From an uncultured Gammaproteobacteria bacterium (lineage in GTDB: Bacteria; Patescibacteriota; Microgenomatia; Levybacterales; UBA12049): a stretch of DNA of 59,305 nt. Shown here in pieces: positions 1 to 59,305 of this stretch (position 1 is its first letter; each line of letters begins with the position of its first letter). A program made the translations under genes and the position numbers. Location of the stretch: positions 8,855-68,159 of the forward strand of contig CAZMGC010000001.1 of the NCBI GenBank assembly GCA_964565795.1, given 5' to 3'. A model generated the notes under the pieces. The model worked only from the letters and a program-made list of their open reading frames with translations. It did not search any database and was not told the origin of the DNA.

Positions 1-319
1 GGGTTATATCGACATTTGTTAATGCTTTTGGATCAAATGATAATTCGATTTGCGCTCCGCTTATTTCGTCCCCGTTTGTATTTATGATGACATCGGTTTC
101 ATATTTTCCATTTGCCAACTGCCTTATGTCTTCAGAAACTGCTAGGGAAGTGTGAGCGAAATCAACCTTTACTTCTTTTGGAGTTGACTTTAGAGGGGAA
201 AAACTTTTTGAGGTTAGACTTACTACTAAAAGAACGACAGTTAAAATTACAAGTCCAGCAACAAGAAGCCAAGTTTTATTTAATCCATTTTTCTTAGCGC
301 TGTTCAAATTTTCTTCCAT
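1..319 (-). CDS. Membrane-anchored cohesin-like protein; only the N-terminal 106 codons are visible because the 3' part runs off the window edge
   Basis: Own translation of the minus strand from the ATG (rc of 317-319): MEENLNSAKKNGLNKTWLLVAGLVILTVVLLVVSL...DEISGAQIELSFDPKALTNVDIT. It is a collinear paralogue of ORF 2829..3398, with the same N-terminal TM helix and the same ISGAQIEL.F.P motif. Absent from the ORF track because it is truncated. Confidence 0.6.
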   Translation of the reverse strand, partial: MEENLNSAKKNGLNKTWLLVAGLVILTVVLLVVSLTSKSFSPLKSTPKEVKVDFAHTSLAVSEDIRQLANGKYETDVIINTNGDEISGAQIELSFDPKALTNVDIT

Positions 320-325
320 AGTTAA

Positions 326-354
326 TTATTAGTTTTGTACCCGCCTAATGTCAA
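326..354 (-). promoter_or_regulatory. Putative promoter TTGACA-17-TAATAA, 6 nt upstream of the ATG of the truncated cohesin-like gene
   Basis: rc of 349-354 is TTGACA and rc of 326-331 is TAATAA, with a 17-nt spacer. It starts just after the stop codon of the upstream gene (357-359). Confidence 0.4.
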
Positions 355-356
355 TC

Positions 357-2759
357 TTAATCAGGTAAGATTACGCCTTGCTGATTAGCAAATTCTTTAA
401 GGAAAAGTGTGTAATCATCTTCATTTACGATTCCATTGTCATCTAAATCTGAATAAGATGCATTATTTGGGTTTTGATCGCAAGCTGAAGTGTCCTGAGA
501 ATAAATAGAGCAGGAGAGAAGTACATTGTAATCCATTAGATCGATTCTATTTTCAGAAAGATCTACGTTATTTACATTTCCTGTAACTAAATAAAAGTTT
601 TGAGAATTAAGATTTAATGTCTGACCCTTAGAGATTAAGACTGATCCGGGATATTGACCATATAGATATCTTGGACCTTGAATATAGACATTAAAGTTTC
701 CTCTATCAAGTTCGGACAAGAATGGAATCTCTAGCTGGGATTCAAATTTTTCCGATGATGGGCTGTATGTAAATGTGTGTTCAGAATATTCAGCGAATTT
801 TGTGTTATCGCTGGTATTGTAAAGTTTGATCGTTAAATTTCTATTTTTGTGATCAGGATTTTTATTTCCTCCGATTGGAATTCTAGGGGTTGTTCCAATT
901 CCGTCAATTCCAAGCGTTAAATTCATAAAAGTTCTACCGAAGGTCATGGTAGGGGTTGGGGTTATTTGAGTTGGAGTAGGTGTAATTGTGAATGTTGGCG
1001 TGGGAGAATCACCAATAACATAATATATTTGTCTAGAGCTAAGAAGCTGACCGTTAGATGATTTTAAATTTACTGTAATTCTATTTGTACTTGGTTGTGG
1101 AGCATCAGCGGGAGCTTTAACCCTGACGTTTGTGATTTCTCTTGCGCCCGGCGACAGTTGAAAAGAATTTTTACCGAAGAATGCAGTCCATTGACCAGCA
1201 GGCAGTTCTGCTGAAAGGTTAAAGGTTCTTGCCTGACAAGAGCCAGAATCCGAGTTTGTTACTTCGATTCTGTAATCCGCTTCTTCTCCTGGATCAGCAT
1301 TAATTGAATTAGGTGTTACGCCAAAATTTGGAGTGCGTGTTACGCATTTAGGAGTTGGTGTAGGCGTTGGTTCATCAGCGACCACATTATAAATGGCGTT
1401 GTAAGTTTTTGGTGCGCCTCCTGGTCTTTGTGAAGATACAGTAATTGTTTTAGGCCCGTTTGGAGCGCTTGGTGGAGAAGTAACTCTTAGTTTAGTAGTA
1501 GTGCTTTGTCCTGATGCAATAGATAAAGAGGTTTTATCAAATTTATAAGTCCAGGAATTATTTGTATTATTTAAGATAGAAGCAGATAAATTAAATGTTG
1601 TTTCGGCGCAATTTTTATTGTTATTACCAATTTTAACTGTGTAAACGACTTCTTCTCCTGGTTTTCCAATCCCATTTCCATTATCTGGGGTAACTGTGAT
1701 TGATTCAGGATTCTGTTCACATTTTGGTTCAGGAGTTGGGGGGATCTGAGCATTTCCAAAATTTTTATTAGTTTGAGTATTTCCATTTGAAAGAGCTATA
1801 GAGTAAGAAGCGTTATTTAATGGTAGGGTTTGTTGCCATCCTGTTTTTATGGTTTGTTTAACCGTATATGATCCGTCGCAAAGGTCCGTGAATGAATAAG
1901 CACCATTGGTGTCGGACGTATCAGCTTTTTTGGTTCCTCCAGGAAGAGTGAGTTCTACATTCCAACCTGATAAATTTTGTTCTCCGGAATCAAGCGTTGC
2001 ATTTTTATTCAAGTCATTAAATACCACTCCGCTAATAGTTCCTTTTGCAATGATTTGAGAAATTTTGTCATAAATTGTATTAAGATCATCACTTGTTGGG
2101 CTTGCATAATATCTGCCACCGGTTACACTTGCCATCTTTTTTAAGAAGTCCGCATTAATCTGATCGCCAACTCCAATTGTAAATATAATAGTTCCCTGGG
2201 TTTGATGTGCATTTTTAGCCTCAGCAATAGCTTTATTTTCTGCTACTGTCGTATTCACTTTATCTGGGCTACCTTGAATCACATTTGCTTTTCCATCTGT
2301 AAGTAGGATTATTACTTTTTTAGTGTTTGTTCTTCCGTTTTGTTTTAGATTAATAAAGCCTTTATAAATTCCACACTCGATGCATGTTTCGCCCTCAGGT
2401 GTGAGAGAGCCAATTTCTGTTTTTGCGGATTCCCAGTTGTTAGTAAGGGTTCTATCAATTGTTCCTAGATTAGCATAAGAAGAGACTCCAACTCTGTTTC
2501 TGGAATCTTTCGCTAATATATCTACGAATCTTCTAGCCGCTGATTTGGCTTTAGACATTTTTGTACCTGTTGTACCTGAAATTGTATTTTTCATGCTTCC
2601 AGAGCGATCTAGGACAAGCACAACGTCACTTGGAGAATTTCCACACGTGGCAGCTGGATTAACTTGAGCTGAAGCTTCATTTTTTTTAAATTGATAGAAA
2701 ATACCAGCAATTAAAAAAATTATTGAGAGAAGAAAAAACTTTGCGAGCTTGGATTTCAT
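357..2759 (-). CDS. Secreted multidomain surface protein: vWA domain, SdrD-B/Cna-B-like domain, two NEW3/CARDB-like beta-sandwich repeats, conserved C-terminal module ending in a dockerin-like segment
   Basis: 800-aa ORF. N-terminal hydrophobic signal (FFLLSIIFLIAGIFY). vWA MIDAS motif VVLVLDRSGSM. ISGVVFNDLNKNATLDSGE...GSYTVKQ resembles SdrD-B. Two ~120-aa Cys-bracketed repeats (C..TP.F.VTP...PGEE..Y.I.V.N...C..R.F.LSA.LP..W). Two Ca-loop-like motifs at the C-terminus: DLSENRIDLMDYN and DLDDNGIVNEDDYTLF. Confidence 0.85.
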   Translation of the reverse strand: MKSKLAKFFLLSIIFLIAGIFYQFKKNEASAQVNPAATCGNSPSDVVLVLDRSGSMKNTISGTTGTKMSKAKSAARRFVDILAKDSRNRVGVSSYANLGTIDRTLTNNWESAKTEIGSLTPEGETCIECGIYKGFINLKQNGRTNTKKVIILLTDGKANVIQGSPDKVNTTVAENKAIAEAKNAHQTQGTIIFTIGVGDQINADFLKKMASVTGGRYYASPTSDDLNTIYDKISQIIAKGTISGVVFNDLNKNATLDSGEQNLSGWNVELTLPGGTKKADTSDTNGAYSFTDLCDGSYTVKQTIKTGWQQTLPLNNASYSIALSNGNTQTNKNFGNAQIPPTPEPKCEQNPESITVTPDNGNGIGKPGEEVVYTVKIGNNNKNCAETTFNLSASILNNTNNSWTYKFDKTSLSIASGQSTTTKLRVTSPPSAPNGPKTITVSSQRPGGAPKTYNAIYNVVADEPTPTPTPKCVTRTPNFGVTPNSINADPGEEADYRIEVTNSDSGSCQARTFNLSAELPAGQWTAFFGKNSFQLSPGAREITNVRVKAPADAPQPSTNRITVNLKSSNGQLLSSRQIYYVIGDSPTPTFTITPTPTQITPTPTMTFGRTFMNLTLGIDGIGTTPRIPIGGNKNPDHKNRNLTIKLYNTSDNTKFAEYSEHTFTYSPSSEKFESQLEIPFLSELDRGNFNVYIQGPRYLYGQYPGSVLISKGQTLNLNSQNFYLVTGNVNNVDLSENRIDLMDYNVLLSCSIYSQDTSACDQNPNNASYSDLDDNGIVNEDDYTLFLKEFANQQGVILPD

Positions 2760-2776
2760 ATAAAAGCGCTATTCTC

Positions 2777-2805
2777 AGATTATTATAGTACGTTTCCCAT
2801 GTCAA
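2777..2805 (-). promoter_or_regulatory. Putative promoter TTGACA-17-TAATCT for the 800-aa surface protein gene (17-nt leader)
   Basis: rc of 2800-2805 is TTGACA and rc of 2777-2782 is TAATCT. It shares the 16-nt block TACTATAATAATCTGA with the promoter at 6830-6858. Confidence 0.55.
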
Positions 2806-2828
2806 GACTACTGAGAGTTTATAAAAGT

Positions 2829-3398
2829 TTATGGGATATCAGCGGAGATTGTTTCTTTAAGGATCGATTGATTAAGTCCAGTTGTTGAGACCTGGGAAGT
2901 AGGCAGGAATCCTATGTTTGTAGGCTCTTGACTCGTTTTAGTAAAACTTAAAGTAGCTATAACACCTGTTCCATCTATTGTTTCGTCTCCTGGTTTTATG
3001 GCTATTATATATCTTATTACTCCGTTAGTTGTGTCGATAGTTTTAGTTAATACAGTTGGGTTGCTAAGGAAATTTCCAGGAGTAATGTCTACGTTAGTCA
3101 AAAGTGTAGGTTCAAAAGCTAGTTCTATTTGTGCTCCACTAATTTTGTTCCCATTTGTGTTAATTACGATATCGGTTTCGTATGTGGATTCACTCGTGCT
3201 TCTAATATCTTCTGAGACGGAAAGAGAAGTGTTAGCTTCTGCAATCTGTTGATTATTCCCATTTTTGGAAATAAGATTTAGTCCCTTGGAGGAAAGTAAA
3301 ATAATTATTGGAGCAGCAATTAAAATTATTAATCCGGCGACCAAAAGCCACTTTTTATTAGATTCATTTCTTATTGTATTTGTAGAATTTTTTTCCAT
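2829..3398 (-). CDS. Membrane-anchored cohesin-like protein
   Basis: 189-aa ORF with one N-terminal TM helix (WLLVAGLIILIAAPIIILL). This is followed by a beta-rich domain with cohesin-like signature ISGAQIELAFEPTLLTNVDITPGNF...GVIATLSFTKT. Its start lies 1 nt after the stop of the upstream dockerin-bearing gene. Confidence 0.7.
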   Translation of the reverse strand: MEKNSTNTIRNESNKKWLLVAGLIILIAAPIIILLSSKGLNLISKNGNNQQIAEANTSLSVSEDIRSTSESTYETDIVINTNGNKISGAQIELAFEPTLLTNVDITPGNFLSNPTVLTKTIDTTNGVIRYIIAIKPGDETIDGTGVIATLSFTKTSQEPTNIGFLPTSQVSTTGLNQSILKETISADIP

Positions 3399-3399
3399 A

Positions 3400-6300
3400 T
3401 TATTCAGGTAGAATTACGCCTTGTTGGTTTGCGAATTCTTTAAGGAAAAGTGTGTAATCATCTTCGTTCACAAATCCGTCATCGTTTAGATCTGTGTATT
3501 TTTCATTATTTTCATCTGCGTCGCATGCGGATCTATTCTGTGAGTAAACAGAGCAGGAAAGTAAAAGATTATAATCCATTAAATCGATTCTGTTTTCAGA
3601 GAGGTCTGTGTTATTAACATTTCCTGTTATTAAATAGAAATTATTTGAAGTTAAGTCTGTAACTTGTCCTTGAGTGATTGAGAATGACCCCGGATATTGG
3701 TTAGTTAAATATCCTGGGCCGTCAACATAAATATTATATGAGCCATTAGGAAGATTTTCTACAGATGGGAGGTCATACAGTAATTCAAATTTTTCACTAT
3801 TTTGATTGTATGTAAACGTAATATTCGTTCCTGTGAAGCTAAGAGTATTTGTAATAGTATTATAGATTTTGAAATTTAAACCCCTCCAAATATTAGTAGG
3901 ATTTTTATTTCCGCCAATTGGAATTCTAGGAGTAGATCCAATCCCATCGATTCCAATTCTAAAATTTAAGTATGTTTTTCCAGGAATTGGCGTAATTTGA
4001 TCTTGTACGAGATAAACTGCAACGATTGAGGAAATTTCTGTATTGTTTTCAATAAGCTTAAGAACGGTAATATGTTCACCTGTAGTAGAGTTTGATGGAG
4101 AAGTAATTACCACGTTTACATCTCTTGATTCATTCTTGCTAATATTGCTTAGGTTGTCTTGTGATAGGCTTGCGCTCCATCCAGTTGGTGGAGTAGCCTC
4201 GATAGAAAAGGTTCTACCTGCGCAATCTCCTTGATCAATATTTCTTACTGTCACATTATATGTAACTGCTTCACTAGGATTTCCTGTTTTTGTTTGTGGT
4301 GTGATGCTAAATTCTGGATTGTTTTGAACGCATTCATTTGTTTGATCTCCTGGTACAACATAGGCAATATCTTTGGTTGCAATTATTGTATTATTAGGGT
4401 TTTTAATATTTAAAGTTATTTTTTTAGTGCCTGCAGTTGCATTAGTAGGGGATTTTATTTTAACATTTGTAATTTGCTTATCGCCTTGAGCGAGTTCGAA
4501 TGGACTATTTTTCCCAAAAGTAGCTTCCCAATTGGTATTTGGTAAATTAGCAGTAAGCGATAGTGTTTTTGGTGAGCATTCGCCAGTATCTTTATTTAGT
4601 ATTTCGATACTATAACTTGCTTCCTGTCCTGGATTTGCTTCTTGGGAATCTGGAGTAACTGTAAATTCTGGATCTTTTCTAGTACAGGTTGTTGGTGTGT
4701 CAGTAGGATTAGCCACATTGACAGTATAAGTTGCATTTACTTGAACTTGTGCTGTTGTCTGGCCTTCACGTCTTACTCCCAGTGTAAATGTTTTTGGGCC
4801 CTGTGTAGCTCCATTTGGAGATTTAACCTTAAATGTAGTTGATTTATTTCCGCCATTTTTTGAGATACTGCTTAGCGTGTTGTCAGTAAAACTTGCGGTC
4901 CAATTATCGTTTGGTAATCGTTCTTTTGAAAGGACAAAACTTACAGGATTACATGCTTCACCTTTATCATTGTTAGTAACTTTTACACTGTATTCTCTCT
5001 CATCTCCTGGATTTCCGTTTCTGCTATTTGGCGTTATGTCTAAAGTTGGAGCATTCTTGTCGCAGGTTGGTTGAGGTGTTGTAGATGTTCCGCCTCCAGT
5101 TCCTCCTCCAGACTTGGTCGTTTCGTATGAATCCTGAACAATGTTATTACCTTCATTGGTTTCGGAGATTTTTCCTTCTGAATCTACAAAAGCCACTGCC
5201 TTATATTTTCCAGCTGCTGGTCTTGGCATGCCAGTAAAATGACTTGATAGATCGATCTCTTCATTTGCAGATACGACCTGGGTAACGGTCCATAATTTAA
5301 CTGCGCCTCCATCTCTATTTATAACTCTAACTTTAAAATCACCAGTTATTTGAGTATTTCCGATATTTTTAATCTTTACAGTAGGGTTAGAGTTTCCAGT
5401 GTCTACGCCGCCAGGGAAGTTAAAAGCAGAGATTACTAGATCTTTAGTAGCGCCATTAGCTTGTGTTTTTTTAATACCAAAGTTAACTGTATTATTTGCG
5501 CTGAATGTTTTAGAACTACCATCAACGCTTGCTGTGATAGCATTACCACCTACAAAATCTTGATAATTTAATTTAGTGGCAGTATATCCAGATGGAACTA
5601 TTAATCTTACGTTTACTTGACTTGCAGTAGTGGTTCTTTTTAGATCATATGCAAATCCAGTAAGTGTACTGTTAACCGTACTGTCTGCTTGAACAATGTA
5701 TGGGTCTTTATAGAAGAGTTCAGTGTCTCCTTTTCTTCCGTTTCCATCTTCATCTATAAATACGTATCCAGTAAATGAGAGCGTTTTTTGATTTGCTCTA
5801 GTTTCGCATTTGTTTGATGAATTACAAAATTGACCCGAAGTACAATTTTTTAGATTTGAAGTGGTGCATTGTACGCATTTTCCGATACTGCAAATTCCCG
5901 AAGAGCAAACATCAGTAGCGTTAGGTGTGCAGTCCTGAGGTGTCGTAGCTGTTTCTTTACAAGTAGAGAATCCTGGTCTATCTGTAAATGTTCTAGTTTG
6001 AGTTCCAGCAATTGAGCTACATGCAGATCCATTTCCTTGAGGTCTTCCTGATTTTGGTTCACATTTTCCTAGCTTTACTGCGGTAGTGCAATTAGGTGTA
6101 CTGACACAGGTGTGTGTATTTGTATTACAGGAATTTCCGTTTCCGCAACCTCCGCACGCTAAACTTGTTCCGCCGACTGTAAATGTTCCGCAGTAATTAT
6201 TTTGCCTACAAAGGCTTTGTTTATATGTTGTTAAGTCAGAGCATCTGTCTGTAGTAGGCGCACAATATTTAAATGTGGCATTTGAAGAGCACTGACTATT

Positions 6301-6816
6301 TGATGAACATTTTATGCAGTTGGTTGTAACACTTTCATTGCAGTATGGTTTAATTCCGAAAACAATTTGCTTATGTCCCGCAGTAATATTAGCAGTTTTT
6401 GAGTTATCTCTTTTTGTATCAGACGAAGTAAAATTATAAATATATATAAAGTTTAAATCTCTGTTTGGTGCTGTCAGTGTAATTCGGAAATAATCTTCTC
6501 CAAGTTCGTATAAATCTGGATCATTTACTCGCAAGGTAACAGAAGTATTTAAAAATGAACTAACGCAATTTTCTTGCGAGTCTTTAGAAATCGTTCGAGT
6601 TCCTGATGCATCCGTAATAGTGACTTTAAATGTACCATCATAGCAATGATCCGTATTTGTAGTATTAAAATTTCGATTACCATTATCCATAACAGCACCT
6701 ATGTTTAGATTGTAGCTAGCTGCTTGGGCTTTTCCGATAAAGTTAGCTTGAGAGCCAATTAAAAATAGGAAAGAAAGAGAAAATAAAAAGAATAAAAACT
6801 TTTTCACAGTAAACAT
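3400..6816 (-). CDS. Giant secreted surface protein: Cys-rich module, SdrD-B-like domain, CARDB domain, three NEW3/CARDB-like repeats, conserved C-terminal module with dockerin-like end
   Basis: 1138-aa ORF with signal peptide (FLFFLFSLSFLFLIGSQA). About 36 Cys between residues ~160 and ~345. CARDB-like segment DLVISAFNFPGG..PTVKIKNIGNT...ETNEGNN. Three Cys-bracketed ~120-aa repeats. The C-terminal ~190 aa align with the 800-aa protein, including DLSENRIDLMDYN and DLNDDGFVNEDDYTLFLKEFANQQGVILPE. Confidence 0.85.
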   Translation of the reverse strand: MFTVKKFLFFLFSLSFLFLIGSQANFIGKAQAASYNLNIGAVMDNGNRNFNTTNTDHCYDGTFKVTITDASGTRTISKDSQENCVSSFLNTSVTLRVNDPDLYELGEDYFRITLTAPNRDLNFIYIYNFTSSDTKRDNSKTANITAGHKQIVFGIKPYCNESVTTNCIKCSSNSQCSSNATFKYCAPTTDRCSDLTTYKQSLCRQNNYCGTFTVGGTSLACGGCGNGNSCNTNTHTCVSTPNCTTAVKLGKCEPKSGRPQGNGSACSSIAGTQTRTFTDRPGFSTCKETATTPQDCTPNATDVCSSGICSIGKCVQCTTSNLKNCTSGQFCNSSNKCETRANQKTLSFTGYVFIDEDGNGRKGDTELFYKDPYIVQADSTVNSTLTGFAYDLKRTTTASQVNVRLIVPSGYTATKLNYQDFVGGNAITASVDGSSKTFSANNTVNFGIKKTQANGATKDLVISAFNFPGGVDTGNSNPTVKIKNIGNTQITGDFKVRVINRDGGAVKLWTVTQVVSANEEIDLSSHFTGMPRPAAGKYKAVAFVDSEGKISETNEGNNIVQDSYETTKSGGGTGGGTSTTPQPTCDKNAPTLDITPNSRNGNPGDEREYSVKVTNNDKGEACNPVSFVLSKERLPNDNWTASFTDNTLSSISKNGGNKSTTFKVKSPNGATQGPKTFTLGVRREGQTTAQVQVNATYTVNVANPTDTPTTCTRKDPEFTVTPDSQEANPGQEASYSIEILNKDTGECSPKTLSLTANLPNTNWEATFGKNSPFELAQGDKQITNVKIKSPTNATAGTKKITLNIKNPNNTIIATKDIAYVVPGDQTNECVQNNPEFSITPQTKTGNPSEAVTYNVTVRNIDQGDCAGRTFSIEATPPTGWSASLSQDNLSNISKNESRDVNVVITSPSNSTTGEHITVLKLIENNTEISSIVAVYLVQDQITPIPGKTYLNFRIGIDGIGSTPRIPIGGNKNPTNIWRGLNFKIYNTITNTLSFTGTNITFTYNQNSEKFELLYDLPSVENLPNGSYNIYVDGPGYLTNQYPGSFSITQGQVTDLTSNNFYLITGNVNNTDLSENRIDLMDYNLLLSCSVYSQNRSACDADENNEKYTDLNDDGFVNEDDYTLFLKEFANQQGVILPE

Positions 6817-6829
6817 ACCGCTTACAATC

Positions 6830-6858
6830 AGATTATTATAGTATTAAGATTGTGTCAA
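6830..6858 (-). promoter_or_regulatory. Putative promoter TTGACA-17-TAATCT for the 1138-aa gene plus its cohesin partner (13-nt leader)
   Basis: rc of 6853-6858 is TTGACA and rc of 6830-6835 is TAATCT, with a 17-nt spacer. Confidence 0.6.
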
Positions 6859-6910
6859 TACTCGGAATTTTCCTCTTCCAAAAATATTTTTTTAGTGCTA
6901 AACTTTTGAC

Positions 6911-7480
6911 ATGATTTTATCTGACGGGGATATAAAAAAAGCCCTCAAAGAGAAGAGAATCGAAATAACCCCAACTCCAGATTTTTCAACACAACTTGGA
7001 AGCTGTTCAGTTGATCTTCGCCTAGGAGATACATTTAGAGTTTTTGAACATTCTAAATACAGTTTTATAGATCCTTCTAAAAAAGATTTTTCTAATGAAA
7101 TTACCCGCGAAATAAAAATTAAAAAAGGAGATGTTTTTATGATGCAGCCTGGAGATTTCGTCCTGGCAGTGACGCTTGAAAAAGTAAAAATCCCGCCTGA
7201 TCTTATGGGGCGTCTTGAAGGTCGATCTTCGCTTGGACGTCTAGGAATTGTAGTGCATTCTACAGCTTCAATTTTTGATCCTGGGTGGGATGGAAAACCA
7301 GTTCTTGAGCTGGGAAATCTGGGGAGAATGGCTGTGTCTTTAACTGTCGGGATGAGAATTTGTGCTATGACTTTTGAAGAACTATCAAGTCCTGCAGAAA
7401 CTCCATACACTTCTAAAAAATTCGCAAAATATAAATTTCAAGACACCCCAATTGAAAGCCGAATTCACGAAGAAAAATGA
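6911..7480 (+). CDS. dcd: dCTP deaminase
   Basis: 189 aa. MILSDGDIKKAL...SVDLRLG...GRLEGRSSLGRLGIVVH...DPGW.G...LEL.N is the typical Dcd/dUTPase-fold signature. Confidence 0.9.
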   Translation: MILSDGDIKKALKEKRIEITPTPDFSTQLGSCSVDLRLGDTFRVFEHSKYSFIDPSKKDFSNEITREIKIKKGDVFMMQPGDFVLAVTLEKVKIPPDLMGRLEGRSSLGRLGIVVHSTASIFDPGWDGKPVLELGNLGRMAVSLTVGMRICAMTFEELSSPAETPYTSKKFAKYKFQDTPIESRIHEEK

Positions 7481-8157
7481 AATATCATATAGAGTTTGAT
7501 CTGGAATTAAAGAAGAATCCGTATAAAGGGTTATATATTGCCTTAGAGGGAACTGAAGCTTCTGGAAAAACGACTCAAGCTGAAAAATTAAAAGAATATT
7601 TTGAATCAAAGGGAAAACGGGTGGTAACCACAAGAGAACCAAGAAAAGAAGGAATAATTGGAGATATAGTTCATAAGGTTCTTAAGGGTGAACTCCAGAT
7701 GGATTCTTCGGCTTTTCAATATCTTTTTTCTACCGATAGAGTTCTTAATCACAGAGAAGTAGTTGTGCCAGCTTTAGAATTAGGCAGGGTTGTTATTTCA
7801 GACAGGAGTTTTTGGTCTGCAATTGTTTATGGGGTTTTGGATAAAACGGAAGGGGAATATAAAAAAGAAGCAATAGATCAGCTTTTGGTTGCGCAATCCA
7901 TATTATCTTTTTATCATCAATTTATAGTTCCCGATTACACCTTTTTCTTAAAAATTCCTCTTAATCTTTCCATCGAGAGATTACAAAATGAAAGAAAACA
8001 GGCGAAAGAGATTTATGAAGATGAAGGAAAAATTGAAAAAATTATTAAGGGTTATGAATTTGTATTTAAAAATTTTGAAAATGAAATTATAACCATTGAT
8101 GGATCAGCGGATATTGATACTGTTTCTAAGGAAATTATTGGTAAAATTAAACTATGA
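7477..8157 (+). CDS. tmk: Thymidylate (dTMP) kinase
   Basis: P-loop LYIALEGTEASGKTTQ and TREP..G motif. ATGA overlap with the dcd stop. Confidence 0.9.
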   Translation: MKYHIEFDLELKKNPYKGLYIALEGTEASGKTTQAEKLKEYFESKGKRVVTTREPRKEGIIGDIVHKVLKGELQMDSSAFQYLFSTDRVLNHREVVVPALELGRVVISDRSFWSAIVYGVLDKTEGEYKKEAIDQLLVAQSILSFYHQFIVPDYTFFLKIPLNLSIERLQNERKQAKEIYEDEGKIEKIIKGYEFVFKNFENEIITIDGSADIDTVSKEIIGKIKL

Positions 8158-8221
8158 ACATAAATCCAAACCCTCCTTCGCATAAAGCTTCGGAAGGGCA
8201 AGAGAATTATTAAATATTAAT

Positions 8222-8761
8222 ATGATATTAAATCCGAAAATATTATTAGAGCTAGTTAAAAAAGAAAAGTTGGTTGAAAACTTATCTGAAAGAGAACTCA
8301 CAAATCCAGAGGGAACAGGGTTTGACTTGCGATTAGGAGAGGTTTTTAAGATTTCTGGGAAAGCTTTTTTAGGAGAAACTCACAGACAGACTCCAGATAT
8401 AACTTCAGTTAAAGTTTATGACCCAAAAAAACCCAGTAGTATAAAAATAAAACCCGGGGATTTTTTTTTAGTAAAAACAATTGAGAAAATAAATTTGCCT
8501 CTTAATTTATCTGCAGTAATTTTACCTCGCACCACAACATTCCGTTCGGGTTTGTTTATCCGCACCGGACCCATTCAGCCAGGTTACAGTGGTGAGTTGA
8601 CGTTTGGTTTGAAGAACGAGGGTCCTATCACAGTCGAAATCGAAATGGGAGCGCGTTTTACGCATCTTATATTCCACGAAATAAAAGGAGAGGGGTCTAA
8701 ATATAGAGGCCAATGGCAAGGCGGCCGCGTTAGTGCCACAAAAAGAGAAAAACAGGTATGA
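8222..8761 (+). CDS. Second dCTP deaminase/dUTPase-superfamily protein (candidate dUTP-to-dUMP step)
   Basis: 179 aa. GFDLRLGEVF...PGDFFLV.T.E.I.LP..L.A...PR.T..R.GL......I.PGY.G.L.F.L.N matches the dUTPase/Dcd fold pattern. Diverged from the first copy. Confidence 0.75.
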   Translation: MILNPKILLELVKKEKLVENLSERELTNPEGTGFDLRLGEVFKISGKAFLGETHRQTPDITSVKVYDPKKPSSIKIKPGDFFLVKTIEKINLPLNLSAVILPRTTTFRSGLFIRTGPIQPGYSGELTFGLKNEGPITVEIEMGARFTHLIFHEIKGEGSKYRGQWQGGRVSATKREKQV

Positions 8762-8792
8762 AATACTACCAATGTCAAATACTACAAATATT
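8762..8792 (+). repeat. Left repeat arm (two copies of AATACTAC[C/A]AAT); contains the ATG of the four-helix-bundle gene
   Basis: 29/31 nt identical to 19370-19400. Begins 1 nt after the stop codon of ORF 8222..8761. Confidence 0.8.
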
Positions 8793-9143
8793 CCAATAAG
8801 GAAATACGATATTCATGAGCGAATTTATAAGTTTGTGGTGGAAGTAATAAAATTAGTAAATTCTCTTCCCAAAACAGAATCGAATATCGTAATAATAAGA
8901 CAAATTTTAAGATCTGTGACCTCGATGGGTGCAAACGATCAAGAAGCGGACGGAACATTAACGAAAAAAGATTTTTTACATACATACACGATTGTTCGTA
9001 AAGAAGGAAAAGAAACAAATTTTTGGCTTTCGCTAATTTCTGACACAAACCTAACAATAAAAATAAGGTCAGACAAGCTTCTATCGGAGGGAAAAGAAAT
9101 TGTTTTGATTCTTAGCTCGATAATAAATAAAACGAGAAAATGA
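8772..9143 (+). CDS. Four-helix-bundle protein (23S rRNA intervening-sequence protein / Avd-like family)
   Basis: IHERIYKFVVEVIKLVNSLPK...IIRQILRSVTSMGANDQEADGTLTKKDFLHTYTIVRKEGKETNFWLSLI matches the conserved pattern of this family (LP...Q..RS.TS.GAN..EA......DF.....I..KE..ET..WL). I prefer the ATG at 8772 over the track start 8733, which overlaps the preceding gene by 29 nt. Confidence 0.8.
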   Translation: MSNTTNIPIRKYDIHERIYKFVVEVIKLVNSLPKTESNIVIIRQILRSVTSMGANDQEADGTLTKKDFLHTYTIVRKEGKETNFWLSLISDTNLTIKIRSDKLLSEGKEIVLILSSIINKTRK

Positions 9144-9161
9144 CCTATTGAAATATTAAGA

Positions 9162-9195
9162 AATATTGGTAGTATTGGTATGTATTTGTAGTATT
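9162..9195 (+). repeat. Right repeat arm (inverted copies of the 12-mers)
   Basis: Its reverse complement AATACTACAAATacataccAATACTACCAATATT matches the left arm. It ends 5 nt before the thyA ATG. Confidence 0.8.
9166..9194 (+). promoter_or_regulatory. Putative thyA promoter TTGGTA-17-TAGTAT embedded in the right repeat arm, 5 nt before the ATG
   Basis: TTGGTA at 9166-9171, TAGTAT at 9189-9194, ATG at 9200. Confidence 0.4.
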
Positions 9196-9199
9196 AATT

Positions 9200-10192
9200 A
9201 TGGCAGGAAAGAGACACCCCGAATATCAGTACCTCGAAATTGGAAAAGAAATTCTAAAAGATGGAATTAAGCAAACAGACCGCGGAACTGGAGTAGTCAC
9301 ATATAGTTTGTTTGGTCGAAAATCTGAATATGATTTATCAGAGAGTTTTCCGCTTCTTACAACTAAAAGAGTTTACTGGAATGGAGTAATTCAGGAGCTT
9401 TACTGGTTTTTCTCAGGTCAAACCAACATCAAATATTTAGTCGATCATAATACCCATATTTGGGATGATTATCCTTATAAAATTTTTAAAGAAAAAAATC
9501 CTAAGTCGAAAATGACTAAGGATGAATTTATAGAAAAAATTAAAACTGATGCAAAATTTGCAAAACTTCATGGTGAACTTCCGAGAATTTATGGAGAAAT
9601 GTGGAGAAAATGGCCGACTAGGAAAAAAGGAAAGACCGTAGATCAACTTCAGTGGATAGTGGACGAGGTAAAAGCTGATCCAAATGCACATAACTTGATA
9701 GTAAATTCCTGGAATCCTGAGTATCTATATACAATGGCGGATAAGGAAGATGCCTCCAGATTTCCAATTTGCCATAACATGTATCAGGTAAGTAACAGAA
9801 ATGGAAAACTCGATCTTATTCTTTATCAAAGAAGCTGTGATTATTTCCTGGGTGTTCCATTTAATATAGCTAGCTATTCACTTCTTTGTATAGTGCTCGC
9901 AAAGGTTATGGGGCTTAAGCCCGGTAAATTTATTCATATGTACGGAGATATTCATATTTATGAAAATCATATAGAGCAAGTAAAAGAAGAGATAAAAAGA
10001 AAACCAAAGCCATTTCCAAAAGTAAAGATAAATGGGAAAATTTCTAAATTAAATGATTTTAAGCCTGAAATGGTAGAGTTAGTCGGATACGAGCCTCACC
10101 CTTCAATTAAAGCCGAGCTCACTGTCGCCGGCGGTTTTTATCAGGGAAAGTTGAGTAAAGCGAAATCCGCCTCAGGAGGAAAAAAGAAGTAA
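9200..10192 (+). CDS. thyA: Thymidylate synthase (ThyA, long form with small-domain insert and Lys-rich tail)
   Basis: YLEIGKEIL..G....DRGTG..S.FG......L...FPLLTTKRV...G...EL.WF..G.TN, catalytic Cys context RFPICHNMYQ and LYQRSCD..LG.PFNIASY. Confidence 0.9.
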   Translation: MAGKRHPEYQYLEIGKEILKDGIKQTDRGTGVVTYSLFGRKSEYDLSESFPLLTTKRVYWNGVIQELYWFFSGQTNIKYLVDHNTHIWDDYPYKIFKEKNPKSKMTKDEFIEKIKTDAKFAKLHGELPRIYGEMWRKWPTRKKGKTVDQLQWIVDEVKADPNAHNLIVNSWNPEYLYTMADKEDASRFPICHNMYQVSNRNGKLDLILYQRSCDYFLGVPFNIASYSLLCIVLAKVMGLKPGKFIHMYGDIHIYENHIEQVKEEIKRKPKPFPKVKINGKISKLNDFKPEMVELVGYEPHPSIKAELTVAGGFYQGKLSKAKSASGGKKK

Positions 10193-10193
10193 T

Positions 10194-10937
10194 TTATTCT
10201 CCTCCTTTTTTCCAATCGACAGATTTTAGAATTCCTGTAAAAACATCTTCTCCTAAATCTATTTTCATTTCATTAATTTCTTCTTTACTTGGAGTTCTGT
10301 CTACAAAATTTATCTGCCCAATTTCATTTACTATTCCAAGCGGAGTCTGTTCATAAGCTTCTCCCATCTCGAGAACTGATGCTGCTGCGATGCAATCCAC
10401 GATATTTAGAGTTTCCACATGAAGAGGGCGTCCGAAAATATCTGGTTTTCCGATATAGCTTCTAATTGGCTCAAATCCGCACCATGAAAGTCCGACGGCT
10501 GTAACTCCGCGCCTCATAGGTGCCAGTTTGCTATCAGTTACAACCACTCCTAAATTTTTTATCTTATGTTTTTCTCTTAAATATTCCCAGATTTTATTTG
10601 TCGTTTCTGTCAAGTTTTCAGGCCAGAAAATATAGTATCCATTACCATTTGATTCATCAATTCCAGCTGATGCGATTAGAATATTATTTTTAATAGTTAA
10701 AAATACACCGAAGTTTACATATTCCTCAGGTAAATAAAGATCTGCTTCTTTTTTTACCAAGTCCGCTTTATTAATTTTTCCATTGTTTTTGAGAACTCTT
10801 CCCTGGGTAATAGAAATAATTTTCGAGGTAATAACTACGACATCTTTTTCCTGAAGCTTTGGTAATGATTTGTCAAGGATGTCAATAAGTTTATCTGAAA
10901 CTTCTACTTTTTTGGTTTTTATTGGTGTTACTTTCAT
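10194..10937 (-). CDS. CofE-like gamma-glutamyl ligase family protein (F420-0:gamma-glutamyl ligase homologue)
   Basis: 247 aa. VVVITSKIISITQGRV...ASAGIDESNG...VVVTDSKLAPMRRGVTAVGLSW.G...YIGKPDIFGRPL.VE..N..D.IAAA..LEMGE follows the CofE signature. Confidence 0.7.
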   Translation of the reverse strand: MKVTPIKTKKVEVSDKLIDILDKSLPKLQEKDVVVITSKIISITQGRVLKNNGKINKADLVKKEADLYLPEEYVNFGVFLTIKNNILIASAGIDESNGNGYYIFWPENLTETTNKIWEYLREKHKIKNLGVVVTDSKLAPMRRGVTAVGLSWCGFEPIRSYIGKPDIFGRPLHVETLNIVDCIAAASVLEMGEAYEQTPLGIVNEIGQINFVDRTPSKEEINEMKIDLGEDVFTGILKSVDWKKGGE

Positions 10938-11401
10938 GCTGTTTGAATTAAATCAGAAAGACCGTGTTCTTCTAGGAACGCGTGATCAGCTCCGTTTGGA
11001 TTTTCCCCCACAGGCCTTTTTATCCCTGCGATTGTACCATATGAAGGATGAGCAACGGCATCCTCTAATCTTTCTATTACGGCAGTTCCATGATGGGTCG
11101 CGTTATGGGTAAGCCAACTTGCGCCATCTTCAGCGACTAAAACAACTCCTACATGAAATAGTCTAGGGTCTTTATCGGGATTGTCAGTCAGAAAAGCGAT
11201 ATCACCTGTAGCTAATGGTTCATCTGGGGGTACAAATTTTGTGTGTTCTTCATCAACCCAGAGCTCAGCTGAGCGGGGAACATCAAGCATGCTTCTTCCA
11301 AGCGCCTCCACTACAATTCCAGTGTAAAGCTGACAATTCATTCCATCTCCTGGACTTTGTCTTGCAGCTTGTTTGGAAGTATTGCCTGGATGTCGATCCA
11401 A
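10934..11401 (-). CDS. NlpC/P60-like (papain-fold) hydrolase, compositionally atypical; start codon uncertain (TTG in the track)
   Basis: Cys23 (NCQLYTG), GDIAF at 66-70, H83 in FHVGVV and H99 in LTHN give the canonical Cys...GD[IL]xF...HVG...H spacing. The stop overlaps the CofE-like start (ATGA at 10934-10937). The only in-frame ATG is 2 codons before the catalytic Cys, so a non-ATG start or N-terminal decay is implied. Confidence 0.5.
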   Translation of the reverse strand: MDRHPGNTSKQAARQSPGDGMNCQLYTGIVVEALGRSMLDVPRSAELWVDEEHTKFVPPDEPLATGDIAFLTDNPDKDPRLFHVGVVLVAEDGASWLTHNATHHGTAVIERLEDAVAHPSYGTIAGIKRPVGENPNGADHAFLEEHGLSDLIQTA

Positions 11402-11493
11402 TCTGTACGGGATTTGAAGAATTCTTCTTTCTCTAATGAATTTATTTACCTCTTTCGCTGTATAATATAATGGTTAGAGTTCGATTTGTAAAT

Positions 11494-11997
11494 ATGATTA
11501 GTATAATTGCTGCAATTGATTCTAAAAGGGGACTTGGGAAAAATAATGATCTTTTATTTAGAATCCCTGAAGATTTTAAAAGAATGCAAAAAATCACAAT
11601 GGGTCACCCGATCATTATGGGCCGCCGCACTTTCGAATCAATCGGACGACTTCTTCCAGGACGCACTAACATTATTATAACTCGCGATCCTGAGTCTTAT
11701 AGTCTTCCAGCCTCGCAAGGCCAGGCCTTACGAGGCTACTTGGCTTCATCGCTTGATGAGGCGATTGAGATAGCTAAAGAAAGTCCTGGAGGCGAGGAGA
11801 TAGTTATTTTCGGGGGTGGACAGATTTTTACAGAAGCCATAGAAAAAGATTTAGTAGATGTTTTACATCTGACGGTTGTTGAAGGGGATTTCGGAGCTGA
11901 TACCTTTTTCCCAGATTATTCAAAATATACAGAAACAAACAGGGAAGAAAGAGAAGATGAAAATTATAAGTTTACTTTTCTAGATCTTTTGAGATAA
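11494..11997 (+). CDS. folA: Dihydrofolate reductase
   Basis: MISIIAAIDSKRGLGKNNDLLFRIPEDFKRMQKITMGHPIIMGRRTFESIG..LPGR.NII.TR is classical DHFR. The track start 11470 lies only 3 nt after a TATAAT (11461-11466), so the second ATG at 11494 is preferred. Confidence 0.85.
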   Translation: MISIIAAIDSKRGLGKNNDLLFRIPEDFKRMQKITMGHPIIMGRRTFESIGRLLPGRTNIIITRDPESYSLPASQGQALRGYLASSLDEAIEIAKESPGGEEIVIFGGGQIFTEAIEKDLVDVLHLTVVEGDFGADTFFPDYSKYTETNREEREDENYKFTFLDLLR

Positions 11998-12870
11998 TAG
12001 GGCACGCTCTGTAGCTGCTTCTAGTAAGGGATAAGAGTCGATAAACTCATGAATGTTTGGTACGATTTGCCTCATAACTCCAGGATTAAATCCAAATAAT
12101 GCTTTATTAAGTGCGCTTTTTACAGCAGATCTAAAATTGGGATCATTTTTTCCAACTTCATCAAGGCTTTTAACAGCGTCTAAGCTTAGAAGAGTTCCTA
12201 ACGATAGTCCTCCTGCGACGTCTGTAAGTTTCGGAACTCCTAAGCCCTGAATTTGTTCCGCTGAATAAAATCTATAAAATCCTTCGACATAATCAGTAAA
12301 ACCCTGAGGAGAGGAAAAATGTCTAATCAAGTTGGTGTCCAGCACTGCCGTTACTGAATCTGGATTCCCATTTCTTGATCCGCGACCTATAATATAGGTG
12401 CCTGTTTCTACTTCATAATATCCATCTCTGTGCTGTTCTGTTGCGCGTGCCATTTTACCTAAAGTGCGTCTAACGTCTTCAAGGGTTTGTGGTTTTCCAA
12501 GGCTTACAGCTGTCGCTGGGCGATCAGGGGTCAGTCTTTGACCTATATCTGAACTGTGAAGAACCAATGGTCTAGTTCTTACATCAGAGGCTATTACAAA
12601 ATTTCCTGGCCCGCTTGCAAAAGTTCCAATCCTATTATTAGGGTTTGAAGGATCCAGCACAAAATCAGCTTTATGTCTAGCTATTTGAACCATATCCGGA
12701 TGCTCGAGTTCCGGGTTTGGGCCTTCTATAAACATAACTCTATAATTAGAAAAAGATGCTAGTGACAATAGGTAGTGTTGTCTTCGGGGGCTTGTAGTTA
12801 CGCCAATAATTACAGAATCGGGTCGTGGTTCAGGTTCTCTGGCAGAATTGCCCAGAGTTTCTCTTGGCAT
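11980..12870 (-). CDS. Maf-like nucleoside-triphosphate pyrophosphatase homologue with insertions and a C-terminal extension, compositionally atypical
   Basis: IIGVTTSPRRQHYL (Maf: ASxSPRRxxLL), VIASDVRT (Maf: GADTVV) and LGKPQTLEDVRRTLGKM....H.....VETGTYII (Maf: GKP.....A...L..lsG..H.V.TG). 23 Arg against 9 Lys by hand count. The 3' end overlaps the folA 3' end by 18 nt. Confidence 0.5.
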   Translation of the reverse strand: MPRETLGNSAREPEPRPDSVIIGVTTSPRRQHYLLSLASFSNYRVMFIEGPNPELEHPDMVQIARHKADFVLDPSNPNNRIGTFASGPGNFVIASDVRTRPLVLHSSDIGQRLTPDRPATAVSLGKPQTLEDVRRTLGKMARATEQHRDGYYEVETGTYIIGRGSRNGNPDSVTAVLDTNLIRHFSSPQGFTDYVEGFYRFYSAEQIQGLGVPKLTDVAGGLSLGTLLSLDAVKSLDEVGKNDPNFRSAVKSALNKALFGFNPGVMRQIVPNIHEFIDSYPLLEAATERALLSQKI

Positions 12871-12879
12871 AATGCGCGC

Positions 12880-12908
12880 ATTTTATCACGATTATTTCGT
12901 ATTGACAA
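12880..12908 (-). promoter_or_regulatory. Putative promoter TTGTCA-17-TAAAAT, 9 nt before the ATG of the Maf-like gene
   Basis: rc of 12903-12908 is TTGTCA and rc of 12880-12885 is TAAAAT. Confidence 0.55.
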
Positions 12909-12930
12909 AATAAAGCACCCATAGTATTAT
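12902..12930 (+). promoter_or_regulatory. Putative guaB promoter TTGACA-17-TATTAT, 5 nt before the ATG (leaderless)
   Basis: TTGACA at 12902-12907, TATTAT at 12925-12930, ATG at 12936. Its -35 hexamer overlaps the -35 of the divergent promoter on the other strand. Confidence 0.6.
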
Positions 12931-12935
12931 TAATT

Positions 12936-14111
12936 ATGGACCACCAAAAAACTTCTTTCCCAATTTCCCTCACTTTTGACGACATTTTATTAGTTCCTGA
13001 TTACGCTGGATTTTCCCGCGATGATATCGATCTATCCACAAAACTTACAAAAAAGATCAAATTAAACCTTCCTTTTGTCTCGTCTCCTATGGATACTGTT
13101 ACTGAGTTTGAATTGGCAACCAAACTTGCCGAACTTGGTGGAATTGGAATAATTCACAGAAATCTATCTATCAAAGACCAAGCAGATCAGGTTCAAAAAG
13201 TTGTAAAAAAAGGCTTGATGGTCGGCGCCGCAGTGGGAGCTGGTAAAGGATTTGAGGATAGAGTGGAAGCATTGGTTAAGGCAAACGTTTCAGTTGTTGT
13301 TGTAGATAGTGCACACGGATACAGTAAGCAAATAATTGATGTAATTAAATTTATAAAAAAGAAATATCCAAAACTGGAAATAATTGGTGGAAATATAGCG
13401 ACCGGAGACGGTGCGAAAGCACTAATTTCAGCGGGAGCATCAGGACTTCGTGTAGGAATGGGGCCTGGGGCAATTTGCACTACCAGAGTTATTTCTGGAA
13501 TGGGAGTGCCACAGGTAACTGCAATAATGGAAACTGTAAAAGTTGCAAATAAATTTGGGATTCCTGTGATTGCTGATGGAGGAATTAAATATTCTGGGGA
13601 CATGGTAAAGGCTTTAGCGCTTGGCGCAAGTACTGTCATGATGGGAAGTTTTTTTGCTTCATGTGAAGAGGCGCCTGGAATTATTCATAAACTTCTGCCA
13701 TCTGAGGTGCCTGCAAGGTTTAAAAGTATTACTACTTGCGGTGGAGCATGTGAAACAATTGAAATTCATGCAAAGAAGCATATTTATAAATTTAAAGAAT
13801 ACAGAGGAATGGGCTCAATTGGAGCTATGCAAAAAGGCGCAAAAATAAAATCTGAAGGAGAGTTTCACGGAAAAAGTTATAAGGAAAGAGTGCTTGTTGC
13901 TGAAGGAGTAGAGGGATTAGTTCCAGTTAAAGGTTCTGTTTCAGATTTATTAGATCAAGCAACTGGAGGAATAAAGTCGGGAATGTATTATGTAGGTGCA
14001 AAAAATTTAAACCTTCTCAAGAAAGCTAAATTCACTCAGATTACACAAGCGTCTCTTACAGAATCACATCCACATGACGTTTTGATTACAAATGCAGGAC
14101 AAAACTATTAA
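12936..14111 (+). CDS. guaB: IMP dehydrogenase lacking the CBS/Bateman subdomain
   Basis: LTFDDILLVP, SSPMDTVTE, VVVDSAHGYS, catalytic loop VGMGPGAICTTR and YRGMGS. 391 aa is about 100 aa shorter than the canonical enzyme. Followed by guaA. Confidence 0.85.
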   Translation: MDHQKTSFPISLTFDDILLVPDYAGFSRDDIDLSTKLTKKIKLNLPFVSSPMDTVTEFELATKLAELGGIGIIHRNLSIKDQADQVQKVVKKGLMVGAAVGAGKGFEDRVEALVKANVSVVVVDSAHGYSKQIIDVIKFIKKKYPKLEIIGGNIATGDGAKALISAGASGLRVGMGPGAICTTRVISGMGVPQVTAIMETVKVANKFGIPVIADGGIKYSGDMVKALALGASTVMMGSFFASCEEAPGIIHKLLPSEVPARFKSITTCGGACETIEIHAKKHIYKFKEYRGMGSIGAMQKGAKIKSEGEFHGKSYKERVLVAEGVEGLVPVKGSVSDLLDQATGGIKSGMYYVGAKNLNLLKKAKFTQITQASLTESHPHDVLITNAGQNY

Positions 14112-15636
14112 TAATAAAAGAATATTTGTTATAGATTTCGGTGGACAAACCGCTCACCTCATAACCCGAAGATTAAAAGATCTTGGAATAGATTCTTCTT
14201 TAATTGATCCCGATAAATCTCTAAAAATTATTACTAAAGAAAATCCAGCAGGGATAATTTTTTCAGGAGGCCCTGCATCAGTATATGAAATTGGAGCGCC
14301 TAGTATAGACAAGAAAATCTTTGAACTTGGAATTCCAATTCTAGGAATTTGCTACGGATGGCAGTTAATGGCGTATCTTCTGGGGGGAGAAGTGGAGTCT
14401 GGAAATAAAGAGTATGGTCCAACGATTCTAACTATTTCAGGTTTTGATAACGTCTTTTATGGTCTTCCGAATTTTACAAAGGTAATTGAATCCCATGGAG
14501 ATACGGTTAAAAAAATGCCTGCAGGTTTTGTTTCAACGGCCAAAACAGAAACTGTAAAATTCGCTGCAGTAGAGAATTCTAAGAAAAAGTTTTACGGAGT
14601 TCAATTTCATCCTGAAGCACATCATTCAGAAAAAGGATCTGAAATGCTTGCAAATTTCGCTACTAGAGTTTGTAATTTAGGGCTCAGTCCTCAAAAAATT
14701 AATGTAGAGGAAATCGTAAATGAGATAAAAGAAAAAGTAGGAAATAAAAAAGTGATCGGAGCTTTTTCAGGAGGAACTGATTCCGCTGTGGCTGGAGCAC
14801 TTGTCGCAAAAGCAATTGGGAAAAATTTCATTCCATTTTTTGTAGACAGTGGCTTAATGCGAGAAGAAACAATCGGGCGAATTAAAAAAGATTTTCCAAA
14901 AGTTCTGGGAGTACCGGTCGAAATAATTTCAGCGCGTCCAGAGTTTTTAAAAGTTTTGAAAGGCGTAACGGATCCTGAGGAAAAAAGAAAAGCTGTAGGA
15001 AAGTTATATGTTGAGCTTTTTGAAAAAGAAATGAAGAGACACAAGGATGCGATCTTTCTTCTTCAAGGAACAACTTATGCAGACTTTATCCATTCTCAAG
15101 GTACAAAACTTTCTGCTAGAATTAAATCTCATCACAACGTAGGGGGTCTTCCAAAGGATATGAAGTTAAAGCTTCTTGAACCACTGAGATACTATTACAC
15201 AGATCAAGTTAGAGAAATTGGTGTAAAAATTGGTTTACCTCGTGATATGGTTTATCAACAGCCATTTCCTGGACCTGGGCATGCTGTAAGAATTGTCGGG
15301 GAAGTGACACCTGAGCGTTTGAAGCAGCAAATTCAAGCAGACATGATTGTCGTTGATGAGCTTAGAAAGAGCGGATGGTATAAAAAAGTTTTTCAGTGTT
15401 GGAGTATTATGACCGGGACAAATTCTACTGCTGTAAAAGGGGATGGGAGATTTTATGGAGAAGTTATAGCAGTGCGCATTGTAAATTCTAAGGACAGAAT
15501 GACTGCTGAGATTTCTCGTATTCCTTTTCCGGTTCTTGAGAAAATCGCTTCAAGAATAGTGAATGAAGTCCCAAATATTTCGAGAGTTGTTTATGATATT
15601 ACTTCCAAGCCGCCCGCAACTATGGAGTGGGAATGA
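14092..15636 (+). CDS. guaA: GMP synthase (glutamine-hydrolysing)
   Basis: GATase motif GICYGWQLM and HPE, ATP-PPase P-loop SGGTDSAV, C-terminal dimerisation end PPATMEWE. Confidence 0.92.
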   Translation: MQDKTINNKRIFVIDFGGQTAHLITRRLKDLGIDSSLIDPDKSLKIITKENPAGIIFSGGPASVYEIGAPSIDKKIFELGIPILGICYGWQLMAYLLGGEVESGNKEYGPTILTISGFDNVFYGLPNFTKVIESHGDTVKKMPAGFVSTAKTETVKFAAVENSKKKFYGVQFHPEAHHSEKGSEMLANFATRVCNLGLSPQKINVEEIVNEIKEKVGNKKVIGAFSGGTDSAVAGALVAKAIGKNFIPFFVDSGLMREETIGRIKKDFPKVLGVPVEIISARPEFLKVLKGVTDPEEKRKAVGKLYVELFEKEMKRHKDAIFLLQGTTYADFIHSQGTKLSARIKSHHNVGGLPKDMKLKLLEPLRYYYTDQVREIGVKIGLPRDMVYQQPFPGPGHAVRIVGEVTPERLKQQIQADMIVVDELRKSGWYKKVFQCWSIMTGTNSTAVKGDGRFYGEVIAVRIVNSKDRMTAEISRIPFPVLEKIASRIVNEVPNISRVVYDITSKPPATMEWE

Positions 15637-15650
15637 TATAGTTTTGCCCA

Positions 15651-15679
15651 TTGCAACGGGCTAATTCATTTAATATACT
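15651..15679 (+). promoter_or_regulatory. Putative glyA promoter TTGCAA-17-TATACT, 12 nt before the ATG at 15692
   Basis: TTGCAA at 15651-15656 and TATACT at 15674-15679. Confidence 0.5.
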
Positions 15680-15691
15680 CGCTGTAGTTTG

Positions 15692-17011
15692 ATGACAAAT
15701 TTAAAGAAAACTGACCCTCAAATTTATAATTTAGTTAAAGACGAAGAAGAAAGACAGCTAAAAGTTCTCGAAATGATCCCCTCAGAAAATTACACATCTT
15801 CCTCAGTTCTTGAGGCACTCGGAACAGTTCTAAATAATAAATATTCTGAAGGATATCCTAAGAAAAGATATTATCAAGGAAACGCAGTCGCAGACGAAGT
15901 AGAACAGCTGGCAATTGATCGTGCAAAGAAATTATTTGGTGTCCCTTTTGCAAATGTTCAGGCTTTGTCCGGGGCTCCAGCGAATTCTGCAGTTCAAATG
16001 GCAGTTTTAAAACCAGGGGACACGCTCATGGGTTTGAGTTTGCCATTCGGAGGACACTTAACTCACGGAGCTCCTAAAACTTTTTCTTCTACCTTTTTTA
16101 GATCTGTTCAATATGAATTAAATAAAGATGGTAAATTTGATTTTGATGCGATTTTAAAACTGGCAAAAAAAGAAAAACCAAAACTTATAATTTGTGGATT
16201 TACTGCATATCCTAGAATAATAGAGTTTAAGAAATTTGCAGAAGTAGCTGATAAAGTTGGTGCTTATTTGCTTGCTGACATTTCTCACATCGCGGGATTG
16301 GTCGCAGCTGGAGTACATCCAAGTCCAGTTAATCATGCGCATATCGTTACTACTACAACCCACAAGACTTTAAGGGGGCCTCGCGGAGCTATAATTATGG
16401 TCACGAATAAAGGACTTAAAAAAGACCCAGAATTAGGAAAAAAGATTGATTCTGCTATTATCCCAGGTTTGCAAGGTGGGCCTCATGATAATCAGACTGC
16501 AGCAATTGCAGTAGCTCTTAAAGAAGCAAGTACTGCAAACTTTAAGAAGTATTCCGAGCAGATTGTAAAGAATTCAAAAGCACTCGCAAAAGAGCTAAAT
16601 GGATATGGGTTTAATCTTGTATCAGGTGGATCAGATAATCATTTAATTCTTATAGACCTTCGAAATAAAAATGTGGATGGCGCAACTGCTGCTATCGCAC
16701 TTGAGGTCGCAGGAATTGTCCTAAATAAAAACGGAGTTCCATTTGATCCAAGTCCACCATTTTACCCAGCGGGAATAAGACTTGGAACTCCAGCGATTAC
16801 AACTCGAGGTTTGAAAGAACGTGACATGATTAAGGTTGCTAAGTGGATGTCGGAGGCGATTTCTGAAGTAGAGGGAAAAAATTTGCCAAGCGACAAGGAA
16901 GAAAGAAAAGAATATTGGAAAAATTATAAGGCAAGTGTTTGGAAAAACAAAAAACTTTTAGGAATTGGCTCAGAAGTAAAATCTTTAATGAAAAAATACC
17001 CACTGCCCTAA
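15692..17011 (+). CDS. glyA: Serine hydroxymethyltransferase
   Basis: LEMIPSENYTS..V..A.G....NKYSEGYP..RYY.G and the PLP-Lys context TTTTHKTLRGPRG. The track start 15689 is a TTG one codon upstream of the ATG. Confidence 0.95.
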   Translation: MTNLKKTDPQIYNLVKDEEERQLKVLEMIPSENYTSSSVLEALGTVLNNKYSEGYPKKRYYQGNAVADEVEQLAIDRAKKLFGVPFANVQALSGAPANSAVQMAVLKPGDTLMGLSLPFGGHLTHGAPKTFSSTFFRSVQYELNKDGKFDFDAILKLAKKEKPKLIICGFTAYPRIIEFKKFAEVADKVGAYLLADISHIAGLVAAGVHPSPVNHAHIVTTTTHKTLRGPRGAIIMVTNKGLKKDPELGKKIDSAIIPGLQGGPHDNQTAAIAVALKEASTANFKKYSEQIVKNSKALAKELNGYGFNLVSGGSDNHLILIDLRNKNVDGATAAIALEVAGIVLNKNGVPFDPSPPFYPAGIRLGTPAITTRGLKERDMIKVAKWMSEAISEVEGKNLPSDKEERKEYWKNYKASVWKNKKLLGIGSEVKSLMKKYPLP

Positions 17012-17015
17012 AGTA

Positions 17016-17043
17016 TTGCAAGCCAAATAAAAAGAATTATAAT
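17016..17043 (+). promoter_or_regulatory. Putative promoter TTGCAA-16-TATAAT, 11 nt before the ATG at 17055
   Basis: TTGCAA at 17016-17021 and TATAAT at 17038-17043. It starts 5 nt after the glyA stop. Confidence 0.55.
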
Positions 17044-17054
17044 TGCAACCGAAT

Positions 17055-17399
17055 ATGGTAAGTGAATATAGAGAATATAGCCGTGACGGGATTGGAAAGA
17101 TCCATAAGCCTAAAAATTTTAGGTACAACAGGCTTCCTGAACGCGTAGCTTCGTTTGTCTCATTTGGCCGACCAGTTCCCCATGTTCCGGAAGTGCCATT
17201 ACATGAAGGTGTAGAAATTCCTCTCCGTTACGACAGGAGCCATCTTGATATAGATCATAGATTGGTGGTTTCTGTCGGAGAAGATAGACCATTACCAATA
17301 AGAGAAGTTGTTATAGTAAGCTTACAGCAGCATGCATGGAGAGAATTTTTTGGTCGAATTCTTCATCAATCAGAAGCCCCGTTGCAAAATTCAGGCTGA
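17055..17399 (+). CDS. Hypothetical protein (114 aa, Arg/Pro/His/Val-rich, compositionally atypical orphan)
   Basis: Uninterrupted 114-codon frame in a region of visibly raised G+C, with its own promoter. No family recognised by eye. Coding status uncertain. Confidence 0.35.
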   Translation: MVSEYREYSRDGIGKIHKPKNFRYNRLPERVASFVSFGRPVPHVPEVPLHEGVEIPLRYDRSHLDIDHRLVVSVGEDRPLPIREVVIVSLQQHAWREFFGRILHQSEAPLQNSG

Positions 17400-17410
17400 G
17401 GCTGTATAAT
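17381..17410 (+). promoter_or_regulatory. Putative rpsB promoter TTGCAA-18-TATAAT, giving a ~68-nt leader
   Basis: TTGCAA at 17381-17386 (inside the end of ORF 17055..17399) and TATAAT at 17405-17410. Confidence 0.5.
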
Positions 17411-17424
17411 TGCTTATCACTCAC

Positions 17425-17478
17425 ATTCAGATATTTGCTCTGAAGAATACTTCGATCTGAATGGCGGTTTAAGAGCAA
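17425..17478 (+). promoter_or_regulatory. Candidate H-type pseudoknot in the rpsB 5' leader (possible S2 autoregulatory element)
   Basis: Helix 1: ATTCAGAT (17425-17432) pairs with ATCTGAAT (17455-17462), 8 bp perfect. Helix 2: TTGCTCT (17435-17441) pairs with AGAGCAA (17472-17478), 7 bp perfect. The arms interleave, and helix 2 ends 6 nt before the ATG. Confidence 0.35.
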
Positions 17479-17484
17479 AGAAAT

Positions 17485-18357
17485 ATGAAAGAAATCACAT
17501 TAGAACAACTTCTAGAAGCAGGGTGCCATTTTGGTCATCAGGTAACGCGCTCAAATCCAAAAGCTCGGGATTTTATTTTCGAAGCTCGTGACGGAATTCA
17601 CATCATTGATCTCGCAAAAACAAAAGAAGGATTAGAGGAAGCTGCAAAATACTTAAAGAACCTGGGAAAGACTCCCGGCTCTACACTTCTTATAGTTGGA
17701 ACTAAAAGACAAAGTCATGAGACTCTTTTAAAGGAATTAGACAGAGTTAAGGGGACAATTAAAGGCGATTCAGGACTTTTCTATGTAACTAATAAATGGA
17801 TCGGTGGACTTTTAACAAACTTCCCAGAAGTAAGTAAAAACTTTAAAAAGCTTATAGATCTTACTCATAATTTAGCAACTCCATCAGCACAAGAAGGATA
17901 TACAAAGAAAGAAATTGGTGGATGGGGAAAAGAAAAAGAAAAACTTAATGGTTTTTATGGTGGAGTTTTCCAAATGACAAAAAGACCAGATGCGCTATTT
18001 ATAATTGATTCTCGCCTCGAGGATCTAGCAGTTAGAGAGGCCTTAAGAATGAATGTTCCAACTGTAGCAATCACTGATACAAATGCAGATCCAGCTTTAG
18101 TTGATTATTCAATTCCTGCAAATGATGACGCGGTTGGAAGTTTGGAATTGATCATAGGTTATTTAATGGATGCATGGGCTGAAGGGAAAAATTCAGTAAA
18201 AGAAGTTTCTGTAGAAGCTTCAAAGGGTAAAGAAAAACCAGCTGCACCTGCAAAAGAAAAACCAGTAAAAAAAGAAGTTAAGGAAGAAGCTCCAAAAAAA
18301 GAAGTTAAAAAAGCACCAGTTAAGAAAGCAAAGGCTCCAAAAGAGAAAAAGGCTTAG
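17485..18357 (+). CDS. rpsB: 30S ribosomal protein S2 with Lys/Glu/Pro-rich C-terminal tail
   Basis: LLEAGCHFGHQ..R.NPK and ITDTNADP motifs. Tail KEKPAAPAKEKPVKKEVKEEAPKKEVKK. Confidence 0.95.
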   Translation: MKEITLEQLLEAGCHFGHQVTRSNPKARDFIFEARDGIHIIDLAKTKEGLEEAAKYLKNLGKTPGSTLLIVGTKRQSHETLLKELDRVKGTIKGDSGLFYVTNKWIGGLLTNFPEVSKNFKKLIDLTHNLATPSAQEGYTKKEIGGWGKEKEKLNGFYGGVFQMTKRPDALFIIDSRLEDLAVREALRMNVPTVAITDTNADPALVDYSIPANDDAVGSLELIIGYLMDAWAEGKNSVKEVSVEASKGKEKPAAPAKEKPVKKEVKEEAPKKEVKKAPVKKAKAPKEKKA

Positions 18358-18367
18358 CTGAAATCTT

Positions 18368-18820
18368 ATGGCAATTGATATTGAATTATTAAAACAAATT
18401 AGAGAAGAGACATCCGCTTCTATTGCAGATTGCAGAAAAGCACTTGAAGAGTCAGGCGGAGACTATAAAAAAGCAATTGAATGGCTTAGAAAAAGAGGAG
18501 CAGAAATTGCTGAGAAAAAAGCGGATCGCGAAACTAGTCAGGGAGTAGTAGAGTCATACATTCATGGAAATGGAAAAATTGGAGTAATTGTAGCTCTTTT
18601 ATGTGAGACAGATTTTGTAGCTAGAACTCAAGAATTTAAAGATTTAGCGCATGAAGTTGCTATGCAGATTTCAGCTATGAATCCAAAAGATGTCGAAGAA
18701 CTTCTTTCACAGGAATATATTAGAGATCCAAAGCTTACAATTGCAGATTTAGTAAAAACTACGATCGGAAAAACTGGAGAGAACATAAAAGTCCGAGAAT
18801 TTAGTAGAATAGAATTATAA
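18368..18820 (+). CDS. tsf: Elongation factor Ts, short form (150 aa)
   Basis: UBA-like N-terminus LLKQIREETSASIADCRKALEESGGDYKKAIEWLRKRG, then YIH.NGKIGV...L.CETDFVART..F. About half the canonical length. Confidence 0.85.
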   Translation: MAIDIELLKQIREETSASIADCRKALEESGGDYKKAIEWLRKRGAEIAEKKADRETSQGVVESYIHGNGKIGVIVALLCETDFVARTQEFKDLAHEVAMQISAMNPKDVEELLSQEYIRDPKLTIADLVKTTIGKTGENIKVREFSRIEL

Positions 18821-19371
18821 TGGATCCAAATTTAATCGCTAACACACGCGAGCAAATGAGAAAGGCTCTTGATATTCTTCGAGCCGATATTGCAACTATC
18901 AGAACTGGAAAAGCAGCGCCTTCTCTTGTTGAAAATATTTCAGTGACTGTCTATAACGGCACAACAAAACTTAGAGTTATGGAAGTAGCAACTATTAATG
19001 CTTCTGATTCTTCAACTCTAGTTTTAACTCCATTTGATGCTTCGATAATTGAGGATATTAGAAAAGGAATTTTAGAATCCGGAGCTGGTTTAAATCCCGC
19101 AAGCGACGGACAGGTGTTAAGAATTTCTATTCCACCACTTTCAGAGGAAAGAAGACAGGAATTAATTCATCTTATGAATCAGAAATTAGAAAACGGCAGA
19201 GTAATGATTAGGCAATTAAGGCATGAAGCGCTAAGTGATTTAAAAAAAGGCGATTTACCTGAAGATGAAAATGATAGATTAGAAAAAGAAGTGCAAAAAG
19301 CCACTGATGATTTCGTAGCAGAAATTGACGCGCTTGGAAAGAAAAAAGAAGAAGAGCTCCTCCAAATTTAA
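18820..19371 (+). CDS. frr: Ribosome recycling factor
   Basis: L..IRTG.A.PSL...I.V..YG....L...A.I.......L...P.D.......I..AI..S.LGLNP and IP.L.EERR.EL. Confidence 0.95.
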   Translation: MDPNLIANTREQMRKALDILRADIATIRTGKAAPSLVENISVTVYNGTTKLRVMEVATINASDSSTLVLTPFDASIIEDIRKGILESGAGLNPASDGQVLRISIPPLSEERRQELIHLMNQKLENGRVMIRQLRHEALSDLKKGDLPEDENDRLEKEVQKATDDFVAEIDALGKKKEEELLQI

Positions 19372-19444
19372 TACTACCAATCTCAAATTCTACAAATATT
19401 TAAATATTGGATTATTGGTATTTATTGGTAGTATTTGTAGTATT
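19370..19444 (+). repeat. ORF-less copy of the repeat arms seen around the four-helix-bundle gene (miniature element)
   Basis: 19370-19400 is AATACTACCAATctcaAATTCTACAAATATT, 29/31 identical to 8762-8792. It is followed after 2 nt by AATATTGGattATTGGTAtttATTGGTAGTATTTGTAGTATT (19403-19444), related to 9162-9195. The element fills the frr-rseP spacer, starting within the frr stop codon. Confidence 0.75.
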
Positions 19445-19467
19445 CCAATGTTATACTTTTATTTTAT

Positions 19468-20571
19468 ATGCTAATTACAATTCTTGTCTTCGTCATAATG
19501 CTCTCAGTACTCGTACTTATACACGAGCTAGGTCATTTTTTGGTTGCACGAAAATTCGGAATTAAAGTAGAGGAATTCGGATTTGGGTTTCCGCCACGTG
19601 TTTGGGGTAAAAAAATAGGGGAGACACTTTACACAATAAATCTTCTCCCAATTGGAGGATTTGTAAAACTTTACGGAGAGGATGAAGCAGGTGCAGGACG
19701 CGTAAGTTCTGGGAAAAAAGTTACCAAGGATCTTCATCGGGCTTTTTTCGCAAAGCCAATTTATCAAAGAATTTTAGTTGTTGTAGCAGGGGTAACTATG
19801 AATTTTATTCTAGCTGTTCTTATAGTTACCTACCTTTTTACAACAGATGGAATTCCTACACCCGGAACTACGGTTACTTTAACTGAAATTGCAAAAGGAT
19901 CTCCTGCAGAAATAGCTGGACTTAAAAAGGGAGATATAGTGCAACGAATTGGGAATGTAGAAATTAAAGATACCCAAACTTTGGTAACAGAAGCGCGAAA
20001 GAGTCTCGGTCAGGAAATAAATCTTACAGTTAAAAGAGGGGATGCGCTTCAAGAAATAAAAGTTACTCCTAGAAAAAATTTTCCAGAAGGAGAAGGCCCC
20101 ATGGGAATTGCGATATCTCAAAGCGTAAATGTTCAGAAGTATCCCTTTCCGCAAAGCTTGATTAAAGGAACTGAGCAGGCTTTTAAAGATTCCTGGCAAG
20201 TTGTTGTAGGATTCAAAACTGTAGTAGTAGATATTATTACTCGATTTACTGTTCCTCAAGGAGTAGCAGGCCCAATTGGAATGGCTCAGCTTACTGGAGA
20301 ATTTGTAAGAGTTGGACCAAGTGCAGTTCTAGCATTGGTCTATACACTTAGCTTGAGCCTTGCAGTTCTTAATATTCTCCCAATTCCAGCATTAGATGGA
20401 GGACGCTTATTGTTTATTTTAATTGAAGCTGTCACTCGAAGAAAAGTTAATGCAAAATTTGAAGCATATGCGCATTTAGTTGGTTTGGTTTTGTTACTTA
20501 GCTTCCTCGCTTTAGTTTCTTATAAAGATATTTTAAGAATCATCGCAGGCCAATCAATTCTACCTCAATAA
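19468..20571 (+). CDS. rseP: Site-2 (RIP) zinc metalloprotease RseP/YaeL family with PDZ domain
   Basis: HELGHFLVARKFG zinc motif, PDZ-like GSPAEIAGLKKGDIV, and LNILPIPALDGG near the C-terminus. Confidence 0.88.
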   Translation: MLITILVFVIMLSVLVLIHELGHFLVARKFGIKVEEFGFGFPPRVWGKKIGETLYTINLLPIGGFVKLYGEDEAGAGRVSSGKKVTKDLHRAFFAKPIYQRILVVVAGVTMNFILAVLIVTYLFTTDGIPTPGTTVTLTEIAKGSPAEIAGLKKGDIVQRIGNVEIKDTQTLVTEARKSLGQEINLTVKRGDALQEIKVTPRKNFPEGEGPMGIAISQSVNVQKYPFPQSLIKGTEQAFKDSWQVVVGFKTVVVDIITRFTVPQGVAGPIGMAQLTGEFVRVGPSAVLALVYTLSLSLAVLNILPIPALDGGRLLFILIEAVTRRKVNAKFEAYAHLVGLVLLLSFLALVSYKDILRIIAGQSILPQ

Positions 20572-20583
20572 AGGTTTGACGTT

Positions 20584-20976
20584 ATGATAAAGAAGACAGA
20601 AGAGGAGTGGAAGAAAACACTCACTCCCAAACAATACGAAATTCTTAGAGAAAAAGGGACAGAGCCAGCCTTTACTGGAGAATATGTAGATAACCATGAA
20701 AATGGAATGTATACATGTGTGGCATGCGGAAATACTTTGTTTGATTCAGGAACTAAGTTTGATTCGGGTAGTGGTTGGCCAAGTTTTTATGATGTAGCGA
20801 CTAAAGGGAATGTAATTTTAGAAGATGACATGAGCTATGGAATGAAAAGAACTGAAGTAAAATGTGCAAATTGTGGGGGACATTTGGGTCATGTTTTTAC
20901 TGACGGACCAAGGGATAAAACTGGTTTACGATACTGTATTAATTCCTGCGCACTAGATTTTAAGAAGAAAGATTAA
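20584..20976 (+). CDS. msrB: Peptide-methionine (R)-S-oxide reductase
   Basis: [18 protein letters not shown] and [13 protein letters not shown]. Confidence 0.95.
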
Positions 20977-21935
20977 AGACCCATTCCGTTTGAATGGGGA
21001 ATAGTACTGACAGGTTCGATCGAATATCCGAGTCTTCTTGCTTCTTTAGCCCAAGCTTTAAATGCTGCTCGATCAACTGGTGTGAAATGGAAGATTGCAC
21101 GATCTCCTGGTTTTAGTGGTAATAAATTGTCAATTGCTTCTTCGACAGATGCTCCATTCCATCCCATTGTGTCTTTGTTCCACATGTCTAATCCCAATTT
21201 TAATTGTTTAGCCGCTGCTACAATTTCTGTGTCTCTTTGTCCTGGTAAAGTTCCTGCTCCATAGGGAGTTCCAAGAGTAAGTTCTTCGATAGGTCTTCTT
21301 AATACTGATCTTAATGCGTTACTCTGTGGTATAACGTGATCAATAACTTCATTTTTTGTAAATGGAGTTAAGTCTGAATGATCATCTGTGTGATTATGCC
21401 ATCTTATTCGTCCTGTAGCTTGACCACGTCTATAATCATCAGGGTATGCCAGTACTGATTGTCCCACAGGATAAACATCCACTGTAGTTCCTAAGTCTTC
21501 AAACATGGAAAAAGCTGCTGCGACTTCTGCCTGATCCCATCCATCATCCCATCTTGCGCGAACGACTTTTCTTTTTGTTCTTTCCTTGTAAATAATTGTT
21601 CCAGGTCCAAACGAAGTTACTCCTCCATTTTCTTCTGCTGTTGATCTTACATCAGGTAATCGAGAAGGATGAGTCCGTTCAAGTCTAGTAAGTTTTCTTC
21701 TAACATCAGAAAGTCTTTGATCTGCTGTAAGTGATTCTTGATCTACAATTGGTTCTCTTTGTGCACCTAGTGCTGTGTGGGGAAGCCATAAATTATGTGC
21801 AACAGCAACTGCAGCTACAGCCGCTCCTGTTACAGCACCTCTTCTTAAAAGTGTTCTTCTACTTAACTGTGCGGATTGACCCGCTGATTGCTCAGCTGAT
21901 ACTGGTCCCGGTTGTGGTGTTTCGTGTCCTGCCAT
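20973..21935 (-). CDS. Polysaccharide deacetylase (NodB/CE4-like) with twin-arginine-type signal peptide, compositionally atypical
   Basis: [23 protein letters not shown] resembles a Tat signal. NodB-like motifs RWDDGW (TFDDG), [11 protein letters not shown] and [16 protein letters not shown] (H[ST]xxH). 28 Arg against 11 Lys by hand count. Overlaps the msrB stop by 4 nt. Confidence 0.6.
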
Positions 21936-21947
21936 ATTTGAACGTGA

Positions 21948-21976
21948 AGTTTATAATATTATAGGATATTTGTCAA
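21948..21976 (-). promoter_or_regulatory. Putative promoter TTGACA-17-TAAACT, 12 nt before the ATG of the deacetylase gene
   Basis: rc of 21971-21976 is TTGACA and rc of 21948-21953 is TAAACT. Confidence 0.5.
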
Positions 21977-22028
21977 GCAATTTAGTTATTTATAAACAAA
22001 GCATAATATTTCCTGATATACTTACGGC

Positions 22029-22778
22029 GTGGATAGATTATCACTTCTGGGACTTAATCATTATAAAAATAAGGACAATATTTTGGTTGTAGAATCTCCA
22101 ACGGCGCAATCTGCAAATGAGACCATCACAGAAATTCTCGAGAAATACTCAGATTTAAAAACTGCGCTTTTTCTTTCAGGAGGAAATACACCTAAAAAAC
22201 TTTATGAACTTATCGCTTCACAGAAAAAGTTAAAAGTTGGTGCTGCGGGACAAGTAGATGAAAGATTTGGAGAGAAAAATCATAAGAAAAGTAATGAGCT
22301 AATTATAAAAGAGACTGGGCTTTTGGATTTTTTTGAGAGTTCAAATTTAAGATTTTACCCTATGATTGAAAACGGTGCAGATATTGAAACAGCCACGAGA
22401 AATTATGATGAAGCACTTAGATTTATTCTCAAGTATTTTCCAAAAAGTGTGGGAATAATGGGTTTGGGTATCGACGGGCATACCGCAGGAATTCCAGCAA
22501 TACCTGAAATTTCCAAAAAAATGATTGAGGATGGAAGTTCATTAGTTTCTTTTTATGAAGCTCCTGAATATGGTCCAAGAATTACTATGAATTTCCATGC
22601 GATAAGTGTTTTGGACTTGATAATTGTTTTAGTTTTGGGTCAAGAGAAAAGGGAAATCCTAAATCAAATGTTTAAATTTGAAGGTACTCAGGAAGAGATA
22701 GAGAAGTTTCCAGCTAAATTTTATTTAAAACCCGAAATAGCCTCAAAAACCATCATCATTACGGATCAGATAGTTTAG
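22029..22778 (+). CDS. pgl: 6-phosphogluconolactonase (GTG start)
   Basis: LSGGNTPKKLYELIA and GLGIDGHTAG are typical of the 6PGL/NagB family. The neighbourhood contains zwf and gnd. Confidence 0.75.
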   Translation: MDRLSLLGLNHYKNKDNILVVESPTAQSANETITEILEKYSDLKTALFLSGGNTPKKLYELIASQKKLKVGAAGQVDERFGEKNHKKSNELIIKETGLLDFFESSNLRFYPMIENGADIETATRNYDEALRFILKYFPKSVGIMGLGIDGHTAGIPAIPEISKKMIEDGSSLVSFYEAPEYGPRITMNFHAISVLDLIIVLVLGQEKREILNQMFKFEGTQEEIEKFPAKFYLKPEIASKTIIITDQIV

Positions 22779-22781
22779 ATT

Positions 22782-23582
22782 TTAAGCAGGGGTATTTTCC
22801 GGAGCACTATTAATTTCATCGTGGATAGCAGCTCTGTCAGGAAAAATCGATCTCATGGCTTCTTCCAGATCTCTAATTGGGGCTCGACCTGTATTTACTA
22901 AAGTACCATTTACTAAATCTTGGACTGTAATCCTTGCAGGACGAGCTGGTGTTCCGTCTTCTGATTCTTTGGTGGCAGGGGAAGCTATAATTAATCTAAT
23001 AGTTTCTTTATTTCTCATTTCCCAGATCGTTACATAGTCCTCGTCTGGTTTTACTTCGATTGCCCAGCGATCATTGTGAGCACCTGTCATCTGATGGAGC
23101 TCGGCTCTTGTGATCTCCGCAGCATCTTTTACAGCTTCTTCAGTTGCTTTCTGAGCTTGCAATTCGTACTCAGCAACTAACTCAGTGATTTTAGCTACAT
23201 CTGCATTTTCATCCCAGCTTCTTTCTCCTGTCCTTGGGTGTAAATGGATTCCTCCAACTCTGGTGCCAAACATCTGAAGAACGTCAGCTCGAATTGATTC
23301 AATTGGTAAGTCTCCTTCAGCTTCTGATTGAAGAGTTGCGGTAATACTAATATCTTCACCAAGCCCCAGTAGCTCTTTTTGCACTTGTAAAGTCCAATAG
23401 GTACCCGGTTCTGTAGATATTCTCAAAGCTGAATCTGGGTTTCCTGTAAGGTAAGTGGATTCCGCTACTACAAATCCCATAGACCTATTAAGTGTTGCTA
23501 TGTTTGCTTCGCGATCTGTTACGCGTGCTGGAATGGCGTCTTTTGGTGTAGCTCCACCGCCTGGGGTAATATCTGGTAGCAT
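22782..23582 (-). CDS. Hypothetical protein (266 aa), atypical composition; third gene of a three-gene cluster
   Basis: Long ORF in a raised-GC segment with its own promoter. Central coiled-coil-like stretch (VAKITELVAEYELQAQKATEEAVKDAAE). No signal peptide. Pro-rich tail ending SAPENTPA. Confidence 0.6.
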   Translation of the reverse strand: MLPDITPGGGATPKDAIPARVTDREANIATLNRSMGFVVAESTYLTGNPDSALRISTEPGTYWTLQVQKELLGLGEDISITATLQSEAEGDLPIESIRADVLQMFGTRVGGIHLHPRTGERSWDENADVAKITELVAEYELQAQKATEEAVKDAAEITRAELHQMTGAHNDRWAIEVKPDEDYVTIWEMRNKETIRLIIASPATKESEDGTPARPARITVQDLVNGTLVNTGRAPIRDLEEAMRSIFPDRAAIHDEINSAPENTPA

Positions 23583-23591
23583 AATGTGGGT

Positions 23592-23620
23592 AATATACTA
23601 GTTTAAGCCTATAATGTCAA
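23592..23620 (-). promoter_or_regulatory. Putative promoter TTGACA-17-TATATT, 9 nt before the ATG at 23582
   Basis: rc of 23615-23620 is TTGACA and rc of 23592-23597 is TATATT. Confidence 0.6.
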
Positions 23621-23626
23621 GGCTAC

Positions 23627-24157
23627 TTATTCATTTACTGTAGCTTGAGGAGGCTCAACTGTTGGTTCAGTATTTGCGATTCTATCAATTAAAGTTCTTA
23701 ATCCTGACCTTGCAGAGATTATTCCATCTGCATCATCTGGGCTCATGTTGGGATTTGTGTTTGAAGCATATCGGTCAGAAGTTTCCTCAATTTCTTGTGG
23801 ATATTCTACGTCAAGAAAATTTTTAAATCCGAACGCTGCTGTGGGGCCCGTTACTGGTTCTTCGATTGTTGGTTGAGTGGTTTTGGCATATGGACCTGGC
23901 TCTGGGAGGATTCCCAATTCAAATCTACTAAATTGTGATCCAGGAGTCCTAACCACTAAACTCCATGCATCTCCTTCAGGAGTAGTAGTGAAGTCCACAA
24001 AGCTACCGTCAAGGTTTCCAATATGAACTTGCCGAGCGCCTATTAATCCGCGAGCCTGAAGATATCTATCTTTTAAATCATTAACTGTAGCAGGGGTTAA
24101 GGTTTCTGAAGATGATTCTGATCCGCCAATTCCTGGATTTCTGTCTGGTGCTGCCAT
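23627..24157 (-). CDS. Hypothetical protein (176 aa), atypical composition; second gene of the cluster
   Basis: ORF with its own promoter. No signal peptide or TM helix. Tail EPTVEPPQATVNE. Confidence 0.6.
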   Translation of the reverse strand: MAAPDRNPGIGGSESSSETLTPATVNDLKDRYLQARGLIGARQVHIGNLDGSFVDFTTTPEGDAWSLVVRTPGSQFSRFELGILPEPGPYAKTTQPTIEEPVTGPTAAFGFKNFLDVEYPQEIEETSDRYASNTNPNMSPDDADGIISARSGLRTLIDRIANTEPTVEPPQATVNE

Positions 24158-24165
24158 AAGTTTGT

Positions 24166-24194
24166 AATATACTATTTGAGATTTAGCCTGTCAA
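24166..24194 (-). promoter_or_regulatory. Putative promoter TTGACA-17-TATATT, 8 nt before the ATG at 24157
   Basis: rc of 24189-24194 is TTGACA, immediately after the stop of the upstream gene at 24195-24197. rc of 24166-24171 is TATATT. Confidence 0.6.
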
Positions 24195-24590
24195 TTAGGT
24201 ATTTTCAGGTTGTGGAGGAGTTAGAATTCTTCTCGCTTCGTCTAAAGCAGTTTGAGTAGATGTTCCAGGATTTTGAAAACCAGCTGGATAAACCACCTCA
24301 AAAGATGGATCGATCATGTCTTTACCGCTATAAAAAGTTCTAATAATGAATCTTCTACCATCTTGCGAAGTTCCCGGGAAGGTGACTCTAGTGAGATCTG
24401 GCCCTTTTGTTCCGTCAAACACAAATCCATCTCTTCCAACATACATTTGATCTCTTTTATCCGGTTCTATTCCAGAGCGATTAGCAACTAAATCATTAAT
24501 TTCTGCCACAGCAGATCTCCTCGAAGCACCGTCGAGTCTTGGTTCTTGAGGCGCTAATCCTCTTTTTTCTGCAATAGTTGGGCCTGGCAT
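24195..24590 (-). CDS. Hypothetical protein (131 aa from the ATG), atypical composition; first gene of the cluster
   Basis: The track start 24599 is a TTG. The ATG at 24590 sits 8 nt downstream of a TATATT box, so MPGPTIAEKRG... is the preferred N-terminus. Tail TPPQPENT. Confidence 0.6.
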   Translation of the reverse strand: MPGPTIAEKRGLAPQEPRLDGASRRSAVAEINDLVANRSGIEPDKRDQMYVGRDGFVFDGTKGPDLTRVTFPGTSQDGRRFIIRTFYSGKDMIDPSFEVVYPAGFQNPGTSTQTALDEARRILTPPQPENT

Positions 24591-24598
24591 AAGTGCCA

Positions 24599-24627
24599 AA
24601 TATACTCTTTGAAACTTTTTGTGTCAA
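24599..24627 (-). promoter_or_regulatory. Putative promoter TTGACA-17-TATATT, 8 nt before the ATG at 24590
   Basis: rc of 24622-24627 is TTGACA and rc of 24599-24604 is TATATT. Confidence 0.6.
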
Positions 24628-24637
24628 CTACTATAAT
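24609..24637 (+). promoter_or_regulatory. Putative zwf promoter TTGAAA-17-TATAAT, 8 nt before the ATG (leaderless); interleaved with the divergent promoter
   Basis: TTGAAA at 24609-24614, TATAAT at 24632-24637, ATG at 24646. Confidence 0.6.
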
Positions 24638-24645
24638 CTTTAGAT

Positions 24646-26085
24646 ATGGATTCGCCAGAAGTATTTTCACAAATGCAAAGCCCCTTTGCGATGATTATAT
24701 TTGGTGCCACAGGAGATCTTTCGCATCACAAATTAATTCCCGGACTTCTTTCACTTTTTAATAAAAAAATGCTTCCAGAGGAATTTTTTATAATTGGTTA
24801 TTCTAGGCGCGCTTATTCAGATGTCGATTTTAGAAATTCTTTTGCCTCTCTAGGAAAACAAGAAGGGTGGGATGAATTTTCTAAACATCTTTATTACCAA
24901 AAAGGAACTTTTGAAAAAAAAGAAGGATATGAAAATTTAATTGAACGCCTTAATGAATTAGATAAAAAAATAGGCGCGTGCATTACTCGGTTTTTTTATC
25001 TAGCAACACCACCAGAGCACTACTCTGATATTTTGGACAAATTGGTTAGCACTAAGCTTTCTGAAGGATGTGGACAGGGTAGTAACAAGTGGACCCGGGT
25101 GGTTATAGAAAAACCTTTTGGCAAAGATGCCGAAACAGCGAAAATGCTTGAAGATAAACTCTCAAGTATTTTTGACGAAAAACAAATTTTTAGAGTAGAT
25201 CATTATTTAGGAAAAGAAACAGTCCAAAATTTACTTGCGTTCAGGTTTGCCAACAGTATCTTCGAGCCTATGTGGAGTTCTAAGTTTATAGAGCATGTTC
25301 AAATTACCTGGGCAGAAAAAGAAGGAATTGAAAATCGAGGAAATTTTTTTGATGGAGTAGGAATGCTTAGAGATGTGGTTCAAAATCACATGATGCAACT
25401 TATTTCTGCAGTAGCGATGGAGCAGCCCAGTAGTTTTACAAAAGAAAATGTGAGAAATGAAAGAGCCAAAGTTGCTGCTTCAGTAAAGCTTGCAGACAAA
25501 AACGTAGTGAGAGGTCAATATGATGACTATCAAAATGAAGAAGAGGTAGAGAAGGGATCTGATACAGAAACTTATGTTGCCATGAAATTATTTGTTAACA
25601 CTCCGCGTTTTTCTGGTGTACCATTTTATATTAGAGCAGGAAAACGAATGGAAAAAGAAGTCATAACTATTTCAGTGGTTTTTTATCAAACATGTCACAT
25701 TTTATTTAAAGAATATGGTTGTCCAGAAATTGGAAATGTTTTGACTTTTAGAATTCAACCTGACGAGGGAATTACTCTTCGTTTGATAGCCAAACAGCCA
25801 GGTGCGAAATTAAAATTGGGAAGTGTAAATATGAAATTTAATTATAAAGATGACTTTGGAACATTGGGACTTGATGCATATGAAAAAATTTTACTCGATA
25901 TTTTCAGTGGGGATCAAATTTTGTTCTCTCGATCGGACGAAATTCAAAATTCATGGAAGTTACTAGACAATATTTTAAAAACATGGGAGAATGAGGAAAA
26001 TATTTCCAAGTATATTTCTGGGTCCTGGGGTCCAGAAGAAGGAAATGCTTTAATTGAGCGGGACGGAAAAAAATGGATAAAATAA
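24646..26085 (+). CDS. zwf: Glucose-6-phosphate 1-dehydrogenase
   Basis: IFGATGDLSHHKL.P.L, the active-site peptide RVDHYLGKE, and NH..Q. Confidence 0.95.
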   Translation: MDSPEVFSQMQSPFAMIIFGATGDLSHHKLIPGLLSLFNKKMLPEEFFIIGYSRRAYSDVDFRNSFASLGKQEGWDEFSKHLYYQKGTFEKKEGYENLIERLNELDKKIGACITRFFYLATPPEHYSDILDKLVSTKLSEGCGQGSNKWTRVVIEKPFGKDAETAKMLEDKLSSIFDEKQIFRVDHYLGKETVQNLLAFRFANSIFEPMWSSKFIEHVQITWAEKEGIENRGNFFDGVGMLRDVVQNHMMQLISAVAMEQPSSFTKENVRNERAKVAASVKLADKNVVRGQYDDYQNEEEVEKGSDTETYVAMKLFVNTPRFSGVPFYIRAGKRMEKEVITISVVFYQTCHILFKEYGCPEIGNVLTFRIQPDEGITLRLIAKQPGAKLKLGSVNMKFNYKDDFGTLGLDAYEKILLDIFSGDQILFSRSDEIQNSWKLLDNILKTWENEENISKYISGSWGPEEGNALIERDGKKWIK

Positions 26086-26102
26086 ATTTTGACGAATTTA
26101 AC

Positions 26103-26169
26103 CCGCCGTATCTTGCCGTTCGCCTTTTCAGTTCTTTTCGAACACGGCTCACGGAGCGAATATTGGCGG
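26103..26169 (+). other. Nested-helix structured spacer between zwf and the tRNA-binding-domain gene (terminator or leader of unknown role)
   Basis: CCGCC (26103-26107) pairs with GGCGG (26165-26169). TTCGC (26119-26123) pairs with GCGAA (26156-26160). GTTC (26131-26134) pairs with GAAC (26140-26143). G+C is unusually high for an intergenic region here. Confidence 0.25.
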
Positions 26170-26182
26170 ATTTCAGATTATT

Positions 26183-26530
26183 ATGATTAGTTTTGAGGAC
26201 TTCAAAAAAATAGAAATAAGAATGGGAAAGATTACGGCTTGTGAGAAAGTAGAGGGCGCTGATAAACTTTTACGTTTGCAGGTTGACTTCGGCCCTGCAG
26301 AGCAGGGTTCTGAAGAAAGAATGACAAGGCAAATTATTAGTGGAATTGCCGAGAGCTATTCCCCAGAAGAATTGGTCGGGAAGACATTACCCTTCGTCGT
26401 AAATCTAGAATATAGAAAATTTAAGGGAGAAGAATCACAGGGAATGCTGGTCGCAACTGGAACTGGAAGTGAAAATGTAGTTTTACTTGAACCAAATAAG
26501 GAAATTGAAGCAGGCGCCGAAGTAGTTTAG
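26183..26530 (+). CDS. tRNA-binding domain protein (CsaA/Trbp111/EMAP-II-like)
   Basis: F.K.EIRMGKI...EKVEGADKLLRLQVDFG....RQIISGIAE.Y.PEELVGK..PFVVNL..RK..G..SQGML.A. Confidence 0.8.
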   Translation: MISFEDFKKIEIRMGKITACEKVEGADKLLRLQVDFGPAEQGSEERMTRQIISGIAESYSPEELVGKTLPFVVNLEYRKFKGEESQGMLVATGTGSENVVLLEPNKEIEAGAEVV

Positions 26531-27288
26531 GCCTCAAATTCAGAAAGATCATTTGCACCATAAGTTTCAGAAAATATTGTCTTTGCTTTTTCTACTGCTT
26601 CATTTCGACTTTCTAAAGTTGTATAGATATGTGCGCCAAAATGAGTCAGTATGAGTTTTTTAACATTTTCTTCTTTTGCTAATGTGGCAGCCTGAATGGC
26701 ATCGAAATGTCCCCACTCAGTTTCTGTATTATCTTTTGCAGCACATTCGCAAATAAAAATATCTGAATTATTTGCTAACTTTCTTGCTTGATCTGTAAAT
26801 CCACAGTCACCAGTGTATGAGATAATTTTTCCTTCTAATTCAAATCTATATCCGTGGTCTCTATATGCGTGGTGTTGTTCAATGGCTTGTGCTTTGAATG
26901 GAATACTTTCACCTTCTTCAGAAAGTTCATGGAGTCTAATTTCGGTTTTTAAATTATAAATATTATCAGGTCTTGGTTTGTATCCTACAGTAAAAGGAGG
27001 ATTTACTAAAGTCTCAAAATCTTTTGTTCTCCCAGTTCCAGCATAGACATCAATTCCTTGTTTGAAGTCAAATTTATTTAAAATATGGAGGCCTGATGTG
27101 TGGTCTAAATGAAAATGAGTTATGAACATAGAGATAGGCTTATCTTCTTTAATAAATTGATCAAGTTTATAAATTCCATTACCAGCATCAAGAACTAAAT
27201 AATGGTCTTTGGTGTCAATTAAAATTGATGGAGTGTCGCCAGTGGGTGAAGAGTACCAGCCATTAGTCCCTAAGAATGTAATTTTCAT
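26527..27288 (-). CDS. MBL-fold metallo-hydrolase (RNase Z/BN-like)
   Basis: MKITFLGT.G, the HxHxDH motif THFHLDHTSGL, and a C-terminal LTHF. Confidence 0.8.
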   Translation of the reverse strand: MKITFLGTNGWYSSPTGDTPSILIDTKDHYLVLDAGNGIYKLDQFIKEDKPISMFITHFHLDHTSGLHILNKFDFKQGIDVYAGTGRTKDFETLVNPPFTVGYKPRPDNIYNLKTEIRLHELSEEGESIPFKAQAIEQHHAYRDHGYRFELEGKIISYTGDCGFTDQARKLANNSDIFICECAAKDNTETEWGHFDAIQAATLAKEENVKKLILTHFGAHIYTTLESRNEAVEKAKTIFSETYGANDLSEFEA

Positions 27289-27345
27289 AAAATTATTTTA
27301 ACACCTGTCTTTTAAATTCACAATAAAATTGATAGACTTTATTTG

Positions 27346-28254
27346 ATGAAAATTGGAATTATTGGGCTGGGGAAAATGGGATCGCGTATGGCGCAGAAAT
27401 TAGCAGATGCAGAACACGAAGTTTCTGTTTGGAACCGCTCTTCTGGGGATGTAGCAGAGCTGAAAAAACTGGTAAAAGTTGAAGGTTTTGAATCGATTGA
27501 GGATTTAATTAAAAGTCTTCCGTCTCCCAGGATTATTTGGATCATGGTGCCGCATATTGCCGTTGAAGAAGTTTTAACAGAAATTAAGAAATTTATAGAA
27601 TCGGGAGATATTGTGATTGACGGTGGAAATTCTAATTATAAAGATACGGATAGGAGATTTGAGGAATTTGAGAAAGCTGGAATTAAATTTCTAGGGATTG
27701 GAGTAAGTGGAGGATTAATTGCATTTGAAAAGGGTTATCCTTTAATGGCTGGTGGGAATAGGGAAGCTTATGACTTAATTAAGCCTATCCTAGATACTCT
27801 TTCAAATCCAGATGGTGGATATGGGTATTTCGGAACTGGAGGTGCGGGTCATTTTGTAAAAATGGTTCACAATGGAGTTGAATATGCGCAAATGCAGGCG
27901 ATTGGAGAAGGATTTGAGATTTTGGAGAAATCTAAGTACGATCTTAATCTTTCTAAAGTGGCTAAGGTCTGGCAGAGAGGAAGTATAGTGTCTGGATTTC
28001 TAATTGATCGAACAGCGGAAATATTTAAAGAAGACGTAGTATTGGCAGAATTTAATGGGCCAATTTCCAGGAGTGGAGAGGGAGATTGGACACTCCTGGC
28101 AGCCGAAGAGGAAGGTGTAAAGCCTGAAATAATTCATGAAGCTGTTGAGTTTAGAAAAAAATCTGAAACAGATATCAATATTCAAGATTCGATGACTGCT
28201 AAAGTTATTAATGCTCTTCGGCATGCATTTGGAGGACATCAGATAAAGAAATAA
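27346..28254 (+). CDS. gnd: 6-phosphogluconate dehydrogenase, short (~300 aa) decarboxylating type
   Basis: MKIGIIGLGKMGSRMAQKL Rossmann motif, IDGGNS.Y.D, and GGAGHFVKMVHNG.EY..MQ.I.E. The track start 27343 is a TTG one codon before the ATG. Confidence 0.85.
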   Translation: MKIGIIGLGKMGSRMAQKLADAEHEVSVWNRSSGDVAELKKLVKVEGFESIEDLIKSLPSPRIIWIMVPHIAVEEVLTEIKKFIESGDIVIDGGNSNYKDTDRRFEEFEKAGIKFLGIGVSGGLIAFEKGYPLMAGGNREAYDLIKPILDTLSNPDGGYGYFGTGGAGHFVKMVHNGVEYAQMQAIGEGFEILEKSKYDLNLSKVAKVWQRGSIVSGFLIDRTAEIFKEDVVLAEFNGPISRSGEGDWTLLAAEEEGVKPEIIHEAVEFRKKSETDINIQDSMTAKVINALRHAFGGHQIKK

Positions 28255-28273
28255 TTGTGCTATACTCGAATCT

Positions 28274-29545
28274 GTGAAGTACTCTACATTTTTCCCAAAA
28301 GCGAGAAAGTCAGAATTTAAAGATGATCTTTCCGTTAATGCCAAATATTTGGTAAAAGCTGGCTATATCGATCAGCTTATGGCAGGTTCATACACATTAT
28401 TGCCACTTGGTTTTAGGGTTGTTGAGAAAATTAAAAATATTATCCGCGAAGAATTAGATAAAACCGGCGCGCAGGAATTATCAATGCCTCTTCTTCATCC
28501 TAGAGATGTTTGGGATAAAACAGGGAGATGGTCTGACCCTGGCGTGCAAACTATTATGTATCAGTTTAAAGATATCCATGAGAGAGAATTTGGTCTTTCA
28601 TTTACACACGAAGAAATAGTAATGGATTTACTTGGGAAAATGGTGCAATCGTACAAAGATCTTCCAGTAAAGGTCTATCAATTTTCTACCAAATTTAGAA
28701 ATGAACCTCGTGCAAAATCTGGAATTTTAAGAGGAAGAGAGTTTTTAATGAAAGATCTTTATTCGGCTCACGTAAGCGAAGAAGATATGTATGTTTATTA
28801 TAACGCTGTAAAAGAAGCATATCCAAAAATTTTCAAACGTCTTGGTCTAGATTCCATAACAGTTGAAGCCTCTGGGGGAGTATTTACTGAAAAAAATAGT
28901 CACGAATTCCAAGTAATAAGCGACGTTGGGGAAGACACTATCTATTTTTGCGATTGTTCTGGAAAAGACTGTCACTGTAAATTTGCGCAGAATAAAGAAT
29001 TGTTTAAAGGCAACGATGGAGATAAATGCCCAGAGTGTGATGATTGCACAGTAAAATCAGCCAAGTCCATAGAGGTAGGAAATATTTTCCCACTTGGAAC
29101 TAAATATTCTCAAAACATGAAAGTTTTATTTACAGATGAAGAGGGAGCGCAGCAAAATATTTGGTTTGCGTCATATGGAATTGGGCCAACTAGAGTCATG
29201 GGAACTCTTGTAGAAATATTTCATGATGACAGAGGGATTATCTGGCCAAAAAGTGTTGCACCATACCATGTTTATTTAGTAAGTCTTGGAAGAAATGAAG
29301 AGGCTGAGGAAATAGAAAAAAAGCTAGAAGAAAAAGGAATAGAGGTTTTATATGACGATAGAGATGTCTCAGCTGGAGAAAAATTCGCAAACGCGGATTT
29401 ACTCGGTCTTCCATATCGCTTGGTTATTTCTCAAAAAACAGGAGATAGGATCGAATTTAAGGAAAGAAATAGTCAGGACATAGAACTTTTAACTTTAGAA
29501 GAAATTATTTCTAAAATTGGGGAAGAAAAGGAATTTGTAGTTTAA
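28274..29545 (+). CDS. proS: Prolyl-tRNA synthetase, short form without an editing insertion (GTG start)
   Basis: YLVKAGYIDQL.AGSYT.LPLG.RV..KI, class II motif 2 FRNE.R...G..R.REF, motif 3 near SYGIG..R, and a Cys cluster CDCSGKDCHC...CPECDDC at the insertion point. Confidence 0.85.
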   Translation: MKYSTFFPKARKSEFKDDLSVNAKYLVKAGYIDQLMAGSYTLLPLGFRVVEKIKNIIREELDKTGAQELSMPLLHPRDVWDKTGRWSDPGVQTIMYQFKDIHEREFGLSFTHEEIVMDLLGKMVQSYKDLPVKVYQFSTKFRNEPRAKSGILRGREFLMKDLYSAHVSEEDMYVYYNAVKEAYPKIFKRLGLDSITVEASGGVFTEKNSHEFQVISDVGEDTIYFCDCSGKDCHCKFAQNKELFKGNDGDKCPECDDCTVKSAKSIEVGNIFPLGTKYSQNMKVLFTDEEGAQQNIWFASYGIGPTRVMGTLVEIFHDDRGIIWPKSVAPYHVYLVSLGRNEEAEEIEKKLEEKGIEVLYDDRDVSAGEKFANADLLGLPYRLVISQKTGDRIEFKERNSQDIELLTLEEIISKIGEEKEFVV

Positions 29546-29927
29546 ATACGTAAATCCATACAAAAGTGTAGGCTACCAATAAGACTATTACTCCAAGACC
29601 TAAAACCAAAGACATCATTTTTGATCCTCCATGCTTTACGGTAGCGCCTTGATTTTTACCAGGATTATTTGCGTTAAAGGCTATAGTTCCGCCGCCGATT
29701 GGAGAAGGAGCTGCTGGAGCTGCGGGTGCAGCTTGTGGCATAACTGGAGCAGCAGGTTGAACAGGAGCTGGAGCTATAGGTTGTGCGCCGATTGCAGGAT
29801 TAAAGGGTGGAGGAGCTACAGGCGGAGGAGGTGGAACAGCTCCACCAGGAGGTGTAGCGGGTCCATTCATAACTCTATCGTATGCTTCTTGAAGTTTTGG
29901 GTCAGTAGCGGACAGCTTTGGATCCAT
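29511..29927 (-). CDS. Pro/Ala-rich tail-anchored membrane protein, atypical composition
   Basis: 138 aa with ~70 residues of P/A-rich low complexity, then one C-terminal TM helix (MMSLVLGLGVIVLLVAYTFVWIYVF). The 3' end overlaps the proS 3' end by 35 nt. Confidence 0.5.
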   Translation of the reverse strand: MDPKLSATDPKLQEAYDRVMNGPATPPGGAVPPPPPVAPPPFNPAIGAQPIAPAPVQPAAPVMPQAAPAAPAAPSPIGGGTIAFNANNPGKNQGATVKHGGSKMMSLVLGLGVIVLLVAYTFVWIYVFKLQIPFLPQF

Positions 29928-29934
29928 ACTATTT

Positions 29935-29962
29935 AGTTTAACGCATCGGTGGTTTTTGTCAA
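29935..29962 (-). promoter_or_regulatory. Putative promoter TTGACA-16-TAAACT, 7 nt before the ATG at 29927
   Basis: rc of 29957-29962 is TTGACA and rc of 29935-29940 is TAAACT. Confidence 0.55.
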
Positions 29963-29990
29963 CCCCGATCTAATCAGGATAAAGTATAAC

Positions 29991-30902
29991 TTACTGTGCT
30001 TTTGTAATAAGAATTTCTAAAAATTCATTGAAATTTATACCTGCAGCTTTTGCCTCTTTGGGTAAAAGGCTTTCTGAAGTTAGTCCTGGGATTGTATTTA
30101 CGTCCAAAACATAAGGAACATTTTCAAATACCATAAAATCAGTTCGTGAATAAGTTCCTAAATCAAAATGATTGTGAATTTTAAGTGTTATGTCTTGTAT
30201 CTTTTTTTGCATTTCATCATTTAATGATGGAGCAAAGGGAATTTCCTGAGTTTTTCCAGTATATTTATTTTCATAATCAAAGAACTCTCCATCCGGTGGG
30301 ATAATTTCAATAATCGGCAGAGGTTTATCGTTTAATATACCAACGGTCACTTCAATTCCTTGAAAACATTTTTCAACGAAAATGTCCGTATCCATATCTA
30401 GTATTCGTTTTACTTCGGTGCTAGCTAGATCATCCTTACTTTTAATTATTGCAACTTCACGAGACGAGCCACCATTTGATGATTTTAAAACACAAGGAAG
30501 CCCAAATTTTTCTATGTCATTTTTAGTTTTAATAATTTTCCAAGGCGAAGTTGGAATATTATTTTTATTGCAATAGATCTTGAAGGGAATTTTAAACCAA
30601 GCATTTTGTAAACCTCTATAATTTCTAGTTCCAACTATTGGTTTGTTTATATTGCTTAAAAACTTATGGAGTTTTCCGCCTTCTCCTTCTTCGCCGTGGA
30701 GAACTGGAAAAAGGATATCGTACTTATTGCTAGACTTAGTGATAGGTTCGTATCCATCTCTAAGATCATAAAGCTTAACGACGTGGCCATTTTCTTCTAA
30801 TGCAGCTGAAACATTTTTTGCAGAATTTAAAGAAACTTCTCGTTCCGAGGAATCACCGCCTGTGATTATTAGAACTTTCATGATGGAAAATAAAGATAAC
30901 AT
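29991..30902 (-). CDS. ddl: D-alanine--D-alanine ligase
   Basis: ITGGDSSEREVSL.S......AL, HG..GE.G, ATP-grasp features and the C-terminal LDVNTIPGLT..S. Homologues usually begin at MKVLIITGG, so the ATG at 30881 is an alternative start. Confidence 0.9.
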   Translation of the reverse strand: MLSLFSIMKVLIITGGDSSEREVSLNSAKNVSAALEENGHVVKLYDLRDGYEPITKSSNKYDILFPVLHGEEGEGGKLHKFLSNINKPIVGTRNYRGLQNAWFKIPFKIYCNKNNIPTSPWKIIKTKNDIEKFGLPCVLKSSNGGSSREVAIIKSKDDLASTEVKRILDMDTDIFVEKCFQGIEVTVGILNDKPLPIIEIIPPDGEFFDYENKYTGKTQEIPFAPSLNDEMQKKIQDITLKIHNHFDLGTYSRTDFMVFENVPYVLDVNTIPGLTSESLLPKEAKAAGINFNEFLEILITKAQ

Positions 30903-30906
30903 AAAA

Positions 30907-30935
30907 TTGTTAGTAAATCAAAAATGGGGTATACT
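30907..30935 (+). promoter_or_regulatory. Putative promoter TTGTTA-17-TATACT, 6 nt before the ATG at 30942
   Basis: TTGTTA at 30907-30912 and TATACT at 30930-30935. The -10 box lies inside the track ORF start (30924), which argues for the downstream ATG. Confidence 0.5.
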
Positions 30936-30941
30936 TGCGAT

Positions 30942-31835
30942 ATGAAAATAATCGTAACTCACTCAGCACCAGATCTTGATGCTGTAACTTCAGTTTGGCT
31001 TATAAAAAGATTTTTACAAGGCTGGAAAGACGCAGAAATAAAGTTTGTACCCGCCGGTTCCCGTTTGGATAAATCTCGCGCAGATAAAATTTCAGATCCG
31101 ATTGAAAAAATTAACGACGCTGAAGTCATACACGTGGATACGGGGATGGGCCCACTTGATCATCATCAAATTTTTTCAGATAAAGTTTGCGGTGCAACTC
31201 TTACTTGGGATTTCGTTCGCGAAAATGGGCAAATGTTTGAGAATGAAGCTACTTCGGATAAGGTTCAGACTCGTGAACAGGCGATTGCCCGAATGATGAA
31301 CGTAGTGGTAGAAGACGATCATTTTAAGCAAGTTTTTTATCCCGAACCAAATGCAGATCATTATGAATTTATGCTTTCAGATATGCTAGACGGATTAAAA
31401 CTTCAGAAGCCAGGGCAGGATCAGGCATGTTTGGATTTTAGTTTCTTAGCGCTGGATGCCATAATGCACAATTTTGAAAATAAAATTTGGGCTGAAAAAG
31501 AAATTGAAGTGAATGGTAAAAAATTTGAATCTAAATGGGGAAGAGCGATAGCATTTGAGACCATAAATGATGATGTAATAAAAATTAGTCAGAAAATGGG
31601 GTACGCAATAGCCGTAAGAAAAGATCCCAGAAAAGGTTATGTAAGAATTAAGGCAACCCCTGCTGTAAATGTAGATCTTACTCCAGTTTATGAACAACTG
31701 CGAAAAATGGATCCTGATGCCACATGGTTTCTTCATGTAGGAAAGAGAATGCTTTTAAATGGAACACCAAAAAATCCCAAAATGATTCCAACTAAATTAA
31801 AACTTGACCAAATAATAAATGTATTAAAAGTATGA
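30942..31835 (+). CDS. DHH-family-like phosphoesterase (tentative)
   Basis: MKIIVTHSAPDLDAV (DxD motif) and DTGMGPLDHHQ (DHH motif). The remainder is not recognisable by eye. Confidence 0.45.
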   Translation: MKIIVTHSAPDLDAVTSVWLIKRFLQGWKDAEIKFVPAGSRLDKSRADKISDPIEKINDAEVIHVDTGMGPLDHHQIFSDKVCGATLTWDFVRENGQMFENEATSDKVQTREQAIARMMNVVVEDDHFKQVFYPEPNADHYEFMLSDMLDGLKLQKPGQDQACLDFSFLALDAIMHNFENKIWAEKEIEVNGKKFESKWGRAIAFETINDDVIKISQKMGYAIAVRKDPRKGYVRIKATPAVNVDLTPVYEQLRKMDPDATWFLHVGKRMLLNGTPKNPKMIPTKLKLDQIINVLKV

Positions 31836-32236
31836 AAGACTGTATTTTTTGTAAAGTAATTGCCAAAGAGGTTCCAGGGTATTTTATCTTAGAAGAAAAA
31901 GAATATGTCGCTTTTTTAGATATTTTTGGTTCAACGGATGGGCATACTATGGTGGTTCCACGAAAGCATGGATTAAGTATCTTAGATTATTCCAAAGAAG
32001 AATTAGGGGAATTTATGGAAGGTGTTCAAGCTGTTGCTAAAAAATTGGAAAAGAATCTAAATGTTGATTCAATTACAATCGGAATAAACCACAAAGAAGA
32101 AAAAGGTGTACCACATCTTCATATACATTTGATTCCAAGGTTTAAATCGGATGGCGGAAAAGTGATCCAATCACTAGTTTCCAAAGATCTTGATCAAGAT
32201 TTAGCTAAAACAGCAGAGAAAATCCGCGCGAATTAA
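31832..32236 (+). CDS. HIT-family (histidine triad) nucleotide hydrolase
   Basis: CIFCKVI..E.P, GHTMVVPRKH, and the histidine triad VPHLHIHLIPR. Confidence 0.9.
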   Translation: MKDCIFCKVIAKEVPGYFILEEKEYVAFLDIFGSTDGHTMVVPRKHGLSILDYSKEELGEFMEGVQAVAKKLEKNLNVDSITIGINHKEEKGVPHLHIHLIPRFKSDGGKVIQSLVSKDLDQDLAKTAEKIRAN

Positions 32237-32237
32237 C

Positions 32238-32266
32238 TTGTTAATTGGCTTCATTTGGGGTACAAT
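32238..32266 (+). promoter_or_regulatory. Putative rpsU promoter TTGTTA-17-TACAAT (leader ~67 nt with SD-like GGGGGTG at 32321-32327)
   Basis: TTGTTA at 32238-32243 and TACAAT at 32261-32266. It begins 2 nt after the stop of the HIT gene. Confidence 0.5.
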
Positions 32267-32339
32267 TTAACACACATTCGTTAAACCGTAGCCACGTATC
32301 ATCGTAGCTATGAATTAAAAGGGGGTGTTTATTTAATTT

Positions 32340-32519
32340 ATGGTAGTAGTAAAAAAGTCACCAGGAGATTCTGATGATTCATTAATTAGAAAATTTTCAA
32401 GAAAAGTCATGTCTGAGGGTATCGTTCAGGAAGCTAAAAGAAGAGAATTTTATTTAAAACCTTCTCTTGCACGTAAACAAAAACTTGAAGATGCCAGAAG
32501 GGTAAAGAAGGTCTGGTAA
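32340..32519 (+). CDS. rpsU: 30S ribosomal protein S21 (59 aa, below the ORF-track length cutoff)
   Basis: Own translation: MVVVKKSPGDSDDSLIRKFSRKVMSEGIVQEAKRREFYLKPSLARKQKLEDARRVKKVW. Matches the S21 pattern (..V.V....D.AL.RF.R.....G...E...R..Y.KPS..RK.K). An SD-like element lies upstream. Confidence 0.8.
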   Translation: MVVVKKSPGDSDDSLIRKFSRKVMSEGIVQEAKRREFYLKPSLARKQKLEDARRVKKVW

Positions 32520-32521
32520 AA

Positions 32522-32908
32522 ATGAGTAACCTCAACGTTCTAATTTTTGTTGAAAGTAGATACAAGGTTAATAGAAAGAGGATTCGAACTGCGCTAGCAA
32601 ACTTACTTAGTGAACAAGGCGTTAATTCTCCTGTGGAAGTTTCAATTGCAATTGTAGGGGATCGCAAAATGCGTGAGCTTTCAAAAAAATATAAGGGAGA
32701 AGACAAAACACGAAATATTTTATCTTTTTCTTTAACTGAAGGAGAAAAACATGCGACTCCATCTGACATAATCAGACTTGGAGATATCGTAATTTCTTAT
32801 CCCGTTGTAATTACAGAGGCAGCTCGTGACGAAGTTTTAGTGGATGACAAAATTGATGAGCTAGTAGTTCATGGAATGAGTCATCTTTTGGGATTACACC
32901 ACGAGTAA
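32522..32908 (+). CDS. ybeY: rRNA maturation endoribonuclease YbeY
   Basis: The zinc motif VHGMSHLLGLHH at the C-terminus, and LSFSL...GDI.IS. Confidence 0.85.
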   Translation: MSNLNVLIFVESRYKVNRKRIRTALANLLSEQGVNSPVEVSIAIVGDRKMRELSKKYKGEDKTRNILSFSLTEGEKHATPSDIIRLGDIVISYPVVITEAARDEVLVDDKIDELVVHGMSHLLGLHHE

Positions 32909-32913
32909 GTTTG

Positions 32914-34269
32914 ATGGTTTTTTATTTAAAATATCGCCCCAAGAAAATATCTGATTTAGATAGTAGTGAACTTGTCGAAAAATTAACAAGTATATTAAAA
33001 GGAAAGCTTCCAGATAAAATTCCGCACGCCTTTCTTTTTACTGGACCAAAAGGGCTTGGAAAAACTTCTACGGCTAGAATTTTAGCAAAAGCTATTAATT
33101 GTACCAATAGAAAAAATGACGAAATCGAGCCATGTAATAAATGCGACTCATGTAACTCTATAAATAATGGATCTAATTTAGATGTTTTGGAAATTGATGG
33201 CGCATCTAACAGGGGAATTGATGAAATAAGAGATCTTCGCGAGAAAATTCGTTTGGCACCAGTTAATTCTCTTAAGAAAATTTATATAATTGATGAGGTT
33301 CACATGCTTACGACTGAGGCTTTTAACGCACTTCTTAAGACTTTAGAGGAGCCGCCTGATCACGCATTTTTCATGCTTTGTACTACTGAAGTTCAAAAAG
33401 TCCCTGAAACAATTCTATCAAGATGCACAAACATTAAGTTTACTAAAGCAACACTTGCAGACTTTATAAGTTCTTTTGGGCGTATTTCAAAAGGCGAAGA
33501 TTTAAGAATAGATAAAGAAGCGCTGGAGCAATTAGCTAGACTTTCTGATGGATCATTTAGGGATGGCGCAAAGATTTTGGAAGAGTTGAGTGCGTCTAGT
33601 AAAAATATAACACTCAACTTAATTGAAGAGAAATACAAAACTCAGTCGATTGATAAATCAGTAACAGATTTGATTGAAAGCTTTAAAAATAAAGATTCAA
33701 AAAAAGGAATTCAAATTGTTTCTGAGCTTTCAAATGAAGCCGCTGACTTTAAGTTAATAGTAGAAAGTCTTATAGACAGATTGCATAAAAATTTGCTTTC
33801 TGGGGTTAACGGAGAAAAAACCGATTTAGGTTTGGAAAGCACAAAAAAGCTTATCGAAATGTTAGTTAAAACTCATACGAGCATTAAGTATGCAGTTTTA
33901 CCACAACTTCCATTAGAGTTAACAATTATAGAATGGGCAGCGATTTCAGGCAATGTAATTGAGTCAAAACAGGTGGATAAAGAGGAGAAGTTTGTTGCGC
34001 TATCAGCAAAAAAGCCTCTTCCAAAAGCTACTGAAAATGGTAATATATTAGAGTCTCTTATTGAAGAAATTAAAAAAGAAAATTTCTCAATCGCCGGAGT
34101 TTTACGAGGTTGTAAAATAGAGAAATCAAATGACAAAGAACTAGTTCTTTCTACGGAATTTAATTTTCATAAAGAAAGGCTAAGTGACGAAAAAATAATA
34201 AAATTGGTAGAAGAAAAGATTGAAAAATTAACAGGGAAAAAGATTAAATTTATAATTGAATTAAAGTAG
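32914..34269 (+). CDS. dnaX: DNA polymerase III subunit gamma/tau (short form)
   Basis: KYRP..I.DL, P-loop-like FTGPKGLGKTSTARILAKAINC, Zn module C.KC.SC, DEVHMLT..AFNALLKTLEEPP and SRC. The track start 32911 is a TTG one codon upstream of the ATG. Confidence 0.9.
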   Translation: MVFYLKYRPKKISDLDSSELVEKLTSILKGKLPDKIPHAFLFTGPKGLGKTSTARILAKAINCTNRKNDEIEPCNKCDSCNSINNGSNLDVLEIDGASNRGIDEIRDLREKIRLAPVNSLKKIYIIDEVHMLTTEAFNALLKTLEEPPDHAFFMLCTTEVQKVPETILSRCTNIKFTKATLADFISSFGRISKGEDLRIDKEALEQLARLSDGSFRDGAKILEELSASSKNITLNLIEEKYKTQSIDKSVTDLIESFKNKDSKKGIQIVSELSNEAADFKLIVESLIDRLHKNLLSGVNGEKTDLGLESTKKLIEMLVKTHTSIKYAVLPQLPLELTIIEWAAISGNVIESKQVDKEEKFVALSAKKPLPKATENGNILESLIEEIKKENFSIAGVLRGCKIEKSNDKELVLSTEFNFHKERLSDEKIIKLVEEKIEKLTGKKIKFIIELK

Positions 34270-34315
34270 CCCATTCGTTGTTTTAAAAACAACTTAGGGC
34301 AAAGGAGGTGATTTT

Positions 34316-34594
34316 ATGAACAATCCATTTGGACAAATAGGTGAACTTAAAAAAATGAGAGATCAGGCTATGCAAATTCAACGTTTGCTATCAGCAGAGG
34401 AGGTAGAGGTTAACAAAAACGGAGTTGACATTACAATCACTGGGGACCAAAAAATTAAAGAGATTAAGACTAACGGAAGAAGCGATAATGACATTAAAGA
34501 AGCAATAAATGAAGCTGTAAAGAAATCTCAAGAAATCGCAGCAAAAAAACTTGCAGGAATGCAAGGAGGATTAGGAGGATTACTAGGAAAGTAA
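34316..34594 (+). CDS. ybaB: YbaB/EbfC-family nucleoid-associated protein
   Basis: 92 aa in the conserved dnaX-ybaB-recR neighbourhood. Pattern M....Q.Q..L....VE........ITI.GD.KI..I. A perfect SD, AAGGAGGTGAT, lies upstream. Confidence 0.85.
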   Translation: MNNPFGQIGELKKMRDQAMQIQRLLSAEEVEVNKNGVDITITGDQKIKEIKTNGRSDNDIKEAINEAVKKSQEIAAKKLAGMQGGLGGLLGK

Positions 34595-35499
34595 TGTTAA
34601 TTTTTTCAGGAACTTCAAATCCTGCATTAGCTAAAAAAATTGCCGGAAAATTAGATACCAAATTATCTTCTCTGGAAATATTTAAATTTCCGGATAAGGA
34701 AGTGAGGATTAGAGTATTAGAGAAGGTTTTAGATAAGCACGCTATTGTTGTGCAGTCAACCGGAGTACACCCCAACCACTATTATATGCAGCTTTTCTTT
34801 ATCCTGGATGCTTTAAAAAGAAGCGGAGGATCTGAAGTTACGCTTGTGATTCCATATTTAGGCTATCAAAGACAAGACCACATTTTTAGAAGTGGAGAAG
34901 CAGTTTCTCTGGAAGTTATTGTAAACCTTATTAAGGCGATGAAAGTTGATAGGGTAATTTCATTTGATCTTCATGCGCCACGCATTTCAGAGTTTTTTAT
35001 TAATAAAAGAATAAAGATGGATCATCTTTCAGCTCTTCCTGTTTTTGCAAAAGAAATCGAGAAAATGGATTTAAAAAATGTGGTTTTAGTAAGTCCAGAT
35101 ATGGGAGGAATCAGAAGAATTAAAATTTTAGCAGGACTTTTAGGAGATCAAGTGCCTTGTATTTCAATAGAGAAGAATAGAGACCTTAACACAGGAGAAA
35201 TCGAATCAAACAAGATTAATGGAGAGGTTAAAAAAATTGCTGTTGTTGTGGATGACGTAATTTCTACAGGAGGCACACTTATTGCGGCAGCGGATTTACT
35301 TAAGAAAAATGGCGCAGAGGAAGTGTACGTATTTGCCACACACGGAATTTTTGCTGGAGATGCACCCACAAATCTTCAGAAATCAATTATAAAAAGGGTA
35401 ACAATTGCTGATACGATTGAGGTTAGACCAAAGAGAAGATTTGAAAAACTCCATGTGGTTTCTGTTTCTCCTTTAATTGCCGAAGCACTCAAGAAATGA
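34594..35499 (+). CDS. prs: Ribose-phosphate pyrophosphokinase
   Basis: IFSG.SNP.LA..IA..L, YLGY.RQD, and the PRPP-binding loop VVVDDVISTGGTL. Confidence 0.9.
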   Translation: MLIFSGTSNPALAKKIAGKLDTKLSSLEIFKFPDKEVRIRVLEKVLDKHAIVVQSTGVHPNHYYMQLFFILDALKRSGGSEVTLVIPYLGYQRQDHIFRSGEAVSLEVIVNLIKAMKVDRVISFDLHAPRISEFFINKRIKMDHLSALPVFAKEIEKMDLKNVVLVSPDMGGIRRIKILAGLLGDQVPCISIEKNRDLNTGEIESNKINGEVKKIAVVVDDVISTGGTLIAAADLLKKNGAEEVYVFATHGIFAGDAPTNLQKSIIKRVTIADTIEVRPKRRFEKLHVVSVSPLIAEALKK

Positions 35500-36098
35500 A
35501 AGTACCCAAGTCTATCCAAAATCTAATCGAGTCGTTCGAGAAGCTTCCGGGCGTTGGTCCGAAAACGGCCCAGCGTTTGACCTTTTATCTTCTTCATGTT
35601 CCTCAGTACGAGCTCGATAAATTTGCCTCGAGTTTAACTTCCTTAAAAACGGGGACAACCATTTGCTCTAATTGTTTTACTGTAGGAGAAAGTGATCCAT
35701 GCGAAATTTGTGAAGACACTAATCGTGATCAAGGACTGATTTGTGTGGTTGAAGAGCCGCTTGACGTTTTGGCATTGGAGCGCGGAGGAAAATACAAGGG
35801 TGTATATCATGTTTTACATGGAAGAATTGATCCTTTAAATAACATAGGTCCGGATGAAATTTACATTGATAAATTACTTGAAAGAATTAAAAAATCACAA
35901 ATTTCAGAAATTATTTTAGCGACCAATCCGACTATGGAGGGAGAAGCTACTGCAATGTACATAACTAAGCAAATAAAATCTCATAATCCAGACATTAAGT
36001 TATCTAGAATTGGGCGTGGTTTGCCAATAGGCGCGGATTTAGAGTATGCTGATGAAGTAACCCTCCAAAGAGCTTTAGAGGGAAGAAGTGAATTATGA
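35496..36098 (+). CDS. recR: Recombination protein RecR
   Basis: L...F.KLPGVGPKTAQRL.F.LL, Cys4 zinc finger C..C........C.IC, and a Toprim segment. Confidence 0.95.
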   Translation: MKVPKSIQNLIESFEKLPGVGPKTAQRLTFYLLHVPQYELDKFASSLTSLKTGTTICSNCFTVGESDPCEICEDTNRDQGLICVVEEPLDVLALERGGKYKGVYHVLHGRIDPLNNIGPDEIYIDKLLERIKKSQISEIILATNPTMEGEATAMYITKQIKSHNPDIKLSRIGRGLPIGADLEYADEVTLQRALEGRSEL

Positions 36099-36838
36099 AT
36101 CAGCTCGGAAGTTTTGAGGACGTAATTGAAAAAGGGCAGACCACAGTAAAAAATGCAGCTAAGGCTGCGCAAGCTGGAGCCACGAACTTTGCAAATACCG
36201 CAACAGGCCAAGTTTCAAATAATACTCCAAGTGATCACGGAACTGGCGAAGCAAATAATGCTAATGCATCAGGACAGCAGATGTCAGATGATGATGCAAA
36301 AAAATTTCTTCAGGATTTATATGGTGTAAAAAGTCCTACCCAAGATCCGCATGCACAAAACCCCACTCAACCCACTCAAGCGAATAATGCCTCTGCAAAA
36401 AAACCAGCCCAAAATCAGCAAACAGTAAAAGCCGCATTAGGTTTGGAGCGCGCTAAAAAGCCTCAAGAGAAAGTGCCAACTCCAAAGGAAACTATTAAAG
36501 CCGCATTAGGAATTCCAGGAGAAAAGCCAAAGACAGAAACTCCAACTACTAGAGAAACCGTGGTAACTGCAATGGGTTTGCCAAATGCATTAAGTGATAC
36601 GAAAACCCCAGAGGAGCAGGCAAAAATTGAAGCTTTAAGAGGAGAGCTTCATGGTGCATATTATAGGGATTTAACAAAACCACAACAGCAACAAGAGGAG
36701 TCAGTAGTCGAAAAATTGGAGAGGGAAGATCAGGAGAAAAAGCTCGCAGATCTTGAAGAATCTAAGAAGAAACCACCACCTCTCCCCGCAACTACAAAGC
36801 AGGGAACAGGTGAAAATGTAGTTGGAGTTTCGGGATAG
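36095..36838 (+). CDS. Low-complexity Gln/Pro/Thr/Lys-rich protein with three ~22-aa internal repeats
   Basis: Repeats TVKAALGLERAKKPQEKVPTPKE, TIKAALGIPGEKPKTETPTTRE and TVVTAMGLPNALSDTKTPEE. ATGA overlap with the recR stop. Confidence 0.55.
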   Translation: MNQLGSFEDVIEKGQTTVKNAAKAAQAGATNFANTATGQVSNNTPSDHGTGEANNANASGQQMSDDDAKKFLQDLYGVKSPTQDPHAQNPTQPTQANNASAKKPAQNQQTVKAALGLERAKKPQEKVPTPKETIKAALGIPGEKPKTETPTTRETVVTAMGLPNALSDTKTPEEQAKIEALRGELHGAYYRDLTKPQQQQEESVVEKLEREDQEKKLADLEESKKKPPPLPATTKQGTGENVVGVSG

Positions 36839-36890
36839 TTTGCAATTTTCCTCAGAGCAGTTTGCCTCAATTTAAGGTAAAATAAGAAAA

Positions 36891-38198
36891 ATGAGAATTT
36901 ATAATTCACTAACTCGTAGTGTTGAGGATTTTAAGCCCCAGATAGACACAGTAACAATATACACCTGCGGGCCTACTACTTATGACTTCATGCACATCGG
37001 AAATCTTAGAACTTTTCTTATGGCGGATCTTTTTGAAAGAGCCTTGAGATTTAACGGTTTGAATCTTAAGACGGTTCAAAACATAACTGATATTGATGAT
37101 AAGATTATTCGAAGAGCACAGGAGCGGGGAATAGGAATTTCAGAGCTTTCACATGAATTTGAAGAGTTTTTCTTTAGTGATATAAAAAGTTTGAACATAT
37201 TACCTAAAGACATGGTAACGAAAGCTACAGCTTATGTTCAAAAAATGGAAGACTACATCGCAGATCTTATAAAAAAAGGATTTGCTTATGTCGAGAAAGA
37301 TGGATCTGTTTATTTTGATATTTCTAAATTTTCAGACTACGGAAAATTATCAAGAATTGAAGCCGCAAATCTAAAATCGGGCACAAGAGTTTTATCTGAT
37401 GATTATTCTAAAGATGATGTTCAGGATTTCGCACTGTGGAAAGCAGAACCAAAAGACGCCGTAGGTTACGCTTCACAGTGGGGATGGGGAAGACCTGGCT
37501 GGCATATAGAGTGCTCTGTCATGAGTCAGGAAAATTTAGGCGAAACTCTAGATGTCCACATGGGTGGAATTGATTTGCTTTTTCCTCATCACGAAAATGA
37601 AATTGCCCAATCAGAAGCTAAAACCGGAAAACAATTTGTAAATTATTGGATACACGGTGCATTTATATTAGTGGATGGAAAAAAGATGAGTAAATCTTTA
37701 GGAAACTTTTATAAATTAAAAGACATTATTGATAAAGGAATTGACCCTCTAGCTTTAAGATATTTATATTTACAAACTCACTACAGACAGGAAATGAATT
37801 TTACATGGGAAGCTTTGGAGGCCGCACAAACAGCTTTAAATAAATTGCGAAGGAATTATTCCGAAGCAAAATCAGGTAACGAAAAACTCCCATCAGGATT
37901 TTCTGAAGCAATTAATGATGATTTAAATATGCCACGTGCTTTAGGAGTTGTCTGGGAAAATATTGGGAGCTTGTCAAAAGTATCACTTGATAAAATTGAT
38001 TCTGTTTTAGGTTTGAATTTATCCCAAAAAGAAGAAGAAATTGAAATTCCATCAGATATTAAAGTGTTGGTAGATAAAAGGGAGGAAGCAAGAAAATCAG
38101 GAGATTATGAGAATGCAGACAAGATTCGTAATGAGGTTGAAAGCAAAGGATTTGTTATTGAAGATTCTAAGGGTAGAATAAGGATTAGAAAAGCTTAA
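36891..38198 (+). CDS. cysS: Cysteinyl-tRNA synthetase
   Basis: YTCGPT.YD..HIGN.R (HIGH motif), WHIECS, HHENE and KMSKSLGN. Confidence 0.95.
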   Translation: MRIYNSLTRSVEDFKPQIDTVTIYTCGPTTYDFMHIGNLRTFLMADLFERALRFNGLNLKTVQNITDIDDKIIRRAQERGIGISELSHEFEEFFFSDIKSLNILPKDMVTKATAYVQKMEDYIADLIKKGFAYVEKDGSVYFDISKFSDYGKLSRIEAANLKSGTRVLSDDYSKDDVQDFALWKAEPKDAVGYASQWGWGRPGWHIECSVMSQENLGETLDVHMGGIDLLFPHHENEIAQSEAKTGKQFVNYWIHGAFILVDGKKMSKSLGNFYKLKDIIDKGIDPLALRYLYLQTHYRQEMNFTWEALEAAQTALNKLRRNYSEAKSGNEKLPSGFSEAINDDLNMPRALGVVWENIGSLSKVSLDKIDSVLGLNLSQKEEEIEIPSDIKVLVDKREEARKSGDYENADKIRNEVESKGFVIEDSKGRIRIRKA

Positions 38199-38524
38199 AC
38201 TTTTCCTTCTCCAGGCTGACGGGGAGCTTCTGGTTGTGCTGGTTTTGGAGCCTGATCGCTAAGAGATCCTACTTGATGAGGAGCTAAACCTCTTATTTCA
38301 TCGACTACAGCTTCTGTTTCATGTTCACCTAACCTATTTACGTCATCAACTCCAATAATTTCTCCCATTGTTCTGTTTGGTCTATTTCCCGTAACTCTTC
38401 TCAGAATTCTTGTTGCTAATGATGGGGCTTGTTGTTCGGTAAAAGGAGCTCCAGTAGAATCAAGTCGTCCATGTTTTTCATCTGTTACTTTTTCTAAATC
38501 AATATCTGGATCTAGGTTAGTCAT
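38195..38524 (-). CDS. Hypothetical protein (109 aa), atypical composition with a Pro-rich tail
   Basis: ORF in a raised-GC segment with its own promoter. Overlaps the cysS stop by 4 nt. Tail APKPAQPEAPRQPGEGKV. Confidence 0.5.
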   Translation of the reverse strand: MTNLDPDIDLEKVTDEKHGRLDSTGAPFTEQQAPSLATRILRRVTGNRPNRTMGEIIGVDDVNRLGEHETEAVVDEIRGLAPHQVGSLSDQAPKPAQPEAPRQPGEGKV

Positions 38525-38535
38525 ATCAATAATCT

Positions 38536-38564
38536 AATATAGCAGAAATTCTTTTCCTTGACAA
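38536..38564 (-). promoter_or_regulatory. Putative promoter TTGTCA-17-TATATT, 11 nt before the ATG at 38524
   Basis: rc of 38559-38564 is TTGTCA and rc of 38536-38541 is TATATT. Confidence 0.55.
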
Positions 38565-38626
38565 AATTCTGACATGAAAAACTGTAAAGTATTTGTTCAA
38601 ATCTGAATTTATGTTAATCTTTAATT

Positions 38627-39562
38627 ATGCTGCTGAGTCTGGCTCTATATGTAATAGCATTTATTTTCATTTGGTTTGGTTCTGGGTTTATTGTTTCATC
38701 TACTAGCAAATTTTCCAATAAGCTTAGATTGTCTTCATTTGCCTTTTCGTTTATTTTCTTAGGTCTTCTAACTTCGGTTCCAGAGTTTTCAGTGGGAATT
38801 CAGGCTGTTGCTGAAAATGATCCGGAAATATTTGTAGGTAATCTTATTGGAGGAATACCAGTGCTTTTTCTGATTGTTATTCCTACTCTTGCCATTTTTG
38901 GTAGGGGGATTAATCTAAAGAATGAGTTAAAGAATAATACTTTGTTTATTACAATGGGTGTAATTTTGGCACCATCAATTGTAGTTCTGGATAAAAAAGT
39001 ATCAAGTTTTGAGGGAATAATTCTTGTAATTCTTTATATCATTTTAATTTTTAGCATAGAAAGAAGAAATGGAATATTTGATAACGAAAACTCCAAGTTT
39101 TTCAGTATTAAATCCTATTCCTATAAAGATATATTAAAAATTCTAATGGGGATCGGAATCGTTTTTATATCAAGTAATATTATTGTTGAAAAGACAATTT
39201 ATTTTGCAGATATATTGAATATTTCGGCTTTTTATGTGGGTTTAATAGCAGTTTCTCTGGGCACAAATATCCCTGAGCTATCAATTGCGATAAGATCAGT
39301 GATCGAAGGTAAAAAAGATATAGCTATGGGAGATTATTTGGGTTCGGCAGCCGCAAATACACTTCTATTTGGAATTTTTACAATTCTTAATAAGGGAGAA
39401 GTTTTAACAGTTAATAATTTTTACATAACATTTTTATTTGTATCAACCGCCCTTTTTATTTTTTACTATTTTTCCAGAGTGAAAAATTTTATATCCGGAA
39501 AAAATGGGATTTTTATGATTGCAATTTACTTAATTTTCGTTCTGCTTGAAGTCACTCGTTAA
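38627..39562 (+). CDS. Ca2+/cation antiporter (CaCA / YrbG-like sodium-calcium exchanger family)
   Basis: About 10 TM helices with two alpha-repeat-like motifs, LGLLTSVPEFSVGI and LGTNIPELSIAI. Confidence 0.8.
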   Translation: MLLSLALYVIAFIFIWFGSGFIVSSTSKFSNKLRLSSFAFSFIFLGLLTSVPEFSVGIQAVAENDPEIFVGNLIGGIPVLFLIVIPTLAIFGRGINLKNELKNNTLFITMGVILAPSIVVLDKKVSSFEGIILVILYIILIFSIERRNGIFDNENSKFFSIKSYSYKDILKILMGIGIVFISSNIIVEKTIYFADILNISAFYVGLIAVSLGTNIPELSIAIRSVIEGKKDIAMGDYLGSAAANTLLFGIFTILNKGEVLTVNNFYITFLFVSTALFIFYYFSRVKNFISGKNGIFMIAIYLIFVLLEVTR

Positions 39563-39563
39563 C

Positions 39564-39592
39564 TTGACATTGATTTCTAAAATAAGTAGTCT
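39564..39592 (+). promoter_or_regulatory. Putative promoter TTGACA-17-TAGTCT, 7 nt before the ATG at 39600
   Basis: TTGACA at 39564-39569 (2 nt after the upstream stop) and TAGTCT at 39587-39592. Confidence 0.55.
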
Positions 39593-39599
39593 AATTTAG

Positions 39600-40316
39600 A
39601 TGGGTAAATTCTTGAGAAATATTCTATTGGTTTCTTCAGTAATACTTTTAGCAGGAGTATTTTACACTACAAACTCATTTGCTAATGAAGAGGAAGATGC
39701 TGATGTTGCGTCCGAGGCGACTCAGTCTGTTAATGCTACTCCTACGATAAAAAACTTTAAGGCAGAAAATGTTAAAGAGAGAATTCAAAACGCTAAAGAG
39801 AAGAATAAGGATCTTAAGGAGAAAAGAGAAGCGAGAATAACGGAAATGAAACAAAAAAAGGAAGAAAGATTGTCTGAAGCGAGACTTAAAGTATGCGAAG
39901 CAAAAGAAAAAAATATTGAAAATCGTGTTGAGATGATGAAAAAAAGAGCAGAGGTAATACATAAGGGGCACGAAAAAATTTATCAAAGAGTAGATGAATT
40001 TTATAATAATAAGTTGGTTCAAAATGGATACATTCTTTCAAATTATGCCGACTTGAAATCAGAGGTGGTTGCTAATAAGGAAAATGTTAAAACTGCTTTT
40101 GAAACTGCAAAAGCAAGTCGTGAAGAGTTTGACTGCAATTCCGCAGATCCAAAAGCTCAAGTAGACGCATTTAAAGATGATATGAAGGAATTGATCGAAG
40201 CGAATAAAGCTTATAAAGAATCAATCCATGTATTCGTAAAAGCGGTTCGTGATTTAGCAAAAACTGTAACTCCCGTAAAAGTTAGCCCATCGTCAGTAGA
40301 GGAGGTAAGTGAATAA
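39600..40316 (+). CDS. Secreted Lys/Glu-rich coiled-coil protein (hypothetical)
   Basis: Signal-like N-terminus (ILLVSSVILLAGVFYTTNSFA), then a charged helical sequence. Confidence 0.6.
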   Translation: MGKFLRNILLVSSVILLAGVFYTTNSFANEEEDADVASEATQSVNATPTIKNFKAENVKERIQNAKEKNKDLKEKREARITEMKQKKEERLSEARLKVCEAKEKNIENRVEMMKKRAEVIHKGHEKIYQRVDEFYNNKLVQNGYILSNYADLKSEVVANKENVKTAFETAKASREEFDCNSADPKAQVDAFKDDMKELIEANKAYKESIHVFVKAVRDLAKTVTPVKVSPSSVEEVSE

Positions 40317-40708
40317 TGGATCCAGTAAATAACCAAACTCAGCAAGTAAATCCGATTAATCCAAATCCTGTTTCAGTTCCGCCCTCAAGTCCAGCCCCTG
40401 AACAAGTCGGAAATCCAGTCAGAAAAACTGATAAAAAATTCTTACTTTATGGTGTTTTGATTGGCCTAATAGTAGTTGCAGTAGTAGGGGTTGCGGGTTT
40501 CTATATGATGTTTGGTGTTAATAAGGACGCTAATGAGGTTTCCGTAGTTTCCTCGGATGTGCCTCAAGTTACAACTACGCCTGTATCTAGTGAGATTTCG
40601 GAAGTAAAAGACACAACCGATCTGGACAATCTTATCGTGAGTCTTGCCGAAGCAGATGGAGAGCTTGATAAAGAATTAGCAACATTAGAAAAAGACTCCG
40701 AATTTTAA
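40316..40708 (+). CDS. Single-pass membrane protein with Pro-rich N-terminus (hypothetical)
   Basis: 130 aa with a central TM helix (FLLYGVLIGLIVVAVVGVAGFYMMF). Start overlaps the upstream stop (TAATG). Confidence 0.55.
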   Translation: MDPVNNQTQQVNPINPNPVSVPPSSPAPEQVGNPVRKTDKKFLLYGVLIGLIVVAVVGVAGFYMMFGVNKDANEVSVVSSDVPQVTTTPVSSEISEVKDTTDLDNLIVSLAEADGELDKELATLEKDSEF

Positions 40709-41826
40709 ATTTGATTTGGGTCCACTTTTATAATTCGGTCGTCTCCGCTGCTTGGATTTCCTCTACCATCTCGGTTACTTGTTGAGATGTATAAAAGATT
40801 ATCAGGTCCTAAAATGACATCTCTAATTCTTCCAAATTCATTTAAGAAATGTTTGGTAATTAAAGCATTTCCGTTATTAACTTTTAATTCATATAAGGCT
40901 TCGCCTCGAAGTCCTGTGTAAAACAGTGAATCTTTATAAAACACAGCTCCTCCTGGTGCCCACGTCTCATTCCCACTTTGAGCAAGAGGAGATTGCATCC
41001 CAGATTTAGATTCTGAGCCTTGAATTCCAGGCCATCCGTAATTTCTACCAGAAAGAATAATATTTACTTCATCATACCCTGATGGGCTTGATCTTCCATG
41101 TTCAGTTTCCCAAAGTCTGTCAGTAGAATCCCAAGTGATTCCCTGTGGATTTCGGTGTCCGTATGAATATATAAGGTTGTTAAATGGATTCCCTGGGGCT
41201 GCCTTTCCGTCATCTGTTGTTCTTAAAATTTTTCCAGCAAGTGAATTTGTGTTTTGCGCTAATGATGGCTCTAGAGAATCTCCGGTGGTCACATATAGAA
41301 AATTATCAGGGCCAAACTTAATTCTTCCTCCATTATGGTAAATGGCGCCTGGAATGTTATCGATTATTACAGTTCTTTCAGATAGGGAATTGTTGCTGAA
41401 TTTATATCTTACAACTTTATTTTTTGTGTTATTTCCATCTCCCTGATATGTATACATGACATACAAATATTTATTTTTGGAAAAATTAGGATGAAGCGCT
41501 AAACCCATAAGTCCTCCTTCACCATATTCCAAAACATCTGAGATTTTTTCAATTGTAGTGATATTTTTATTTGAAATTAATTTCAATGATCCATTCCTTT
41601 CTGTAAATAAGATTTCATTGGTAGGGAGGAATACCAAAGACCACGGTGTTTCTAGATTTTGTGCGACAATTGCTACTTTCTCTGGAGTTCCATTAGTAGA
41701 ATCAGTGTTAATAGTGTTGTTAACTACGATAGGATTTTTATTATTCGGAATAAGACCATTTTTGTATTGGTTAATAAAAACGCCTGCGATAATTACTACT
41801 GCAATAAATAGAATAATCTTTTTCAC
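40705..41826 (-). CDS. PQQ-dependent sugar (glucose/sorbosone) dehydrogenase-like beta-propeller
   Basis: Signal/TM N-terminus, GL.GLALHP.F, YGHRNPQG..WD and NYGWP. Confidence 0.8.
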   Translation of the reverse strand: MKKIILFIAVVIIAGVFINQYKNGLIPNNKNPIVVNNTINTDSTNGTPEKVAIVAQNLETPWSLVFLPTNEILFTERNGSLKLISNKNITTIEKISDVLEYGEGGLMGLALHPNFSKNKYLYVMYTYQGDGNNTKNKVVRYKFSNNSLSERTVIIDNIPGAIYHNGGRIKFGPDNFLYVTTGDSLEPSLAQNTNSLAGKILRTTDDGKAAPGNPFNNLIYSYGHRNPQGITWDSTDRLWETEHGRSSPSGYDEVNIILSGRNYGWPGIQGSESKSGMQSPLAQSGNETWAPGGAVFYKDSLFYTGLRGEALYELKVNNGNALITKHFLNEFGRIRDVILGPDNLLYISTSNRDGRGNPSSGDDRIIKVDPNQI

Positions 41827-41885
41827 AATATTATCTTATAATTTTTTAGGTTCTTTTAGAAGCTGCATTTTTAATATTAAGTTCG

Positions 41886-41914
41886 TTGACTTTAGCCTCA
41901 AATGAGAGTATAAT
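41886..41914 (+). promoter_or_regulatory. Putative promoter TTGACT-17-TATAAT, 13 nt before the ATG at 41928
   Basis: TTGACT at 41886-41891 and TATAAT at 41909-41914. Confidence 0.6.
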
Positions 41915-41921
41915 TTGAGGC
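41895..41921 (+). promoter_or_regulatory. Perfect 9-bp inverted repeat (operator-like) spanning the spacer, -10 box and start site of the AlkD-like gene promoter
   Basis: GCCTCAAAT (41895-41903) and ATTTGAGGC (41913-41921), separated by 9 nt. Confidence 0.4.
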
Positions 41922-41927
41922 ACAAAA

Positions 41928-42626
41928 ATGTTACTAAATCTCCAAAAAGATGTTAAGAAATTGGAAAATAAAAAGAAGGCTAAGCTTTTAGCCGGTTTTT
42001 TCAAGACCGGAGAAGGCGAATATGGTTTTGGGGACATTTTTTTAGGAATTCCAGTTCCAGAGAGTCGTAAAATAGCACTTAAATATAGGGATCTTGGTTT
42101 TGAAGATATACTAAAACTTCTAAGAAGTGAAATTCATGAGGAAAGACTTATTGCGCTTCTAATTTTAGTCCACCAGTTTCAGCATGATGAAATGCTCCAA
42201 AGAAGAATTTACGAATTCTATATTAAAAATATAAAATTTGTTAATAACTGGGATCTTGTAGATTCATCTGCAGATAAAATAGTTGGAGCATATTTAACAG
42301 ATAAGCCTAAGACATTAATTTATAAACTGGCAAAATCTACAAATCTTTGGGAAAGAAGAATCGCCATGATTTCTACATTTTATTTTATTAAAAATAATGA
42401 ATACGAAGATGCGCTAGGAGTTGCGGAAGTTTTAATAACGGACGAAAATGATTTAATTCAAAAAGCTGTGGGTTGGATGTTAAGAGAAGTTGGTAATAGA
42501 GATAAAAAAACTGAAGAAAAATTCTTAAAAAAATATTATAAAACAATGGGCAGAACTGCTCTTAGATATGCAATAGAAAAATTCACAGAAGAAGAACGAA
42601 TTAAATATCTTGAAGGAAAAGTTTAA
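41928..42626 (+). CDS. DNA alkylation repair protein (AlkD-like HEAT-repeat glycosylase family)
   Basis: A....FFKTG.GEYG.GD.F.G...P..R..A......L......LL.S..HE.R..A, NNWDLVD..A and W.RR.A. Confidence 0.8.
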   Translation: MLLNLQKDVKKLENKKKAKLLAGFFKTGEGEYGFGDIFLGIPVPESRKIALKYRDLGFEDILKLLRSEIHEERLIALLILVHQFQHDEMLQRRIYEFYIKNIKFVNNWDLVDSSADKIVGAYLTDKPKTLIYKLAKSTNLWERRIAMISTFYFIKNNEYEDALGVAEVLITDENDLIQKAVGWMLREVGNRDKKTEEKFLKKYYKTMGRTALRYAIEKFTEEERIKYLEGKV

Positions 42627-43399
42627 GCCTCAAATTCTACCGAAAGTGGTAGGTGATCAGAAATTTCATCTTTCATAATTTCAAATTTTTTAACAGAGAT
42701 TCCTTTAGCAAATATGTAGTCTGCAAATTTATCATTTTTCCTCCATTTAATGTCGTATAAAGAGCTCCTAGTAGTTGGTGCATTAATTTCTTTTACAAGA
42801 TTACTGAATCCTGCTTCTTCAAGCATAAGAATTGAGCGGGTATTTATTCCTAAATTAAAATCTCCAACTAAGATTTTTGGCTTCTCATATTTTTTAAAGA
42901 ATTCTAATATTAATTCTGATTGTCTAATTCTTTGCGGGGTATCATATTTAGGAAGAGGTGCCCAATAGCCATGAAGATTTGTAACTAAGAATTTATCAAA
43001 TTCCACAAACTGCATATTTCTAGACGGAATGATTTGATTTTTTCCTGGAAGTTCCTCAAATTTATTTTCTTCGCCAAAAATAAAAATCTCGCCTTTATCT
43101 TTTTCTTTGAGTGATTTTTTCCAAAATGTAGCAACACCCTGAGAAATGGGATAGTCAAGTGAAAAATGAAAATCTCTGCCATGAAACTGAGGAGAAAAGT
43201 GATATGAAAATTCTGGTATCATCTCATGAATTTTTTCAACAAGGTTTGATTGATAATCGCTTGGGGTTTTTATGTCTTTTGTTGAAGAGTAAGCTTCTTG
43301 AAAACAAAACACATCAGTGTCTTTGCTGGTGTGTTTTATAAAATCTAGGACTTCATCTAGAAGTGTCCCACCCCAAAGATTTAAACAAATTAATTTCAT
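42623..43399 (-). CDS. Endonuclease/exonuclease/phosphatase (EEP) family protein
   Basis: MKLICLNLWGG...D.FCFQE ... GDFN ... SDH.P. I prefer the ATG at 43399. The track start 43471 would overlap the divergent DUF2207 gene and its promoter. Confidence 0.7.
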   Translation of the reverse strand: MKLICLNLWGGTLLDEVLDFIKHTSKDTDVFCFQEAYSSTKDIKTPSDYQSNLVEKIHEMIPEFSYHFSPQFHGRDFHFSLDYPISQGVATFWKKSLKEKDKGEIFIFGEENKFEELPGKNQIIPSRNMQFVEFDKFLVTNLHGYWAPLPKYDTPQRIRQSELILEFFKKYEKPKILVGDFNLGINTRSILMLEEAGFSNLVKEINAPTTRSSLYDIKWRKNDKFADYIFAKGISVKKFEIMKDEISDHLPLSVEFEA

Positions 43400-43437
43400 T
43401 CTTAGATTATACATAAATCTAATGTATAATTTGGATA

Positions 43438-45102
43438 ATGAAGCAAAAATTATTTGTACTCTCACTTTCATTGTTTGTTTTCCTTACATTTAGGACAAGT
43501 GCATATGCCGAAAAAATCGATTCTTTTGATGTAGGTATCGTTGCGCATAAAAATGGCGTAATGGATGTTACGGAGACTATAAAATACGATTTTGAATATG
43601 GTAATAGACATGGAATTTTTAGATATATTCCTCTTTATTCAAGAGTAGGGGATTTATATCGAGTAATTAAGATTGATAATGTTAAGGTTGAGAGAAATGG
43701 TAAGAAAGAAAAGTTTGAAACCACTAAAACTCGCGAACAAATATATTTTAAAATTGGAAACGCAAATAAAGAAATAACCGGAAAACATACTTATAAAATT
43801 TCTTACACTGTAGAAAATGGGATTGGAAGTAATTATGAAACACATGATGAGATTTATTGGAATGTAACAGGAAATGACTGGCTTATTCCAATTGAAAAAG
43901 CATCTGTAAATTTAACAACTGATTTTGGGGTTAAAACTGACAGAGTAGCTTGTTTTACCAGAGACGCGACATTAAACGCACAGTTTTGTAGGTTCCCAAT
44001 AAATGTTTATAATCCTATTACAACCACTTCAAGATTAAATCCAGGTGAAGGTCTGACGGTCGTTTATGGATTCCCGGTAAATACATTTCCTAAAAGTATA
44101 CTTCTTAAAGAGTTACCAAAAAGTATTGGAGAGAAATTATTAGGATTTATTCTTGAAAACATATTGATTATTTATCTATTTATTAATTTATTTATTCCAG
44201 CTGTAATTTTTTCCTGGTACCAAAAAACAAAAAACAAAAAACGATTTGGAAAACCAACTGTTAATTTTGAAATTCCAAAAGATGAATCTGGGAAAAGAAT
44301 TGCACCGGCTTTAGCAGGAACGATTGATACCGCACGGCTTGAGCGAGATGATGTGGTAGCGACACTTTTTGATTTGGCGATTAGAAAATATATAAAACTA
44401 GAAGAAGTAAAAAATAAAAAAACTTTAGCACCAGATAAAGTGACGCAAAAAATTATAAAACTTAAAGAAAAGGATAGTAGTCTCACGAAATTTGAAGAAG
44501 ATTTATATGATCGTTTGTTTGAGAATGGGAAAGAAGTGGATGCAGATACACTAAAAAAAGATTTCTATAAAACATATGCGGATATGGAAAAAAGCGTATT
44601 TGCGTCTCTTGTTGAAAGGAAATATTTTATTAAAAATCCAAAAGTTCAAAGAGGATTTTTATTAGTCTTTGGTTTGATGGCACTCTTTACATCAAATATT
44701 ATCTTAGGTGTAATTCTAATTTATCTCTCAAGAAAACTTATTGGCAGAACTATTTTAGGAGATGAGCTTGACCACAAGATTGATGGATTAAAATTATTTC
44801 TTAAGTCGATGGACAGAAATTATAAATGGCAAGCTGAAAAATTTTATACTGTCGAAGCAATGATTCCATATGCAATGGCGTTAGGGTACATTGATGAATT
44901 TATGGAGCAACTGAAAATTATAAAACCAGATTATAATCCTATTTGGTATCATGGATATTCAGGAGGTTTTTACAAATCTTATTCTTCTTTTTCATCAGGA
45001 ATGAGCGCAAATATGACTACTTCGGCTCCGAGTTCTTCATCTGGTTTTTCTGGAGGTTCATCAGGTGGTGGGGGTGGAGGAGGTGGAGGGGGAAGCTGGT
45101 AA
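43438..45102 (+). CDS. DUF2207-family membrane protein with poly-Gly C-terminal tail
   Basis: Signal peptide, I.SFDV.I....G...V.E.I.YDF, TM helices in the middle and end, and the terminal SSSGFSGGSSGGGGGGGGGGSW typical of this family. A TATAAT at 43425-43430 lies 7 nt before the ATG. Confidence 0.8.
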   Translation: MKQKLFVLSLSLFVFLTFRTSAYAEKIDSFDVGIVAHKNGVMDVTETIKYDFEYGNRHGIFRYIPLYSRVGDLYRVIKIDNVKVERNGKKEKFETTKTREQIYFKIGNANKEITGKHTYKISYTVENGIGSNYETHDEIYWNVTGNDWLIPIEKASVNLTTDFGVKTDRVACFTRDATLNAQFCRFPINVYNPITTTSRLNPGEGLTVVYGFPVNTFPKSILLKELPKSIGEKLLGFILENILIIYLFINLFIPAVIFSWYQKTKNKKRFGKPTVNFEIPKDESGKRIAPALAGTIDTARLERDDVVATLFDLAIRKYIKLEEVKNKKTLAPDKVTQKIIKLKEKDSSLTKFEEDLYDRLFENGKEVDADTLKKDFYKTYADMEKSVFASLVERKYFIKNPKVQRGFLLVFGLMALFTSNIILGVILIYLSRKLIGRTILGDELDHKIDGLKLFLKSMDRNYKWQAEKFYTVEAMIPYAMALGYIDEFMEQLKIIKPDYNPIWYHGYSGGFYKSYSSFSSGMSANMTTSAPSSSSGFSGGSSGGGGGGGGGGSW

Positions 45103-45169
45103 GTTTGCGTATTGCAATCGGCGGTAATAATTGATCTAATCATATTAGACAGAGAAGGGGGTGAATTAA

Positions 45170-45592
45170 ATGATCGAAGTAAATTACTTAGCATTAATTT
45201 TAGCAGTGGTCGTATCGATGGCGATTGGATTTGCATATTACATGAATCCGATTATTGCAAAACCATGGATGAAATTGATGGGGTATTCCAAAGAAGACGT
45301 GAAGCCAACTGGAAATGAAATGGCAAAAATGTACGGAACTAGTGCGGTGCTAGCTTTAGTTACAGCTTTTGTTTTGTCTCATGTCATGACTATGTCAATT
45401 GCGTATTTTAATTATTCTCCTGTAATGACTGGATTAATGAGTGCGTTCTGGATGTGGTTAGGATTTATAATGCCGGTCCAGGCAACAGATGTTTTATTTA
45501 GCAAAAAACCAATTAAGCTTTTTGCAATAAATACATTTCATCAATTGCTTTCATTACTGGGAATGGGAATTGTGATTGGGTTGGTTAGATAG
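45170..45592 (+). CDS. DUF1761-family small membrane protein
   Basis: 140 aa with 4 TM helices. N-terminus VNYLALILAVVVSMAIGFAYY is typical of the family. SD-like AAGGGGGTG lies upstream. Confidence 0.65.
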   Translation: MIEVNYLALILAVVVSMAIGFAYYMNPIIAKPWMKLMGYSKEDVKPTGNEMAKMYGTSAVLALVTAFVLSHVMTMSIAYFNYSPVMTGLMSAFWMWLGFIMPVQATDVLFSKKPIKLFAINTFHQLLSLLGMGIVIGLVR

Positions 45593-45601
45593 GAAATTCC
45601 T

Positions 45602-45615
45602 CCCGATTAATCGGG
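45602..45615 (+). promoter_or_regulatory. 14-nt perfect palindrome CCCGATTAATCGGG abutting the -35 box of the pur promoter (terminator hairpin or operator)
   Basis: Self-complementary sequence at 45602-45615. TTGACA begins at 45617. Confidence 0.35.
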
Positions 45616-45616
45616 G

Positions 45617-45644
45617 TTGACAAAAGCTAGAAAATAAATAAAAT
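45617..45644 (+). promoter_or_regulatory. Putative pur-operon promoter TTGACA-16-TAAAAT, 9 nt before the purK ATG
   Basis: TTGACA at 45617-45622, TAAAAT at 45639-45644, ATG at 45654. Confidence 0.55.
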
Positions 45645-45653
45645 CAAAGCATA

Positions 45654-46787
45654 ATGATTTATCCCGCAGTTATTGGCATAGTGGGCGGTGGGCAATTAGG
45701 AAAAATGATGACGTACGCTGCCAAGAAAATGGGATTTACTGTTATTGTTACGGATCCTACCCCTGAAAGTCCCGCTGGTCAAATTGCAGATAGACAGTTA
45801 ATTGGTGGATACAAAGACGAAAAAGTTACAAGAGAACTCGCCAAGTTAGTGGATGTAATCACAGTAGATGCAGAATTTGTAAACGATGAAGTTTTATTAG
45901 AGATTGAAAAGACTGGAAAAGAAATTCATCCAAAACCAATAACAATTACCATAATTAAAGACAAATTAAAGCAAAAAGAATTCCTCAAAAAAAATAAGAT
46001 TCCAACTGCAGATTTTATATCAGTAAGCTCCAAGGAAGATATTGAAAAGGCAATTAAAAAATTTGGATTACCGATTTTATTGAAAGCGCGTGAAGATGCA
46101 TACGATGGGAAGGGGAATTTCGTAATTAGAAAAGTAAGTGATATTGAAAAAGGAATTGAAAAACTTTCAGGCAGGAGTCTTTATGTGGAAAAATTTGTTC
46201 CTTTTACTAAAGAGCTTGCGGTTATGGTTGCGAAAAGTATAAAAGGAGAAATTAAAACCTACCCGGTCGTAGAGACAATTCACATAAATAATGTTTGCGA
46301 TACTGTCATAGCGCCAGCGAAAATTTCAAGAGCGGCTTCTAAGAATGCTGAGAAATTGGCAAGAAAAACTGTTAATAAATTAAAAGGCGCAGGCGTATTC
46401 GGAATTGAAATGTTTCTTATAAAAGGAGAAAAAGTATTGATAAATGAAATTGCACCCCGTGTTCATAACTCCGGGCACTATTCGATTGAAGCTTCGATAA
46501 CTTCTCAATTTGAACAACACATTAGAGCAATTACAGGTTTACCTCTTGGCTCAACTGATTTAATTGTTAAGTCTGCAGTGATGAAAAATATTTTGGGTAA
46601 AAAAGAGGGGCCAGGATATCCTAAGGGAATTGAAAAAGCATTAAGAATTCCTGGAGTTTCATATCATCTTTATGGAAAAAAAGATTCAAGGGTTGGGAGA
46701 AAAATGGGGCATATAACTGTGGTAGGAGACTCACTTGAAGAGAATTTAAAGAAAGCTAATAAAGCAAGAAAGGCATTAACTATATGA
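45654..46787 (+). CDS. purK: N5-carboxyaminoimidazole ribonucleotide synthase
   Basis: [20 protein letters not shown]-grasp features and the end GHIT. Confidence 0.9.
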
Positions 46788-47299
46788 AAAAAGATGTTGC
46801 CATAGTTATGGGTTCTGATTCAGATTTGCCAATTATGAAAGAAGCAGCAGAAATTCTTGAGGCATTTAATATTTCTTTCGAACTCACAATCGTTTCAGCA
46901 CATAGAACTCCAGAAAGATTATTTAATTTCGCAAAATCAGCAGAAAAAAAAGGTTTTAAAGTAATTATTGCAGGTGCGGGAGGATCAGCGCATTTACCAG
47001 GAATGCTAGCATCTTTGACACCTCTTCCAGTTATAGGTGTTCCAGTTAAAGGAAGATCGTTTGAAGGGTTAGATTCATTAATGTCTATCGTTCAAATGCC
47101 ACCTGGTATTCCAGTAGCGACAGTAGCAGTAAATGGTGCAAAAAACGCAGGAATTTTAGCTGCTAGTATAATTGGATCTAGTAATAAAAAGATATTAAAT
47201 AAAGTTTCTGATTATAAAAAAGCCTTAGAAGAAGAAGTGTCTGAGAAATTTACAAAACTTGAAAAAATTGGATATAAAAAATATTTAGATGAAAAATAA
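46784..47299 (+). CDS. purE: N5-CAIR mutase (PurE class I)
   Basis: V.IVMGS.SD...M..A...L......E..IVSAHRTP and [20 protein letters not shown]. Confidence 0.95.
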
Positions 47300-48746
47300 A
47301 AGTCAAAACGAAAAAGTTGATATTGTAGACAAGAATTTAGAAACTCTTTATAAAACCACGAAAAAAGACGCTCACGAAAAAGGATTATTGCATAAAACTG
47401 TAATTGCAGAGGTAGTAGATTCAAAAGGAAATTACCTATTGGTAAAACAGGCGCCTGACAGGCAGGACGCTGGGAAGTTTGTTTCTCCAGTGGGTGGGCA
47501 CGTGAGATCAAGAGAATCCGATGAAGATGCACTAAAAAGGGAAGCATTAGAAGAATTGGGAATAAAAAATTTTAATTATGAATATCTAGGAAAGATTATT
47601 TTTAATCGTAAGATTCTGGGTAGACGCGAAAATCACTATTTTATAATTTACAAAATTAGATGGGATAAAAAAATAAAACTAAATCACGAGTCTGTAGATT
47701 TTAAGTGGTTTAGCGTTAAAGAGCTTAGAAATGACTTAAAAAATAATCGGGATATTTTTGGAGCAGCTTATTTAACATGTCCACTGGAGATGTATTTAGG
47801 TGAAGTTAAAAAAAGTTCCCAAAAAACTAAAAATGAATTAATCAAATCTGTAGATCTGAAAGGATACGGTAAAAAATATCAGGGGAAAGTTAGAGACTGT
47901 TATATAGTTGGAGAAAAAAGAATTTTAATTACAACTGATAGAATTTCTGCATTTGATGTGATTCTCGGATTTATACCAGAAAAGGGTGCAGTTTTAAATC
48001 AACTGGCAGCATTTTGGTTTGAAAAAACAAAGGACATTATTCCGAATCATCTTATTTCTGTTCCTCATCCCAATGTTAGTATTGTTAAAAATGTAAAACT
48101 TATTCCAATTGAAATGGTTGTAAGGGGCTATATTAGCGGAGTTACTAATACATCAATTTGGGGAAGTTATCAAAAAGGCGAAAGAGTTATATATGGAATT
48201 AAATTTCCGGATGGACTTAAGAAAAATCAAAAACTAAAAACACCAGTCATAACTCCGACAACAAAAGCTGAAAGCGGACATGATGAGCGGCTAACGGAGA
48301 AAGAAGTAATTGATCGAAAAATAGTTACTCTTGCTATTTGGAGACAGATGAAAAAAGCTGCGCTGAAATTATACGAGAGAGGATCGAATATCTGTGGTAA
48401 GGCAGGGATTATTTTGGTAGACACCAAATATGAGTTTGGTTTGGATTCAAATGGGAAACTAGTCTTAATAGATGAAATTCATACGCCTGATTCATCTAGG
48501 TTTTGGATTAAAAAAACATATAAAGATCGCATTGAGAAAGGTTTAGAGCCGGAAAATTTTGATAAAGAATTTTTAAGACTTTGGTATGCAAAAAGAGGTT
48601 ATAAAGGGGATGGAAAACCACCAAAAATGCCGACAGCACTTGCAAATCAGGTAAGTAAACGTTATATTCAAGTATATAAAAAGATCACTGGTAGAAGACT
48701 AGAGAAAGAAAGCATTTCGATAAAAAACATAAAAATTCAAATCTAG
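47289..48746 (+). CDS. purC: Fusion protein: N-terminal Nudix hydrolase domain plus SAICAR synthetase
   Basis: Nudix box [23 protein letters not shown] in residues ~60-95. The C-terminal ~300 aa carry SAICAR synthase features (GKVRD.Y........[14 protein letters not shown] and LVDTK.EFG). Confidence 0.85.
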
Positions 48747-48749
48747 CTG

Positions 48750-50165
48750 ATGACTTTAAAAGATCCAGACAAGATTAACGAAAAGTGTGCACTTTTTGGA
48801 ATATACGGTAGAAAGGGACTTCAGGCTGCAAGATTAACTTACTTCGGGCTTTACACACTTCAGCATAGAGGGCAAGAGAGCTCAGGAATTTCCGCATCCA
48901 ATGGAAAACAACTCAGGACACATAAGGCACAGGGATTAGTCGCTCAGGTTTATAGTGAAGAAAATTTAAAAGAATTAAAAGGGCATATGGCAATCGGGCA
49001 TAATCGATATGCTACTTCTGGGGGTGTTCACGATACACATATTCAGCCAGTTACTTCACGAAGGGGCCCTGATGATGTATTGGTTTTAGCTCATAACGGA
49101 AATCTTCCGGTTACGGATAATCTTTCTAAATTTCTTAAAGAGCAGGGATTTTATACTGATGGATTAAATGATTCGGAATTAATGCACCAAGTAATTAGAT
49201 ATTTTTTAGTAAAAACAGGATCAATTGAAGAAGCAATTAAAAAATCTTTTCCAATGTTTAAGGGAGCATTTTGTCTTTTAGTTATGACAAAAGATAAGAT
49301 TGTAGCAGTTAGAGATTCATATGGAATTAGACCACTTTCAATTGGAAGATTAGGGGGAGGGTATGTATTCTCTTCGGAAACTTGCGCAATAGATACAGTA
49401 GATGGAATTTATTTAAGAGATATAAAGCCAGGGGAAATGGTAGTTGTTGATTCAAAAGGAATGAAGTCGTATCAGCTAGAAAAGCCCAATCCTAAATTAG
49501 ACATTTTCGAATTTGTTTATTTTGCAAGACCTGATAGTTATTTAATGGGAAAAAGTGTATATGAGGTTAGAAAAAATATGGGAATTCAGCTTGCTAAGGA
49601 AAATCCTATAAAAGCAGATATGGTAATTCCAGTTCCGGATTCATCAGTTCCTGCAGCAATCGGTTATGCATCTAAGTTAAAAATTCCCTTAGAGTTTGCG
49701 CTAACAAAAAATAGGTATATTGGACGTACTTTTATTATGCCGGATCAGCATTTGAGAGAAAGAGGAGTTGAGATGAAGCATAATCCAATTGGAGAAACTA
49801 TAAAGGGAAAAACAGTAGTAGTGATTGATGATTCAATAGTCAGGGGAACAACATCAAAAAAACTCGTGTCGATGCTAAAAAGAAATGGAGCTAAAAAAGT
49901 CCATCTAATTTCTTCATCGCCTCCTGTGAAATATCCAGACTTCTATGGAATCGATACGCCAACCCAAAAGCATTTAATTGGAGCAAATATGAGTATTCCA
50001 GCGATTAAAAAATTTACCGGTGCAGACTCTTTATATTTTCTGTCATATAAAGGGCTCTTAAAAGCAATCGGCATTCCAGAGGATAATTTATGCACAGCAT
50101 GTTTTACTGGAGAATACCCGATTGATATAGGTAAAAAAGCTAGACAAATAAATTTTAATTGTTAA
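48750..50165 (+). CDS. purF: Amidophosphoribosyltransferase
   Basis: N-terminal nucleophile context EKCALFGIYG, LQHRGQES.GI, HNRYAT.G and the PRPP loop VVVIDDSIVRGTT. Confidence 0.95.
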   Translation: MTLKDPDKINEKCALFGIYGRKGLQAARLTYFGLYTLQHRGQESSGISASNGKQLRTHKAQGLVAQVYSEENLKELKGHMAIGHNRYATSGGVHDTHIQPVTSRRGPDDVLVLAHNGNLPVTDNLSKFLKEQGFYTDGLNDSELMHQVIRYFLVKTGSIEEAIKKSFPMFKGAFCLLVMTKDKIVAVRDSYGIRPLSIGRLGGGYVFSSETCAIDTVDGIYLRDIKPGEMVVVDSKGMKSYQLEKPNPKLDIFEFVYFARPDSYLMGKSVYEVRKNMGIQLAKENPIKADMVIPVPDSSVPAAIGYASKLKIPLEFALTKNRYIGRTFIMPDQHLRERGVEMKHNPIGETIKGKTVVVIDDSIVRGTTSKKLVSMLKRNGAKKVHLISSSPPVKYPDFYGIDTPTQKHLIGANMSIPAIKKFTGADSLYFLSYKGLLKAIGIPEDNLCTACFTGEYPIDIGKKARQINFNC

Positions 50166-50761
50166 TGAAGTATCTTGCAGTATTAATCTCCAATGCAGGA
50201 ACGGGATCAAATCTACAGGCAATAATTGACGCAATAAAAAATAAAAAACTTAATGCTAAGATAAGCGTTGTCATTAGTAGTGATAAAGATGCGTATGGTC
50301 TAGTAAGGGCAAAAGAAAATAATTTAAAAATTGAAATATCAAATCGAGAAAATTTATTACAAACTTTAAAAAAATACGACATCGATTATATTTGTTTGGC
50401 GGGTTGGAAATTGATAATTAATAATGATGTGATAAGCTATTATGAAAATAAAATTTTAAATCTTCATCCTGGTCTTATTCCTGACAGAATTAATAGTAAG
50501 GTAATTAATCCCGATGGGACTTTTGGGTTTTGGAATAGGGGGAAATTAACAAATGTTGCAATTAAAAATTTTTTAGACAATAATTCAACCTATGCTGGAT
50601 CATCAATCCATTTTTTATCTAATGAATTTGATTTTGGAAAAGTAGTAGGTCGAACATTTGAAAAAATTAAAAAAAATGATGACATTGAAAGTTTATATAG
50701 GCGATTGAAAGTTAAGGAGAATAAATTGTATATTTCGGTTTTAAAAAAACTTTGCAAATGA
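50165..50761 (+). CDS. purN: Phosphoribosylglycinamide formyltransferase (diverged)
   Basis: LAVLISNAGTGSNLQAIIDAI, CLAGW..I and LNLHPGLIP. The ATG at 50165 overlaps the purF stop (TAATG). The track start is an upstream TTG. Confidence 0.75.
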   Translation: MKYLAVLISNAGTGSNLQAIIDAIKNKKLNAKISVVISSDKDAYGLVRAKENNLKIEISNRENLLQTLKKYDIDYICLAGWKLIINNDVISYYENKILNLHPGLIPDRINSKVINPDGTFGFWNRGKLTNVAIKNFLDNNSTYAGSSIHFLSNEFDFGKVVGRTFEKIKKNDDIESLYRRLKVKENKLYISVLKKLCK

Positions 50762-52056
50762 ATATTTTAATACTTGGTTCAGGTGGAAGAGAACATGCTA
50801 TAGCAAATGCTTATGCAAAAAATAAAAAAATAAAAAAGATTTTTGTGTTACCAGGAAATCCATTTATGGATTTAACAAATAAAAAAGTCACATCAGTTCT
50901 GGATGTTTCTTCGACTGATTTTGAAAAAATAAAAGAAATAATTAATAAAAATAAAATTGATCTTGTTGATGTAGCGCAGGATGATCCGCTGGCACTTGGA
51001 TTTGTAGATAAGATTACTGAACTTGGAATTAAAGCCTTTGGTCCCACAAAAAAGGCTTCTGAAATTGAATGGAATAAAGAATGGTCAAGAAATTTTATGC
51101 TTAAATATCATTTACCTATTCCAAAATTTAAATCTTTCAATTCTTTGTCTTCAGGTAGGTTTTATGTTAAATCACTTCGCGAACAAGAGTTATTCGTAAA
51201 AGCATCAGGACTAGCGTTAGGAAAAGGTGCGATTAAAGCAAAAAATAAAAAAGAAGCATTAGTGGCGATTGATCAAATGAGGAATTTCGGAAATGCAGGA
51301 AAAACTTATATCGTTGAAGAGGCAATGAATGGTGAAGAATTTTCACTTTTTGTAGTATGCGATGGAAATAATTACAAAATGCTTGGTTCTGCTCAAGATC
51401 ATAAAACTGTTTTTAACGGAGATGAGGGATTGAATACGGGAGGAATGGGTTGTGTTTCAAATCCTAAGATTATTTCAGCAAAAGTTCTAAAAGAAGTTGA
51501 AAATAAGATTTTAATCCCTTTTATGAAGGGGATGAAAAAAGAAGGCAGGGAGTATGCAGGAATATTATATGTAGGAGGAATGATTACTGGAAGTGGAATT
51601 AAGATTGTAGAATTTAATTCAAGATGGGGGGATCCAGAGGCTGAAGTTTTGATTCCTGGTCTTAAAACAGATTATTTAGAAATTGTCGAAAGCGTAATAA
51701 ATAAAAAACTTAATAGATTAAAAATAAAAACTGATAATCTTGTTCGAGTAAGTATTGCAGGTTGTAGTAAAGGGTATCCAGATAATTATTCAAGCGTAAA
51801 AGGAAAGAAGATAAATGGACTTGAAAATATTAATAAGCTGCCAAACATAACATTATTTGGAGCAGGAATTTCTAAATCGGGAAATAATTTTTTAGCAAAT
51901 GGGGGAAGATTATTTCATGTTATGGCAGAAGGGTTAACAATATTACAAGCTAGACTCAGAGCATACGGAGCGATATCGATGATAAATATTTCAGGAAATA
52001 ATTTACATTACAGAACGGATATAGGTTGGAGGGATTTGGAAAGGGAAAATTCATGA
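50758..52056 (+). CDS. purD: Phosphoribosylamine--glycine ligase
   Basis: MNILILGSGGREHAI starts at the ATG 50758 (ATGA overlap with purN). ATP-grasp core and EFN.R.GDPE. Confidence 0.9.
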   Translation: MNILILGSGGREHAIANAYAKNKKIKKIFVLPGNPFMDLTNKKVTSVLDVSSTDFEKIKEIINKNKIDLVDVAQDDPLALGFVDKITELGIKAFGPTKKASEIEWNKEWSRNFMLKYHLPIPKFKSFNSLSSGRFYVKSLREQELFVKASGLALGKGAIKAKNKKEALVAIDQMRNFGNAGKTYIVEEAMNGEEFSLFVVCDGNNYKMLGSAQDHKTVFNGDEGLNTGGMGCVSNPKIISAKVLKEVENKILIPFMKGMKKEGREYAGILYVGGMITGSGIKIVEFNSRWGDPEAEVLIPGLKTDYLEIVESVINKKLNRLKIKTDNLVRVSIAGCSKGYPDNYSSVKGKKINGLENINKLPNITLFGAGISKSGNNFLANGGRLFHVMAEGLTILQARLRAYGAISMINISGNNLHYRTDIGWRDLERENS

Positions 52057-54899
52057 TCCAGACAGTTAGGGTTTTATCAAAACTAGAAGAAGAGGATTTG
52101 AAGGGAAGTTCTCTTTTAAAAAATTTAAAAAATCCTAAAATTACGAAGGTCCGTTCTGTTAGGGTTTATAGGCTTGAAGGAATAGATAAAAAATCTGCTA
52201 AATATTTAGCAGAAAAATTATTATCAGAATCTATTAATCAAAAATACACAATTAATGAACCGGTATTTAATGCTCGCTCAAGAATAGAAATCGCTTATAA
52301 ACCAGGAGTTATGAATCCTGAAGCAGCATCGCTTTTAAAATCTGCAAAAGATTTAAAAATAAAATTAAAAGCAGCAGATTCTTCATGGGAATATTATTTT
52401 TTTGGGCCTTTTAATATTGAAAATATTAATAATCTTGGACTTTTTAACCCACTTATAGAATATTTAGTTGATGCTCCACCGAAAACTTTATTGATTGAGG
52501 GAAAAACAGGTCCGACAAATATCGTAAAGGTTAGGGAGTCGACAGACGAAGAGCTTATGGCGCTCTCTAAAGATAAGTTATTTTTAAATTTATCGGAAAT
52601 GAAAGTAATTCAAAATTACTTTAATAAAATTAAAAGGGATCCGACAGATATAGAGCTTGAAACCTTAGCTCAAACTTGGAGTGAGCATTGCGCGCATAAA
52701 ACATTTAAAGCAAATTTAATTGTTGATGGAAAAAAGAAAGCGCCATTAATTCAAAGAATTAAAAATGAAGCATTGCGACATCCAAAAAATATTGTTTCAG
52801 CTTTTGGTGATAACTCAGGTGTAATGAAATTTTATGATGGATACTCGATTTGCGGAAAAGTAGAAACTCACAATTCTCCTTCAGCCATTGAGCCATATGG
52901 AGGAGCAATGACAGGTAGCGGTGGGGTTTTTAGAGATGTTTTGGGAACTGGTCATGGAGCTAAAGCAATAGCTAGTACTGATATGTTTTGTTTTGCGGAT
53001 CCAAATTTGCCTAGAAAAGATTTACCGCCAGGTTGTCTCCATCCGGAATATCTATTTAAAAGGGTGGTCGCCGGAGTTAGAGACTATGGAAATAGAATGG
53101 GTATTCCAACAAATAACGGTTCTGTGCATTTTCATAATGATTTCCGAGCAAAACCTACTATTATAGTTGGAGCTTATGGATTAATTCCGACAAAATTTGC
53201 ACAGAAAGGAAAACCAAAATCTGGAGATGTGGTAATCGCAGTCGGGGGTCGTACTGGGAGAGATGGAGTACACGGTGCAACTTTTTCTTCTGGTGAAATG
53301 ACAGATAAGACAATTTCGGTGAATTCTTCTGCAGTTCAAATAGGCAATGCGATAGAAGAAAAAAGAATGTTCGATGCAATTCTTGAGGCGAGAGACCAGG
53401 GATTAATTCGTGCAATTACAGATTGTGGTGCTGGTGGATTTTCTTCAGCTGTCGGAGAAATTGGTTCAAAGACAGGTGTAAAAGTTGATTTATCTCTTGC
53501 ACCACTTAAATACCATGGGCTTTCTCCATGGGAAATTTGGGTTTCTGAATCCCAGGAGAGAATGGTATTAGCGGTAAGTAAAAAATATTCAAAAAAAGTT
53601 TTGGAAATATGTAAGAAGTTTAATGTAGAAGCAACTATTCTAGGTAAATTTACTAACACAAAAAAGCTTGAAGTTTATTTTGGTAAAAACAAAATTGCAG
53701 ATTTGTCTATGGATTTTTTGCATGATGGTCTTCCTCAAAGAACTATGATTGCAAGAAAATCTGACATTCAAATTTCTAAAAATAAAAAATTACCAAAGGA
53801 GCCAAGAAGTGAAACTGAATGGATTGATATATTTAAAAAAATACTTTCTCATGGGAATGTAAACTCTAAAGAACCAATCGTTAGGCTTTATGATCATTCT
53901 GTTCAGGGTACCAATGATCTCCAGCCATATTCTGGAGAGAAAATGGACTCGCCAAATGACAGTGTAGTAATTAGACCAATTTTAAATAAAAAATATGGAA
54001 TGGTATTGTCACATGGAATGAACCCTATTTTAAATAGAATTGATCCTTACAATGGGAGTATTTGGGCAGGGATAGAAGCGCTTTCGAATTATGTAGCGGT
54101 TGGGGGAAATATCGAAGAAGCATCTTTAATAAATAATTACATTTGGCCATTCCCCGACGAAGAGTCATTATATCGTCTGGATAAATCGGTTGATGCTGTA
54201 GTGGATATTATGAAAGCGCTAAGGATTCCGGTTATTTCTGGAAAAGATAGTCTATCTTCAACTTACAGAAAAGGGGATTTGATAATAAAAATTCCTCCAG
54301 TTTTATGTATTTCTGTTTTTGGAAGAATTCCAGATACATCAAAAACTGTTTCAACAGACTTTAAAAATCCTGGCCGCCATGGAAAGCAAGGCATTGCAGG
54401 CGGGGAAAATTCTGTTATTTGTCTTGTCGGAGACTTGGATATTAATTCCATGGGAGGATCTACTTATTTTGACGTGAATAATATTTTAGGGGAAAGTGTT
54501 CCTAAAATTGATTTAAAGAAATTTGAAAAAATTGCAAAAGCCATTAATAAAGGAATTAATTCGGGAGAAATTTTATCTTGTCATGATATCTCAGAGGGAG
54601 GTTTGTTCTCAAGCATTTTTGATATGTGTTCTGGAGGAGATATGGGGGCTAATTTAAAAATTAACAAAAAAGAAAAACTGGACTATTTTCTCTTCAATGA
54701 AACTGCAGGAACTTTTGTAGTTGAGTTAGGAAATGAAAAAATTGCAAAAAAAATATTTAAAGATGTTAAATTTAAAATTTTAGGAAAAACTCAAAAAGAA
54801 AAAAAGATAAACATAAATTTTGAAAATAAAAAAATATCAGCTGACCTTTATGATTTAAAGAAGGCATGGCAAAAACCAATGAAGGAGATGTTTGCATGA
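52053..54899 (+). CDS. purL: FGAM synthase II with fused N-terminal PurS-like domain (PurS-PurL)
   Basis: The N-terminal ~80 aa are PurS-like (...KLLSESINQKYTINE). Then L..IE.......WSEHC.HK.F, ETHN.PSA.EPY.GA.TG.GG..RD and GG.TGRDG..GA.FSS. The ATG at 52053 overlaps the purD stop (ATGA). Confidence 0.9.
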   Translation: MIQTVRVLSKLEEEDLKGSSLLKNLKNPKITKVRSVRVYRLEGIDKKSAKYLAEKLLSESINQKYTINEPVFNARSRIEIAYKPGVMNPEAASLLKSAKDLKIKLKAADSSWEYYFFGPFNIENINNLGLFNPLIEYLVDAPPKTLLIEGKTGPTNIVKVRESTDEELMALSKDKLFLNLSEMKVIQNYFNKIKRDPTDIELETLAQTWSEHCAHKTFKANLIVDGKKKAPLIQRIKNEALRHPKNIVSAFGDNSGVMKFYDGYSICGKVETHNSPSAIEPYGGAMTGSGGVFRDVLGTGHGAKAIASTDMFCFADPNLPRKDLPPGCLHPEYLFKRVVAGVRDYGNRMGIPTNNGSVHFHNDFRAKPTIIVGAYGLIPTKFAQKGKPKSGDVVIAVGGRTGRDGVHGATFSSGEMTDKTISVNSSAVQIGNAIEEKRMFDAILEARDQGLIRAITDCGAGGFSSAVGEIGSKTGVKVDLSLAPLKYHGLSPWEIWVSESQERMVLAVSKKYSKKVLEICKKFNVEATILGKFTNTKKLEVYFGKNKIADLSMDFLHDGLPQRTMIARKSDIQISKNKKLPKEPRSETEWIDIFKKILSHGNVNSKEPIVRLYDHSVQGTNDLQPYSGEKMDSPNDSVVIRPILNKKYGMVLSHGMNPILNRIDPYNGSIWAGIEALSNYVAVGGNIEEASLINNYIWPFPDEESLYRLDKSVDAVVDIMKALRIPVISGKDSLSSTYRKGDLIIKIPPVLCISVFGRIPDTSKTVSTDFKNPGRHGKQGIAGGENSVICLVGDLDINSMGGSTYFDVNNILGESVPKIDLKKFEKIAKAINKGINSGEILSCHDISEGGLFSSIFDMCSGGDMGANLKINKKEKLDYFLFNETAGTFVVELGNEKIAKKIFKDVKFKILGKTQKEKKININFENKKISADLYDLKKAWQKPMKEMFA

Positions 54900-55675
54900 A
54901 GCCTAGAGCAATAATAATAAAAGCTGATGGAATAAATCGTGATGAAGATATGGTTTTCGCATTTAATCTGGCTGGAGCGGATGCAAAACTAGTACACATA
55001 AATGATTTAAAAACAAAAAAGGAAAAATTATCTGATTATCAAATTCTAGGAATACCGGGAGGATTTGCTTATGGAGATGACATAGTTTCTGGGAAAGTTT
55101 TAGCAACTGAAATTGTGGCTTTTCTTGGGGAAGAAATCCGGAGGTTTGTAAAGCGACCAAATACAGCAGTATTGGGAGTTTGTAATGGTTTTCAGGTTTT
55201 AGTTAGAACAGGGCTTGTTCCATTTAATCGAATAGGAGATATGGATGCAACACTTGTTAATAATGATTCAGGACATTTTGAATGTAGATGGGTAAAAGTA
55301 AAAGCAGAGAAAAATTCAAAATCAAAATTTTTGAATACATATAATGATGAAATAATCTGGATGCCAATAGCTCATGGAGAAGGAAAGTTTTTGGCAGAAC
55401 AGAAAGTTTTGGACAGAGTTGAAAAAGAAAATTTGGTCGCTTTTAGATATGTAGATGAAAAGGGAAATCCAACCCAGAAATATCCAGATAATCCTAACGG
55501 ATCAATGAATGCGATAGTTGGAATAACAGATGAGACCGGAAGAGTATTGGGTCTTATGCCGCATCCGGAATGTTTCGTAAGACGCGAACAACACCCAAAC
55601 TGGCGCCGAGGTTTGATTGAATCGCCTCAAGGTTTACCTTTATTTAAGAATATTGTTAAATTTGTCACTTCCTAA
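54896..55675 (+). CDS. purQ: FGAM synthase I (glutaminase subunit)
   Basis: PGGF.YGD, the catalytic Cys context GVCNGFQ.L, and the C-terminal MPHPE. The ATG at 54896 overlaps the purL stop (ATGA), with SD GAAGGAG upstream. Confidence 0.9.
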   Translation: MKPRAIIIKADGINRDEDMVFAFNLAGADAKLVHINDLKTKKEKLSDYQILGIPGGFAYGDDIVSGKVLATEIVAFLGEEIRRFVKRPNTAVLGVCNGFQVLVRTGLVPFNRIGDMDATLVNNDSGHFECRWVKVKAEKNSKSKFLNTYNDEIIWMPIAHGEGKFLAEQKVLDRVEKENLVAFRYVDEKGNPTQKYPDNPNGSMNAIVGITDETGRVLGLMPHPECFVRREQHPNWRRGLIESPQGLPLFKNIVKFVTS

Positions 55676-55681
55676 TATAAT
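55653..55681 (+). promoter_or_regulatory. Putative internal promoter TTGTTA-17-TATAAT straddling the purQ stop, 7 nt before the ATG at 55689
   Basis: TTGTTA at 55653-55658, TATAAT at 55676-55681, purQ stop at 55673-55675. Confidence 0.5.
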
Positions 55682-55688
55682 TTCCAGC

Positions 55689-55997
55689 ATGACAAGGCCT
55701 AATGAGAATCCAGAGTTTATGGGAGAAATTGATTTAGTAATAATGCCAGGTAGAAGTTCTATGTTAGGTTTTGGAGAGCCCAAAGGATATTTTCAAATAC
55801 TGCAAGGTGAGTGTTTAGTGAGATATGGAAATGTAACGGAAACTGTGGATGGGAGAAGAATTGGTTGGAGTGAAGATGGTGGTGGTAAGGAGGTTTTTAA
55901 AAGAGGCGATGTTTTTGGGGCAGGAGATGGGAGAGTGGTAAATCTTAGAAATGCAGGTGTGGAATTAGCTGTAGTGCATAAAATTAATACACAATGA
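55689..55997 (+). CDS. Small Gly/Arg/Val-rich beta-type protein (cupin-like?) inserted between purQ and purM
   Basis: 102 aa: MTRPNENPEFMGEIDLVIMPG...GDVFGAGDGRVVNLRNAGVELAVVHKI. The stop overlaps the purM ATG (ATGA at 55994-55997). Composition differs from the flanking pur proteins. Confidence 0.5.
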   Translation: MTRPNENPEFMGEIDLVIMPGRSSMLGFGEPKGYFQILQGECLVRYGNVTETVDGRRIGWSEDGGGKEVFKRGDVFGAGDGRVVNLRNAGVELAVVHKINTQ

Positions 55998-57088
55998 AGA
56001 AAATTACATATAAATCATCGGGGGTAGATTATTCAAAATTAGATCCTATTAAAAAACTTGCGCAGGATTCTGCTAGAAAAACTGCAAAAAATTTTTCTAA
56101 AAGTTTTAATGAAATATCAGATAGTAGAGGTGAGTCAGCGTTTGTTTGGAAGCAAGGAAATAACTTGATGGCATTTGTTATGGAAGGGCTGGGAACTAAA
56201 AGTCTTATTGCAGATGCGATTTGGGAAAAACAAAAAAAATCTTTTTATAAAGAAATTGCGCAAGATACGGTCGCAACAATTATTAATGATTTAGTCTCTG
56301 TCGGAGCAAGGCCTTTGGTATTAAATGCATATTGGGCTGATGCGGGAGATGGATTTTTACAGGACCCGATTAGGATGAAGGAGTTTATTAAGGGTTGGGA
56401 GACATCCTGTAATCTAGCAGAAGTCGTTTGGGGTGGGGGGGAAACACCGACACTTAAGGGAATTATTGAATCTAAATCTGTTGATTTAGGCGGCTCGGCA
56501 ATCGGGATTATTGAATCGGATAAATTTTTAACAACTGACAAAAAAATAAAAACAGGGGATCGTATAATACTCATAAAAAGTAATGGGGTTAATGCGAATG
56601 GGATTTCTTTAACTCGGGCGATTGCAAAAAAATTACCTAAAGGCTATCAAACAAAAGTTGGAAATAAAACTTTTGGAGAGAGTTTATTAACTTCTTCAAA
56701 TATCTACGCAAAAGTTATTCAGGATTTGCAGAAAAATAATATTGATATTCATTACATTTCAAATATCACTGGTCACGGAATGCGAAAAATAATGAGAGGT
56801 CGACCAAAATTTAGTTATGTAATTGAAAAGATGTTTAAGCCTCATTCGGTTTTTGATTTTATAAAAGAACAAGCAAACCTTTCTGATTATGAAATGTATG
56901 AAACTTATAACATGGGCCAAGATTATTGCTTGATAATTTCTTCAAAAGATGTTGAAAAGACTTTAAGAATAATTTCGAAAAATAAATTTAAAGCGATCGA
57001 AGCAGGATATGTAGAAAAAGGGGAAAAGCAAGTAATAATAAAATCATTAAATCTCGTTTATAAAGGGGAAACTTTAGACTTAAGATAA
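55994..57088 (+). CDS. purM: Phosphoribosylformylglycinamidine cyclo-ligase (AIR synthase)
   Basis: YK.SGVD........K, DG.GTK and the PurM N/C-domain pattern. Operon context. Confidence 0.82.
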   Translation: MKKITYKSSGVDYSKLDPIKKLAQDSARKTAKNFSKSFNEISDSRGESAFVWKQGNNLMAFVMEGLGTKSLIADAIWEKQKKSFYKEIAQDTVATIINDLVSVGARPLVLNAYWADAGDGFLQDPIRMKEFIKGWETSCNLAEVVWGGGETPTLKGIIESKSVDLGGSAIGIIESDKFLTTDKKIKTGDRIILIKSNGVNANGISLTRAIAKKLPKGYQTKVGNKTFGESLLTSSNIYAKVIQDLQKNNIDIHYISNITGHGMRKIMRGRPKFSYVIEKMFKPHSVFDFIKEQANLSDYEMYETYNMGQDYCLIISSKDVEKTLRIISKNKFKAIEAGYVEKGEKQVIIKSLNLVYKGETLDLR

Positions 57089-59305
57089 TTATCTCTTCTG
57101 ATAGATATAGACAAGAGTAGCTTCATCTGCTTTTATTTCATGAATTAATTTATAGTTTTGTTTGATCATAGAATCGTCGAATCCCTCTCTTAAAATATTA
57201 AAGTAATTTACAACTACATAATCATACTTTTTGTTTAGATTAAATTTTTCACTTTTATATTCGCTATATTTGGGGAAAGAGTGGAGAGGGGAAATAGCAA
57301 GGCCTATGCTTGAATTCTTAGGGGCATTATCCCTTAGGTAAATTCCAGCTTCTCGATTTCCCTGACCCCACCAGCCAATTTGGAATAATTTTTTTTCATA
57401 TACACCATTTACTCCACCAGGAATTATATTAAAATAATCTAAATAGTAGGGAGTTATTGATTTAAGAATAAGAAGAAAATAAATTATTAATGTAAATATT
57501 CCAAAATATTTAACCTTAAATTTTTCTTTAAACATTCCAAGAATTGATTCGAATCCAATTGCTGCAATTAATGCGAGAGGAGCATAGACTTGAATAATAT
57601 ATCTAAGGCCATGTTGCTTGAAAGGATAGAAGGTTTGAAAAAATGGAAGAATAAACCAAAGTAGCACTGCGTACAAAATAAATTTCTTTTTAATGTCGAT
57701 TACTCTCAACCCTGCAAAAAATAAAATAATTATTAAAAATGGAGTTGTAATTAAGAAATAAATTGGATAGTAGGGGAATGGTACAAGCATCAGTTTTCCA
57801 AAGAAAACTTCTGGGGGCGGAAGCTTTACTTCATGAGAAAACCACATGGCTTTTTCTACCGCTATTGCTTCGTTAAAGTTTATTAATGCTGTTGGCCAGA
57901 ATAAAATAAATGTGATGCAGGAAATTAAAAATATTAAAAAGAATGGAATTAATATTTTTCTCAAAATATTTGGTCTTTCAGTTTTATTTTTTGTAATGTA
58001 CCAAAGAAAATAAATTGATAAGAATAGAGGGTAAATAAAAATGTTTGTTTGTTTTACTCCCAGCGCAAGACCTGTAGAAACTCCTACCAATAACAAATAT
58101 TTTAATGAAAATTTATTAATAAATTTTATAAAAAGATAAATTGATAAGGTAAAGAAAAACATTACAAGACTTTCTAGGGTTGCGATTTGTGAATACCCCA
58201 AGAATGTGGGTAGCATTCCAAGGATAATTCCTGATGCAACACCTACAAATGGAGAAATATATTTCCATCCAAAAAGAGTAATCAGTAATACAGAGAGAGT
58301 CGAAAATAAAATTGAAATAAGTCTTGAATATGTATAGTCAAAATAAAAAATTGGATTTCCATTTTTGTCTATTTCTTGTAAATCGAGACGAGAGGTAGCA
58401 CCATATATATAGCGAGCCATTGGAGGATGATCAAATGTGGAATGGTAATAGGGATTTCTGAAATCACCATTTAGCATTAGATCGGTCATAACAAAACCCC
58501 CCTCAACATAAGCACCCTCATCCCATGTTTTACCCATTTCGTTTAGATTCCATAAGCGTAATAAAATAGCAATAGTAACCACAAACCCTATGCAGAATAT
58601 TTTTATATTTTTAGGAGTTCCAAATCTTATCCATAAAATGTTTGCTAATGCAGTTACGAGTTCACGATTTCCATATGAGGATTTTCCAAATTGCCTTTCA
58701 ACAAATGTAGTTGGAACTTCTGAAATTTTAAAACCATTTTTTTTAAGCTTGTATACTGTTTCTGAAAGTACAATAAAACCCTTTGACTCGATTTTAATAT
58801 TTGTTAAAAACTCAACAGACTTTCTGTTATACAGCCTATAACCATTGGTGTAATCTGAAAGTTTGAGTCCGAGTAAGAGGCTTAAAAATTTATTTATTAT
58901 TTTACTCATTATCACTCTCCATTTAGCCCATTTTATAATTTCACTTCCAGACAGATATCGAGATCCAACAATTAAGTCAGAATTATCTTTTTTCATTTTT
59001 GAAATAAATTTATTTGCTTCTTTTGGGTTGTGGGAAAGATCTGCATCCATTTCAAAAAGATGTGTAATTTTTTTATCTTTTAATCCAATTCTGAAACCTT
59101 CAATGACTGCGCTTCCTCTTCCCATTTTTTTCTTACGCGGAAAATATGTAATTTCTTTATCTTTTTGTTGAGATAATAGTTTTTTAATTTTTAATTTTTC
59201 CCTAGAATTCGAATCATCGACTATTATTATTTTAGATTTTGGGAAATATTTTCTAATTTTATTAATAAGAAGAATAATGTTTTGTGACTCATTATATGAG
59301 GGAAT
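57089..59305 (-). CDS. Fusion glycosyltransferase: GT2 (dolichyl/polyprenyl-phosphate sugar synthase-like) domain plus multi-pass GT-C (ArnT/PMT-like) membrane domain; 5' end outside the window
   Basis: The frame is open to the window edge. Own translation of 59126-59305 (rc) gives IPSYNESQNIILLINKIRKYFPKSKIIIVDDSNS...KKKMGRGSAV, a typical GT2 N-terminus. It is followed by DADLSH and about 12 TM helices. Confidence 0.8.
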   Translation of the reverse strand: MPSYNESQNIILLINKIRKYFPKSKIIIVDDSNSREKLKIKKLLSQQKDKEITYFPRKKKMGRGSAVIEGFRIGLKDKKITHLFEMDADLSHNPKEANKFISKMKKDNSDLIVGSRYLSGSEIIKWAKWRVIMSKIINKFLSLLLGLKLSDYTNGYRLYNRKSVEFLTNIKIESKGFIVLSETVYKLKKNGFKISEVPTTFVERQFGKSSYGNRELVTALANILWIRFGTPKNIKIFCIGFVVTIAILLRLWNLNEMGKTWDEGAYVEGGFVMTDLMLNGDFRNPYYHSTFDHPPMARYIYGATSRLDLQEIDKNGNPIFYFDYTYSRLISILFSTLSVLLITLFGWKYISPFVGVASGIILGMLPTFLGYSQIATLESLVMFFFTLSIYLFIKFINKFSLKYLLLVGVSTGLALGVKQTNIFIYPLFLSIYFLWYITKNKTERPNILRKILIPFFLIFLISCITFILFWPTALINFNEAIAVEKAMWFSHEVKLPPPEVFFGKLMLVPFPYYPIYFLITTPFLIIILFFAGLRVIDIKKKFILYAVLLWFILPFFQTFYPFKQHGLRYIIQVYAPLALIAAIGFESILGMFKEKFKVKYFGIFTLIIYFLLILKSITPYYLDYFNIIPGGVNGVYEKKLFQIGWWGQGNREAGIYLRDNAPKNSSIGLAISPLHSFPKYSEYKSEKFNLNKKYDYVVVNYFNILREGFDDSMIKQNYKLIHEIKADEATLVYIYQKR

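Follow-up and report, generated by a model that had tools for sequence, protein, structure and literature searches.

In actinobacteria and cyanobacteria, OpcA, an assembly/activator protein of glucose-6-phosphate dehydrogenase (G6PD), is encoded beside the G6PD gene zwf, and in actinobacterial operons it is positioned between zwf and the 6-phosphogluconolactonase gene pgl. The locus analyzed here, which belongs to a stretch of 59,305 nucleotides from the Levybacteria (hereafter the window), is comparable in that genes for what appear to be non-enzymatic proteins lie between zwf and pgl. These proteins differ from OpcA, however, in that they have no sequence or fold similarity to it, are encoded on the opposite strand, vary in number and kind, and evolve fast.

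Two other kinds of described system are relevant. The leaderless sigma-70-type genes of Mycobacterium, Streptomyces and Deinococcus have -35 and -10 boxes, with the -10 close to the start codon and no Shine-Dalgarno (SD) sequence; about 6 nt between the -10 box and the start codon is usual for strictly leaderless starts. The genes described below have this layout, but here several short genes in a row each have their own copy of one near-consensus promoter, and the gap to the ATG is slightly longer (7-10 nt, for starts predicted from sequence). Variable genomic islands or hotspots, in turn, resemble the zwf-pgl region in their fixed position, changing gene content, rapid divergence and lack of known families, whereas the region differs from them in its native codon usage, the absence of mobility genes and the same promoter signature on every gene. 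We propose, with a probability of about 0.55, that Levybacteria have, at a fixed position between zwf and pgl, a variable slot peculiar to their lineage, where expression cassettes, each self-contained, are lined up in tandem.

Layout of the slot and its promoters

Three minus-strand genes, gA, gB and gC, fill the pgl-zwf gap in the ORF calls for the window (Table 1). The three consecutive ORFs of 131, 176 and 266 aa that a preliminary description placed between plus-strand pgl and zwf were confirmed. A TTG codon 9 nt upstream of the gA ATG is an alternative start that would yield a protein of 134 aa. The three genes have no start/stop overlaps, and no terminator-like sites were found between them. 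The convergent gC and pgl genes have stop codons 3 nt apart; no hairpin of the terminator type was found after gC, and the predicted RNA folding of this junction was about the same as that of shuffled sequence (z-score 0.42). An Rfam scan of the whole window revealed no RNA family.

Table 1. Features of the zwf-pgl region (coordinates are those of the window)
Feature	Coordinates	Strand	Evidence or position
pgl (6-phosphogluconolactonase)	22029..22778	+	Pfam PF01182, 1.2e-24; flank convergent with gC
gC	22782..23582	-	266-aa ORF
gC C-half, residues 125-266	22782..23210	-	AF2 model, alignment, profile search, tblastn
gC N-half, residues 1-124	23211..23582	-	AF2 model, alignment, profile search
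gC promoter TTGACA-17-TATATT	23592..23620	-	9 nt before ATG
gB	23627..24157	-	176-aa ORF
gB promoter TTGACA-17-TATATT	24166..24194	-	8 nt before ATG; abuts gA stop codon
gA	24195..24590	-	131-aa ORF from ATG
gA promoter TTGACA-17-TATATT	24599..24627	-	8 nt before ATG; interleaved with zwf promoter
zwf promoter TTGAAA-17-TATAAT	24609..24637	+	8 nt before zwf ATG at 24646
zwf (glucose-6-phosphate dehydrogenase)	24646..26085	+	Pfam PF00479 and PF02781; flank divergent from gA

The hexamers and spacing upstream of the three genes are exactly identical, as had been noted from the sequence, and lie 8-9 nt before each ATG; every site matches 11 of 12 sigma-70 consensus positions with a 17-bp spacer. 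The exact TTGACA-N17-TATATT sequence occurs at these three sites only in the window. With up to one mismatch allowed, 6 matches were found vs. 0.71 expected, and none of 100 shuffles reached 6. The preliminary description placed each promoter directly after the previous stop codon. This is correct for gB, where the gA TAA abuts the TTGACA, and nearly so for gC, whose promoter begins 6 nt past the gB TAA, but not for gA, whose promoter is located in the divergent gap common to zwf. There, the gA and zwf promoters interlock, each having its -35 box in the spacer of the other, and together they span 39 bp (24599..24637). Two polymerases could hardly bind at once, since both promoters occupy the same 39 bp.

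No GGAG-like sequence was found upstream of the slot genes, nor any Shine-Dalgarno sequence before gB or gC. Because a near-consensus promoter sits 7-10 nt from the ATG, these genes are probably transcribed without a leader: a transcript starting at the ATG or within about 3 nt of it would be a leaderless mRNA, and the spacing of 8-9 nt from -10 box to ATG might allow a leader of 1-3 nt. This layout is not special to the trio: it is shared by zwf and by many further first genes of the window. Across the window, -10 boxes are concentrated at offsets of 6-9 nt from the start codon (14 genes vs. about 1 per offset elsewhere) and only 7 of the 59 genes have an SD-like sequence; judged from these patterns, this genome starts translation mostly from leaderless mRNAs. 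The presence of one promoter per gene would then be expected, because leaderless, SD-free genes each need their own transcription start.

Conservation and turnover in related genomes

The same promoter is found in the relatives, whichever protein follows it. In the slots of no fewer than 8 genomes there are 23 distinct promoters, which have the form TTGAC[A/G/T]-N16-G-TATATT and lie 7-10 nt before the ATG; G-TATATT is invariant in all copies but one, which has TATTAT (22/23). Within the flanking loci examined, each of up to 12.8 kb, exact copies of the motif are confined to slot genes. That every gene has a promoter of its own, as first described, was confirmed in every relative examined: the gA promoter is kept in L001, L003, L005, L008, L015 and L021, the core of the gB promoter is identical in L008 and L009, and the gC promoter is conserved throughout. 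In relatives without gB, the gA stop codon (TGA) falls inside the gC -35 hexamer. The interleaving of the zwf and slot promoters is also readable in L001, L003, L005, L015 and L021. Overall, the slot genes are less well conserved than the promoter that precedes them.

The content of the slot, in contrast to its promoters, is changeable. In this small clade of Levybacteria, which are ultra-small CPR bacteria, the pgl-zwf gap holds varying sets of small, fast-evolving orphan genes. Every related contig recovered, down to about 62% pgl identity, carries 1-3 of them at zwf-pgl, in the combinations gA with gC; gA, gB and gC; a gB-like gene with the gC N-half; a 205-aa and a 145-aa type with the C-half; the C-half with a 170-aa type; and the C-half alone (L021). 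The surrounding genes vary as well, with a deacetylase present or absent and either an MBL-fold or an HD-domain gene. The cluster was first thought to have been inserted into the pentose-phosphate locus. Its occupancy in every relative recovered speaks against this; the cluster is not a recent insertion and only gB is an addition, an extra cassette confined to this genome and one close relative, with a 174-aa counterpart in L010 (40% identical; tblastn 7e-26).

The slot genes are real and native, and they are under purifying selection. Their dN/dS values are 0.09-0.27 (0.09-0.26 for gA and 0.24-0.27 for gB) vs. 0.04-0.11 for pgl and zwf, and their products evolve about 3-4 times faster than those of pgl and zwf; identity to L005, for example, is 95% for zwf, 56% for gA and 70% for gC. 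Recent horizontal transfer was rejected as a cause of their higher GC content, as GC3 (0.23-0.28) matches the genome mean (0.247) and only GC1 and GC2 are raised. This is due to the amino-acid composition of the proteins, in which G, A, R and P make up 31-37% of residues and Cys is absent (pI 4.4-5.5).

These observations bear on the possibility that the DNA layout outweighs the proteins, with strong promoters that overlap that of zwf and fire towards the 3' end of pgl tuning zwf and pgl by transcriptional interference. The shared 39 bp, the gC/pgl junction without a terminator-like hairpin and a promoter better conserved than its genes are all consistent with such an effect. The coding sequences are nevertheless clearly under purifying selection, their products give confident folded models (see below), and the gC relatives retain invariant residues over 47-100% identity. 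The proteins themselves are thus selected; interference would be at most a side effect, and as the main function of the locus we consider it very unlikely.

The position of the slot also suggests that its proteins could be accessory or regulatory partners of G6PD and/or 6-phosphogluconolactonase, that is, analogues of OpcA, whose location between zwf and pgl they share. None of the relatives recovered lacks a slot gene between zwf and pgl, although the neighbours change, and the first slot promoter is interleaved with that of zwf in all loci read. This linkage is, however, partly an ascertainment effect, because all slot loci except L023 were reached by way of the slot proteins; a pgl-based metagenome scan for adjacent pgl and zwf genes used patterns that were too degenerate and returned only 2 loci. 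Moreover, OpcA_G6PD_assem and OpcA_G6PD_C, which we take to be the OpcA domains, were detected neither in gA, gB and gC at E<=1 nor in 16 gC relatives at E<=10, and Foldseek gave no G6PD- or OpcA-like match. The slot genes are on the strand opposite to zwf and pgl, and 1-3 genes of differing families, evolving 3-4 times faster than zwf and pgl, would be unusual as obligate partners of conserved enzymes. We consider partnership with these enzymes an unlikely explanation.

Modules, kinship and the search for known families

Models of gA and gC predicted with AF2 (pLDDT about 80, pTM 0.71-0.74) indicate folded modules. The acidic gA protein (pI 5.5) is predicted to form one module (pLDDT 81.5, pTM 0.74), with a helix at residues 21-39, five strands at 49-101 and a second helix at 113-123, followed by a disordered Pro-rich tail ending PPQPENT; the Pro-rich C-terminal tails and the PENT motif are as originally described. 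Its 10 homologs (61-100% identity) are all on Levybacteria-type contigs. The gC protein has a conserved, disordered N-terminus (MxPDITPGGGAT) and two predicted modules. Its N-half has a helix at residues 19-43 and six strands at 53-122, and its C-half a long helix at 125-162, six strands at 167-229 and helices at 234-259, with a near-invariant loop, DGTPARPARITVQDL. Both halves occur as separate genes elsewhere: the N-half in L010 as P0033 (205 aa; BLASTP vs. gC 2e-9), and the C-half in other Levybacteria as stand-alone genes of 119-128 aa, P0030-P0032 (tblastn onto the window 2e-18 to 1e-30). From these alignments, gC is best read as two fused modules, N and C, each of which is a gene of its own in other genomes.

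The preliminary description suggested that the three proteins form a small family, on the basis of an N-terminal pattern seen by eye. The pattern is present in the sequence, but only the part that concerns gB and gC stands up statistically, and then through an intermediate. Directly compared, gB and gC gave BLASTP E=0.23 and hhalign E=0.016-0.026, colinear from residue 1, while the gB-like 174-aa protein of L010 matched the gC-N-type P0033 at 6e-6 by BLASTP. In addition, gB, which is acidic (pI 4.4) and has an NPxxxPDDADG motif, has PDDADG in common with P0033 (8e-4). The weight of this sequence evidence favours the N-terminal ~70 aa of gB being a distant paralog of the gC N-half. No significant similarity was found between gA and gB or gC (BLASTP E>=0.37; hhalign E>=0.16 with mis-called N-terminal extensions removed). 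A match between the gA and gC families by hhalign (94% probability) was discarded as an artefact that aligned only the mis-predicted N-termini of P0011 and P0023, which are translated DNA of the shared promoter. The helix, beta-meander, helix order is common to the gA and gC models. As no sequence link to the other modules was found for gA or for the 145/170-aa and 205-aa types, a common origin of all cassettes is no more than possible. The ORF at 38195..38524, which had been likened to the cluster, has no similarity to any slot protein.

With gA, gB, gC or the stand-alone modules as queries, no match in Pfam, NCBIfam, PADLOC or PHROGs passed the cut-offs, and an HMM search of 1.84 billion representatives produced only 8 matches. 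Against the PDB, Foldseek with the gC and gA models gave no match at E<=0.001 (query-normalised TM at most ~0.3, mostly <0.25), and a sequence-profile search with gA gave none. The same kind of search with gC matched uS13 (E=0.008), which we treated as chance. Seven BFVD matches to gC at E<=0.001 were to uncharacterised phage proteins and were set aside as uninformative, the superpositions being very poor (query-normalised TM 0.11-0.25). A weak CYTH match (E=0.029) did not recur in relatives. The view of the three proteins as orphans of no known family or fold is thus borne out by Pfam, NCBIfam, PADLOC, PHROG, PDB and Foldseek.

A helix followed by a beta-hairpin is also seen in DUF6894 (PF21834), a small domain of bacteria that has no known function and of which no mention was found in the literature searched. 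Sub-threshold matches to it were seen in 6 of 16 gC relatives and in the stand-alone C-half P0030 (best E=0.02), all of them below the Pfam cut-off (15.5 vs. 24.1 bits) and covering only about 35 residues. The gB profile gave a borderline match to 2di7_A, a filamin-type Ig domain, spanning 63 residues at E=0.001, and hhalign a weak match between the gC C-half and a PPC-domain repeat (57% probability). Foldseek with the gC model revealed no Ig-like domain and Pfam no filamin-Ig or PPC match. Two repeat proteins, P0034 (PD40 repeats) and P0035 (PPC repeats), match via a short repeated motif resembling RITVQDL / GT..PARI; P0034 was dismissed as spurious, and P0035 was kept only as a weak lead.

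A toxin-antitoxin or anti-phage defence module would also have variable content at a fixed site, as in a defence island, and residues 127-198 of gC match the RelE/StbE model TIGR02385 below threshold (17.8 bits vs. a cut-off of 27.9; E=0.0035). This match did not recur in relatives, and neither a RelE/ParE fold by Foldseek nor a PADLOC match at E<=1 was obtained. A scan of viral contigs found no relatives of the slot proteins; the genes have separate promoters instead of forming one autoregulated operon, and all of the proteins are acidic. A defence function is thus extremely unlikely.

A proposed array of expression cassettes and its possible roles

The reported absence of signal peptides and transmembrane (TM) helices was confirmed: the highest 19-residue Kyte-Doolittle mean is 0.26-0.63 in the slot proteins vs. 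1.47 in the neighbouring TAT-signal deacetylase used as a control, no 10-residue stretch within the first 35 aa exceeds a hydropathy of 0.29, and the TAT_signal model has no match in gA, gB or gC. A role outside the cell would therefore need another route. Export by a signal-peptide-independent route, with the proteins as surface-exposed host-interaction factors, would fit their fast evolution and presence/absence variation, the conserved disordered N-terminal motif and the Pro-rich tails. Their composition, low in F, Y, I, N and K, rich in G, A, R and P and free of Cys, is like that of the TAT-exported deacetylase and unlike that of most cytoplasmic proteins in the window, although this is a correlation only. 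The borderline filamin-type Ig and PPC resemblances point in the same direction, such beta-sandwich domains being common extracellularly, but they are below the level of proof and the structural search with gC does not bear them out. Given also the lack of any signal peptide, TAT motif or hydrophobic segment, and of secretion-system genes within the window, we regard export as doubtful.

We favour the reading of the region as a tandem array in which each cassette would consist of a near-consensus sigma-70-type promoter (TTGACA, 17 bp, G-TATATT) and one small gene for a small, acidic, soluble alpha+beta protein, cassettes being gained, lost, split and fused over time. The quality of the promoters suggests abundant production of the proteins. 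Because the promoters are identical, and modules are fused in some genomes and split in others, we infer that the proteins may be made in roughly equal amounts and that the modules may act together as a hetero-oligomeric binding complex, not as enzymes. Such a complex would not be obligatory, since L021 has the C-half by itself. The fast evolution of the proteins, the turnover of genes in the slot and an exported-like composition lead us to lean towards a role at a quickly changing interface (cell envelope, host or phage) over one in core sugar metabolism; a metabolic role might, on the other hand, be what the strict linkage of the slot to zwf and pgl reflects.

A bolder reading, which we consider improbable, is that the slot is an undescribed modular system, in which small modules with a dedicated promoter signature (TTGACA-N16-G-TATATT), made in matched amounts, form a complex that either controls the oxidative pentose-phosphate enzymes in a new manner or acts at the symbiont-host interface. 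The interchangeable modules would be gA, gB/gC-N, gC-C and others; the interface variant would involve signal-peptide-independent release, and the -10 box, which is invariant although non-consensus, would be the hallmark of a small regulon of its own.

CPR bacteria have many unannotated genes and offer few handles for judging which of them matter. The slot provides such a handle, being conserved in position and filled with genes that differ between close relatives and always follow the same strong, start-adjacent promoter. If the transcription starts and protein abundance are confirmed, the tandem array of cassettes would be a clear natural example of how multi-gene loci are put together in a genome that depends on leaderless translation, every gene having its promoter and no operon being formed. 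Abundant, fast-evolving proteins without a recognisable fold would then be candidates for host interaction or metabolic control in Levybacteria, and other CPR genes of this expression class might be located by means of the promoter signature.

A cassette array between pgl and zwf

Cassettes of one promoter and one gene are arrayed at a fixed position, the slot between pgl (6-phosphogluconolactonase) and zwf (glucose-6-phosphate dehydrogenase), and some genomes fuse modules that others keep as separate genes. ORF coordinates and exact motif matches bore out the preliminary description of three minus-strand orphan genes here (gA, gB and gC), each with an identical promoter; the accompanying interpretation was supported in part.

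Table. Features of the slot and of other parts of the window
Feature	Position	Strand	Remarks
pgl	22029..22778	+	Pfam Glucosamine_iso, 1.2e-24
gC	22782..23582	-	ORF of 266 aa
gC promoter, TTGACA-N17-TATATT	23620..23592	-	-10 box end to ATG, 9 nt
gB	23627..24157	-	ORF of 176 aa
gB promoter, TTGACA-N17-TATATT	24194..24166	-	-10 box end to ATG, 8 nt
gA	24195..24590	-	ORF of 131 aa
gA promoter, TTGACA-N17-TATATT	24627..24599	-	-10 box end to ATG, 8 nt
zwf	24646..26085	+	G6PD_N and G6PD_C domains
PENT-encoding DNA of gC	22782..22810	-	CCGGAAAATACC
PENT-encoding DNA of gA	24195..24215	-	CCTGAAAATACC
Two probable surface-protein genes	357..6816	-	800 aa (VWA, SdrD_B); 1138 aa (CARDB, NPCBM_assoc)
ORF	10934..11401	-	
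ORF	17043..17399	+	
TAT-signal polysaccharide deacetylase	20973..21935	-	own promoter, TTGACA-17-TAAACT
MBL-fold gene	26527..27288	-	
ORF	36095..36838	+	
Acidic orphan ORF	38195..38524	-	109 aa; TTGTCA-17-TATATT 11 nt before ATG
Purine cluster	45654..55675	+	PurK-like ATP-grasp, PurF, PurD, PurL-type FGAM synthase
NUDIX + SAICAR synthetase fusion	47289..48746		485 aa, inside purine cluster

Slot-type genes sit between zwf and pgl in every related contig recovered, so the cluster, proposed to be inserted into this locus, is no recent insertion splitting the two genes. The slot holds gA and gC in L001-L007 (L006 and L007 are incomplete upstream, with only gene fragments before gC); gA, gB and gC in L008 and L009 (closest relative); a gB-like 174-aa gene and the 205-aa P0033 in L010; genes of 205 and 145 aa with a 128-aa stand-alone gC C-half in L015-L017; a 121-aa C-half and a 170-aa gene in L018-L020; and a 119-aa C-half alone in L021. 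In L023, located via pgl and not via slot proteins, pgl is followed by another kind of orphan ORF in convergent orientation. The sole addition is gB, found only here and in the closest relative. Two modules (residues 1-124 and 125-266), encoded by separate genes in other genomes, are fused in gC.

Near the pentose-phosphate genes lies another small slot of variable content. Here an MBL-fold gene, whose relatives bear an anti-Pycsar Apyc1 family tag, stands between a tRNA-binding gene and gnd, as in L003 and L008, and is replaced by an HD-domain gene in L001 (3094..3762), L005 (3085..3753) and L021 (2525..3193). The window also carries a de novo purine biosynthesis cluster, notable in a CPR genome since nucleotide synthesis is absent from many CPR.

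The three genes are real and native. Homologs were confined to a narrow set of contigs, those with names being Candidatus Levybacteria / Levyibacteriota MAGs, and comprised 16 proteins for gC (47-100% identity to the window copy), 10 for gA (61-100%) and 2 for gB (87-100%); among 1.84 billion representative proteins, a profile search yielded only 8 matches to the gC family. Purifying selection on the slot genes is clear (dN/dS 0.09-0.27 vs. 0.04-0.11 for pgl and zwf, relative to orthologs). This higher dN/dS, together with identities to L005 of 95% for zwf vs. 56% for gA and 70% for gC, indicates a rate of evolution for slot proteins several times that of their neighbours.

Slot genes have a GC content of 0.42-0.44, compared to ~0.35 for the genome. 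Foreign origin was rejected as the source, since GC3 (0.23-0.28) matches the genome mean (0.247); the rise is confined to GC1 and GC2 and reflects an unusual amino-acid composition (G+A+R+P 31-37%, few F/Y/I/N/K, no Cys, pI 4.4-5.5). The neighbouring TAT-signal deacetylase, present in no copies in L010 and L021 and two in L003 (one a 712-aa form) and L023, is likewise G/A/R/P-rich and F/Y/I/N/K-poor. The 109-aa orphan has a slot-like unusual composition and no Pfam match, and resembles none of the slot proteins in sequence. The other three ORFs in the table also lack Pfam matches and are G/A/R/P-rich with raised GC1/GC2; the 118-aa member is kept between SHMT and rpsB in relatives.

Promoter signature and probable leaderless starts

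Exact matches to TTGACA-N17-TATATT in the 59-kb window were solely those of gA, gB and gC; allowing one mismatch gave 6 matches vs. 0.71 expected, a number reached in 0 of 100 shuffles. All 23 distinct slot promoters fit TTGAC[A/G/T]-N16-G-TATATT (TATTAT in one), 7-10 nt from the ATG, independently of the type of protein downstream, and the exact motif was restricted to slot genes within the flanking loci (≤12.8 kb each). The signature is thus better conserved than the genes themselves. Apart from the TATTAT copy, the -10 is an invariant, non-consensus TATATT (consensus TATAAT) and the spacers vary, pointing to selection for this precise sequence as opposed to recent copying.

The leaderless layout is not peculiar to the cluster, being shared by zwf (TTGAAA-17-TATAAT, 8 nt before the ATG) and many other window genes. 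Across the 59 window genes, good -10 boxes concentrate 6-9 nt before start codons (14 genes vs. ~1 per offset elsewhere) and SD-like sequences precede only 7 (e.g. 34316, 34594, 40316, 45170), so that leaderless starts look like the rule. The two large, probable surface-protein genes, unlike the slot genes, each have a TTGACA/TATAAT promoter followed by a ~20-nt leader. What is peculiar to the cluster is a run of consecutive short genes with one leaderless promoter apiece, separated by 33-44 nt; between consecutive genes there was no SD, start/stop overlap or terminator-like site. The simplest explanation for one promoter per gene is that, where ribosomes load onto 5′-terminal AUGs, a downstream gene with neither SD nor coupling must have a transcription start of its own.

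The zwf and gA promoters are interleaved within 39 bp (24599..24637), an arrangement conserved in L001, L003, L005, L015 and L021. The -35 of either promoter falls in the spacer of the other, and the two therefore probably compete for RNA polymerase. In relatives lacking gB, the gA stop codon (TGA) is part of the gC promoter's -35 hexamer. At the other end, 3 nt separate the gC and pgl stop codons, with no terminator-like hairpin or unusual RNA fold across the junction, and slot transcription probably continues antisense into pgl. Pure DNA-level interference is improbable as the principal role of the slot, because its coding sequences are under selection.

The Pro-rich tails and common PENT motif were present as first described. 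gC and gA encode their PENT tails in near-identical DNA, the gA stretch being immediately upstream of the gB promoter -35. The tail may in part represent promoter-upstream sequence or a duplication junction instead of a protein function.

Module relationships and folds

The proposal that the trio is paralogous gained indirect support for gB and the gC N-half, via an L010 intermediate, and none for gA, which showed no sequence link to either. Direct comparison of the three by BLASTP (E≥0.23), or of gA, gB and gC-half profiles by hhalign (E≥0.016), gave nothing significant. The hhalign alignment of gB with the gC N-half was colinear from residue 1 to ~68 (E=0.016-0.026). In L010, the 174-aa protein resembles gB (40% identity, tblastn 7e-26), P0033 matches the N-half of gC only (2e-9), and the two align with each other (6e-6), sharing their first 16 residues (MATD[K/R]T.PGTGTP); an NPxxxPDDADG motif is common to gB and P0033 (8e-4). 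We accept gB as a probable distant paralog of the gC N-module. A match between the gA and gC families (hhalign, 94% probability) was an artefact of mis-called N-terminal extensions in the database relatives P0011 and P0023, which are translated conserved promoter DNA (..CLD..NFKEYI..).

AF2 models of gA (pLDDT 81.5, pTM 0.74) and gC (pLDDT 79.5, pTM 0.71) had disordered N-termini (~20 residues) and tails; gA and each gC half have the same order of elements, helix / 5-6-strand antiparallel meander / helix. Foldseek gave no PDB match at E≤0.001 for either model (best E 9.5e-3, query-normalised TM ≤~0.3); in BFVD, the gC model gave only low-TM matches to uncharacterised phage proteins. Pfam, NCBIfam, PADLOC, PHROGs and PDB sequence searches of slot proteins yielded nothing above threshold. 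Weak leads were a filamin-type Ig domain for the gB profile (2di7_A, E=0.001, 63 residues), a PPC-domain repeat for the gC C-half (hhalign probability 57%) and sub-threshold DUF6894 matches in 7 of 19 C-module-containing proteins (16 gC relatives and the stand-alone C-halves P0030-P0032). The slot proteins are without recognisable relatives beyond the lineage. The most conserved feature is the C-module loop DGTPARPARITVQDL, retained in stand-alone C-halves and the likeliest candidate for a functional site. Nothing suggests catalysis, the proteins being small, without cofactor motifs and unlike any known enzyme fold.

Possible roles of the slot

We propose that every slot gene has a separate transcription start and yields a leaderless mRNA. 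High output would follow from the near-consensus promoters, and similar amounts of each product from their identity and common mode of initiation. Since modules fused in one genome can be split in another, they may bind one another.

The main rival explanation is that slot proteins are an OpcA-like partner acting with G6PD and PGL, consistent with the unbroken linkage to zwf and pgl and the interleaved first promoter. However, OpcA domains are absent, the genes lie on the opposite strand, slot content is variable and the proteins evolve fast. We lean instead towards a role at a rapidly changing interface (cell envelope, host or phage), suggested by the fast divergence, the shifting gene content and a compositional likeness to the exported deacetylase. 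A real objection to an interface role is that slot proteins carry no export signal; gA, gB and gC lack a hydrophobic stretch, in line with the absence of signal peptides and TM helices first noted (19-residue hydropathy maximum 0.26-0.63 vs. 1.47 for the deacetylase).

Globally, the apparent oddity of the locus (leaderless promoters, higher GC) is explained largely by genome habits and protein composition. Leaderless promoters and variable orphan-gene slots are known kinds of feature, of which this is a new variant, and we consider a truly new modular system improbable here. The locus is genuine, conserved and specific to its lineage, and its expression architecture is both unusual and strictly conserved.
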